From Squalus acanthias (Eukaryota), in NCBI GenBank assembly GCA_030390025.1, contig CM059432.1:53632001-53696000 (forward strand): a DNA stretch of 64,000 nt, in the 5' to 3' direction. A model generated the notes under the pieces. That model was not told the origin of the DNA. It was given only the letters and a program-made list of their open reading frames with translations, and ran no database searches. The translations under genes and the position numbers were made by a program. The stretch's first letter is position 1, and each line of letters begins with the position of its first letter. Of the stretch, positions 1-64,000 are shown piece by piece.

Positions 1-640
1 GGAGGAGGCCCTAGAGATCTCTTGAGTTGCAGAGCTGCTGGCGGTGGGAGACGGAGAGAGGGGGAGCTCCCAGCATCCTGGTTACAGAATTAAATCTCAT
101 ACAGCTACATGGCATACAACAGTCACTCATATGATGACTGATGTCAGCATCCAGTGAAATGTCATCATGTGCATAATAGTAACTTTACCCATTCTTAATA
201 TAACACTTCTAATTCATCTCTTTACTCTCCCACAGGTCCGTCAAGCTCCCCCCACCCCCACTGTCCAGCCGAAGGAGGAAGACGACTCCTCAGAGAAAGC
301 TCTATTCTCTGAGGGTGCACCATCAGCAGACACATGCACCAGTGCAGATACGCACACCTCAGTGGGTCCTATGTGAGATAGAGTAGTGTTGTCACCTGGT
401 GTCTCTCACATCACAAGTGAGCAAGAGCAGATGGTGTTGACAGGGACAACAGTGGAGACCCCTCGCCGGAGAATGGAGGAGTCCATCTCCAACATGAGCA
501 TCACCATCTCGCAGGTGATGGCGACGATGTGTTGTTCCATGGAAAGGATGGCCACCTACGTTGAGCAGCAAATGCGCTAGTCACACAAGAACATGCCTGC
601 TGTGGACAACAGATGGCAGACGCTCATCGACCTCACCTCG
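1..640 (+). pseudogene. Harbinger Myb/SANT accessory gene relic (end of exon 2, intron, exon 3)
   Basis: 1-80 translates EEALEIS*VAELLAVGDGE, like exon 2 at 60015-60174 (EEDALEISDTSASLSVGGGE). Acceptor ctctcccacag ends at 235. Exon 3 TSADTHTSVGPM*DRVVLSPGVSHITSEQEQ aligns by eye with TSTDTRTLMVPLQQLVGFSPGDSHLTSEHEQ at 58909-59358. In-frame stops present. Confidence 0.75.
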
Positions 641-661
641 AGGAGGGATATAAACGTAGAC

Positions 662-760
662 ATAAAAACAGAAAATGCTAGAAATACTCAGCAGGTCAGG
701 CAGCATCTGTGGAGAGAGAAACAGAGTTAATGTTTCAGGTCAATGACCCTTCGTCAGAAC
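662..760 (-). mobile_element. Penelope-like element terminal (pLTR) fragment
   Basis: AAAACAGAAAATGCT...CAGCAGGTCAGGCAGCATCTGTGGAGAGAGAAACAGAGTTAA...CAGAAC resembles the common shark Penelope-like terminus and contains a hammerhead core on the minus strand. Confidence 0.7.
726..760 (-). ncRNA. Minimal type I hammerhead ribozyme motif (probably decayed)
   Basis: Minus strand reads GUU-CUGACGA-A-GGGUC-AUU-GACCU-GAAA-CAUU-AAC: both core boxes, a stem II hairpin and a GUU/AAC stem I. Confidence 0.7.
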
Positions 761-769
761 CATTCTGCC

Positions 770-2040
770 CTTGTTGTTTCTTAGCTCTACCCAAAGTGAT
801 TCTCTCCACTGTTTTTATCCCATCGTTTATTATCATTTTCCATTTTGCCTATCTCTTCTAAAAGTCAAGTATCCTGGAATATTTAGTTCCCAACCTTGGT
901 CACTCTGCAACCATGGGGGCAATTTTGCCAGCCCTGGGGAGGCGGGTTTGAGGCGGGACTGCCGGGAATATGGCAGAATCTGGGGGCGGGTACCCATCCT
1001 GCCCCCAACCCGCCTCCGTGCCATCTTCCCAGGAGGTGGGTACCTAACTCGCGTCGGGTCCTGTCTCCTCGAGGCGGGAAGGGGATTACAGCCACTTAAC
1101 TGCCTGTTAACAAAGAGTTAACAGGCAGTTAAGAGGATTATCCCCATTTTTCCAACAGAAGTACGGGCTTCCCAACGTCGGGACACCCCGCCAGCGAGGC
1201 GAGTAGTGGGTCTGCGGGGGTCGGAGGGGCTGAAAAGTGCGCTGTGGAGGTGAGTGATGGGTGCAAGTGTGGAGAGGTAAGTATGTGAGGTGAGTGAAAA
1301 GTGATAGAGAAAGTTTCCTTCCCTTTGTTTCTTCCTGCAGTCTTCAATCGTTGGGGATCCGGAGTCTCCGGCATCTCCACGGCAGAGATGACAGAATGGC
1401 TGCTGCATTCTCCGATGCAACAGCCATCTGCTTTCTGCTCAGGAAATAGGTTTGGTGAACATTGAGTACAAGAACTCACCAAACAACAAAGAATGTCAGT
1501 GTTTGACAGCTTCTCAAAGCTGTCAAACGATGACAATTCATCTGTCAAAAATTGAAACGTCATACGCTGACGTTCTCTGTCACCGGCTTTCCCTTAATTG
1601 GCCTGCTAAGCCCGCTGGGCGGGCTTAACAAGGTCAATCAAGGGAAAATAGCGTGGGTTGGCTGGACGTCGATGGAGGTGGGACTAAAACCCGACAAGCA
1701 GCAGTCCCGCCTCCAACGCGCCCCCATTGGCAAAATCAGCCCCCATGTCTCTGTAATGGCTATTAGATCAAGCCCATTTATTTCTATCTATGCTATTGAT
1801 TTATCGATTTTGTTGCGAATGCTTCACGCATTCAGATATAATGCCTGCAGCTTTAACTTTTTTCTATTTTTCCCTGATGTTATCTTAGTCACTGATGCCC
1901 TATTACCTTTGTTGAGCTCTCTATCCCTTCCTGATCCACTCTGCTTATTTTTACCCAAATCGCTCCTCAGTAAGTATATGCACTTAACTATTTGAATTGC
2001 TTTAATGAACAGCAGTTCAGATATCACTCCCTAAATGTTC
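770..2040 (-). mobile_element. CR1 LINE fragment (ORF2 endonuclease start), split by a MITE
   Basis: Minus translation LYLNA...IEINGLDLIAITET|WLQSDQGWELNIPGYLTFRRDRQNGK is continuous once 915-1744 is removed. Confidence 0.85.
915..1744 (+). mobile_element. Non-autonomous Harbinger-type element (MITE)
   Basis: Ends GGGGGCAATTTT / AAAATCAGCCCC with a 3-bp TSD (CAT/ATG). A homologous copy lies in opposite orientation at 51613-52454. Confidence 0.85.
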
Positions 2041-2049
2041 TGAAAAGTC

Positions 2050-2600
2050 TACATAATGAGTACAAAAACCATTCAAGTGGGAGCGAGCTGGAAATTGATG
2101 CTGTCCCTAACTGTTTCTAAAGCAATGAGTTCATATATGACATTCGGGAAAGGTCTGCAGAAAGGTAATTTACGAGATGTCAATCATCTGGTGACAAAGT
2201 TATTCCCACATAGACCAGGCATGTACCTGTTCAATTGTCTGACCATATGAGTCTTTTAGAGTTACAAACCTTTGAAGCTCACTGTGGTTCACATTCAGGG
2301 GAATAACTGGGTAAAACTGCCTTCAATAGTCACCAGATTTTTCCATGCATCCATGTCTTATTCAAGCAAGGAAAGCTTTTATTGCTCAGTTGCCCAGGGC
2401 AGCCACAGAATGTTGATTGGCAATTTGAAATACTTTTCAGGGACACTTGTCAGACGATCCAACCTCTTGGGAGTTTTTCTGAATCAATTCTATATGGTCA
2501 GAGTGAAACACTGTGAGGAACTAAAGCTTTTGATATAGATATTACCCATAAAGCAATGGTGCAGTATTACGCAGGTAATAAATTTAGAAACGTCAGCTTT
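2050..2600 (-). mobile_element. Ancient L1/Tx1-like ORF2 relic
   Basis: Minus translation KTPKRLDRLTSVPEKYFKLPINILWLPWATEQ*KL resembles the L1/Tx1 RT-thumb region (KTPRI...GGLALPNF..YYWAA). Heavily degraded. Confidence 0.4.
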
Positions 2601-3921
2601 GTTTACTTCTCCACAACCTCTTCTTCTGCATTCAACTCCATTCTTGCTTTGATCTTCTCTGGCATTCTATCATTCCTAGCTTGTAGGTCTGAAGTCGTCA
2701 TTACCTCCCTCTTCCTGCTGTTAGCAAGAACTGCTTACATTTTTTTCTATAGGGAATAGGATTTAATATTTGGATTTAAATCCCACCCACTCCAAATGTC
2801 AAATATTTTTGCACTACCTGAATCTGGTCACCAGATTTAAAAAATAATTAACTAATGAATGGTGCTTACTTAAGCCCACTAATTTTAGAATTAAGTCCAG
2901 TAATTACTTCCCAAAAATGGAGAATTGCAAAATTAGGGTTGGATTCAATAAAATCGGAGACACTGACCTTGGCACACTGCAGGTCGGCCGTGATTCTCGA
3001 AGCCATTTTTCTCCATATGGTGCAAGGAGCATTTCACTATCTCTCCATATCAAAGAACATTGACAGGGACGTTCCTTCAGCAATCTCTACACGATACGGG
3101 TTATGTAATGAAGTTTCTTTGGCGAGGACGGCACTGAGGATGCAATTGATGCCACTGCCACCACCACCGCCAACCGCACCCCCCGCCCCCCTCCAGGCCA
3201 CCTCCAAGCTCAGTCAGAGTCACCCAGCTCTCCTCAACCAGGAACCAGCGCGGACACATTCGACCGGAACGAGCGAGCACCTCAACGCCAGGTGAGCACT
3301 CACCGTCACAATCCAGTTTCAGGCACGGGAAGACTCTGAGGAGCTAGTGGATGTCGCCACCTCTCCAGATAGACCAGCTAGAAAGCGGCCAAGGACTGGT
3401 GAGTCAGTGGAGTCTGAATTGATGGCTACAGGCATGAAGAGGCCCCTGCTGGTGGAGCATCAGAGGGGTATGAGGACCCTGGGATCCATCAGCAGTAACA
3501 TGGAGCTTCTTGCGGGTGTGGCTTGAGTCTGCTGTCATGCTGAGAACTAACATCGCACAGGAGATGCCGCAGGTGGCAACTGCATTGGGACATCTCATAG
3601 GTCCCGACAGGGGACGGTGATGGAGCTGTCGGGGCTTCCACCGTGATGGAAGCTCAGATTTCTGCTCTTGAGGCTTTGGGTGACAGACGAGAGGGCACAA
3701 TGAATTATTGCTTCCAGACTCTTACTAAGGCTTTGTGGGATCTGGCAGGCTGCCATCGTGCCAGTCATCAGGCTGATAATTGGGGCTGCAGATCAAGACC
3801 GCAGTGGAAGGGCAGCTGGTACGGTCCAAGAGCCTGCTGCTGCCACCTCTCCGGGTGGCAGCACAGCCAAGGTATCCGGCCTTCCAACAGCAAGCATTGA
3901 GCCATCTTTACACAGCTGACT

Positions 3922-4276
3922 GCACAAGATGTACTGCAGCAAATCGACAAGGCCTCTTCGACAGCACCTCCCAAAGCCATGACCTTCACCACCTAGAAGG
4001 ACAAGGGGCAGCAGACGCATGGGAACACCACCACCTCCAAGTTCCCCTCCAAGTCACACACCATCCTGACTTAGAAAAATCACCGATCCTTCATCGTCAC
4101 TTGCTCAAAATCCTGGAACTCCCTCCCTAACAGCACTGTGGGAGTACCTTCACCACACGGACTGCAGCGGTTCAAGAAGGCGGCTCACCACCACCTTCTC
4201 AAGGGCAATTAGGGATGGGCAATAAATGCTGGCCTTGCCAGTGACGCCCACATCCCAGGAATGAATTAAAAAAAAC
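3922..4276 (+). mobile_element. CR1-group LINE 3' fragment
   Basis: Close match to 4880-5230; ends ...CACCACCTTCTCAAGGGCAATTAGGGATGGGCAATAAATGCTGGCC...GAATT(A)n. Confidence 0.85.
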
Positions 4277-4332
4277 AAGGCAGTTCAGGATTGCCCTCCA
4301 GGGATGCAGCTAGCAGCGGCCCTAGTCTAGGA

Positions 4333-5234
4333 GCTGATGATTGCACAGTGTTCAGTTCCATTCAGAACTCTTCAGATAATGAAGCAGTCCGTGCCCGCAT
4401 GCAGCAAGCTCTGGATGACATTCAGGCTTGGGCTGATAAGTGGCAAGTAACATTTGTGCCACACAAGTGCCAGGCAATGACCATTTCCAACGAGAGAGTC
4501 TAGCCACCTCCCCATGACATTCAGCGGCATTACTATCGCTGAAGCTCTCACGATCAACATCCTGGGGGTCACCATTGACCAGAAACTTAACTGGATCGGC
4601 CACATAAATACTGTGGCTACAAGATCAGGTCAGAAGCTGGGTATTCTGCGGCGAGTAACTCACCTCCTGACTCCCCAAAGCCTTTCCACCATCTACAAGG
4701 CACAAGTCAGGAGTGTGATGGAATACTCTCACTTGCCTGGATGAGTGCAGCTCCAACAACACTCAAGAAGCTCGACACCATCCAGGACAAAGCAGCCTGC
4801 TTGATTGGCACCCCATCGACCACCTTAACCATTCACTACATCCACCACTGGCATACTGTGGCTGCAGTGTGTACCATCTACAAGATGCACTGCAGCAACT
4901 CGCCAAGGCTTCTTCAACAGCATCTCCCAAACCCGTGGCCTCTTCCACCTAGAAGGACAAGGGCAGCAGATGCATGGGAACAGCAGCACCTCCAAGTTCC
5001 CCTCCAAGTCACACACCATCCTGACTTGGAAGTATATCGCCGTTCCTTCATCGTCATTGGGTTAAAATCTTGGAACTCTCTCCCTAACAGCACTGTGGGA
5101 GTACCTTCACCACATGGACTGCAGCGAATCAAGGCGGCGGCTCACCACCACCTTCTCAAGGGCAATTAGGGATGGCAATAAATGCTGGCCTTGCCAGCGA
5201 TGCCCACATCCCATGAATTAATAATTTTAAAAAA
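4333..5234 (+). mobile_element. CR1-group LINE, 5'-truncated (RT C-terminus and 3' tail)
   Basis: ADDCTVF motif, WADKWQVTFVPHKCQAM, ILGVTIDQKLNW, YKAQVRSVMEY, WNSLP; poly-A tail. Confidence 0.9.
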
Positions 5235-5401
5235 ATGTTCAAATGTCTAAATAGAGCTTAAATTTTTCAGGTAATATTTATACTTTGTTTTTAAAATTTC
5301 TAGTTAAATTTACTAATCACATGAAACATTCTTTATAATAAAACAGTCTTTGAAGTTAAGGAACCCTGTGTCTGATTCTTCTTCTGGTTGTGACCTCTCA
5401 C

Positions 5402-6476
5402 TTATTGGGTAAAAGTCTGAGCCACAAGCTGCCCTCTCACCACCCTGCCCTCTCGAAGCGACGCATCCTGCAGATATCCCTTGGCTCCCGCTCCCACAGT
5501 CCAGGATCTTCTGCTCCAATTAGCTTGTCCCTGGAATGTCAAGATCCAGACCTTTTATCATGGCGAAGTTGTGCAGGGTACAGCACAGGACTATCCTTGC
5601 TACCCTCCCTGAGGTGGATTGGAGAACACCCCCGACCTGTCCAAGCACCTGGAGCGGCTCTTCAGCATCCCAATGGTCCTCTCATCTATCTATCTCTCCT
5701 CAGCTTTGGTCTGAAGAATGCAACAAGGCATCATCAGCCACGGCAGCGAGGTGTAAGTGTCGTCACCGAGGATCCATCCTTCCACCTGCTCCCAGTTCCC
5801 GAGCATGTGTGCGATGACCAGGTTGCGCGTAATAAATGCATCAGGACAGGCCCCCGCAACTGCACACTCACAAGCAAGATGTGCAGCCGGGCGTCACTGC
5901 ACTTTGAGGGAGTGGTAGCCCTTTCTGTTCACGTAACTTTGTGGGTTATGAAGTGGAGCCTTTATTTTGACATGTGTTCCATTGCTCGCCCCCTGCTCTC
6001 GGGGAAGCCAGTCATCCTTTGCCCCATTGGGGACTTGCCAAATCTGAGGAACTACCCAGCCCTGTGGAAAAGGGAGTCTGTTACCTGCCGAATGCAGGCC
6101 CTCACTGCCCCTTGACTAATCTGCGCAGGTCCCCTATGGATGCCTGGAAGGATCCAGACCGATAAATATTAAGAGCCGTGGTGAATTTCTTTTATACAGG
6201 TAAGGCTCTGCTGCATTTGGACCAGAACTTTAAGTCATTGCAGAGCAAGCTGTTGGTCTCCTTTGTAAACCGCTGCCGTCGCATAGTCAACTCTTCAGAC
6301 ATCTCCTCGAATGTCAGTCGAGGCCTATACACTCCTCAGGCTGGGTACTTGCGTGTGGGGTGCTGTCTTGGCTGGTGGTGCGTCACTGTCCAGGCCTCTT
6401 ATCTCTGATTCTCTTCCTCCTGTTCTTTCTCCTCCATGATAATGGCAAGCAGGAGTAGTGCTAGCAAAAGAGACAT
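5402..6476 (-). pseudogene. Harbinger (HARBI1-type DDE) transposase relic
   Basis: Minus translation GVYRPRLTFEEMSEE..RRQRFTKE at the N-terminus, WILGDDTY-like and VRGQLVAQTF* at the C-terminus; many frameshifts. Confidence 0.75.
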
Positions 6477-6913
6477 TTTATTTCTCAAAATGACTGGAAA
6501 ATGCTTGTCAGGATTCACAGGGCGGGAATGGCTTCGACGCTTCCTGGAGCAGCTGATTTGCGCATGCTTCAGGTGACTATCGATGCCTGTACGCATGAAA
6601 ATCTGGTCATAATTTCAAAAGAGCTCCTGAACCAGCACAATTGCAGGAAATTTGTGTGTAAGGCACAGTAGCTTGGGAGCGGAGCTATTATAGTGAGCCA
6701 AGATGCTTAACTCACTTACGCCCAATTTTCCTCAATCTTTTATGTCTCTCTGGGTGCAAATACACAGGAAATTCCATCCCTATATTTAAAGAACCTTTCA
6801 AACAAAAGGACAAAGCAATGGTACAAATAAACCACCAGAGGGCAGCAAGCACCACTACAGCACCCTGAAAATTGAGTAGACGGCAAGGAAAATTGGGGAA
6901 GAGGGGATAATTG

Positions 6914-7487
6914 GGGTAGAAATGTCTATGAAATTTGTCGGCACCTGGTTTTGAGCATGAAGGCAGCGATGCCGCTGCAATTTGTGCCCAAACCAAGAGA
7001 CCCAAGGCAAGTCTGAAATTGGCCTTATTAATTGGGTGAGCTGCCAGCACCTGTCACAGGCAACTCGCCCATTTGTAGAAATTAATATTGGGCTTCCAGC
7101 AATGTTCCGAAGGTAAGTTCCGCGATGGGGGTGTGGAGCAGCAACCGATTGGGATGCTGTGGAGTCGGGGGAGCACTCCTTCTGCTCCTGACTCCACAGC
7201 ATGTATTTAAAAAACATTTTTTTTTAAACGTATCTTTTGGTGCCGGTCGCCCAGCGACTGCTTAAAAATCCCGAGCGGAGCAGGCCCAGCTTTGAATTTC
7301 AGCAAAGGAGCCTGAAACATGCTGTAAGGGGCCTAATGCATTTTTTTAGGAGATTGTCAGGGATGCCTGAAAAATCGCCCAACCCAATATAGGGTCGAAC
7401 TTTTTACAAGCATTTTTGGGTGCGGGACATTGGTCCCCGCAATTGGCCCTTGTTGCGTCCATTTTACACCTGTTCAATTTCTATCCC
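6914..7487. mobile_element. Non-autonomous Harbinger-type element
   Basis: Inverted ends GGGTAGAAAT / ATTTCTATCCC; GC-rich subterminal regions. Confidence 0.65.
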
Positions 7488-7679
7488 AGCCTTTCTAGAA
7501 ATTACAGATTATGACTAGACTGCTCAGGAAAGAAATAAAGAAATTAATGACATGACAATAGACTGCAAGACCATTTGAGGAATCATATACATAACTCACC
7601 AAATATACCAATGAAACCAGACATATAGCTCACTACATAACCACTAGACATACCAGGGAAAATGGCCTGATTTTTTAAC

Positions 7680-9640
7680 TTTGTTCTGTGGGTGCTGCAG
7701 GCAAGGAATTGTCATTCCTAGTTGCCTTGAGAAAGTGGTGGTGGGCCTTCTTCTTGAACCACTGCAGTCCTTGTGGTGAATGTATGCCCACAATGGTGTT
7801 AGGGAGGGAATTTCCAGATTATGATCCAGGAATGATGAAGGAATGGTGACATATATCCAAGTCAGGATGTTGGGTAAGTTGGAGGGGAAATTGGAGGTGA
7901 CGGTGTTCCCACAGCATTGCTGCTCTTTTTATTTTTAGTGGTAGAGATTGCAGAAGAGGGAGATGCTGTCAAAGTAGTCTTGGTGAGTTGCTGCAGTGAG
8001 TCCCGTAAATGGTTATGCTGTACAGTGCGCCACTGGTGGAGGGAATGAGTCTTGAGTCTTGAGTCTTGTGGCTGCATCGATCCACGCGAGTGGTGAGTAT
8101 TCCATCACATTCCTGACTTAAGCTTTGTAGATGATGGAGAAGCTTTTAGGGGTCAGAAGATGTGTTACTCGTCATAGAGTGCCCAGCCTCTATGTTGCTG
8201 TTGGAGCACAGTGTTGATACAATGGGCTGGATTTTGATATTGGGGCAGGCTGGGGTCGTGTTATCCACTTTTCGTGTTATCCACCCGACTGCAATTGGAT
8301 GTGGGAGATTGATGCGATTTTCACTTAATTGGGCAATTGAGTTCCAGCATGTGGGAACCCATGACCCAATTAGTGTTTTCAGTCTAAAAGTCGCCTCTGA
8401 TGATGTCATCATTGTTGCTGCATTGAAGGTCTGCAAAGACTGCCTGGCCTTTGCTGTGAGAGGACCTGGAGGCAAAATGAGCAGCAGCCCTAAGTCTGCT
8501 CCCAGATATTTTTGTACCACCACCACCACCACCACTCCCAGATATTTCTATTTCTATTCCTCCTCCTCCTTCTCCTCCTCCTCCTCCTACCACTACCACC
8601 ACCACCAGCTACAACATCATCATCACCATCACATCTCCGTTGTAATAGTGGACCTGCAGCTGATAGTCAGCTATCGAAATGTGCTACCGCCAGGTTTCAC
8701 ATTCGTGGTTCAGAACAAGCGTGCTTCACGTAGAAAAAGGGTTAAAATCACAAAGGCCTTTCAACATGGCATTATAGAGGCAATTTAGTGCTTGTTAAGG
8801 GCCTTAACAGCCTATCCCGCCTCTTAGAGGCAGGACGGACGGAGTCAGGACTAGCAGACACGATTTAATGAAAATTGCGTGGAGGCGGGATGGAGGCGGG
8901 CTTGTACCCACCCGCCAGTTTTCGCAATTTTAACCCTCCACACGCCTCCAAACCCGCCTCCACGGGTCAATGAAAATTCTGTCCATTGTGTCCATTTCAG
9001 CTTCTGGGTCTATGATATTGATGGTGAGGGACTTGGCGATGGTGGTGTTATTGAATGACAAGAGGAAGTGGCTGGGCTTTGTATTGTTGAAAATGGTCAT
9101 TAAATGGCACTTGGGCGGCGTGAATGTTACTTGTCATTTGTCAACAGAAGTCTGGATGTTATAGGCTGGCATAGGCTGCTTCATATGTGGTGTTGTGAAC
9201 GGAGCCGAACACTGTGGAATCGTTAGTGAATAGCCCCACTCATGATCTTATGACAGAAAGAAGGTAATTGATGAAGCAGCATAAGTTCGCTAGGCCAAGG
9301 ATGCTTCCCTGAGGAACTCCTGCATTGATGTCCTGTGGTTGTGATGACTGACCTCCAACAACCACAACCATCTGCCTTTGTGTCAAGTATGACTCCAGCC
9401 ACTGGAGGGCTTTCCCTTTGATCCCCATTGACCTCAGTCTTGTTAGGTCTCCTTGGTGCCATACACGGGTGGTCGAATGCAACCTTAATGTCAAGGGCAG
9501 CTACCCTCAGCTCTCTTCTGGCATTCAGCTCCTGTGTCCATGTGTGGATTAAGGCTGTGTTGTGGTCTGGAGCTGAGTGGTTCTTGCGGAACCTAAATTG
9601 AGCATCGGTGAGCAGGTTATTAGTGAGTAGGTGTTGCTTA
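7680..9640 (-). mobile_element. CR1-group LINE (same family as 4333-5234), older copy split by a MITE
   Basis: Minus translation VWHQG...GIKGKALQWLESYLTQRQMVVVVGGQSSQPQDINAGVPQGSILG; the left part matches the reverse complement of 4600-5200. Confidence 0.85.
8224..8984. mobile_element. Non-autonomous Harbinger-type element containing (CAC)n/(CTC)n microsatellites
   Basis: Ends GGGCTGGATTTT / AAAATTCTGTCC; interrupts the LINE; triplet repeats at ~8516-8630. Confidence 0.7.
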
Positions 9641-10278
9641 ATCCTAGCTTACATTTTTGTTTCATTTGGGATCGCATTTTCCATAATTATTGCCATTTAG
9701 CTACCGGCAGTAATGGCATGTAATAGTCAAGTGTATCATTTTTAGTTATCAAGGTTTCAACAAACTATCCATTCTGTGGATTCATTTACAAGATGGTAAA
9801 GAATGAGCCAAAGCCTGGGGAGAGATTGAGGATGATGAGAAAGAGAGAACCAGAGGATGTTATTTGTGATTTTGACCAATCTGATCTCAGTTCTATGGGC
9901 AATGAACATACTCCACAACGTACCACATCAGTGCAGATTAGTATAGCAGTAGAATGTTTTCTTTTTTTTTAACACATCCAGATTGCTCCATGAAGTTTCC
10001 TTATTTATTGATATATTTACCTGGCAAGCTTGATGTTATCTGTGTCAGGTGATCAGTTTTTCTTATCCTCAGTCATGTTTAAGTGAGTTTTTGTTGAGTT
10101 TTTTTAATGGTACATTCAAGATCTATATGTTTATTGCAGCCTCTGGGAATCTAGTAAGCTGAAATGTTTGTCTAACTTTCTTGCCTTTGATAGGTTTCAG
10201 TGGTTGGGGATTGGAATTTTATATCCAGAAATAAATCTTGTCGTTTAACAAATCCATGATCATTTTCACTGAGATATT

Positions 10279-10635
10279 GGCCTCAATTTTAACTCCCAGA
10301 AGGGAGCACGACAAAGCGAGAAGCATGCTCGTCCAGAAGTGGCAGCAAGCAGGCTTGGCCAATTTTAACCGCCGGGTCCCATTTTCATGCCGCTTACAGA
10401 CTTCCCGACCAAAACGGCCAAGAAGTCGATGGAAAGCAGCTGTCCAGCTATTAAACTTGTGCCAGTTGAAGGCAGCCACCAGGGACCAGAGGGAACGGTC
10501 TCCCGCACTAAGGGAAGTGGATAGCTGGGGTGGGGGACAATCCTGATCAGGTGGGGGTATCCTGGGAGCAGGGGAGGCCCAAGGCTCTCCTGCTCGAGTC
10601 AAGCTCGCCACTTGCCCCGAATTAAAATTGGTGGC
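10279..10635. mobile_element. Non-autonomous Harbinger-type element
   Basis: Ends GGCCTCAATTTTAA / TTAAAATTGGTGGC. Confidence 0.6.
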
Positions 10636-10979
10636 TTTACTGTCGGAGAGTGAGGGAGAAACTGGTCAAGCTGTGTTCTGATGGTGGAGGCAATCAGTTG
10701 CTGAACACCTCTGCTGAGAGCCATCCTCTGACTGTCTTGGCAGCTTGAAGAGACGACTCATCTGAGTGGGAATCTTCCACCGATCTTCTGCCAGAGTTAT
10801 GATGGCTGATTGGGAGAACCCCCAAGGAAACTCCCAGCAAAAGCGAACTTTCAGGCAAAATTCAGTCAAGCCTGATAAGCCAAATAAGTTCCACAATGTA
10901 TTACAGCTTGAAGTAGATCTACAGTGAAAATAAAGTTGCTCACAATTTGACCTCAGAACAAGATACAAAAGCAACTCTT

Positions 10980-11180
10980 TCTTTAAAGAGAAAGGAAATC
11001 TGTCATCCTTTCCCGGTCTGGCCTATATGTGACTCCAGACCCAGACAGCACTGTGGTTGACTTTTAACTACCCTCTGAAATGGCGGCTCACCACCACCTT
11101 CTCAAGGGCAATTAGGGATGGCAATAAATGCTGGCCTTGCCAGTGACACCCACATCCCAGGAATGAATAAAGAAAAAAAC
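10980..11180 (+). mobile_element. SINE 3' fragment sharing the tail of the CR1-group LINE
   Basis: Matches the 3' half of the SINE at 34595-34997 and ends in the same tail as 5135-5230. Confidence 0.8.
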
Positions 11181-11874
11181 ATTTGCATCCTGTAGCAAAA
11201 CTGTAATTTTCAGCTTATGCTATCAGATGAAATGTGCTGCTTTGGTCTTTCCGATTACCATGTTCCTATATTTCAGCTGATGATACTATAATGGACAGTT
11301 TCATTATTGAAACTTATTCGTTGATTGACAGGTTTAAAATTCTTTCTAATACTCTGCCAATGCCTGTTTCTGGGTCTTTAATACTTCATGTGGCTCATTC
11401 TAATGGATTTTCCATTCCTGCCTCTAATGGATTTTCCAAGTCTTTAATATAGTCCTGGCTATCTATAATTTTGGCCATACAAGTACCTATCGAAGCACAA
11501 ATCCCATTTCAATAGTTATTTTAAGTCTGACACTTAACAGCCAAAAAAGGTATGACATCACCACATTTTACGAATTATCCAGATTGCAGCAAAAGTTAAA
11601 CTTTGTCCAAAGGTTTTGCCATTTCTGGTGAACCTCATCTGCTACCTAACACAAAAATTTCTGCAGATGGAAAACATTTTCTGCTGGAAGAATCAAGACA
11701 TTTAGTTATATAAAACACCAGTAATCACAGTTAAATATTAAACCAAGCTGATAATGAGATTCTCTGCCAGCAATCTGCTGAGAAAATAATGTCAAAGCCC
11801 AAGTTTTCAAAATGGGAGCAGTGTGGGCTGATGGAAGACATGAGGCAGTTGGTGATTATGGTGATTAACACAGT

Positions 11875-12619
11875 GGGCCAGAAATTCGGCTGTTGTCGGG
11901 TGAGTACGCGCTGTGTACTCACCCGTAAGGCCACCTGAAGTGCCGGTTTCCTGCATGCACTGCGCATGCGCTGGAAACTGGAACTTCCATTCCCCTGAAG
12001 GAAGGGGTTCAGAAGTCAAATGCGTGCGCGGGAGAGGCAGCGCGCACGCAGCAAACTTCGTTTTTTTTCAGGTTTCTCCGGGAGGGTAAGTATGGAGAAG
12101 CTGCACTTTTAAAAAGGAGGCGCAAGGCCTGTTTTTAACAAGGTAAGTGGTTAATTAATTACAATTTAAACATTTTTTCAACAGGTTTATCTTTTTTAGA
12201 TACTTTAAAGAAAGGTAAGTTTATTTTTAGCACTGTTAAAAAGTATAATACATTTTTGTTTAAAGTAGTTAATTTATGTAACTTATAGTTATTTTAAAAA
12301 TGTGATGTTTATTTAAAAATTTATTTGAAGTTTAAGTGTGGTTTTGGGGCCGATCTCTATTCATAGATTTGACAGGTCTTCCTGTCAAATCTATGAATGA
12401 AAATGCCCTGCTAGGATTGGCTCTCCATGGCCCACGTGATCCCAGGGGACGCTTCGAACTAACTGCGCCCCTGGGATACACAAGCACTGCGCGCCGGCAG
12501 CTGCAGGAGGCCCAGGAGCCGAAGTCCTCGTGGGCCCAAAGCACAACTGCAGGCACGGTAGGCAAGTACGCACGCGATGCTTGCACCTGCAGGAAGCCGG
12601 AAAGCCGAATTTCTAGCCC
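11875..12619. mobile_element. Non-autonomous Harbinger-type element
   Basis: TIR GGGCCAGAAATTCGGCT / AGCCGAATTTCTAGCCC (16/17), perfect AGT TSD, internal 18-bp-arm palindrome at 12359-12398. Confidence 0.9.
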
Positions 12620-13544
12620 AGTGTCTTTCTCATCTCCCCCCATTTTATTGACACTACTATGATCTGAACCTTCCTCGCTTGTTCATTTTAAGCTGCAAAT
12701 ACAACTTCCTATGCATTTTCCCTCCTCCCTACATTTTCAGTGTTGAATTACAAACCTATTGCATATTTTTCTAATCTAATTTGTTCTTCTCCTGACTTCA
12801 AGGCTGTGGAATTCCTTACTTACCTCATTTTTTCATTCCTCCTATAATCCTCGGGCTTTTAAAACCCAGGCTTGGTGACACCTAATCACTACTTCCAAGT
12901 TTAACTTGTCATCTCTTTTGCTCTTTTCAAACACATTGATGTCCTTGGCTCTTCGCCTTGCTTTCTCAACAGAAGAAAATATACAAATTCACAGGTCAGA
13001 GATTGGAGAATTTTGAAAGCTATATTTTTGATCTGAATCAGGAGCGAAACGGCAGAAAGGATATTTTGCAGGGCCGCTACGGAGGCTGCTGCACAATCCT
13101 CTGTGATGTTGTGCAGTGAGCGACATGGTGTGAGTTTTGAGGGAAAGGCTGGGGTATGTAAGAGAAAGAATGCAGATAAGGCTTGTCAACATTTTTTATC
13201 AGAGATTAGAGCAGGCATACAGATTGGTTTCAGCCAGCTGTATAGAAAACCTACCCATATGAAAACTGTTTGAACAAACCTTGGGAAGACAGAATGACTC
13301 ACTGTACCAATCAAATTCTGCAGCATGAGAATGTAGATTCTGCAGAAAATCAATCCAGGGTTTGGGAACATTGCAATATAATAAACAGTTTTAAAATAAT
13401 GTATAGAATTAGTGCATTTTAAAAACAGTTTAGTCCATGAGTCCCCTTGTACTGCTTCGGGGGCTACAAGAGTGGCTGCCACTTCACCCCTAACTGTCAA
13501 ACCAGGTCTGGAATGTGTCACATGGAAACACCAGTTCACAGTTG

Positions 13545-14168
13545 ATGGTGGAAGGTGAGGCCCAGCACATGAGTGCAAAAGACAAGACTGAAGCATTTGC
13601 AACCATCTTCAGCCAGAATTGCTGAGTGGATGATCCAGCTCGGTCTCCTCCTGAGGTCCCCAGCATCACAGAAGCAAGTCTTCACTCTCCGTGATATCAA
13701 GAAATGGCTGAGCGCACTGGAATCAGCGAAGCCTATGGGCCCCGACAACATCCCGGCTGCCATGCTGAAGACTTGTGCTCCAGAACTAGCCGCGCCTCTA
13801 GTTAATCTGTTCCAATACAGCTACAACACTGGCATCTAACTGACAATGTAGAAAACTGCCCATGTATGTCTTGTCCACAAAAAGCAGGACAAATCCAATC
13901 CACCACATCGGTCTACTCTCAATCATCAATGAAGTGATGGAAGGTGTTGTCGACAGTGCTATCAAGCAGCACTTACTAACTAATAACCTGCTCACCAATG
14001 TTCAGTTTGGCTTCCGCTAAGACCACTCTGCTCCAGACCTCATTATAGCCTTGGTCCAAACATGGACAACAGAGCTGAATTCCAGAGGTTAAGTGAGAGT
14101 AACTGCCCTTGAAGTCAAGGCAGCATTTGACCGAGTGTGGCATCAAGGAGCCCGAGTAAAATTGAAGT
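13545..14168 (+). mobile_element. CR1-group LINE RT N-terminal fragment
   Basis: KPMGPDNIPAAMLKTCAPELAAPLVNLFQYS; later KAAFDRVWHQG. Confidence 0.85.
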
Positions 14169-14294
14169 AATTCCTGAACAGACCCGACACCAAGCTGCGG
14201 GTCAGCCAATTTAGATAGTTAAAAGCTTGTTAAAAGGTAGTTAAGCAGGATTTTACTATGTACTTACCATTTTACCAGCTTTTCCATAAGTTTC

Positions 14295-15940
14295 CTTAAA
14301 GAAATTATTATTAGTAAAAAAACAGTACCAGCAAAATTAATGGGACTAAAAGTCGACAAATCCCAAGGACCAGATGACCTACATCCTAGGGTTTTGAAAG
14401 AGGTGGCCATTGGAATAGTGGATGCATTGGTTGTCATCTTTCAAAATTCTATAGATTCTGAAACGGTTCCTGTAGATTGGAGGATAGCAAATGTAACCCC
14501 GCTATTTAAGAAAGGAGGGAGAGAGAAAACGGGGAACTACAGACCTGTTAGCCTCACATCGTAGTTGGGAAAATGCTGGAATCTATTATAAAGGATGCAA
14601 TAACTGGGCACTTAGAAATAATAGTAAGATTGGGCAGAGTCAACATAGATTTATGAAAGGGAAATCCTGTTTGACAAACCTATTGGAGTTCTTTGAGGCT
14701 GTAACTAATGGAGTAGACAAAGGGGAACCAGTAGATGTGGTGTATCTGGATTTTCAGAAGGCCTTCGATAAGGTCCCACACAAGAGGTTGGTGAACAAAA
14801 TTAGGGCACATGGAATTGGGGGTAATATACTAGCATGAATTGAGAATTGGTTAACAGACAGAAAACAAAGAGTAGGGATAAATGGGTCTTTTTCAGGATG
14901 GCAGGCTGTGACTAGTGGGGTACCGCAAGGATTGGTGCTTGGGCCCCAGCTATTCACAATCTATATCAATGATTTGGATGAGGAGACTAAATGTAACATT
15001 TCCAAATTTGCTGATGATACAAAGCTAGGTGGCAGTGTCAGTTGCGAAGAGGATGTGAAGAGGCTTCAAGGGGATCTCGATAGGCTCAGTGAGTGGGCGA
15101 GAACATGGCAGATGGAATATAATGTGGATAAATGTGAAGTTATCCACTTTGGTAGAAAAAACAGAAAGGCAGAGTATTTCGTAAATGGTGAAAGATTGGG
15201 GAATGCAGATGCTCAAAGGGATCTGGGTGTCCTTGTACATGAGTCACTGAAAGTGAATGTGCAGGTGCAGCAAGACATTAGGAAGGCGAATGGTATGCTG
15301 GCCTTCATTACAAGAGGATTTGAGTAAAGGAGTAAAGAAGTCTTACTCCAATTATATAGGGCTTTGGTGAGACCATACCTGGCGTACTGTGTGCAATTTT
15401 GGTCTCCTTACCTAAAAAAGGATATACTTGCCATAGAGGGAGTGCAACGAAGGTTCACGAGATTGATTCCTGGGATGGTGGGACTGTCGTATGAGAAGAG
15501 ATTGAGTAAACTAGGCCTGTATTCTCTTGAATTCAGAAGAATCAGAGGGGACCTCATTGAAGCATACAAAATTATTACGGGGCTTGATAGGATGGATGCT
15601 GGGAGAATGTTTCCCTTAGCTGAGGAGTCTAGAACCAGGGGCCACAGCCTCAAGATAAAGGTTAGGCCATTCAGGACTGAGATGAGAAGAAATTTCTTCA
15701 CTCAGAGGGTGGTGAATCTTTGGAATTCTCTACCCCAGAGGGCTGTGGAGGCTCAGTCATTGGGTATATTCAAAACAGAAGTCGATAGATTTCTGACTAG
15801 TAAGGGCATCAAGAGGATATGGCGATAGGGCCGGTGAATGGAGTTGAGGCAGAAGATCAGCCATGATCTCATTGAATGGTGGAGCAGACTCGAAGGACCG
15901 AAGGGCCGACTCCTGCTCCTATTTCTTATGTTCTTATGTT
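14295..15940 (+). mobile_element. CR1 LINE (HER1-like), 5'-truncated, RT with several stops
   Basis: GPDDLHPRVLKE, NYRPVSLTS, YLDFQKAFDKVPH, GVPQG, FADDTKL, WNSLP; tail ...CTCCTGCTCCTATTTCTTATGTTCTTATGTT. Confidence 0.95.
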
Positions 15941-17430
15941 CCCGGCGCGTGGGGATCAGGTCAGGTAAGGAGTTCGGGAGTTGTGTCAGCATGGAATGAT
16001 TTACTAACTTGACAGCTGCAAATGTTCTATAGCAGCTCCCATTTCATAGGTCTTCACTTTCCAAGCTCAGAAGCTGTTGCTTGCTGCATTTGGAAGACAG
16101 ATTGAGCTTTATGCAGGTTGCAAGTGTTTGGAGCAAACTCTCTATCCAGTGTCACCTCATTGGAACAACCTCTCTCACCATTGACAGATTGCTTCTGTCA
16201 TCTCAACTGCACCTGCCATCTATTCCATCAGCATCAGTGGCCTTGAAAAAATCTCACCTTGGTCCTCAGAATCCCACCACAATCAGCCCCAACACCAGCA
16301 GCACCAGGCACACCAGCTGCTCCAACAACAACACCAACCTTCTCCACAATCAACTGATGCTGCAGTGGACACAGGGCATCATCACCCATGCACATTGCTG
16401 CCCGGGACGCCAGCGATGGCCTCACCATGTCCAGATTGACTTCACTTAACACTGTACACCCTGGCTGCCACATGATGTACCAGGTTGGCACCACCTCACA
16501 CCAACACGATAAAGCATCCCTACAATGCCCAAACCATTCCTTTCACACTCATCCCCATTGCGGGGGTACTGTTATGTCTCACCATTCATTACAACTCACT
16601 AAGCCACTTCCAAAGGTGCACACAAGTCTGTCCAAGAATGCAAAGTTTGGAAAATAAAGATTTCAATGTTTGGCAACACATCAACAGAAACTTTACATGA
16701 ACATTAGCGAAAACACCCAAGTGCCTACCATTGTGTGTTGTTAGATGAGGGTGAGTGTGTGGGGTGGCTAGTAAGATGGGGAAGTGATAATGTAGATAGA
16801 GAGGTATGGGTGGAGGTGCAAGGTAAGTTGGTGTGAGTAAGGATGAGCAGGAGTAGGGTAGGGAAGGCAGAGTGATGGGGATGTGATGAGAGGCACAGCA
16901 GGATGAGGTTGTGTGTGGCTTGGCAGTAATGTTTCATGATCTACTGAGATCATTGAAAGGTTTGCGCCACTGCAGCCTGGTCCTCCTGACGACATCCCTG
17001 CTTGTGCCCTCCTGTGCAATGTGCAACCAGGCTGCGTTGGTGTCCTGGGGAGGTCTCTTCCACCCGTAGGAAGGGAAGAGAACCTCCCTGCATGCTGTGA
17101 CACCCTCCATAAGCATGGGTGCAGCCGTCCACCTTTGTACAGTGCTTGTCAGTGTTTGCAGCACCTCAATGCTGTAGATCACTGACAGCACAACTGTCAA
17201 AATGAATGTGGCCATGGTCCCTTTAAGGAAACTGGCTGATGGCGCGGCATCAAATGACATCATCAGACCCGTTTCCTTTTAATTGGCCGGGAACCTCACA
17301 GGGCGGGCTTAACAAGCCCAATCAACGGAAATTTCTTCCCACAGGGAGGGATGGAATCGGGAGCGGGGTCTCTGTCTGCCACCTACCTCGGCCGCACTTA
17401 GCCCGCCTCTGTAGGTGAAATTGTGTCCTA
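15941..17430. mobile_element. Internally deleted Harbinger element (transposase 5' on +, Myb exon 1 on -)
   Basis: Minus 16925-17125 translates LMEGVTACREVLFPSYGWKRPPQDTNAAWLHIAQEGTSRDVVRRTRLQWRKPFNDLSRS (Myb/SANT). The left arm appears to continue at 14170-14294, on the other side of the CR1. Confidence 0.75.
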
Positions 17431-17819
17431 TATATTTCTTCTTTAAGTATGAAAAATTTAATTTTCAACTCATTTAATGATTATTCATACACATTAGGCA
17501 AGCGAGTTTAAGAACCTACAATTGAGGAAGCTTTACAATTTTTAATGTGACTTATACTGATGCCATAAAAGTGCATTAAAAGAAATAGAAAATACAGTGC
17601 AGGTCTCAGTGAAGATAAACTTAAATAAAACGCTGAAAAAATTTCAATAAAAGACCAGAAAAATCACCTGGTTTCCTGCTGCGCCTGAAAATCTGGTCAT
17701 AATTTGAAGGGAGCCTCTGAGAAAGTGCAATTGCAGGAAACCTGCGCATAAAGCTCTGTAACTGGGGGGCGGGGCTATTCTTAAGGGTGTGAGAGATCGA
17801 TAGATGATCGTAAAAGATC

Positions 17820-19060
17820 AAGGATATTTGAGCGCATCCTTTTAAGCCCCTAATGGTCTTCTCAATGACCACTCTTGCTGTTCAGGCCATTCACTGTGGT
17901 CATTACCCATAAGAGCAGAGGGCAGGCTTTGTCACCCACATGCCATCTGGTGACATGAGTTTCTTCTTTAAAGAAGTCAGGGAGGGCCTGAAGTATGAAT
18001 CCATCGTAGCAACTTCCAGCATCTCTCCTGTTGACCTGTAGGATCCTTTGCATATTGCCACATTCAAGCCATACATTGAGGGTGTGGATGCCCTTCCTGT
18101 TGATGAAGTTGAGGGAGTTTTCCGTAGAAGCTTGCAAAGCAACATGGGGTGCCATCGATTGCACCCTTGACCTTGGGAAAACCAGCAAGCATGTAGAAAC
18201 TGGATTGCCCTATTTTGATGTTGCCTTGCTGTGATGCCAAAGGTGATGGATTCCAAGCTATGCTGTAAAATGTTACAATCATTGACAAATGTATACCCAT
18301 ACTGCACCCTGGCTGATGTTACAGAGATCCCCTATGGCTGCCTGAAATGAGCCTGTGTCAAAATGGTTGAACGCAGTTGTTGCCTTCATAGCCAGAGGGA
18401 GAGCATTGTGGGCAGGTCCTCCTGCAGTAAAAAAAGGAAGAACTTGCTTTTATATAGTTACGTTAATTACCTCAGAAAGTCCCAAAGTGCTTCACAGCCT
18501 CTGAAGTAGTTTTGAAGTGTAGTTACTTTTGGAATGTAGGGAAGTGCAGCAACTAATTTGTGCACAACAAGGTCACACAAATAGCAATGAGATAATGACT
18601 CGATAATCTGTTTTTAGTTGCATTGGCCGAATAGTGTCATGCGATCTTTTATATCCACCTAAGTAGGCAGACAGGGCCTAGATTTCAAAAAGGCAGTACT
18701 CTGTCAGTATTGCACTGAAGTGTCAGTCTAGAATATATGCTCAAGTCTCTGGAGTGGTTCTTGAACCCACAAACTTCCTGCCTCAGAGGTGAGAGCGCTA
18801 TTACTGAGTCAAGGCTGAATCTTACCACTAAATAGGTAGCAGAGCCTCTTTGGTGAAATGCACTCTTCTTGTATACACCTCTTCACTAAGGTCCTCATAT
18901 GAACTGTGCTGTGTGTATAGTCTATGGCGAGGGGAGGGGGGTTGTAATATTTGATGGGATCCATCCTCTTCAAATGCTGCCTGACTCTCCTGTGCTCCAT
19001 TGTGTGTTGTACCTCGTCCTCCTCCATGATATTGGTATACAAGGTTATGCTATACCTGCT
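17820..19060 (-). pseudogene. Harbinger transposase relic split by a SINE
   Basis: AGFPKVKGAIDGT, FINRKGIHTLNV, GSCYDGFIL, WHVGDKACP, VIEKTI motifs across frameshifts. Confidence 0.85.
18432..18818 (-). mobile_element. Deu-domain tRNA SINE (SacSINE1-like), diverged
   Basis: Homologous to 25003-25485; tRNA-like head at the right end, ATAAAAGCAAGTTCTT tail at the left. Confidence 0.8.
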
Positions 19061-19429
19061 TCTGGGAAGCTTCACTTTGGGTGGAGTGGTGGGTGAAAAT
19101 CTCTCAGTAGTTTCACACTATCAGAAGCAGTGAGAAGCGAGTCCAGGTCTGTGCAAGCAGAATGGCAACAAAAATAAATCTCTACAAGAAGTCATTCACA
19201 GCTGCAGAAATCGCTCCTGAAACTCTTCACATTCTTCAGACTCACAAACTTCTCACTTCCGCCTGTCTCCGCTGATCCTGGCAACAGCTCAGCCTTGTAA
19301 TTCTGAGTCTAATTTAACCCAAGTACTTTGCAAGTATAAAAGCAGGAAATTTGGAGCTGCTGCACCACCGGCCCTCATAATAATACATTAAAATTAGCTC
19401 AATCGAGGCTCAGCGGACAGATCATGGGA

Positions 19430-19573
19430 AACATAAATATAAAAATATAAGAATTAGAAGCAGGAGTAGGTCATACGGCCACTCGAGCCGTTCAGTAAGA
19501 TCACAGCTGATCTTCGACCTCAACTCCACTTTTCCGCCCAATCTCCATATCCCTTAATTCCCTTAGAGACCAA
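19430..19573 (-). mobile_element. CR1 3' tail fragment
   Basis: AGCAGGAGTAGGTCATACGGCC...CTCAACTCCAC is the reverse complement of the CR1 tail; continues CAAAAATCTA after the MITE. Confidence 0.85.
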
Positions 19574-20458
19574 GGGGTAAAAATTCAGTTGGTTGCGCCT
19601 CCCGTTAGCGCCTTAAGAGGGCGCTAATGGGGCGCAAAGCCGCTAACGCCCGGGCGCAGCGATGTTTGCGCCGCTCGGGAACTTAACTAGAGATTGTGCG
19701 GCGGCGCTAAACTTTACCGCTGCGACCACCTGCGCGCGCAGATTGTGACGTCATTCCATGGTGCAACGCCCTTGTGGCGCCCCGGAGTGGAAATTGAGTG
19801 GCGCCCCCTGCCTTACCGCCTGGCGCATCCAACGACCAGAAGACTGGAACGCTATCAATCGCTGTGGGGGGCGCTATTTAAAGGGGGCCTCTTCCTGTCT
19901 TTTATTGTTGGTGGCATTTTTGAACTACGCATTCTGAGAGAGAGAGGGAGAGACTTCTGGAGAGATTCAACGTTGTGTGAAGGAGTTTTGGGTATTGAGC
20001 AGCACTTTGCAGGTTCATTTTGATTTGCCATTCCTTGTATCGATTTAGCAGAGACTGTGGGAGCTGCACTCTGAGCTCTTTGCCTGGTACTCTCCATTGT
20101 TCTTTCCAGCACATTTGATGTGCAAGTCTCTCCAGGCCGAGATTCAAGGCTGCAATGAACAGGATGTGGATGGAAAGCAAGATTAACCATCCCCTTTAAG
20201 AACTGGCCCGTGCCATTGTGTGTGTGTTCCATTGCTGACTGACATTACATGAGCTTCGCCAGCGCTCTGAGTTAGCGCCTCACTCCTTGACCTTTGCGCC
20301 TTAAGACAGGTGTGCAGCGCCTGATTTAGCGCTCCACTCACCTCCCGGGGCGGTAAAAGTGAAGTTTCCAGTCAGTGCCGATAATTAGCGCCAGGCGCTA
20401 ATATTTGCGTCCAGACGATATTTGCGCCCCAAATGGGGCGCGACCTAATTTTCCCCCC
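19574..20458. mobile_element. Non-autonomous Harbinger-type element with dense (TTA)GCGCC subterminal repeats
   Basis: Ends GGGGTAAAAATT / AATTTTCCCCCC with a CAA TSD; removing it restores the CR1 tail. Confidence 0.85.
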
Positions 20459-21999
20459 CAAAAATCTAAAAAAAAAGGCCAAAAAGCACAAGGGACTTTG
20501 AGGGGTGGGTGGGGGGGATTAATTTTGCAGCAGAAAACCGGTGTAAATGGCTTCTGCCCTATTTTGCTGCCAAAAAAAAGTTACTAGCCCCAATTATAAA
20601 CTGAAATAACACTGAAAACATTGTGTTGATTTGACAATATAGCTAAGCATTCTTTGGTATTGCTGTTCTGCAATGACGCGACATAATAGTGTAAGACCAT
20701 CCCTCCACCAATTCCCACCACTCCAAGTGATTGAAAAACGCTGAAGCAACAAAGACAGGAAACCATTTTTGAGGCTTTCAAGGTCAAAATAAATCTGTTT
20801 TTGTGTATAGAAGCATGAAAGCTTTTCGAACTTTCTCTGTGGTAATCTTTGACGGGAAAATCTGTGTGTATAATAGGGTTGTTTATTTATGCAATTTATT
20901 TACTGTTCAGAGACAGACTCCCCCAGTCACTCTCCTCACCCTGTCCCAAGAACACTTCTTTGCTTTAGCATTTATTTCCAATATGCAGACCTGGGTTTAG
21001 GTGTCTGGGCATTCTTACTAAACCTGAACAACAATTTCACACATTGCTTCTTTGCTCCCATCTCCAAACCATTTTACTAGACAAAAGAACTGTGCAATCA
21101 TATAATCCTAATACAAACTGGGCCATGGGGGAGTAGTCAGGTAGGATGGACTTTGAGGTGATTTGAGAGAGATTAAGAACTTGGATTGGCTTGGGACAGG
21201 CTTGGCATCTCCCAGGCCTTAAAAAAAATAAGAAGTATCTATAAATTAGGACCAAAGACCTGTGATCCCAATCTGTGGCTGTCCCTTTATATGAAATCAC
21301 AATAAGTAAGAGTGCCAAAATCGTGCGATCCAGAAGGGGGCACAATTGTGCTATAGTACTGATGATGGGGCATGGTTGTAATTTGGGGTAGAACCCGGAT
21401 CTTCCAGGCTTCCACCCCATAAAATACTGTGACAAATTACACTCTGTAAATGAATTGACAAAGTAACCCAGTGTTTTTTTCCAAACTGGTACTATGCATA
21501 AGGAAAACCAATTCTACTGGCAAAGGGTTTGTACTAATATGACAACAGTGTCATAAGAAGTTAAACTAATGCTTGGTCTGATGATGAAATGAGTCTCCAG
21601 ATTTATGCCTCCAGGTCACTGTGATGACGAGAAATCACTGCACTCCTGTTCTTTCTCCATACTTGAAATATTAGATTTGAAAGGTGTAGTGCCTATGGTA
21701 GTGCAACAATCCCTAAAAAAGGTTCTGATACCAATGAAAACACAGTAATTATCATCTGAAGAACAATGAATACTATATATTGCAAATGATAAAGTAGTCA
21801 CTATTATGGTCTGCAGCTTTGTATCTGATAAAGATCTTCAAATACTATGTAGGACATAATATGGTACAGTAAGAAATGTGATTTTATGAAAGAACCCTAG
21901 CTTATGAATTTGCCTTGATAGCTAACACTGCAGAAAAAAGTGAAGAACGTGGGCCCTTTACATTTTTCTATTTTTTTCCTTCTTTTCATTCCTTCTGTT

Positions 22000-22420
22000 A
22001 AAGTAAGAAAGAAATTGAATTTATGTTCTCAGGATGTTCCAGAGTGCTTCACAACCAATTAATTCTTCTTTTTGAGTGCCATCACTGTTGTTATGTAGCA
22101 AACACAGCAGCCAATGTGCATATAAGGTCCTGTAAACTGCAATGAGATAAATGACCAGCTAATCATTTTTTGGTGGACTTAGTTGAGAGATAACTATTGA
22201 CCAGGACACCAGGGGAATTCCTCGTCTTCAAATAGTGCCATGGGATCTTTTACATCCACATGAACAGGCAGGCGGGGCATCTCATCAGAAAGGCAACATC
22301 TCTAACAATGCAGCACTTCCTCAGTATTGCTGAGACAAGTTAGCCTACATTACATGCTGGAATCGGGCTTGTACTCAAAAACTTCTGACTTAGAACTACC
22401 ACTAAACCAAGCTGACACTT
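22000..22420 (-). mobile_element. Deu-domain tRNA SINE (SacSINE1-like), diverged
   Basis: CTTCAAATAGTGCCATGGGATCTTTTACATC core shared with 25260-25295. Confidence 0.8.
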
Positions 22421-23024
22421 AATAATATAAATTCCCTTGATGGTTCACTGACTAAAGACATTTTGCCAGTTGGTACAGTGTTTCAGAGACCAAAGTGATC
22501 CCAGATTTGACCCCTGATTAGTGCCGATTTTAGGCCCCTGGGAGAGGCAGGGTGGGGTGCGTGACAACGGGTGCTAAGATCTGCCTTAGCACCTCGAAGT
22601 CATAAAAGGGAAAACTCAGGTAACTTCTTGTGACCCTTGGTAGAAAGCGTACATTTTAATGTCCAATATATTGATAATGTTACTTTAAGAGTTTTATGGA
22701 ATCGTTACAGAATGTTACAACTACATACATTACTTAGATAGATAAAATCCCAAACTTGCGGTGAGGAAATGGTAAGCCTCACCATCAGAATTCTCCGACA
22801 TTCTCTGCCACAATCCCAACCAATTTCAAGCAGGATCACAGGAAAGAATAACCGCGTAAACACAGAAGCATTACTGGGTGAACTTCCTGATATCACGCTC
22901 CCAGTGGGATCTGTGGCTAAAGAGAGCATGGGTTGGAAAATTACTGCTATAGTGTGAAAGCCTGACCTCTGCCCCAGGCTTGGCTACCCAGTGGGAAGCG
23001 TGATCAGTGAACTTATACACACAT

Positions 23025-23515
23025 CCAATTAGTCCCACTCCCCCTGCTCTTTCCCGTATCACTGTCATTTTTTCTCCTTCAAGTATTTATTCAATTCCCT
23101 TTTGAAGGCTACTAGTGAATCTGTTTCCACCACCCTATCAGACAGTGCATTCCAAATCCTAACCACTCATTGCGTAAAAAAGTATTTCCTCATGTCGCCT
23201 CTGGTTCTTTTGCCAATCACCTTAAATCTGTGCCCTCTGGTTAGCGACCCTTCAGCCATTGGAAACAGTTTCTCTTTATTTACTCTATCTAAATCCTTCA
23301 TGATTTTAAACACCTCTATCAAATCTCCTCTTAGCCTTCTCTGCTCCAAGGAGAACAAGTCCAGCTTCTCTAGTCTATCCACATAACTGTAATCCTTCAT
23401 CCCTGGGACCATTCTAGTAAATCTCTTCTGTACCCTCTCCAAAGCCTTCACGTACTTCCTAAAGTATGTGCCCAGACATCTGTGCTATACGATTCTATGA
23501 TTTTATGATTCTATG
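23025..23515 (-). mobile_element. CR1 3' fragment with inverted structure
   Basis: Minus ALERVQKRFTRMVPG...RRLRGDLIEVFKIMK...TRGHRFK; a plus-strand (GATTCTAT)n tail follows at 23480-23515. Confidence 0.85.
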
Positions 23516-25002
23516 CATCTGTGGAACATCAAGTGAGGAGAGGACTGGATTTGGATGTAACATACTTCTTCCCACTGTAGAGTATCCTAGAAACACTGAC
23601 TGTCCAGGTTTACACATTTAGAATGAATGGCCATTTGGGTGAAGCCCCAAGGGCTGTCACAACTCTGGGAACTGTACCTTTGTATTTCTCTAGAGAAATG
23701 AGGGGGTGTTGGGAAGGGAAAGGTGCATAAGCAATGCAATAAATGTTAGTCCATGGGTACCGTGTGCAGTGTCTCAAATTATGATAGTAATCTCTCAGCT
23801 TGTAACACATTTTCCACTGTAATACTGCGCTTTATACATTGATTTACATATAATAATTCCTTTGAAGGACAACCATAAATCTAAAACTCACAACCTGCTT
23901 CCTGTGGACTTCAGAATGACAAGGCTGTGTTTGCAAATCAGGATTAAGTAGATTAATAAAGTTGTAAATCTCTGGTACAACATTACATGAGATACATATT
24001 CTGAAGTCTCTTTACTCCTGTCTGGTGAAATGATATGTTTAACATGCAGATTTTGATGCCATTCTGCTAGCGATTATTTGGAATTCAGCTTGTGTTACTT
24101 GTTGAACATTAGAAAATTAAGGGATATCTAGTTAAATAGATATAAAAAGCCTATGTCTAATTTTCTCTGGATGTTTGATTTGGAACATAAATTCAGCACG
24201 CTGAATTTCTAAGCCTGAAAATAAATCTGGGCTTTAAGTGTATCGGACTCATGAGTGTGTAATTTCATGGATGCTGTATAGTACTGAAGGCAGCAGTCTG
24301 ATAAAAAATCTGTCGCCATAACCTGCTGGCGTTGTTGGTCCATGATGAATTGAATAAAAGTCTTGGCAGGATGGAACAAGGTATCTGTAATGCATGTGTA
24401 CAGAGAACTGGCTGACATTACATACATCACCGGTGTTTGACAGTAACAACACTGATGCATCAAAATTCAATGCTGTGGTGATTTACAGTGATAGAGGCTG
24501 TACTGCCTGATGTTTCTAGTCGTTCTAACATTTAACAAGGAGCAAAGCTGAATTCCAAATAATTGCTCGCAGTGAAGTATCAAAACCTCTCTGTGCTTAT
24601 CTTAAATATGGAGGGGGGTGAAAATCCACAGGACGGTTACACCCCAGCATAAGTGCCAGGATGCACCTGCCCAGTAGCTCCACTGCTGACCATTCCAAAG
24701 TTTGCAGAATCAGTAGATGTCCCTTTATTAGCATATCAACAGAAGGCACCTACGCCACGAAGGATGCATCTAGCATGCATGCCTACCCCCCAGGCCACAG
24801 TTTGCAGTGCATCACCGGTTCCAGGGGAGGTGCCTGATTCCTCACGAGTAAAAAACTTCGATGCGCCCATCGCAGCCCCCTTTTTTAATTTTTATTTTTA
24901 TTTCCATTGAAATTAACAAAGCAAGGGCAATTCCGCCAAGCTGAACAACAGAGGAGGCTTTGGAGGAGGACGGTGTGGTCGACTGTGTCAAAGGCTGCAG
25001 AG

Positions 25003-25485
25003 AAAGAAAGGAAGAAAGAAAGAAAGACTTGCATTTATATAACACTTTTCACGATCATCTCAGGACGTCCCAAAGTGCTTTACAGCCAATGAGGTACTTT
25101 TTGGACTGTAGTCATGTTTTAATGTAGGAAATGCGGCAGCCAATTTGCGCACAGCAAGGTCCCGCAAACAGCAATGTGATAATGACCAGATAATCTGTTT
25201 TAGTGATGTTGGTTGAGGGATAAATATTAGCCAGGACACCGGGGATAACTCCCCTGCTCTTCTTCAAAATAGTGCCATGGGATCTTTTACATCTACCTGA
25301 GAAGGCAGACGGGGCCTCGGTTTAACGTCTCATCCGAAAGACGGCACCTCCGATAGTGCAACACTCCCTCAGTACTGCACTGGAATGTCAACCTAGATTT
25401 TGTGATCAAGTCGCTGGAGTGGGACCTGAACTCAGAAACTTCTGACTCAGAGGCGAGAGTGCTACACTGAGCCATGGCTGACACT
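25003..25485 (-). mobile_element. Full-length Deu-domain tRNA SINE (SacSINE1-like)
   Basis: Minus strand has A box TGGCTCAGTG, B-box-like GAGTTCAGGTCC, Deu core GGAGGTGCCGTCTTTCGGATGAGACGTTAAACCGAGG and a (CTTT)n tail; apparent TSD GAGAAAGA. Confidence 0.9.
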
Positions 25486-25626
25486 GAGAAAGACGAGGAG
25501 GGATAATGCGCCACAGTCACACAGAATGTCATTTGTAACTTTGGTTAGTGCCGTTTCGGTGCTGTGGCAGGGGTGGAAAGCTAATTGGAGAGTCTCAAGC
25601 AGGGAATTGTGGGAAAGATGGGCATG

Positions 25627-26630
25627 GGCCGGAATTTACTCCAGGTAGGTGGGTTGGGGGCGGGGGGCCTCCAAGGCGGGCAGGAAAGGTCCTGCCGACT
25701 TTAACGGCAGAGCCTGATTTGCATGTGAGGCCTCGAATTCCCTCCTGCAGCCAGCCAGATTGAGAGGCTGGTTGGCTGCGGGCGGGTAGGCCTGCAGATG
25801 CGGAGAGGGAGCGAGGGGTCAGTCTGGGGGAGGGGTCGGGGGGTGGGGGGGTCGGGGATCAGCTGGGGCTCAATCGGGGATCGGGAGGGGGAAGATCGGG
25901 GATTGGGAGGGGGAGGATTGGGGATCGGGAGGGGGAGGATTGGGAATCGGGAGGGGGAGGATCAGGGATCAGGTGGGGAGGTCGGGGATCAGGAGGGGCA
26001 GGATCGGGGATCGGCAGGAGAGAATTGGGGATCGAGGGAATTGGGTATTGGGGGGCGGGGGTCGGCCGGGTATCAGGGATCGGGGGGATCGGGGATCAGC
26101 AGGGGGTGGTCGGCCGGGGTTCTGTCGGGGGTGGGGAGCGAGGTCTGGGGCCGACCACCAGAGGATTGTGGCCATTCTCAGCATCATCGGTGGAGTGAGG
26201 GGAGGAGGCCTCATCGTGGGGATCGGAGGCCTGGGAAGACAATCGGAGGCCACCTGAGGGGGTCTCCGATCACAGGGGGTGGGTAAGGTCGGGACCCTGG
26301 ATCCAGGAGGTAGGTATAAATCCACTTACCTCCTGGATGCAGCAGTCCCCGCCTCGGTTTAACTGCCGGGTTTCACAAATTGTGTGAATTCCGACCCCAT
26401 GCAGTTAAATTCAAATTGGAGGTTAAAAAAAGAGGCTTCCAGCCTCATTACAATATTTAAATTGACATTCCGCCCCCTGGGACTGGGTTGGTCGCTCGCC
26501 CCCCATCCTGCCTCCGTTACAACTGGAAGTGGGGGTGTTGGAGGTGGGATCAGGTCGGGAATCCCATTTTTAACAATTTAATGCCCCCACACTCCAAACC
26601 AACCCGTTTTTTTAGGGGAAAATTCCGGCC
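25627..26630. mobile_element. Non-autonomous Harbinger-type element with G-rich GGGGATC minisatellite
   Basis: Perfect 11-bp TIR GGCCGGAATTT and ATG TSD; removing it restores the L2 reading frame. Confidence 0.92.
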
Positions 26631-27095
26631 ATGGATTTGAGAGGTGACAACACCATTATTGACTTTGGAGAGGAAAGGGAGGTTGGAGGTAGGGCAATAA
26701 TTTATGAATATATAAACATACGAAAATGACAGACAGTAAAATACCAGCTGGTCCATCAAGCCTGTCCCTTACTGTCATGGTGCAACTTACACCTTGGTCC
26801 GCATCGTACCCCATCCACTAGCAGCAAGAAATACCAGTAGTTACGCCGCAAATCATTATTTAACAAAATAAGGTTATACAGGAAATTCAGTGTATCGTTG
26901 TAAATCAGCACTAACAGATGCTGAGACCAAAGTCTGAGGCTTTAAATTGGTGAGATTACTTTAAGAGTAATTCCATAGATAGCTGACAAGTTAATAACTT
27001 TAAATAGTCAGTCTATTAAATAGCTCGTCTATGTGTGATTAACAATGTTCATAGCTTGCACTACCTCATCTTTATGGCTGGCGTGATTGAGTCCA

Positions 27096-28190
27096 TTGCC
27101 CTGCTATTGACAGGGGCGGGTTTGGTGAATGGGGAGGGGTGGGCGGAACTTCGGTTGGGAAACCCAGAAGTCCGGGTTTCCTCGCAGGCTACGGAGTTTT
27201 AACTCCACAACACATTTTTTTTTTACAGTAGGTTCCCCGCCCGGAAGTCAGCCTGATTGACAGGAATTTAGGAGAATGAGAGGTGATCTTATTGAAACAT
27301 ATAAGATACTGAGGGGGCTCAACAAGGTAGATGCAGAGAGGATGTTTCCCCTCGTGGGGAAATCTAGAACTCGGGGGCATAGTTTCAGAATAAAGGGTCG
27401 CCCTTTTAGAACTGAGATGAGGAGGAATTTCTTCTCTCAGAGGGTCGTAAATCAATGGAATTCTCTGCCCCAGAGAGCCGTGGAGGCTGGGTCATTAAAT
27501 ACATTTAAGGTGGAGATAGACAGATTTTTGCAAGATAAGGGAGTGTAGGGTTATGGGGAGCGGGCAGGGAAGTGGCTTTGAGCCCAAGATCAGCCATGAT
27601 CTTATTGAATGGTGGAGCAGGCTCGAGGGGCGAAGTGGCCTATTCCTGCTCCTATTTCTTATGTTCTTATGTCCAGGTACGGAGCCTGCAGCTGCTAGTG
27701 GGAGCGTGCGGGGCGAGGTGGGGGGGAAATGGGGTGGTCCGATCACCGGCCCCGGGGGGGTGGGGGGGTTTCAATCCCGGATCGGGGGGTCTTTGTATTG
27801 GGGGCACTGATGATCTAAAGGAAAAAGGTGGGCCGCAGCAAGCCCTTTTACTCCTCCTGGCCCACAAGTCATGCTGCAAAGGCACTTATCTCCTTCTCAA
27901 AGCTGTCCTCGCCTCCCTTGAGCTGCCGGGTTTCCCGAGGCCTGGGAAACCTGGCCGACCAGGATTAAACCTGTAAAACAGGTTAAATCAGAGGCTGCCA
28001 GCCTCATTAAAATATTTAAATACCCAACCTGCCTCCTGGGAGTGGATTGGCTTCTCACCCCTTGTCCCATCTCCTTAACACCTGGAAGTGGATGGGTTGG
28101 AGGCAGGTTGGGGTCGGGGTTTGAGATTTTTAAAGTGTTAACATCTCACCCGACCCCAACTCACCCGTTTTTGGGGGTTAAGATTCAGCC
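27096..28190. mobile_element. Non-autonomous Harbinger-type element split by a CR1 fragment
   Basis: Right arm (CAGCCTCATTA..ATATTTAAA...GGGGGTTAAGATTCAGCCC) resembles 26440-26630 and 39460-39620. Confidence 0.7.
27263..27672 (+). mobile_element. CR1 3' fragment
   Basis: MRGDLIETYKILRG...WNSLPQRAVEA; tail CTATTTCTTATGTTCTTATG. Confidence 0.92.
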
Positions 28191-28489
28191 CACAGTCTTT
28201 ACTAATATTACATTGATGGTGAATATTACTTTCTCACTGCAAACTTTCAGCAGTAATGATTACAAGTGAACCAAAGGTTAACAGGCAGCACATGTAAGCC
28301 ATGCAGATTCTTTGAGCTGAGAGACTAATAAACTTAAAGACATTTCACATTCAGATACCATTTTACGATACAAAATGCCATTATTTCAGCTAATTTGGAC
28401 TTGGTACATTAACGTTTAAGCTACTTGTGTCATTGAGGGTGACTTTGGATCCTCCAGTTGCTCAAAGAAATCATTTGTCAGTGGCCCAG

Positions 28490-28809
28490 AGAAGCAGAAG
28501 CGGGTTGGCCATTTCAACATTTTAATGAGGCTGGCAGCCTCAGAGTTAACCTGCTTTACAGGTTTAACCCTGGCCAGCCGGATTCCCCCGGCCTCCCAAG
28601 CTGCCCCCCATCAGTCTCCCCCCCGCCCCATACAAAGACCCCACTGGGGGCAGGGATTGGAACCACATCGCGAATGGACCCCCCTGGGCTGGGAATCGGG
28701 CCTCCACAGTCAAAACTCCACAACATGCAGGGAAACACCAACTTCCGGGGTTCCCGACAGAAACGCTACCCGCCCGCCCAATCAACCCGCTCCTGTCAAG
28801 ATCGTGGCC
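28490..28809. mobile_element. Non-autonomous Harbinger-type element fragment (inverted relative of 27096-28190)
   Basis: AATGAGGCTGGCAGCCTC and CCCGCTCCTGTCAAG match the reverse complement of 27990-28010 and 27105-27120. Confidence 0.6.
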
Positions 28810-30199
28810 TGTATGCCCATCTTTGAGGTTTTTCCAACAGTCTTGTGAAGCAGTCTGCGTACAAAATACTCTGTTAGCTCACAATCCTAACATCTAACCA
28901 GTCCAACTGCCAGATCATCCTGGTGGTCCATAAATCGCTTGCTCTTGCTCAATGAACAGCTATCAAAGTTCATTAAATAGTATATGAAATCTCCTGACTG
29001 CTCGGTTGGGCATCACTCGATATAGTATTATATTTCTCTTTTGAAAGATATTGAGCTGGGTTTTCCTCCACTATCCCACCTGATTTCGGGCAAGACAGCA
29101 GCAAAGAATGAAGGGAAATGCGGGTGGTGAAACCTACCAACACCTCACTGCCCTACTTGTATTTTCCTCCACCCACCCCTGCCAGGACCGTTGCTGGCAT
29201 CTCCTTCCTCGCCCACTGCATATAAATGGCAGCAGTGAGTGGGCCAGGGTCCCTGAAGTGGCAGTGACAGCCCAAAGGTCCTCCTGTGGATTGAAAGAGC
29301 TTTGTAGCAGCCAGCCCTCCCTCCACTCATCCCTCCCATCACTTAGCTGAGGCCTTCACGAGGACTGTGATGCCAATGTTTGGGGTGCTTCTGCCCTTTT
29401 ACACTTGCTGGCTCTTCTGTTGTTGCAGTGGTATGTTGCTTCTGCTGCACCATCAAGATTCTCCTCTTCCTATTGGTAGGTTCCCTCTTGGTGGTGGTAA
29501 TCCCACTGGGAGCCCGCTGTGCATCTATAATGAGCCCTGGCTCAAGGAAATGGAATTGAGAGAGGCAGGCAGACATCCTGCCATGCCAGAACTACCCCCA
29601 GGATTCCTGACCAGTGCCACAAGAAATTGAACAACCTCAATGGAGCAGACAACGCATCACATCAGACATTCTCTCTGTTCCTCCTTGCTCACCTTGGGCA
29701 TCAACACACTTTTAATCTTCTTAAAGCAACACGTACAACTAAACCTTCATAGTACACTCTGAAGGGTGGCTCTAACTTGGGATTTTGCACTATGATACTC
29801 AACTCGCCTAATACCAATTACTTATATGCACAACTCTAAAACCCCTTCCTCCACTTTAACAAATTAATAACACAACGGCCTAGAAATTGGATATGGCCAC
29901 AAAACAGGCAGTGTTAAGGCCCAATGATGTTAAGCTGCACCAGGTCAAAATAGCCTAGGTAGCACGCAAAATTCGTGCTCACTCCTCATTAACATGATTA
30001 TAGACTTGATTTCAGCGCTAAAGCCCCTGCTCATTGGCTTACCGCTCAGCAGGTGGGCCAATATCGGGTCCAGTCTAATTCCCAGTCATGTTTGCCACAG
30101 GCTTTATTCAGTACTTAAAGGGGAGGTGCATTGATGCTACAGCACCTCATTGTCAAGCCACTTACAACTTCACCTGGAAGCAGACGGCATTGGAAACAC

Positions 30200-32014
30200 A
30201 TGGCTGAGCCCCAGCACAGGGAGCGAGCCCGCAGATTCTCAGACGCGGCTCTTGAGGCACTGGTGGTGGCCGTGGAGAGGAGGCAAGCTGTCCTTTTCCC
30301 ACAGACTGGCAGGAAGCCCTTGCCATATACATCTCGAAGGTTCTGGCAAGAGATTTCCACCTATGTGACGGCCAGCACTGTGGTCCCCAGGTCGGCAATC
30401 CAGTGCCGCAAGAAGTTTAATGACTTCACATGGCAGGTCAAGGTGAGTGAAGGCTTCAGCAAATACCATATCCCACCATCTGCACCACAAGCATCACACA
30501 CTGCTCAATGCACCACACCCCCAGCACTCACCTACCAACAATCTCTACCTGTCACCACTCAGACCTCATAATCATAGCTTCACTTCACCCTCTCAACCTT
30601 ACCACTGCTGCAACACTCACACCCACATCTCACACCTTGCACACACTGACAGCTATTCAACTATGGCAGGCACATCACCCAAACACATTGCACAACACTC
30701 ACTGACACACTTCTCTTTCTATTGCAGGCCAAGGTCACATATAACAGGAGGGAGCAGCAGTAGACAGGTGGGGGGAAAGCTGCCATCCAGGACCTCAGCC
30801 AACTGGAGGAGCGAGTGCTGGAGATCATTGGACGGGAAGCCATGGAGGCCGTGGCAACTGGCGAGGTTGAAGCCCTTGGGGACAACAATGGTTTGCTCAT
30901 TCCTAATCCTTCATCTCACATCCCACTTCCCCCTCATCCCACAATCTCTTCTCACTTTCAAGCTGCTGATGCTGTATGCATGCGTATCTTGCTTCCCCCC
31001 CCCCGCCCTCTCCCCTCACCATAACCTGACTCTTCTGCTTTCAGCTAATCAAGAACAAGCACCAGACCCGCCTGTCCCCGAGGCGATGGAGGAGAGCGAG
31101 GGGGAAAAGAAGAAGAAGAAGAAGACACAGCGTCACTGCATCTGTCACTCGCAGACACAAGCTCAGAAACTGGCACTGCGCATACTTTAGAGGCTAGTGT
31201 AGAATCGGAATCTACACAGGGTGAAGCACCAGGCATGACTGGGCTGCAGCAAGGCCAGGGGGAAAGGGTAGCTTGGGGTCCAGCTCCCCGGAGGGTGAGT
31301 TCTGCTGCACAGGACTCAGATGAGGACCTCGCTGGGGCGGCCTTCAGAAGAAGGGTGATGGGTATGCACATCCAATTGCCAGGTGCAACGGCAAGCCTGC
31401 CAGTGAGCTCTCGGCAATGTCAAGGAGCATGGAGGAGTCTGCCTCCAATATTGCATGGGGCTTTGTGCAGAACTTGGAGCTCAGAATTTCCAGGCTGGAA
31501 ATGATGGAAAACTCCCAGAGGGACCATGTCGACCCAGAAATGATGGTGCGTGTGATGGGCGATGTCGCCATTGCAGCACAGGCGGAAGCGACGCAATGTC
31601 TTAGTGCTGCCACCCAAGCTCTGACTGCTGCCATCGTGATTGGGTTTACCACCGTCAACTGGGCTTGCAGGGTGTCGCAGCAGCTCAGCAATTGCTAGGG
31701 ATGCTGAGGCGCCGCTCCGGGGGAGTGGGAGTGGGTCAGTGGAGCAGGAACCTGCTGTCCTCTCTCAGGATGACAGTATTCCTGTTCCCACCACTGCCAC
31801 TCCGCTAGTGCCCTTGCCGTTGCCTGTCAGCCAGCCAGCCCAGACTGCTGCCGCCCATTCCGAGGTGCTGCAGTCTACAGCCGGGCTTTCTCGGACTAGA
31901 GCTGCTCTAGGTCGTCCTGCAAGGCCATCCAAAGCCTTGCCCTCTTCCACCAGCCATGCTGCAGCCACTGGGGGAGCACTTCGTAGGAAAGGGCACCCGA
32001 ATGGCAGGCAGTAA
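30200..32014 (+). pseudogene. Harbinger Myb/SANT protein gene; exons 30200-30442, 30728-30890, 31045-~32014
   Basis: Exon 1 MAEPQHRERARRFSDAALEALV...WQEISTYV...RSAIQCRKKFNDFTWQVK|gtgagt. Acceptor ttgcag|, exon 2 AKVTYNRREQQ*TGGG (TAG at 30761). Exon 3 is acidic then Ala/Gln-rich helical, with frameshifts. Confidence 0.9.
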
Positions 32015-32214
32015 AGGATTGCACAAGGGTGAGTAGTTCATATTGTAAGTGTAAATATGTGTAAATTGATTTTTGATAAATTTTTTTAATTTTGTTCGGA
32101 ATCTTTTGTGGTGGCTCTCATTTCAGCTTTGTGCCCAGTAGGATGCTGTGATATTCCGTGACAGAGGGATGGAATGATGGGGATGTGGCGAGCAATAGGG
32201 ATCTGGGGTTTCAT

Positions 32215-33341
32215 TCATTGGAATCGGAGCTTGATGAGGCGTTCACGGACAGCCCATCCGGAAGGGGGATTGACTGCCTGCCTCCTCCCTTCCTCCTCAT
32301 CCTCTTCCTCTTCCTCATCTTCTTCTTCCTCCTCCTCCTCCTGAGGTGGCCCCACAATCCCTGCTGACAAGGGCTGCACCCTAAATAGTGAAGCATGAAG
32401 CAGACCACCACAAAATGGAACACCCGCTCCGCCGAGTACTGGAGGACTCCTCCTGAGCGGGCAAGGCAATGGAACCGTTGGTTCAGTAGCCCGATGGTCT
32501 GTTCAATGATGTTCCTGGTGGAAGCATGGCTCTCATTATATCAGTGCTGGGCACGAGTGGTGGGGTTACAGAGGGGAGTCATCAGCCAGGTGCAGAGCGG
32601 ATAGCCCTTGTCTCTGAGCTGGCAGGTGGCTGGAAGATTGATGGCACACCAGACTGTCGCAGGATGAAGGCATCATGGCTACTGCCAGGATAGCGGGCAT
32701 TGACCATCAGAAAGCGCTGGGCATGGTCGCACACCAACTGCACATTAAGTGAATGGTAGCCTTTGCGGTTACAGCAGATCTCAGGATTGTTTTGCGGTGT
32801 CCGCAAAACGACATGGGTGTAGTCGATGGTGCCCTGTACCAGGGGGAAGCCCGCTATCCTGGCAAAGCTATGTGCTTCTCTTTGCTTAGAGAGAAGAAAA
32901 TGTAGTCCCTTCCCCTGGTGTAGAGAACATCTGTGACCTCCCAGATGCAGCGATGGATGGCGAACTGTGAGATGTTAGCTAAGTCTGCTACCTCAGACTG
33001 GAAGGATCCACTAGTGAAGAAATTGAGGGCCAGGTGACCTTGACTGCCACTGGGAGAGCCGTGGTCGCCCTGCTCTCAGGCTGCAGGTCTGGTTGCAGGA
33101 TGTGGCAGAGTTCTGCGACCACCTCCTTGGTGAAGCAAAGCCTCCTAATATGCTGCTCCTCGCTTAAGTGGATATAAGAAAAGTGCTCTCGGAAGATCCT
33201 AGGTGGGTAAGTCCTCCTGTTGAGATCCCTTCCGGTTCACCTCCTCCTCCCTCTGTATGCATCATCTTGTCATCTTCGCTGCCTCCGGTCCCTCTCCCTA
33301 AGATACTCAAGCGCGAGGGGGACAGCCAGTAGAGCCCCCAT
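32215..33341 (-). pseudogene. Harbinger DDE transposase
   Basis: GTIDYTHV, NRKGYHSLNVQLVCD, ARYPGSSHDAFIL, DKGYP, TRNIIEQTIGLL, acidic tail, RERLIKLRFQ*; frameshifted. Confidence 0.92.
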
Positions 33342-33917
33342 GACTGTAAGCAAATGTTGTGAGCAGAAGCCTTTAAATAAGAATGAAGGCGTTCTCCACT
33401 TGCAACAACACTCCCTGTTACCTCAGAACCTTGAAAGAAGTTAATAAAGCTGCTGGAGTTGCAGAAAGTTGCACAGAGCCAGTCAAACTGAAGAAACATG
33501 TCAGGTGGAAGTTGTTGCTGATGATCCCTTTAAATACCGCTGCTGGAGCCTCCTTCCTGCTTCTCAACGCTTATTCTGCTGGCCGCACTTAAGGCATGCA
33601 GGTAAGTGGAGTGGCGAAGTTGAAACTCGCAGATTGGGCGTCAAGTGAGCGTTGCACTCTCACCGATGTCATGATCTGCATCATCTACATAATGTTGGCG
33701 AGCGCGGACATCGGCAGCTCTGCTGGCCATCTGTAAATGGTAGCTGCCTCGGGGCCCAGGCAGAAGAGCGGCAGTCGCCAACATTTTTTTCCCTGAATCT
33801 GGTGGCAACGGGTGGCGCTAAACCCCCAAATTACTAGGCCTACATTTCTTAAAGGGGATGTGCTTTCTGAAAGAAGCAACTCATTGTTAGTGTAGCTAAG
33901 GAAAGGGGAAGGTACCT

Positions 33918-36120
33918 ATTGATCAACAGGGCAGAGAAAGGGCGCATCAGTTCTCGAAAACAGCACTGGAGGCCTTAATGCATGGGGTTTAAAGGAGCAG
34001 ACAGGTCCTCCACCCACAGGGGGCCAGGAGGCCCTCCAGACAGACTGAGGAAGACAGTGGGAGCAGATTGCTGAAATGGTCAATGCCACCAGTCTCTCCC
34101 CCAGGACCTGGATCCAGTGCTGAAAGAAATTTAATGACCTCATACCAGTGGTCAAGGTCAGTGAATGCATCTTCAAATGTCATATCTCACCAACTGCACC
34201 ATTGGCCTCACACACCACTCAATATATGACACCCGCATCACTCACCTACCAATAATCTCCAGCAATCACGACTCATACCTCACAATCTTAGCTTCACCTA
34301 ACCCTCACACACTTACCATTGTTGCAAGCCTCACACACACATCTCACACCTTGCACACTCTGTTAGCTATTCAACCATGACAGGCCCATCACCCAAACAC
34401 ATTGCACCACACTCACTGACACACTTCCCTTTCTCTTGCAGGCCAAGGTGTCGCATAACTGGCACTATCAGCAGCTAACAGGCGGGAGGCAGTCTCGGCT
34501 GCAGAACCTGACCCAGCTGGAGGAGGTGGTGCTGGATATCATTGGAGGGGCCGTGGCGATCGACGAGGCTGAAAGGATTGATGATGATGGTATTAGGGTA
34601 CGATAGCATAGTGGTTATGTTACTGGTCTAGTAATCCAGAGGCTTGGACTAATGATCCGGAGACATGAATTCAAATACCACATGGCAGCTGGGGAATTTA
34701 ACTTCAATTAATTAAATAAATCTGGAATAAAAGAAAACTAGTATATCAGTAATCATGAAACTACCGGATTGTCGTAAAAACCCATCTGTTTCACTAATGT
34801 CCTTCAGGGAAGGAAATCCACTGTCCTTACTCGGTCTGGCCTATATGTGACTTCACACAGAAATGTGGTTGATTCTTAATTGCCCTCTGAAATGTCCTAG
34901 CGGCTCACCACCACCTACTCGAGGGTAAATAAGGACGGGCAAGAAATGCCTGCCTTGCCAGCGATGCCCACATCCCGTGAATGAATTAAAAAAAAAATCC
35001 TCGTTCTCACATCCCACTTCTCCCTCACCCCACAATCTCTTCTCACTTACAAGCTGCTGTTGGTGTAACATCTTGCTTTCCTCCCCCACCCCCCCCACCC
35101 CCGCTCCCCTCACCTACCCTTGTGCCTTTCCCCTTTCGGATACCAAAGTACTCCATGCAGCCCAACCTTTGCAGGAAGAAGAAGACGAGAAGAGTGATAG
35201 AGAAGAAAAGGCAGGATCTGCACATGGTGAGTCACCGGGCACAAGTGGCCTGCAGCCAGGGCAAGAGCAGGTGCCAGCTCCCCGGATGGCGAGGTCACAC
35301 ATGCGTTCTGCTGCAGAGGACTCAGATAAAGACTTCGATGGGGTGGCCTGCAGAAGAAGGGTGATGGGCATGAACACAGAAATGCTTGTTGCACTGGCAG
35401 GCCTGCCAGAGAGCCTGTTGTCACTGTCAAGGAGCATGGAGGAGTCTTTGCACAGGGCTTTGCGCAGAGCTTGGAGCCCATGATTTCCAGGATGGAAGTG
35501 ATGGGCAACTCCATTAGCGCACTTGTGGACCCAATCATGATGCAGGGTCTGATGGCCGATGTCTCAGCTTCCATTGCAGCACAAGCGGAAGGGTTCCAAC
35601 GTCTGAGTGCTACAGTGGAAGCTCAGACTTCTGTCATGCAGGTTCAGCTTGCTGCCACACAAGCTCAGACTGCTGCAATCGTGGCTGCGTTTACAAGTGT
35701 GGAATGGGGCTTGCAGGGTCTCACAGCAGTCCAGCTATCTGTCTTCCAACAGATTACTAGAATTTTTGAGGCACCACCCCAGGGGAGTGGCAGTGGTTCT
35801 GTGGAGCACGTACCTGCTGTCCTCTCTCAGGCTGACAGCATTCGTACTTCCACCCCTGCCACTCCAGCGGTGCCCTTGCTGTTGCCTGTCAGCCAGCCCA
35901 GACTGCTGTCGCCCATGTGGTGCAGTCTACAGCTGGGCCTTCTAGGCGCAGAGCTGCTCAAGGTCATTCTGCAAGGTCATCTGCAGTCTCCCCCACTGAA
36001 AGTTAGCAGCCTTCCACCAGCCATGCTGCAGCCACTGGGGTAGCACTTCGTAGGAGCACTAGGATAGGCAAAGGCACACAACAGACAGGCACTAAGGGAA
36101 TGCACAAGTGTGATTAGTTG
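33918..36120 (+). pseudogene. Harbinger Myb/SANT gene; exons 33918-34156, 34442-34589, ~35140-36120
   Basis: QQGRERAHQFSKTALEAL...WEQIAEMVNATSLSPRTWIQC*KKFNDL..VK|gtcagt; same intron positions as 30200-32014; start codon mutated. Confidence 0.88.
34595..34997 (+). mobile_element. Full-length tRNA-derived SINE with the CR1-group LINE tail
   Basis: A box TAGCATAGTGG, B-box-like GAATTCAAATAC; last ~100 nt match the LINE tail at 5135-5230; poly-A. Confidence 0.85.
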
Positions 36121-36193
36121 ACTTTATTATGCAGTTTTGGAATTAATCATTTATAAATTATATATGGAATTTTTTTTTGTGGTGGCTTTCATT

Positions 36194-36645
36194 GTGGTGG
36201 CATAGTGGTTAGCACTGTTGCCTCACAGCGCCAGGGACCCGGGTTCAAATCTGGCCTCGGGTGACTGTCTGTGTGGAGTTTGCACATTCTCCCCGTGTCT
36301 GCGTGGGTTTCCTCCGGGTGCTCCGGTTTCCTCCCACAGTCCAAAAATGTGCGGGTTAGGTTGATTTGGCTATGAATAAATTGACCCTTAGTGTTAGGGG
36401 GGGATTAAATATGTGGGGTTACGGGGATAGGATGGGATATGTTAGGGGGAATTAAATACGTGGGGTTACGGGGATAGGGTGGGATATGTGTCGGTGCAGG
36501 CTTGATGGGGATTCTGTGTGAGAAAGCAGGGACAGGGTACTGGATTTGGATGATCAGCCATGATCGTATTGAATGGTGGAGCAGGCTCGACGGGCCGAAT
36601 GGCCTACTCCTGCTCCTAGTTTCTATGTTTCTATGTTTCTATGTT
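36194..36645 (+). mobile_element. V-SINE (HE1-type) followed by a CR1 3' tail
   Basis: tRNA head TGGCATAGTGGTTAGC...GGGTTCAAAT, V-domain GTGGAGTTTGCACATTCTCCCCGTGTCTGCGTGGGTTTCCTCCGGGTGCTCCGGTTTCCTCCCAC, (TTTCTATG)n tail. Confidence 0.92.
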
Positions 36646-36736
36646 TAGCATGGCGGCCAAGAGGATGCTGTGATGTTCTGTGACAGAGTGATGGTAAGAT
36701 GGGAAAGTATTGAGCAAGGGGGTTTTGGGGTTTTAT

Positions 36737-37802
36737 TCAGGGGAACCGGAGTCTAATGAGGCGCTTGCAGACAGCCTGTCCAGAACCGGGATTTGCAGGA
36801 TGTCTCCTCCCTTCCTTCTCCTCCTCCTCCTCCTGAGGTGATCACGGGACCCATGGTGGCAAGGGCTGAGCCCTCATGATGGCCAAGTTGTGAAGGACGT
36901 AGCAGACCACCACGAATTGGGACACCTGCTCCGGCGGGTACTGGAGAGCTCCTCCCGAATGGGCAAGGCAGCGGAACCGTTGCTTGAGCACCCCGCTGGT
37001 CTGCTCGATCACGTTCCTTGTGGCAGCATAGCTGTCACTGTAAGATTGATGGCCACGAGTGGTGGGGTTGTGGAGGGGCGTCATCAACCAGGTGTAGAGT
37101 GGATAGCCTTTGTCGCCTAGCAGCCACGCTCAGGCTTGACATGGTGGCTGGAAGATTGCTGGCACAGTGGACTGGCACAGGATACTGGGCATTCACCATC
37201 ATTATGTGCTGGGCGTGTTCACACACCAGCTTCACATTAAGTGAGTGGTACCTTTTATGGTTACAGTACATCTTACCATTGATATGCAGCGCCCGCAAAG
37301 CCACGTGTGTGCAGTTGATGGCACCCTGCACCATAGGGAAGCCCGATATCCTGGCAAAGTCTGTTTTGCTCTGTTCAGAGAGAAGACAATGAAGTCCCTT
37401 CTCCTTGATTAAAGAGCCTCTGTGACCTCCCGGATGTTGCGATGGACGGCAAACTGCGAGACGTTTGCTATGTAGTCTGTTCCAGCCTGGAAGTATCCAC
37501 TGGCAAAAAAATTCAGCGCCACGGTCACCTTGAGGGCCACTGGCCCTGCTCTGAGGCTGCAGGTCTGGTTTCAAGAGGTGGCAGAGTTCTGTGACCACGT
37601 CCTTGGTGCAGTGGAGCCTCCGAACACACTGCTCCTGGCTTAGGCGCAGGTAGAAGTGCTCCCTGAAGACCCTAGGTGGGTAAGGCCTCTTCCTGAGAGC
37701 CCTCCTCCTCCTCCCTCTGCAAGCAGCTTGTCTTCTTTGCTGTCCCTGCTCCATCTCCCTGTCATGCTGCAGCACGAGGGGGACTGCAACTAGAGCCCCC
37801 AT
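36737..37802 (-). pseudogene. Harbinger DDE transposase
   Basis: RPYPPRVFREH, CVRRLHCTKDVVTELC, GFPMVQGAINCTHVAL, YHSLNVKLVC, TRNVIEQTSGVLKQRFRCL, LHNLA; frameshifts. Confidence 0.92.
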
Positions 37803-38876
37803 GACTGGGAGCAAGTGGTCTAGTCAGAGGCCTTCCAGCAGCAGCCAACACCTTCCCAATGTCCAGCAGCACTCAGTGCACACTTTAACAACTTTGTAAA
37901 TGTCTTCCAGCAACCAAGTATTCATACAAACTGTGCAAGAGGCAGTACAAGAGAAATAATCAACTTACCTGCAAGTTGGATGTATCCCTTTAAATAGCGC
38001 TGATGAGGGGTCCCTCGTGCAGCTGAACGCATGTTCAGCTGTGTGTATTTAGGAGAGCATGTTGTTTGGAGCGGCAATGTTCAAAATGGCAGGTCGTGCA
38101 TAAAATCAGCGTTACACATTGACTAACGTCACGATCTGCCTACTCTGCATACTGCCAGCGCATGCATGTCCCGCCCACGCCATCACCCTCACCAAGATGG
38201 CGAACAGCGAGGGCCGCGCCGGAAGTGGGCGGAAGCAAAGTGGACGTCAATTTCTTTTCCAAACCGCCCTTAACTACCGGCGCTAAGGTGTTGAATTTTG
38301 CGGCCCTTTTCTCTAAAGAAAAAAGCTCCAACCTGTTCAATCTTTCCCGATAGCTGTAATCTCTCTCTGAAAATATCACAATCTTCTTGTGAATCTGCAT
38401 CTCAATCTGAAACAAGATGAACAGAAAAGAGTTATGTTTGAAGCTGTTTTGCGAAAAAAACGTCTTACAAAGACCACAAATCTTTAAAAGTGGAGGTCCT
38501 GGTTCTATCCTTGCTTAGAGATGCCATGGAATAATTTGGAGATGCACAGCACTAACACTATTGAAATGTTTTGCATAGCACCATGTTACACTTGTGCTGA
38601 TGATTCATGGAGTTCAATCTTGCAAATACAGATGAGTCCAAAAATGTAATAATCACATCTGTGACGCCATTCTGGAAAGGAATCGATGTTTCAGCTGTAT
38701 ACAATTCCCCCAGAGGCCACGTGCTGTTCTTTAAATTGATTGAGCTGTTAACTTTCTGCTGTCATTGATGTTAGATGATATGATCATTCTGTATTCTGTT
38801 CTGATACTAACAAATCCTAGGTTCCCATTGGTTACTCAGGCATTACTTTTTCAAATATATTAACAACAGGATCAGT

Positions 38877-39620
38877 GGCTCCGATACTTAAGGGGAGATG
38901 GGGAGGGAGCAGGAGGGGGGTGGGCGGGGGGGGGTTGTATTGGTCGGGAAAGCCGGACATGAGGGTTACGCGGAGTTTCTGCTAAATTTAACGACAGAAC
39001 CTCATTTGAATTTGTTTTCTCTGTTTCCCGGCTGGCAGCCAACCAGATTGAGAGGCTGGCCAGTTGTCGGACGGGAAGGCCTGCACTGAAAGGCTGCAGC
39101 CGGGGAGCAGAGAGGAGGGAGGGAGGGAGAGATTGCGGAGGGGATGGGGGAGGGTTGAAGAGATCACGGGTCAGCGGGGAGGTCATGGTTTGGAGGAGAT
39201 GGCGGGCGGGGGGGTGTGGGGACTTCGGATTGGGGGGATTGGTAGATGACTGAGGGGGGGGGGCAACGGTCTGCTGCAGCAAGTTTGCTTGAGGGGCCGG
39301 GGAAATCCACCTGCTTCTCCTGGCCCACAAGCAGTGCTAGAAAGGCACTTACCTCCTCGATCCGGCCCTTCTCACCTCCCTTCAGCTTCCGGGTTTCCTG
39401 AACCCTGGGAAATCCCGCTCGCAGACGTTAAATCTAAAAGTCTTTTAAAATTTGAAGCATGCAGCCTCATTAACATATTTAAATAACTGATCCACCTCTC
39501 AAGAGCAGGTTAGTCACCTGACCCCCAACCCGCCTCCCTTAAAACCAGAAGTGAGTGCGTTTGAGGCGGTTTGGGGTCGGGTTTCAGATCCCACCTGTTG
39601 TGGGGGGTTAAGAATCCCCC
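38877..39620. mobile_element. Non-autonomous Harbinger-type element (related to 25627-26630)
   Basis: Shared blocks CAGCCA.CCAGATTGAGAGGCTGG and CAGCCTCATTA.CATATTTAAA; G-rich middle; end GTTAAGAATCCCCC. Confidence 0.75.
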
Positions 39621-39884
39621 TCCGCCCCATAACTCTGGTGCTTGATTACTTGCCTATTAACCATACAAATCAGCAGCTCAAGTCCTGGCATTAAAAGTTA
39701 CTTACCCTAACTTGACTCAATTAATCAGTTCCTATTTTGACACTTGTTCTAAATAGGATGTCATGGCATGTTTCATCTTGAGGGAGAAGAAAACATCACA
39801 ACATCGAGTTATGAGAATTATGATTTCGGATTCAGAGATTTTACCAGGCAAAGGTACTGGCTGCATAATGTAGTCAGAGACCTC

Positions 39885-41720
39885 GGAGCCAGGATAGCTC
39901 AGTTTGTAACACTTCTGCCGCTAGATCATCAGGTTGCTGGGTTTAAGCCCATTTAAGCACATAATTTAGGCTCATATTTGAATGCTGCATTTTTGGGTGC
40001 TCGGACCCTTTAACGGGCTGCGCGGCCCATTCAAAATTTCATGCATGCGCAAAATCTCCCATTGAAAAGCCGGTGAGCAGCCTGCATGGGAGCTCCGTCC
40101 AGCTGCGCAGCCGCGCTGCTTAGCGGGAATGTTGCTGGTCAGTCATTCATTTGCTGCTTATGGGACCTTGCTGTGTGCCAACTGGCAGCTCCACTTGACC
40201 ACATAACAGTGACTGTACTTTCAAAGTAAACCATGGGTTGGAAAACACTTTAGGTCACTCCACACTTTGGGGCCTAGAAATTGGAACCTTTACCGTTGGC
40301 TGTTAAGGCCGGTTTTGAAGAAAAAGTGGCAGCCACCTCGCTTCCGCCCACTTCTGGCGTGGAACGCGATGGCCGCCATATTGGGCAGGTCGGCAGCGCT
40401 GCCGTTGTCTGCATTCGCCTCAAGTATTTTAATGATCAGGGCATGGCGTCAATGACGAATTTACACACGCTCAGTGATTTTGAACGTCGCGCTCCTTTTA
40501 CCGCCCTCTCCAAAGCACACCTGTGCGTACAGCCATTGCCAGCGCGTAGAACCGGGAGAAAGCGGCGGAGATCTCCGCCAAAGTCTTCAATAACTATGCA
40601 GAGTATGTCCAATTCAGTGAGATGGCTCATGATCATTGCTGCAGAAACACATCAGCAGATTGAATGCCTGTTCTATACATGTTAGACGCCAGCACTCAAC
40701 CGGAGCAGGTCAGTGAGTTCTGGCACATAATGTGTACAGAACAGCATATGGTTCCAAATAGCCTGGGGGACTTGTACTGCACCTAAAGGCCTGATCCATT
40801 ATTGTCGGTCAGTTGTGTAGCGCAAGATGTACAGTTGGACACCAGATTTGCAAATCTTACTAATAAGCGCTTGCAGTTGTTTCAGTAAACTGGAAATAAA
40901 ATTATATTTGAGCTTTGTAAATGTTTACTGTTGTTACAATTGTTACAAACGTCCGTATTGAATATGCATCCTGTTCCTCTGAAGTGACAGCTGTGTACTT
41001 GTTACATTTTCAATTAAAGGAGACCTAGTGACTTTTTCCTGTTTCTGAAGGAATTTGTACATCTGCATTTACTCATATCGATATTCAGCTGTTCAGGGTC
41101 TCCAGTGAACTTTTCACATCTCTTGGTCTATTCAGGGAGGAATCATGGATCACCTATGCCGGCTCTGACATCCAGTATTGCAAAGAAATCTCCCAATTCC
41201 AGTACACCATTGCCCTTTCAAAATACTTATCCGGGTACTTTCTAGAGAGATATACTCCTAAAAAGACTTACAGTGAAAAGCCTCTGTAATAACAAAGCTT
41301 ATTCACTAGGTATGTGTATTTAAAAATAGGTTGCTTTCATTTATATTCTCGAGAGTAGAATTGGAAATATTGGTTGCATTCTTTAAAATATGACAGATTA
41401 GTGTATTTTTAGGCTTTCATTTATCTTGCATACCCTCTCTGTCAACCTACAAAGCATGAGAAACATAACCGGAAACATTGCACTTCACTTTAATGAATCG
41501 CAATCTCCTGAGAAAGCTGCACAGATACTTTAGACCCGACCTTCGGCCTCCTGCTGATCTTATCGCCTGAAATAGCGTGTTGCATGGGAGGTTCTGCGCT
41601 TTTTTTACGGGCGGCCGTTACCCTTGGCCTGCAGTGCCACCGCCCGTTTTTGGGTTTAATTGAATTTCTAGGCCTGGGACTTATGTGATAATGTGCTTAT
41701 ATATGCAAGTTCTTTCTTTT
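39885..41720 (+). mobile_element. Old Deu-type SINE fragmented by insertions
   Basis: tRNA-like head at 39885; GGGACCTTGCTGTGTGC; CACTTTGG|GAC restored across the 40271-41674 insertion; ATATGCAAGTTCTTTC tail. Confidence 0.65.
40271..41674. mobile_element. Non-autonomous element with Harbinger-type ends and unrelated internal cargo
   Basis: 12-bp TIR GGCCTAGAAATT (same as 29877) and a perfect TGG TSD. Confidence 0.88.
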
Positions 41721-41849
41721 CTATTAGACTGCTGGGGGTCTTACGCTTATTAGTGAGACCTCCTCCTCACCCTCACACTAAATGCCAAACACTCAGACGA
41801 ATATCCATTTCTTGGGTTCGAAAAATCAGATTATTTTGGGTCCGATTAA

Positions 41850-42370
41850 TAATTTGATATTTTTCTTTTAACTGCCTTCATTGAGGCCATTGTCTGGGAG
41901 GAATACTCATTTTCTCTGCAGCAGACACAATCTCAGTTATGACAGTTCATTGCAATTTTGTACTTTGTAAGAGGAGGCACCTGAATATGTATTCTATGGG
42001 GATTGAGCTTTACCCAGTCCCACAATCCACTGAGCTGTCTCAAAATACCACCGATCAATGTGAACACTTGTTGTAAACTAGCTCACTTAATGTACCAATC
42101 TATAGCTTACTAATTATTTTTCCGGATCCCATTGAGTGTTATCAATCTGCCTTTCATTGATCACTTGGCTACATAGTCATTTGCTGTCATCAGCAAACTT
42201 TATATTACTGGAGGTCCTCTTTCCCATATCATTTGTAAATAGTGTGAACAGCAGGCGAATAAATACAAATCCCTGCGGAACTGCACAGGTCATACCTTCC
42301 CGATACAGCTTTGGCCATTTTTCATTGCCTTCCCCTATTGTCAAGCTAATATCCAATTCAGCTAACTTAA
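41850..42370 (-). mobile_element. Old CR1-type RT fragment
   Basis: Minus AVPQG...LFTLFTNDM...IKFADDSK. Confidence 0.75.
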
Positions 42371-43299
42371 TTTGTGTTTAACTCCAGCCACCTTTACTCC
42401 TCAAAGAAAACTACAGGAAATGTCACAATATATTGCAATAACATCATAAAGATGACCTTCACTACCAATGGAGGAATATGGGAAACTAATGTTAGAAATC
42501 TAAAGTTCAGCCATTTTAAAACAATTAAAAAATTAGTGACTTGTTTCATCATATTTTTGTGGGTTATGGGGAAAATGGTTTCTAACGAATGTAGCTGAAT
42601 ATAAATGGACCATATTTTTAGGGAAAATATTTGAGAAATTTAGGAAAGTTAACAATTGTGAGCTCAAATTTTTGTGAGGGTTTTTCTGATCTTCCATCGT
42701 AACTTTAGTTGGACATTGCCGGAAATCTTGGAGAAACATGATCCTGGCAACTTGACTCAGCCATGTAAATGAGGGATGACTGAGAAATGTGCATGGGTCC
42801 CTGCCGACTCCTCAGGTGGCAGTTGTTCGTGCCTCACTCACCTTCTGTTGGTTTCCTGCTGGAGGCGAAAAGTGACCCCATAATTTTTTAGGATTGAAAA
42901 TGTGTGAAATCTTGCTTCTATAAAGAAAATAAGAGTTGCTAGCTCACTCTGTAACATGAAAATCAAAAAGTAGGTCTTAATATCTTCCGATTGCTCTGTG
43001 GGTAAATGCTTCACTGGAAGTTTCATTATTCTGTGTATTAAAGTTGTCACACATGCCAATTATGTTTTAAGGGTTAGTAATTTGGCATATTAGCAATAAT
43101 GTAATGTTAGCATATTGTTGTCCAATCGCCTAAATTCGCTCCTGGATTAAAATATCACCAAACACAGACAAATGCATAGACCTGACATTAATGGTTTTTT
43201 TTACTTGTTAATTGCTTTTTAAGTGACAATTGAACATACAGATTTATTCAGGATGTACTTTATTTCCATATTGCATTAACTTCTCTAATTTAAATTTGA

Positions 43300-45120
43300 T
43301 ATTAAAGCCAGAGGGTATCAGTAGAGTAGTTGTGGTGAGTGAAGTAGGAGATACTGGTTAACAGACAAATCTTTTGGTAAATATTGAAGCATGACTGCCA
43401 TGTTAAGTTGTTCAAAGCTTTGGAGGAGGAGGAGAATTACTGCAGTAGACCACAGCTTGGGAGGTTTAAGGCCACAGGATGTGAACATTCTAGACTGGGT
43501 ACCACCCAATACAATGTAAGTACCTCCAAAATGCCACCTAACCTCATTGAGAAACAGTGTGCAAGGAGGCTGCAGCTTAATAGGGGCACAAATTCAGACC
43601 AATGGTAACTCCTGGAACCAGACCTTCAACCAAGTAGCAACATTCAGATGGTACTATCAACAAGAGTGAAATCGATTACTGCACTAAACCTCTATACTAT
43701 TTGGTCATTCCAGGCACCAATAGAAGCCATCATTTGAATCACCTAGCTCATAACTGGATCACTGAGATAACTGATGCCATATGTTGGCATACATCAGATT
43801 CAACACTGACACGCAGTTCCAAATGGAGAAGCAGATCCAATCTCCAAGCCATGTGGCATTTCTTGAGTACAAGGTACCCTTGATTATATTCGCTTCATCA
43901 TTCATGCAGCTGCCGACAGTGCCCTCCCTTTCATCACCAAAAAGGATTACTGTTCCCTCAATATTCTGATGATTTTCAAACACAGCTAAAAATGACACAA
44001 GGTTAATGCTTGTTTTCTGGGGAGTGCTCACGATATCTCCATTGTGAGTGAATCAAAGCTTCCCCAACTGCTCGAGGGGGAAGAGAGAATGTAATGTTGC
44101 CCCCTTAGCAACTTTGCAGAAATGTAGTAGTATGTGTTACGTAATATTGCAATTGAAAAAGCTACACATGTTTGCTGAAGAAATGCTGCAGTAAGACAAG
44201 CCCTCTTGGAAATTGATGGCTTGGGCCAGGACCAAGCTTATCTGAGTTGCACACAAATTTCCTGGGCTTATATTGCACTCCCGGCTGAGTTATGTTGAGA
44301 ATGCACCTTCAGCCCTAAGAAAGTTGGGCCTAAGTGAATTTTTCCACATTGTTATGTAAAACCCTTCCTACCTTTAATTTTACATGAAAATGTATGGATG
44401 CAATATTCACCGTGTTGAACATTTGCTTTTATTGATGTAAGAGTGTGCCAATGCAATGTATTTAATGTGATGTGCTGCTGTGCTTATACCTTGAACAATT
44501 TGTACCAATACTCCATCCTCTTTCTTGTGTACTAAATGATGCCCTGTCAGTAGGACTAAGCGTTGAGGCTTCCTGAGATGACTCCAAAGGACTTTTGTGT
44601 AATTTTGCTGGCCATTTACCACCATGAGATGTAAACCCACATACCATGCCTGTGTGCCTGAAATAGCCTCAGCTGTTCTGTCTGTGGGGTTCTGCATGCT
44701 TTAGGATGTTTCTGCTGTTACTTGTCCAGAGGCAAATGCAGGCAAATGACCGACAGCAGCTTGAGAGCCACCAGCCTGTTTCTATGCTTCAGCACGTGTC
44801 CAGATTGCAGCCCCTGATCTGCTCAGGGACAGATCATTGCACTGCCACAAGATCTCTAGAAGGATTTTGGTATTCACAGCATTGCTATGAATATTCCCGA
44901 GACATATCCCAACTCTGTCTGCCACCTGAGTGGCTTTGTTCTCCCTTACAGATGCCACTGAAGCTGCATGCTTCTCAATGACAGTCTGCAGAATGGAAAA
45001 CATGCTGGATGACATTGCTCAACTGGTTAGCAGAATCCAAAACTGCACCCAGACCAGCTTGCATTGTCTCGGACAATGAGGCAAATCAATTGCTCAGCCA
45101 TTCATGCTCATGAAGGATCC
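43300..45120 (-). pseudogene. hAT-superfamily (ZNF862-like) transposase relic
   Basis: Across frameshifts: DRTAEAI, TDRASF..KKEDGV, AAHHIKYIA, comparable with DG(T)AE.I, TDGAS..G...GV, HCxAHRLELA. Confidence 0.55.
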
Positions 45121-46899
45121 TTATTTCATTGATGGTTTTGCAAAGTCAGAATCACAAAGCAACTCAGCAAAGCCAATGTCCCTCTGTCAATAACAGCCAG
45201 TCCTTCTACATTCATCACTTCTATGCCTTTCTCATCCGTGATCAGTGACTTGCTCTGTGTTGCCTTATTGAACTCACTGATATAACAACATAAAAAATAG
45301 GAGCAGGAGTAGGTCATACGGCCCATCGAGCCTGCTCCGCCATTCAATAAGATACCTAGGCTGACATCTGCTTCAGGTGATGTTGGCCAAATAGTGACTA
45401 TGCTCCTTGCAGGTCGGGTTGGCTCCGAGATGACACACCTAATGATGGAAGATTGGAATCAAATCAACCCTCCATGGGAGATGTGGTAATCTGAGACAGG
45501 CAGGTCCATAGTTTTCCAGGGCATTGTTGATGACTAAGCAGCCACATTGGTTTATTAATGCGGCCAGCGGTAAACTTGTTACTGGGGGATTGGGATTCTT
45601 CCTATTTAGCTGCAGATAATCCTAACCTTCCCATGGAGCAGGATGATCTTTCTAAAAAAATGGGTATTACTGGTTGGAATTGTTAGGGTATAAATTTGTT
45701 TTGGGTGGTGGTGCCCCTTTTGGGCTACCGTCAAAGAAGAATTTATATCTCTTTAGTTGTAATGATAAATATTGTATAAGAATGCAGCTTTAAATATATG
45801 TAATGGTGTTATATTTATAAGTGTGCACTGCTTAGAATTAATTGTACAATTTGGGCACTGTAACATTTTCTTGGTGAAGTTTATTATCAAAGTAAAGATG
45901 GTGAAATGGCAACCAGTATTGTTAGGGACACTTGTGCTAATTCATTGTAAATTACATCTAAATTGGATTTCTGCTCAGACATAAATTACACTTTCCTTTT
46001 TGCATATATGAATACTGCAGCCTCTTTACTGAGCCATTGCCAGATTTTGTGTGAAGTCATGATTATCTGAAAAGGTATATTCACTTTCTTCATTAAATGA
46101 GTCACATTTGAATTGCCTTAGATTTATAATTATGATTTTTAGTTAAGGAATATCACAGATAGAAGCTGATAATTAAATACACAAACGAAATCTGGACGAG
46201 GAGCAAACCCGGGAGTTACAACTATCTGTTTGCTTCACACATACAAGCAGCGCGTAAGCATTACAGATTGAGTGTAACTTGCTCACATATTTATGATTAA
46301 GCTCTATAGATGGCAACTAATATAGTTCATTATTATGTTTTTAAAAAAATAATAATGTTCCCAGATTTTAATTTTCAAAGCATCTTGTATCTCTTTATGA
46401 CAGAATTTTGACTGGGTACCTATTTTCAGTCAATAAGTTACAGAAATTCAGAAAAGGTGTATCAAAAACAAATTTACTTCAAAGTTTAGAATCTTCTCTA
46501 CTAAACACAGCCCAAATTTGCCCTCATGTGCTATTTACAAATACATATTTTAATGCAAATCACTGATCGAAGACAAAAAAAGGTAGACCAGTTTGAAGTG
46601 ATCACAGAGGAGATACAAGAGGCCAGACTCATAAATAATAGTGTGGAAACTAAGAAGAAATATTTTTCGTGTGTTCGGCAGGTGAAGATAACAATTCCTG
46701 TAATCACTATATGTGGTGACATTGTAAGTGCAGTCGTGAAGATATTTTCTGGTATTTCAAGCTAAATTGAAATCCCATTGTAAACCAAAAAATTGTAAAC
46801 CAAACATGTTGCTGATTTCACTGGAAATACTGAATAGAGAAATTCTTCACAGATGCATTTACACATAGTGACCAGAGGAATTCGTACTGTTTTGAAATG

Positions 46900-47235
46900 G
46901 CAGGAGAGGAAGAGGAGGCATTCTGCCCTTAAAGGAGACAGTATCACCTGACAATCATAGTTCTAGTCTAGCGAGGAATTCAAGGCCTAATCTGTTTTGT
47001 CTCAGCTAGGAACGCACAGCTGACCTATGTGAGGCGCTCAGCAGATTTCACCTTGCATCACTGCAGCCTCAGAAAGTTACCAGATAGCTCCCCTATGTGA
47101 GCTGCTTAAGAAAGGCCAGAAGCCTAGCAGCCAGGGTCATGCAATGCTTATGGTAGTGAAGGTAATAGCTGCCAGCACTTATTTGATGCAGGTACCTTTT
47201 AAATCAGAATGAGATGTGGCCAGTATAAGCTATTT
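46900..47235 (+). pseudogene. Old Harbinger transposase N-terminal relic
   Basis: LCELLKKGQKPSSQGHAMLMVVKVIAA parallels ICSLQQEDLLPAGPGGDALPVAVKVTTA at 56670-56755. Confidence 0.65.
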
Positions 47236-48124
47236 CCATTTTATTTTATATTCACTGCATTGATAAACTACACCACTCTCTCCTTGTAAGATCAAAAGAA
47301 TGCCAGATCCAACAAGTGTTGTAACCTTCGTAAGGTTCTGTAATGTTTCAAAAGCAAGAGAGTATATGCAAGTAAGCAAGCATCTGTTTACAATCTGAGA
47401 GTCAGCACAACTTAAAAAAGAACAGAATATTACCACTTGGCAAAGTTCCAAATAATGCTTAATGCCAAAAGCTGGACTATCAAATTCCCAGGATACTGTC
47501 ACAACTTTTACATTCTAATAAACTTTTATCTTACTGAGAGATTTTAACAGCAATGAGTCCATCAGTGGCAGATTCAATGGCAAGTAGTCTCAATGTATAA
47601 TACTTTTACAGGAGTTATACACTCATGACCTTGATGGTAGTTCCATCAAACCTTCACATAGATGAACTTATTCTTGTCAAAATGAAAGCATAATTCTTGT
47701 GGGTTTAATTTCCATCATGAGCTATTTTTAGTGCACTAGTTACTACATTTGTGTTAAATTTCTATCAACACTATTTTAATGCTGTTGTTAATCTATTTAT
47801 TCTAAAGATAACCCAGAGAGGAAATTAAACCTACTGGTGTTAAAATTTACTTAGGTAGTGTTAATTCCACATCACACTTTCCCATATAGGATTAACTCAG
47901 TGGTAAATGTTTACTGCTAGCAGACTAAAAACTCTTATCTTCCCCAATTCCAAGCTACATATATATTATAGGCAGGGACCCATACATTTGCATGAAACTT
48001 ACTGGGCTCAGTGGTTGTGCTTCCACCTCAGTATTTGTGACATCCTTCAGTGTCCCTAGGATAAAGAACTTTGTAGCCACTATTTCCACCAATGACAGCA
48101 CATTCAATTGTACAAATGTCCTAT

Positions 48125-48375
48125 TAGTTGTTCTTCTGGTTTGGTGGGAGACCTCATTTATTCTTTGACAGTTTTCTCAACATTTTTAATATATTTCCTG
48201 ATCTTGTTGCAGTTTCGTTTATTTCTGGAACTTGCATTCAACTGATGAGCACCCTTCTGGTGTGTGATGTAGGTGGATTCAGGCCAGTGCCAAAGATCAC
48301 ACCGCTTCTGGCTATAATTCTCTTCCATGATCATATCTACCTCCTGCTCAGTGAAACTAAACTTCCTTTTTTTTT
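48125..48375 (-). pseudogene. Old Myb/SANT (Harbinger accessory) relic
   Basis: KKRKFSFTEQEVDMIMEE / IIARSGVIFG...LNASSRNKRNCNKIRK. Confidence 0.6.
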
Positions 48376-48962
48376 AGTCAATTAGGCCACTTTCCAATGA
48401 TATCTGCTGTTGGTATTACGGTGTGATTACTTTTAGGGATCAGAGGTCTCATATTGGTTTATTTAACTGCTTAACTGGAATACTTGTTTCTGATAACTGG
48501 ATTATCTTTTCAGTAACTTAAAATTTGGTGGAGATTCAAATGGTGGGTAATTGGTGGGTAATAGTGCATGATTACTACAGCAAACCTGTCTGAACTGCTT
48601 TACACCTGAAAGTTCAAAAATAGGGTCCTTGATCTTGTTAAAGGGAAAGTTCATGTCAAGACACAAAAGAATTGCTTTGCAATATACCCCAAAAGAAGTA
48701 TTTTTCATATTCATGGCATATTGTATTTTTTGAGAGGAGGAGGAGTTTGTACAGATATGGATATGGTCCACTCGATCTCTGATGATTCTGTCTCTTACCA
48801 TGTTAAGCGTCTAGGGAATTATTTGACCAATGAAGTATGCATGAAGTGCGTATATTGGTGATATGTGTGCCTCTTCACCCTAACCAACAATGAAATTGTT
48901 CCAATGTGCACTTCAGGTGAACATCACAGTTCACAAATATACTAGTAATGAAATAAAACAAT

Positions 48963-49450
48963 GGGGTGGATTTTAACTCCAAGTGAGTTTCGGATGGGCC
49001 TAAATGTACTCGCTGGTCCAAGTTTTAACTCCAGGTCTCATTTAAATGCCCAAACGTTCGGGAAGAAGGTGCAGTGCGGTTACCAGCAGGGAAAAGTCAG
49101 GTGGCCTTTGGCCGCCCGCTGGCTTGTGGTAAGTGGTGGGGAGGGGGCCTTGTGGGAGGGAAGGAGGTGAGTCCAGAACAGAGAAAGTGCAACTTTCTGT
49201 ATGGGTGCTGGATGAGGTGCTCTACAAAGGAAATTGTTTCACTTACCTGGAAGGCCACTTTGTCCTTCCCACCAGCTGCTGGCCGCTTCAGTCTGATGGG
49301 GAAGCTGCAGCAGCTTCCACATAGGTCCCAGCTGAAATGCCTTCAGGGTCCTACTGACACCATAGGACCCTGATTAGCATTTATGCATGACGCTTCCACC
49401 TGAGCCCACGGGCACCTCCGCCGTCAAAACCAGCAGCGGTAAAATCGGAG
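48963..49450. mobile_element. Non-autonomous Harbinger-type element
   Basis: Left end GGGGTGGATTTTAAC; right end GTAAAATCGG; internal CACTTACCT motif. Confidence 0.6.
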
Positions 49451-51460
49451 ATCAGCAGGCACAGAGTGGGAAATGGAGCCACTGCACTTCAGTACAGCCA
49501 GCAGTAATACATTTGACAGATATGTATAAATAGCTTAAAAACAACAGCAATCCAAGACAAGTCTAGTTCACTTGAAGGGATGGAAATGATGAACCAGAGC
49601 CAAATGATAGACAACAGGATTAATGGTAAGCAACCGCAACATGGACATAGCACACACCAGCCTGCCAACATACCTGTGCTCCACTTCCACATTCTTGAGT
49701 ACTGCTCTTTGAAACCCGACTGATGATTTGTAATAGTTCTTGGTTGGCCAGACTAGCTTTATATATTCTCTTTAGACACCTGAGAGTCATGTTGAGATTG
49801 CCCTGGCTTTTGAACAGCTGGGGTTTCTCCTCCTCAAGATTTAATTGTAAGCTACTTTCCACAAATTGTTATTGCTTAATTCAGGATTACCACTGGAACT
49901 TGCCTGACTATCACTGGTGCTATTTAGCCAAGGGTTACTACAAGGAGCAGGCTTACTATATCGACTGCTGCTTATCCAATCTGTATGGAGTCTTCCTCTT
50001 CTGTGATGATCATGTACCTGACAATGTCAATCTACTGCTGCTAAGGCTTTTAGGAATCTTGACGGAAGGAGCAACGTCTGTTTGGTTAACACCCTCAAAA
50101 GCCTGGTTACCTTCACTTTGATCAAGCTGTAAATATACGACGTAAAACCATCACTTTTTAATAGACTCCTGTAAAACTGAAAACATTTGGCCTCATTAAT
50201 CTAGTTACATGCAACTTTTGAATGGTCTATTCAGTATCTGATTTAATTGAAGTACTGAATTATGCATTAATCTTCACTTTTGATTTCCTTTGTGTGATCC
50301 CAATCTGCTGCACTTCCATGATACTGCCAAAGAAACCCCACTGTAATAATGAAATAGGGACTACACTCTGATACTATAAAGCAAACTATCAAATAAAACA
50401 ATTACTAATTTACCTTTGGCACAGAGTTTACTATTTTCAGCTCAATCAGATTCCCCATTTAATTTAGTCCCACACTGTTTGATTCTCTACAGGGATTACA
50501 TTTATACATACTTTAACTAGAAAAATAATCAGTGGTTTGTCTAGAGAAATCATTTAAAAGGTACTTCCAACAGGATAGTAAGAAATACACCGGTTTAATC
50601 TATGAAAAAATACAGCTGACATTCTATAAAATATATAAAGGTCAAGGGATAGGGTTACACTTTTTGGCGTAATTGGAAATGTGAATATCACTATCTAACA
50701 AGCCCTTAGTTTTCTTCTTTGGAATAACTGATCTTAAATGATGTTGTGCACTTTTTTGTAGTTTTCCTAACAAATGCTGCTGCAATAGTTGACAACGTTT
50801 TGCTGATAGCATTCCATCATTAAGAGCTGGGCAGAATGTATTAATATTAATACAGCCCACTGAGTAACTTCAGAATCAATTATTTCTGAACTGTTTCAAC
50901 AGTGAAGTGACATGGATCCAGTGATATGCAGCCATATCAGCTATGACAGATTAGTTCACATAAAATAAATATCTCAAATTACTAATCATTTTTAATAAAA
51001 GAAAACAAATCTTTTAGGTTCAGATGTGCAGAATTAATTTGGGCAGTGATTTAATATTACCAGGAATATGGCAAATCTATGACCTTTAAAGCCCATTAAA
51101 GTACTTGCATTCTGTCCCTGTTCCCTGAAGAAGAGTATTAGTGTACTGTGATCCTTATCAACTGTGGGTTTGTCCTGCAAATATTTAAATGTTTGTGCTA
51201 ATATTTCTAAAAGCAAAAATTCTCAATCTCCCTATGTTATTGATAGGGCATGGGGTTCATTTGGCACCAAGAAATAAACGAGATCTTAGTTTAAAAAGCA
51301 CCTAGTAGCATTGCTGTATGTACAATTGTGCACTTGTCTTTCAAATTAAACTTTGTGAGGCGACCAACAGTTAATAACAAATAGGGATAAACATTCTATT
51401 CAAGATGCAAATGGTTGTTCTGTTCATTTTTAGTATTTGTTGGCTTAGTTATGTAGGCGG

Positions 51461-52993
51461 TGTAAGATGTTTAAATTCACCCTTGACCTTTAACCCGTCC
51501 AACAGTTTCCAAAGTTCAGACCCGTGGAACAGGCAACACCAAACACAAGGATTCGAGAATAATTTACTTTTGACTTAAATTCAGCAAGAGGTTACAAGTG
51601 AGCTCACACTTAGGGCTGGATTTTATCAATGGAGACGTGCTGGAGGCGGGACTTCTGGTTTCCGGGTTTCAGTCCCGCCCCCAGCGACGTCAGACCAACC
51701 CACGCTATTTTCCCTTGATTGGCCTTGTTAAGCCCTGCGGGCTTACCGGCCAATTAAGGGAAAGCCGGTGACAGATGACGTCAGCATATGACGCTTCATC
51801 TGTTGAAAAATTTTTGACAGATGAATTGTCAGCGTTTGACAGCTTTGAGAAGCTGTCAAACACTGACAATCTCTGTTCTAAGATGAGCCCTTGCACAGAA
51901 GGCTCACCAAGACCTCTCTCCTCAGCAGGAAGCAGATGGCTGCTGCATCTGAGAATGCAGCAACCATTCTACCATCTCTGCCGTTGAGATGAGGCACCTC
52001 CGTATCCTCAAAGGTTGAAGCCTGCAGAAAGAAGCAAAGGTAAGGAAACTTTTTCCAACACTTTACACTCACCTCTCATACTTACCTGTCCACACTTGCA
52101 CCCATCACTCACGTCTACAGCTGACATTTCGACCTCTCTCACCCCTGCAGACCCACTGCTCGCCTCGCAGACACTGGCGAGGTTCGCAGCTGTTGGGAAG
52201 CCCGCAATTGCAGGCGTAAAATGGGGAAAAGCTTCAAAACTGCCTGTTAAATACCTGTTAACAGGCAGTTAATTGGCTCTAATCGCCTTCCCGCCTCGAG
52301 GAGACGGGTCCCTGCGCGACTTGGGGACCCGCCTCCCGGGAAGATGGCACGGAGATGGGTTGGGAGCGGGGTCGGTACCTGCTCCCAGTTTCTGCCATTT
52401 TTCCGGCAGTCCCGCCTCCATACCCGCCTCCCCAGGGTTGGGAAAATTCCCCCCAAAACTGTTGCATATAATACTCCTGATTATATCTAAGCATACACAG
52501 GTTTATTCCCTTACTTTAAGATCAAGCAATAATAAGCCAACATTACATACTTACTAACACCAGCGAGTGGTCAGTTCGGTGATGGCTAGACGTACGACTT
52601 TAATTGGCAACTGACCAGGTCGCCTCCCCCGACTGCAGCAGCCCTGAGTGTCTTGAAACAGCATCTTTTATACCCTGAAAACCTGGGCAGGCTCCTCAAT
52701 GCATATGTGCCCCAAATTGTGTGACAAATGGTCGGCAGTTGTTTTCCTCTTATCAGTGGGCCCCAAAGCCCTTCACACCACTTGCCTGAAGATGTTCCTG
52801 TCTTCGTAACACCCAACCATTTGTTCTTGCTCAGGGTCTGTCGCTTCCATATCTGATTAACAGCTTTCATACAAAGTTCCCACAGGAACCAATCTCTCAG
52901 CCTCCCGAAGCATGCTGGGATATTAAATTTGGTCAACTTTTTAAGTTTGCTCAAGTTATAGCAAATTCTTACAGCAAATGGCTTATTCTTACA
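51461..52993 (-). mobile_element. Solo LTR with a nested MITE
   Basis: Inverted termini TGTAAGA / TCTTACA; flanks GCGG / GCAG (4-bp TSD, one CpG-type mismatch); minus-strand TATAAAA near 52670 and AATAAA near 52505. Confidence 0.7.
51613..52454 (-). mobile_element. Non-autonomous Harbinger-type element, inverted copy of the 915-1744 family
   Basis: End-to-end similarity to the reverse complement of 915-1744; ends GGGCTGGATTTT / AAAATTCCCCCC. Confidence 0.9.
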
Positions 52994-53269
52994 GCAGATA
53001 CTTAATATTATTTGTATTTAGTATTTGTTTTGCATAGATAACAACATTGGGCTTCACTTCAAAATAATTCACTAATTGTAAAGCATTATGGGACGGCCTG
53101 AGGATGTGAAAGGCGCTATACAAATGCAATTCCTTTCTTATCTTTTTCTCTGTAGTGTTTGGGAATGGGAATGTCTATCTAGAGACCATCCTTCAGGAAA
53201 ACCATGATTTTTGGAACTTAGACCTGTTTAGGCTTTTATATCCAACTTTTAACTCAATTACTTGGAAGA

Positions 53270-53520
53270 TATATAAAAATCCTTTGACTGATGTTACGTG
53301 ATATTTTATTGAATTTCTTGGGAAGAACTTTACAAACAAGAAAAGTTAGGGACAGCTGTAGTTGTACTACAACTGAATAATACCATGCACTCCATTCTGT
53401 CACTGTGTTGGGTGAACGTCAAAATATTAAATGTAACTTCCAACAAATCACCTCAGGAAGAGTTCTGTTTGCAGTTATATTTTTCTGATGTTTATGTATT
53501 TATCTCAGAATCCATGCTAA
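53270..53520 (+). mobile_element. Ancient L1/Tx1-like ORF2 relic
   Basis: Homologous to 55075-55315 (-): FD*(W)LRDILLNFLGRTL and SPQEEFCLQ. Confidence 0.5.
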
Positions 53521-54559
53521 AGATAACTCACATTTTGAAACTTCTTGATAGCTCAATTAGTGAAGGTAGCATATAATGGTTAAACGCTAAGGAAGAGAAA
53601 ATCAGTTAAGATTCTTGCTCCTGATTACTGTCTAGTGACCGCTGTGAAAATACAGTTTTCTCAGGTGCACAGCAGCCAAGTTATCAGTCCTGAAAGGGAT
53701 CACTGGAGGTTGCTACCCAAAAGGTCTGTTAAAAGTTTTTTACTTGCCTGAATGTGGAGCCAAGAGGAGCAAGAGTGCTCCTCCTGACTCCACATTAAAA
53801 CGGTGGGCCGGTGCTGACCTGAGTTCTTCCCCCGTCCTGAATGCCTCACCTAGGCCCTCGACCAGTGTCCCAGCTGGCCAATTTTGCTCCCTCCCCATGA
53901 ATGGTGAGCTGCCTCTGGGGACGCAACTGGCGCTCACAACTCGCCGAAGCTCACTTTGAGCATGATCCTGTTTCTAGACCAATGCGTTCAGGCGAGGAGA
54001 AGTTTTCACTCCTAACTGGTCTAGCTCTAATTTTAAGAACAGCAGAACCCCCACAGAATTTCAGGGCCCATGTATCAAATGAAACTAAGAAACCTCTACA
54101 GCCCTGTTTTGAACTGCCATTAATTTGACTATCTGGTGCATCATTAAAATATTAAGACGTGCACTAAATGTGTCATATTTCACAAAATACATTGCTCCTT
54201 TACTGATGCAGCAAGTCTATTTTACAATTAAATCAACACAAATTTTGTTTTTATAGTGTCATTACTGTGAACTATTCGGGGTCGAGTTTCCACAGGGATT
54301 CTCCTGATCATCCACTGTAACATCGGTGGAAACGTCAGAGAAATGGTGTAAATGGCTATTTACGCTATTTTTCTGGGGCTCCCCCAGCGTTTCCATCGAA
54401 GTCGCGGTGGGCAATCGGGAGAACTCCAGCAGAAATTCCAGGCGTCCATCTTTATAGTTTCAAAGGTACTCTTGAAATCTTGTGGAGAAATAGAATCTCA
54501 ATGTTGCAATTGTTGAACAATTATCTATATGCACAATAGAACAAAATGTTCCTCAAGGA

Positions 54560-55520
54560 AGAGCTCAACCTCATTAACATGGTCATTTTGATAGTTTGCT
54601 CAGTGCCATACTTTATAACAGTGCAATTTTTGAACAAGAATAATGTCATCTCTTTTTTCATAAAAAGTGCAACTGTCTAAATATTGGTCAGTAAAAAGTC
54701 CCAGGTGGGCTATACCATCCAGAATACTTAGTTGCACAATGTTTGCCATACTATTAGAGAATGTTGGCACACTGTTTGATAATGGCAATGTTTTGCAGGC
54801 AAGCACTCTAAATAGTGTATCCCACTTGGGACCTTTCAACTTAACAAAAACTGTGTTGAATCAGATTTTTTTCTAAAAGGAGGAACAATCCCTTTGCTTG
54901 AGGTGAAATCTGCTGACTTGTTCCAATGAAAAAAGCATAATGCGCTGAGACAAGCTTGAAAGAGAATTGTGCAACTCATTAACAACTGAAATGTAGCATA
55001 TTTAGAAACAGGGTTGACTTCCCTAAAGGCCATCACTGCAAACTTTAGATTTCCAACAGAGGTATAAGTGAGGGCCACTCGAAATAAATATCCAAATCTG
55101 ATGAAAAAACATGCCTGTAAACAAAATTCTTCCTGAGGTGATCAGTTTGAGGCTGCAATTAATATTTGTTTTTTCATCCAGTCCACTGTCAGATTGGGCC
55201 ACAGTATACCATACAGCTTTTGCTTTCTTTTAACTGTTCTTGGTAAGGTTTTCCCAAAGAAATTCAATACAACTTCACGTAACCATCAGTCAAAGCATTT
55301 ATACGCTTTCTTTAAAATATTTGCACTTGGCCCAATTGGAAAAGCTCAGTACTTCTCAGTAATATTGTGGAACTTGCTGATGACACCAGGTTTTTGTGGC
55401 CAATTGACTGATGTTATATAGATCGCTTTAAATATGGTTAGGTCTAAGATATTGCACATCAGTAATTGCACATCAGTGATGCCATGTGCACAAAGGATAG
55501 TTGTTCACTTACAGACTTGT
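54560..55520 (-). mobile_element. Ancient L1/Tx1-like ORF2 C-terminal relic
   Basis: Long frame with few stops: AFPIGPSANILKK..CFD*WLREVVLNFFGKTLPR...ILWPNL, later IVQLSIL and a degraded Cys/His region, in the order expected for L1 thumb to CCHC. Confidence 0.5.
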
Positions 55521-56847
55521 AAAAAGGATAAGATTTGGTTGTGATTAACAATCCAGTCAAAGTGAGTCTGTTATCAGCAACACTAATAATGCATGGGACA
55601 TAACTTGGAATTATTACCCTGCAATACTGACTGGTAACTCATATTTGGAATTTTAGGCCCCACATTTTCAAAAGTATATCATCCAAATTATGAAGATAAA
55701 AGCAGATGGATTGGGGATAACGTAAATATAAGCAGGTTACTTAACAAACTGTGACAGCAGAATTGAAGATGTACATATAAAATTAACAAACTTCAAGTCG
55801 GACAAGAGGATAGAAGGATTTTGTTTTCCTGCAGTGGAATGCACACCTATCAAAAGCATTTAATGCGATAGTCATTAACCCCATTAAAAAGAAATTGGAT
55901 GAATATCTGATTAAGAGCAGGATTTAAAGATACAGATGGGAATTTTAACCCCCAAGAATGGGTGGGTTGGGAACAGGTAGGGGTGAAAATTTGTGATTTT
56001 TAGAGCAGGATTGCAACCCGGTTCCAACGCACCCACATTCGGGTTTAACAGAGGCAGGTTTGGATGCCTATGAGTAACCTATTCATTGAGTCGGGGATTT
56101 AATAACTGGATGCTTATTGGCTCAATTAACGTCTTTTTAAATTGCTTTTAACTTGGCTTTAAATTTAACCTGAGCAGCACAGGTTTCCCGGGGCTCGGGA
56201 AACTAACCAGGGAAACGGAGGCAAGTTTGAGCAGTAGTTCAGATGGGTATTTAAACTTCTCATTGTTCTATCTGAATAAAACCTCACTTATTGCAGCTGG
56301 TGTCTCAGTCCCCTCTGGCAAATGTTTGGCAGAGAGTGCGTGTGTGGATACAGCTTTTTACAACCTTTGAGGATTTTAAATTGACAAGATCAGGACGGGA
56401 GGTGCATTAGATGTGTTTCACAGTACATCAGAAGAGGAAGTCCATCACCATTCAGGGCAGCCACGACATGCTGTGGTGGGATCAGCATGTGCGCAGGAGG
56501 TAGTTACACAGGAGGGAGTTGCACAGGAGGGAGTTGCACAGGAGAGGAGCTGAGGTCACAGGAGGCACTAGCCATATCACTGGGTTTACAGACAGATGCT
56601 TAGCTTCCTTGACTATTCGGTAGAGCAGTATTTCCGCAGGCTGAGGTTGACACGTTAAGTGATGGCAGACATCTGCAGCCTCCAACAGGAAGACCTGCTC
56701 CCTGCTGGACCTGGTGGCGATGCATTACCAGTGGCTGTGAAAGTGACCACTGCCATCAACTTTTACACCTCCAGATCCTTCCAGGGTGCTACTGGAAACA
56801 TATCCAGGATCTCCCAGTCGGCTGCACAGAAATGCATAAGGCAGGTC

Positions 56848-57048
56848 GGTGCAATTGATGTAGGGTCAATTGTCAATTGTTAGATTTAAAATCTAAGATT
56901 GAGATTTTTTGTTAACCAAAGGTATTAAGGGATATGGGACAAAGGTGGATATATGGAGTTAGGTCACAGATCAGCCCTAATCTCATTGAATGGCAGAACA
57001 GGCTTGAGGGGCTAAATGGCCTACTCCTATTCCTATGTTCCTACATTT
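56848..57048 (+). mobile_element. CR1 3' tail insertion
   Basis: GATCAGCC..ATCTCATTGAATGGC...ATGGCCTACTCCT tail; splits CIRQV|TDGLF. Confidence 0.88.
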
Positions 57049-57594
57049 ACTGATGGCTTGTTTGCCAGGGCTGATAATTTTATACATTTCCCATGAAGAA
57101 AGTAGCCAGAATGAGCAGGTACTTGGATTCACCTCTCTGGCTGGATTCCTACAGGCACAGGGTGCTATCAACTACATACACGTGGCAATCCGAGCACCAC
57201 CACTGCAACCAGGAGTTTTTATAAACCGCAAGGGATTTTCGTCCATCAATGCACAGTTGGTGTGCAACCACAAGAGGAGGTTCATGCAGGTCTCTGAGAA
57301 CTGTCCTTGGGAGCGGTCATGATGCCTTCATACTGAGGCAGTCCAACATCCAAGACCTTTTCATTCCAGGAAGCAGACTTAAGCGTTGGCTCATAGGAGA
57401 CAAGGGATACCCACTTCAAACTTGGCTCATGACACCTGTGAGGAACCCCACCTAATGAGACACAAGAACGCTACAACGAGAGTCACATGACCAGCAGGTG
57501 TGTCATCGAGCAAGCCATTGGAATGTTGAGGATGCACTTCAGGTGCCTAGACAGGTCTGGAGGTGCCCTTCAGTACTCATCAGCCAGGGTGTCC

Positions 57595-57887
57595 TTCTTC
57601 TTTCTTAGGTAGTCTCTTGGAACCGAGGATGACTTGCTTCCAAACTAAGAATGAGTTCTCAGGTGACTGATGAGTCCAATGCGGGACCTACAGTCTCTGT
57701 CACAGGTGGGGCAGATGGTGATTGAAGGGGCAGGTGGGTGGGGTGATTAGGTTGACGTGCGCTCCTTCCGCTGTTTGCGCTTGGCTTCCGCTTGCTCCCG
57801 GCGAAGAGACTGAAGGTGTTCGGCGCCTTCACAGATGCTTCTCTTCCACTTTGCGCGGTCTTGGGCCAGAGATTCCCAGGTGTCGGT
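57595..57887 (-). mobile_element. RTE-clade LINE 3' fragment
   Basis: Minus WESLAQDRAKW...CPTCDRDCRSRIGLISHLRTH (C2H2), GAA-type tail, perfect 8-bp TSD GGGTGTCC. Confidence 0.92.
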
Positions 57888-58463
57888 GGGTGTCCAGAAT
57901 GATAGTGGTGTGCTGCGTCATGCACAACATTGTCCAGCAGAGAGGATTGCATGTGAGGAGGACAAAGGGGCTTGTTACTCATCTTCGGATGAGGAGAACA
58001 TAGAGGAGGAAGAGGAACAGGAGGAAGAGGAGCAAGAGAAGGAGAATGAAGATGGGGCACCCATCGCTAGATCAGCTGCTTACGTTGCTGCCCAGATGAC
58101 AGGGATGCTGTAATATTGCAAGGGTTCACTGAGAGTGAAACAACAAATGAAATCCTACCGCCTGCTCCCACCACCAGGACACCGCCATCTCCCTTTGCAC
58201 TAAACAATCCTTCAACCACTCATCCACCCATTGCACATCTGCCCAATGGATCCCGTCATGTATTGACATTCATCACAAAACAAATGGTAGGGCGAGTTGG
58301 CACTCAGGATGCAGTAATGGGCAAGATGTGGAAATGGTGCTAATCCATAAATTATATGAGGCATTATAAAAATAGGAAACTTAATAACATAACATTTTGT
58401 CAAACACCTATGTGCATACCCTTGGTGAATTACAATTTCTTCAAATTACACTTCCTACCCCTT

Positions 58464-60585
58464 CTACATAGTGCATCCCATGTGGCTTAGCCGATACAGA
58501 GGCAGGCTGCTCAGATCCTTGCCCTTACTGCTGAGATGCTTTTGGCCTACGCCCTCTGGGTTTTGGAGCCCAGGGGTCCTGCCAAAGACTGCTCCACCTG
58601 CATCTGTGCAGGAGCAGACTCGGCCATCGGAAGACGAGGCAGCATGTCGGTTACTGGCTGAGAAGGGGGCAATGGATGAGAAGTGGGAGCGATTTGAGAG
58701 GAGTTCCCACTTCAATGTCCCCTTTCACCATCATCCCTCTACTACACCAGCGCCACATCACTCCTACCACTCTGCTGCAAACCAGATTGGTGAAGATCAG
58801 TAATGTATTGTAAGGCCACAGATAAGGTATCCATCATCCTGTTTAAGGCGGCAGACAAGTTGGCATCCAAAGTCTGTACGGCCGTGGTCATGGCCTGTAT
58901 GGACTCATTTAAGAGCCTTCCTTGAAGCTCCATGGAGATATTCTCGGAATTCCCTGCACCACCAATCTACTAGTGATCAAGTTGGACTCCTCCTTCCTCT
59001 TCACTATTGTGGAGAGCATGCGTGGCACAACTGTCAGTACCTGGCTAAGTTGTTGATGCGCCTCCAGCATTCTCTTTCTCAACAATAGCCCCTGGGGTTC
59101 AGCATCTGTATCCAGCTGAGCAGAGCTTGGACAGGATTGCGCCCCCCGATGCGGACACTCCGCAGCTGTCCCTGCCACGAGTGTCTGCTCGTGCTCACTT
59201 GTGAGGTGTGAATCACCAGGTGAAAACCCAACTAGCTGTTGAAGTGGAACCATCAAAGTGCGAGTATCTGTGCTGGTGCATAGCTGTATGTCCAGTGATG
59301 GTGCATCCTCAGAAGGATCTCTGAGGTCCTCTGAGACATCCTGCAGCTCCAATAGCACTCAAGAAGCTCGACACCATCCAGGACAAAGCAGCCCGCTTGA
59401 TTGGCACCCCATCCACTACCTTAAACATTCACTCCCTCCACCACCGGCGCACTGTGGCTGCAGTGTGTACCATCTACAAGATGCACTGCAGCAACTCGCA
59501 AAGGCTTCTTCGGCAGTACCTCCCAAACCCCCAAACTCTGCCACCTAGAAGGACAAGGGCAGCAGGTGCATGGGAACACCACCACCTGCAAGTTCCCCTC
59601 CAAGTCACCATCCTGACTTGGAAATATATCGCCATTCCTTCATAGTCGTTGCGTCAAAGTCCTAGAACTTCCTCCCTAACAGCACTGTGGGAGTACCTTC
59701 ACCACATGGACTGCAGCAGTTGAAGAAGGCGGCTCACCTCCACCTTTTCAAGGGCAATTAGGGATGGGCAATAAATGGTGGCCTTGCCAGTGACACCCAC
59801 ATCCCAAGAACGAATTTTAAAAAAAATCGTCCTCATGGATGTCCTGCGACACTTGCTGTATGCGCGAAGGCCCTGGAAGACAAAAGAAAGGGATATGATT
59901 TAGTTGTGGCAAAGTCACAATCTTGACAATCACCATACTCAGTCTTCTCATAGTTGAGTCATTGATGAAATTAAGTCAGCATATGTGTGTCGGAGATATT
60001 TGTAATTCTGTCACCAGCTATCTCCCAGCTTCCTGTCTCTCCACCTCCGACTGAGAGGGATGCAGACGTGTCACTTATCTCCAGGGCGTCCTCCTCTGCA
60101 TCAGTGAGCTGGACTATTTGTGGCAGTTCACCTCCAGTCCTGTCCCTCTCCCTTGTGTTTTGTGCTCTCTTCTCCTATAAGGGGCGATAAAATAGAGCTG
60201 TGAGTGAGTGAAGGTCAGGTATTCCCCGATGGATGCAGTGCATTCGGTGAGGGTGACTGTGAGACAGCTGCATCACATTGCATCAGGATTGGGGTGAGTG
60301 GCAACGGTGGATGGATAAATGGGGAGGTGACGAAGTGCATAGAACGTGAAGGCTGGGTGATGCTGAATGTTGAGTGGGTGTGAGGAGTGATGTGATGGAG
60401 AATGCTTGGCAAGACAGAGTTAAGGGGGGGTGGGGTTGCTAAAAGCACAGGATGCAGTTGAATCAGCAAATATGCTATTTTTTCCTGACCTGGTTAGGTC
60501 ATTAAACTGTTTCCTACATTGCATTCAAGATCTGGGCACAATGCTCCTGCTGCTCACCTTCTCAGCTACCTCCAACTACACCTCA
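58464..60585 (-). pseudogene. Harbinger Myb/SANT gene; exon 1 end ~60585-60480, exon 2 60174-60015, exon 3 from 59872
   Basis: LEVAEKVSSRSIVPRS*MQCRKQFNDLTRSGK; ttatag|EKRAQNTRERDRTGG...|gtgaca; tcttccag| acceptor. Confidence 0.88.
59340..59826 (+). mobile_element. CR1-group LINE 3' fragment inserted in Myb exon 3
   Basis: Close match to 4745-5230, with poly-A. Confidence 0.92.
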
Positions 60586-60633
60586 CACCTCCAACCATTC
60601 AGCAATCTTGATACCCGCTCAGCTAAGTACTGC

Positions 60634-61864
60634 TGTAGAGATTCACATATCTCTGGTAAACAGGATCGAGTGCAAACCAATATGGTGGGTTTGTTGCATT
60701 TAATCAGAGTTTAGGACGGAATATAACACACTAGTAATACAGCAAAAACATACGACTTGCAACAAGCAGCTTGTACCAGACCCGATCAGACAGACGGCTG
60801 GCATGCGTGAGCAGTTCTCTGGCGTCTGGCCTCTCTCTCTCTCTCTCTCTAGGGCCTTCGATGGTGAGCATGGGATCACTCTCAAAAGAGCATTCGACCA
60901 GCACAACTTCTCTTTTTAACTTCTGTTTGGCTCTCCCTTCCACCGTCTGTGTGCAAGCCCTTGGGGTGTCACTTTTTATTCTCTTTTTAGGGGTGGGCCT
61001 GAGGCCAAGTTATTGACAAGACCATTTAACCTATAGAGGTTCCTCCAAAACTTCATCAACCAATGACAGCTCAAGTTCTTTGTGTTGGTGCTTGGATGAA
61101 AGTCCTCCCCAAAGAGGGTCTCATTACTTCATCCTTGTTTTTACATTTTGAAGGTTCCTCCATTGGAATCCATCTTATCTCTTTTTACTCTCTCCCCTTA
61201 ACCCAGCAAGTACAAGGCCCGGCCCTGTCCTTCTGGCCCCAGCCAGAGCTGTCGCACATTAACCAGTCGCTATCTCACCATTCTGACCTTCATGAATCCC
61301 TCCCCTTTTCTGCTGTGATCTTTTCTCTCAGAACTTTTACATAGCCAGACTTCCCATGAATTACGCTGCTTTCAGTGTTCAATAGCTGTTGTTTTATACC
61401 TTTTTTTCCCTTTCAAAATACATGGCAACTTGCAGCTGCTTGGGCTATCTCAGCTTCATCTAGCAAATGGCCCATTCTAAGATGGATACCTTAGCCTCCT
61501 CAAATTCCTTTCATTCTATGTCTTTTCCTAATTAACTTTTAATTATCTTCACAAGCAGTTCTGCTAAACAAACTCCAAATTCTATCTGTGGAGATTATAA
61601 TATGATTATTAGTAATAATGGAAGAAACATAGGTTGGGCCTTTACTGGCCAAATTAAAGATACATTAACAAAGTCAAAACCCTAACTTACAAACAACAGA
61701 TAACCAGCCTGGCAGGACCATCCTATGAGCCCCCGTGTGGAATGTTTATGTTTCACCTAATCTAACTGATTAAAAAGACTGTCTCAAATTCTAATGCAAG
61801 CTTTCCAGGAAAATGAAACTTATCATTTAAACACAGTATTTTTAGGCACCCCTAGTTTCTAACA
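60634..61864 (-). repeat. 3' LTR (~1.23 kb) of the retrovirus-like element
   Basis: Minus termini TGTTAGA...TCTACA, immediately preceded by PPT-like AAGGTGGGGAC. Confidence 0.75.
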
Positions 61865-62094
61865 GTCCCCACCTTGAGAGGGAGAAAAACTCTATTTCGA
61901 CCTCTCATTTACGAACCTCTACCAACCATGTCAACTCAAAATTATTGGTTCGACGGTTCAATTCACTATTCCGGTGTTCCAATTCTGCCCCGCCTGGGGT
62001 ATCCTCTGTCTTCTATCTTTCCTGATCTTACCCCGCCTGGGGTCTCCTCTACGTTGTCTCTGATTTTCATCCGCCATTAATTCATTAGTACAGT

Positions 62095-62461
62095 TAGTCA
62101 TGATTATAGATACACATTTGGCTTATGCACCAAAGTCTTATTACACAGATTACATATATCAAATATACGGTCATTACAAGCTGGAGAACTACCAGAGCAC
62201 ATGAAATGATACGAACCTAAGGGTGAGCTGATATATAAACCCCAATATCCCACCAGTGTGAATCGTCCCTTATGCTGTCAATTTCAATATCTATTCTCGA
62301 GTTGTCTTGCTCCAAAACATAAAATTGCTTTGGGGAGGAGTTCAGTCGCATCACTGAGCTCACTGAATTCCTCAGACAACAGGAGAATGTCGTACCTGAA
62401 TTGTACCACATAACTGTGCAGCTCATACTGGATCGTATTGGCTTTTCCCACGCTCTGTTAC
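62095..62461 (-). pseudogene. env: Truncated env-like C-terminus (helical region, WWD motif, TM helix)
   Basis: Downstream of a tgttttgtag acceptor: ...LSEEFSELSDATELL/KQFYVLEQDNSRIDIEIDSIRDDSHWWDIGVYISAHP*VRIISCALVVLQLVMTVYLIYVICVI, located between integrase and PPT. Confidence 0.6.
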
Positions 62462-62614
62462 CTACAAAACACAATTATTACAGTCACAGTTATAATTCAG
62501 TATTACAATAATTAGCACGTCGACTAAGTACATACATTTCAAGTGACAATGATGCAAAACAAATAATACAGAAATTGTGAAGAAAGCTACAGTTTATCAT
62601 CTAACCAGGAATAT

Positions 62615-64000
62615 TTATTCTTTCACAGTTTTCAACTGATTGATATGGTACCATTTAGCCACCTTGGCCCTCCCCTTTTTCCCAGGGAATTGGACCAGAT
62701 AAACCGAAGGACTGGCCCTGTCAATAATCGGGAAGGGGCCATTCCACTTTGGTTCGAAGCAATGTTGCTTCTTCCCATAGTTTAGTACCATTATAACATC
62801 TCCCACTTGATACTCAAATGGCCGGACCTTCTTGTTGAAGTATTTCTTTGCCTGGTTTTTTGATTTGCCTGTTTGTGTAGCTACAAACATGTTAGTTTGT
62901 TCTATGTTCTCTACCACCATTTCAAGCCATTTTTGGTTGGCAATTCCCTGTAGTAAGGGTGTGGATGAAGGGGTTAACAGATGGACTGGCATTCGCATTA
63001 GTCGCCCGGTCATAGCCTGGTAGGGTGAGATACCCGTTGTGCTATGCGGGGTGAATCTAATAGCCATTAGACACATTGGCAACATACTGAACCATTTGGT
63101 GGGGTGATCTGCACAAAATTTGTTTAACAGAGTTTTCAGAGTTCGGTTTCCTCTTTCCACTACACCAGATGATTGTGGCTGATGGGAGATGTGAAGTCTA
63201 TGCGAAATACCCATTATCCATTGCAATTTGGTAAAAATTTGGGCGGTAAAGTGTGATCCCTGATCACTATCAACTTGAATTGGCACTCCCCACCTGCAGA
63301 TCACCTCACCCAATAGAAGGCGAGCTGCTGTGAATGCAGTGTTTGTTTTACATGAAAAAGCCTCCATTCATTTAGTAAATTTATCAACTATAACCAGGCA
63401 ATACCGCAAGCCAGAAGGTCCTGTAGGTAAGGGCCCTATAAAATCAATTTGAAGGTGGGTCCACGGCCCATCGGGAGGAGGGGGACTGCGCAACAGTGCC
63501 CGATTAGTGTGGGCACTTGGATTGTGCTGTAAACAGGGTAGACAACGATTCACCCTATGAGTGGCATCTGTGATGCAATCGGGATACCATACAAATTTGC
63601 GTAGTTTCTGAACAGTTGCGTCAGCTGAATAGTGCCCTCCTACCGGATGTGAGTGCAGGAGATCAAAAATTTCGGATGCCATGGATGGGGGAACACAGAC
63701 AACTGGGAGATCAGATGATAGCCACCGCATACGGGGGTTGAACATTAACAGGGGAGCAGCTTCCCCAGACTGATCCGGAGCCAATTGTGTGTCCGCAGCC
63801 CATGGAGTGGGCTGAGGTAACGGACATCCATTCTGATGCCATGCAATAACAACTGCATAGGGGGAATAACTGGACTGGAGGGAAGGGAGGTCAATGTCCC
63901 CACCTTGGATACTCGAGACTGATCCTAAGGGAGGGGTAGGGGCTTGCCAGAGGTCACCGTTAACAGCGGCGTCCTTGGCAGCATGATCTGCCTGTGAGTT
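62615..64000 (-). pseudogene. pol: pol 3' part: RNase H C-terminus plus integrase, one in-frame stop
   Basis: Single frame from the window edge: NSQADHAAKDAA, HHCC (H..GGH...CLPC), LQIDFIGPLP, VDSDQGSHF, PQSSGVVER, WNGPF; TGA at 63368-63370. Confidence 0.93.

Follow-up and report, generated by a model that had tools for sequence, protein, structure and literature searches.

The described element closest to the one reported here is CmiERV lineage I, from Callorhinchus milii (elephant shark) scaffold 2, which clusters with the snakehead retrovirus (SnRV) in Han (2015, PMC4422223). SnRV-like endogenous retroviruses (ERVs) make up the clade Huo in Xu et al. (2018, PMC6001957). The lokiretroviruses are told apart from these by a motif in the reverse transcriptase (RT). 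In the published alignment the SnRV, foamy, gamma and epsilon RTs carry LPQG and the Loki RTs carry PFG (PMC7947760). The same work also describes integrase domain swapping as known among retroviruses (Wang and Han 2021, PMC7947760).

We have analysed a retrovirus-like element at one end of a window of 64,000 nucleotides from Squalus acanthias; by the window we mean the whole of this stretch of DNA. A sequence-only reading had proposed a lokiretrovirus, or a related unclassified lineage, in a cartilaginous fish. In our analysis the element is probably a defective ERV of the basal SnRV-like grade (clade Huo or class III) and close kin to CmiERV lineage I, with a reduced env slot and a history of amplification in the germ line. 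The lineage is indeed basal and poorly classified, yet it is not without a described member, which is CmiERV lineage I.

Anatomy of the provirus fragment

The element lies on the minus strand. Read from position 64000, it begins with the 3′ end of pol (12 RNase H residues, a linker, the HHCC domain, the DDE core and a GPF-type C-terminus), followed by a spacer of 753 nt between the pol stop and the polypurine tract (PPT), the PPT itself and an LTR of 1231 nt (Table 1). The integrase, the transmembrane (TM)-bearing segment, the PPT and the LTR are all where the sequence-only reading had placed them. The window edge (64000–63965, minus strand) reads NSQADHAAKDAA, and the integrase follows in frame. 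The rest of pol, with RT and tether, lies outside the window, beyond 64000, as do gag, the 5′ LTR and the G of the ‘GNxxAD’ motif.

Table 1. Coordinates of the provirus fragment and its immediate flank within the window
Feature	Position	Strand	Evidence or remark
RNase H (retroviral-type, second), C-terminal helix of Pol	63965..64000	-	Alignment to P0003, a dual-RNase-H Pol, at the end of its RNase H
Integrase HHCC zinc-binding domain	63515..63694	-	Pfam PF17921 Integrase_H2C2, E 2.1e-11
Integrase catalytic core (DDE)	63176..63466	-	Pfam rve, E 2.6e-13; one in-frame stop inside
GPF/SH3-like domain at the integrase C-terminus, with the pol stop	62615..62770	-	PF24626/PF22938 below cut-off; aligns to the end of P0003
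T-rich spacer, 44% T, ending in candidate splice acceptor AG at 62463-62462	62462..62614	-	Acceptor inferred
Short frame in env position	62097..62474	-	85 open codons, stop 62219-62217, TM-like segment
Polypurine tract	61865..61875	-	Directly 5′ of the TG of the LTR
3′ LTR, 1231 nt	60634..61864	-	TG...CA ends; ATTAAA at 60704, 71 nt from LTR end
Flank outside provirus: decayed Myb/SANT-like frame	60462..60633	-	PF13837 E 0.0047, below cut-off

The stop inside the integrase core, at 63370–63368, is the only one in frame there, and the terminal pol stop codon occupies 62617–62615 (both minus strand). This copy is dead, with stops in the integrase and in the short frame of the spacer, and what the element preserves of an ancient retrovirus is a disrupted 3′ half. 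We call the LTR from its own sequence marks, because neither a second LTR nor a target-site duplication is found within the window. The depth of matching contigs rises at the LTR boundary in all three contig runs. An Rfam search of positions 59500–64000 returned 0 hits. Just upstream of the PPT there is a short tandem duplication (61980–62050); other copies show back-jumps in the same interval, and the number of tandem units therefore varies within the family.

The few RNase H residues at the window edge bear on the class of the element. An N..AD..AK tail before the integrase is present in 23 of the 26 stored Pols with two RNase H domains and in 2 of the 145 with a single one, which makes it a reasonable indicator of the second, retroviral-type RNase H. 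As such it points to retroviruses at large and is not confined to Loki. Judged by sequence, then, the element reads as a retrovirus with a retroviral-type RNase H and not as an ordinary Gypsy element. Here the earlier reading stands, and the trees described below agree.

Nearest relatives

The integrase was compared with protein collections of several size classes. Among proteins of 808–2305 aa the best of 30 matches was a Xenopus tropicalis Pol, P0003 (UniRef100_A0A803JYW4), which is 53% identical over 458 aa and carries RT, tether and second RNase H. Among those of 253–807 aa the best four of 14 matches, at 51–55% identity, came from C. milii (two), Pristiophorus japonicus (one) and a Logan contig (one). 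The nearest integrases thus include those of Callorhinchus and Pristiophorus, and a cartilaginous-fish host, as suggested by the sequence-only reading, is likely. With P0003 as the query against 1.84 billion representatives, relatives from frog, coelacanth, bowfin and turtle were added. Identity of the integrase is 51–58% within its own clade and 36–37% to Loki-type proteins. For SnRV the value is 29%, for the foamy viruses 29–32% and for NYNRIN 27%.

The match to NYNRIN deserves a comment, as the integrase had been described as ‘NYNRIN-like’. That term holds as a database label only. The mammalian gene NYNRIN (CGIN1) derives from a related RNase H–integrase module (E 1e-36 to 1e-29), and differs from the window element both in its low identity and in its place on a long branch with other amphibian and coelacanth elements, apart from the shark sequence. 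In the integrase tree the row nearest to mammalian NYNRIN is a frog element, the P0053 cluster from Aquarana catesbeiana and Lithobates pipiens (24 members, Pols of 1207–1218 aa annotated ‘NYNRIN-like’), on a long branch and at an unsupported 88/12. It is a possible lead on the donor of NYNRIN.

A search of IMG/VR with the integrase found no relative. A metagenome scan yielded, from 180 candidate stretches, two loci of a more distant LPQG-type retrovirus (36–37% identity) that do not group with the window element in the integrase or the RT tree. These metagenome contigs (L019:664–6012 and L020) hold intact gag and pol genes of a basal LPQG-type retrovirus with one stop between them; in L019 only about 370 nt follow pol on the 3′ side. 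The integrase of this retrovirus groups loosely with class I-like rows and its RT is basal.

Phylogenetic placement

Trees were built from rows hand-picked among 238 stored proteins and 21 loci, giving 47 rows and 265 columns for the integrase and 36 rows for the RT. They are drawn without class II and ERV-L references, and P0227 was too short for the RT tree. The three Loki references and that for SnRV were recognised from their resemblance to sequences in the published RT alignment, not from a database label. The RT of the element is outside the window, and its position was therefore read from two relatives, P0003 and P0152. This proxy placement is weakened by the fact that retroviruses can swap integrase domains.

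In the integrase tree the window element belongs to a clade of seven rows (100/99, starred), the others being Pristiophorus, two C. milii sequences, the Logan contig, X. tropicalis P0003 and Amia. The C. milii cluster P0033/P0049 shares this clade with it at 96/94 and 100/99, both starred. Outside the clade lie the three Loki-type rows, the foamy viruses with SnRV, the class I-like ERVs and ten Gypsy rows; the Gypsy and Loki rows form separate starred clades. In the RT tree, which repeats the published shape with Loki as sister to all other retroviruses, P0003 and P0152 stand among the non-Loki retroviruses (98/98, starred). The clade of the window element does not join SnRV in either tree, the basal fork in which it sits being unresolved in both.

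An ordinary Ty3/Gypsy retrotransposon might be suspected from the GPF-type C-terminus of the integrase and from databases that name its matches ‘Gypsy retrotransposon integrase-like’. We regard it as extremely improbable. All full-length close relatives possess a tether and a second RNase H, and the trees set the Gypsy rows apart at 99/99 for the integrase and 100/100 for the RT, both starred. Integrase and proxy RT both fall outside Gypsy.

The lokiretrovirus proposal fared less well. It would make this the first lokiretrovirus in a cartilaginous fish, with the remnant of a paramyxovirus-F-like Env. The element shares with Loki a dual RNase H and a GPF-type integrase that databases label CGIN1 or NYNRIN-like; Loki-type Pols are its next-nearest group by integrase, and on the RT, joining the P0003 group to Loki was not rejected, with a borderline AU test (p=0.0503). 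However, the tether and second RNase H, of which the window itself contains the RNase H tail and the relatives the tether, are not diagnostic of Loki, because they are common to all retroviruses. Forcing the window element into Loki on the integrase costs 61 log units and is rejected (AU p=4e-5). The RTs of P0003 and P0152 have LPQG, not the PFG of Loki, and by eye the published Loki-Xtr RT and integrase are plainly unlike P0003 (PMC7947760). The same source records Loki in 0 of 3 chondrichthyan genomes (Wang and Han 2021). With nothing in the spacer to set against this (see below), we think a lokiretrovirus very unlikely. An N..AD..AK tail next to a NYNRIN-like integrase is insufficient to identify one.

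Kinship with CmiERV lineage I is argued from sequence. In the supplement to PMC4422223, the N- and C-terminal residues of the C. milii integrase P0033 are, by eye, the same as those of the CmiERV scaffold 2 integrase, and the CmiERV-I RT has LPQG, again by eye. The PPT/LTR junctions of CmiERV-I and the window element are alike in 20 of 21 letters. From the integrase termini, the LPQG motif and the junction together we conclude that the window element is a relative of a described SnRV-like ERV. Its link to SnRV follows from the placing of CmiERV lineage I in Han 2015 (PMC4422223).

The same unusual pair of hosts raises another possibility, that of the shark and frog foamy-like group (CmiFLERV/XtrFLERV), which might even be the CmiERV-I lineage under another name. 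C. milii together with X. tropicalis also makes up that clade, and pol alone was recognised in its shark elements, as Aiewsakun and Katzourakis report (2017, PMC5512871). Among solved structures, our integrase is best matched by the prototype foamy virus integrase (E 4e-31). Against this, neither the integrase nor the proxy RT joins the foamy clade, which consists of four to five mammalian foamy viruses in our trees. The branch of P0003 is short, and that of XtrFLERV is described as extremely long (PMC5512871); the spacer is also unlike 16 foamy Env or Bel frames. We consider a foamy-like identity quite unlikely, and the SnRV-like placement is retained in what follows.

The env position

The sequence-only reading saw an env-like remnant between pol and the PPT. 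‘Env-like’ is an interpretation here and not an observed feature. The frame in this position comprises 126 codons with one stop, and its TM-like segment is a hydrophobic 19-mer (62195–62139, minus strand; mean KD 2.71). An equally hydrophobic segment arose in 5 of 1000 shuffles of the whole interval and in 40 of 1000 that kept local composition; the segment is therefore probably, not certainly, coding. Of all the env signatures examined in the spacer, it is the only one that beats chance. There is no ISD and no CX6CC motif in the 753 nt, and the lone R.[KR]R match is in a different frame and 3′ of the TM. An env gene downstream of pol, which Han (2015) takes as the criterion of an ERV, is not recognisable in the spacer. 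The spacer frame has no Pfam hit at E<=1, PF00523 included, and no homologue among proteins of 69–221 aa, a size range too short to take in a parent env of full length. When 305 stored proteins and frames, with the Env of foamy viruses and of SnRV among them, were compared by tblastn with 60634–62617, nothing credible emerged; the 282 weak matches had a best E of 0.003 over 20–24 aa, in the LTR. An HR2-like heptad before the TM was also considered as a candidate and rejected, with 914 and 1252 of 2000 shuffles as strong and real Envs at 1.6–2.1 against 1.0.

The proposed resemblance to a pneumovirus-type fusion protein is not borne out: no F-like or other env signature was seen in the spacer, no motif matches the Loki Env texts in the accessible part of the PMC7947760 supplement, and nothing ties the spacer to that class of protein. 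The frame may be an env remnant, whose env origin is putative, or a small accessory ORF. If the former, the spacer may be the 3′ end of another type of env after an internal deletion.

The accessory option can be put in a stronger form, in which the SnRV-like placement holds and the frame encodes a genuine small spliced membrane protein that replaced env and is under selection. The acceptor-like site, the frame with its single stop and the TM segment would fit such a protein. In two of three contig runs, in addition, no part of the element is deeper than the spacer, which also ranks with the deepest parts in the third, and the spacer lacks the ISD and CX6CC that an env remnant of the CmiERV-I type would keep just upstream of the TM. 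On the other side, 60 of 1000 shuffles yielded an open stretch of 85 codons, the homologue search was negative, and family copies vary by small indels in the spacer frame, so that its upstream part is insecure. We hold a selected accessory protein to be a minor possibility.

Family abundance and insertion site

The reduced ERV is part of a larger family. Among the matches listed, 16 runs of seven organisms contain 31–48% of the sampled words, 20 of the 24 listed rows contain some part of the element, and none is an RNA dataset. Three contig runs, from three species, cover all 30 bins of 59800–64000; a fourth run (X22) gave only 4 reads. The summed contig depth, which is not a copy number, is 380–8858 over pol (with most single listed contigs at 4–35) and 3826–108779 over the spacer bins 62197–62478, the spacer being 5–50 times deeper than pol in the contigs of these three species. 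These values point to a multicopy family in several related species, and to an excess of spacer and LTR over pol, such as derivatives that had lost pol would produce. The integrase break of the present copy is absent from most of the matched copies. A short env slot throughout the family is graded as likely only, because none of the listed contigs bridges pol and spacer and depth does not equal copy number.

The flank of the provirus is itself a repeat. The Myb/SANT match beside the LTR and a DDE_Tnp_4 fragment about 3 kb from it (57225–57455, E 1e-6) suggest insertion into a PIF/Harbinger element, and the provirus probably sits in an older DNA transposon of this kind. Decayed PIF/Harbinger-like elements are seen at 56650–60633 and at about 30400–37800. 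The latter region (30.4–37.8 kb) has two diverged copies about 4–4.5 kb apart, with a DDE_Tnp_4 match below cut-off at 37035–37823 (E 7e-5).

Two further repeats occur in the window. The first (3924–5241, 7725–8207 and 59342–59824) is present in several copies, with a frame resembling the reverse transcriptase of a LINE at its 3′ end. The second is an 87-nt repeat found in both orientations (15853–15939, 27586–27672, 36550–36636, 45253–45353 and 56967–57053), which presumably resembles the 3′ tail common to shark SINEs and LINEs.

Discussion

Plus-strand priming at the PPT, DDE integration at TG...CA ends and the expression of env-slot genes by splicing are established retroviral biology. The present element would have replicated by this usual cycle, with a PPT-primed plus strand and a DDE integrase acting on its TG...CA ends. 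At some stage its env slot appears to have shrunk to about 0.75 kb, a stretch that contains an acceptor-like site along with a short frame bearing a membrane anchor, and a working envelope was most likely no longer made. Multiplication then most likely proceeded by germ-line reintegration to high copy number, leaving many copies along with pol-poor derivatives. The present copy, inside its older DNA transposon, would have decayed.

With these results a basal group of retroviruses that has been thinly sampled, and whose members are mislabelled ‘Gypsy’ or ‘NYNRIN-like’ in databases, gains a shark family present in many copies and several species. If the short env slot is family-wide, the family would be a cartilaginous-fish case of envelope loss alongside high copy number; Magiorkinis et al. 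reportedly observed in 2012 that envelope loss accompanies high copy number. Selection on the small membrane frame, should there be any, would make the frame a new accessory protein of retroviruses and provide a testable instance of env replacement at the base of the Retroviridae. In our literature search, which took in few subscription papers and not Repbase, no SnRV-like shark family with a short env had been described.

A wider proposal combines these ideas. Sharks, chimaeras, bowfin and frogs might share a basal lineage between the lokiretroviruses and the classical retroviruses in which the env slot has been swapped, with a gamma-type env in the chimaera member and, in the high-copy shark family, either a conserved, spliced small membrane protein or a non-gamma envelope tail, belonging to no known family and retained as the shark elements multiplied. 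We offer this as an unlikely alternative to the SnRV-like reading preferred here.

Comparison with known systems

P0003 and the window element are alike in integrase. The frog Pol is laid out as PR-RT-tether-RNase H-integrase and its reading frame is intact, unlike that of the window element; P0003 is itself unclassified. The RT of the snakehead retrovirus (L021/P0093) resembles that of the window element's relatives, e.g. at 46% identity to P0003, whereas its integrase is the more distant one noted above. It also has an env frame of 1134 codons and accessory frames, none of which matches the spacer. Lokiretroviruses, beyond their separate integrase clade and PFG-type RT, have a full F-like Env in which a signal peptide, an RXKR site, a fusion peptide and a coiled coil are recognised (PMC7947760); none of these was seen in the 753 nt of the window.

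The closest comparison is with CmiERV lineage I. The integrase (P0033) is 55% identical overall and 70% in the core. Both elements have an acceptor-like site just 3′ of the pol stop (by eye in CmiERV-I) and, about 70 nt short of the end of the LTR, a poly(A) signal. They differ in the LTR, which is longer in the window element, and above all between pol and PPT, which are about 1.6 kb apart in CmiERV-I, with a gamma-type env in between (ISD and CX6CC, by eye), and 753 nt apart here. The shark element is unusual only in the short, membrane-protein-like stretch where an env gene should be.
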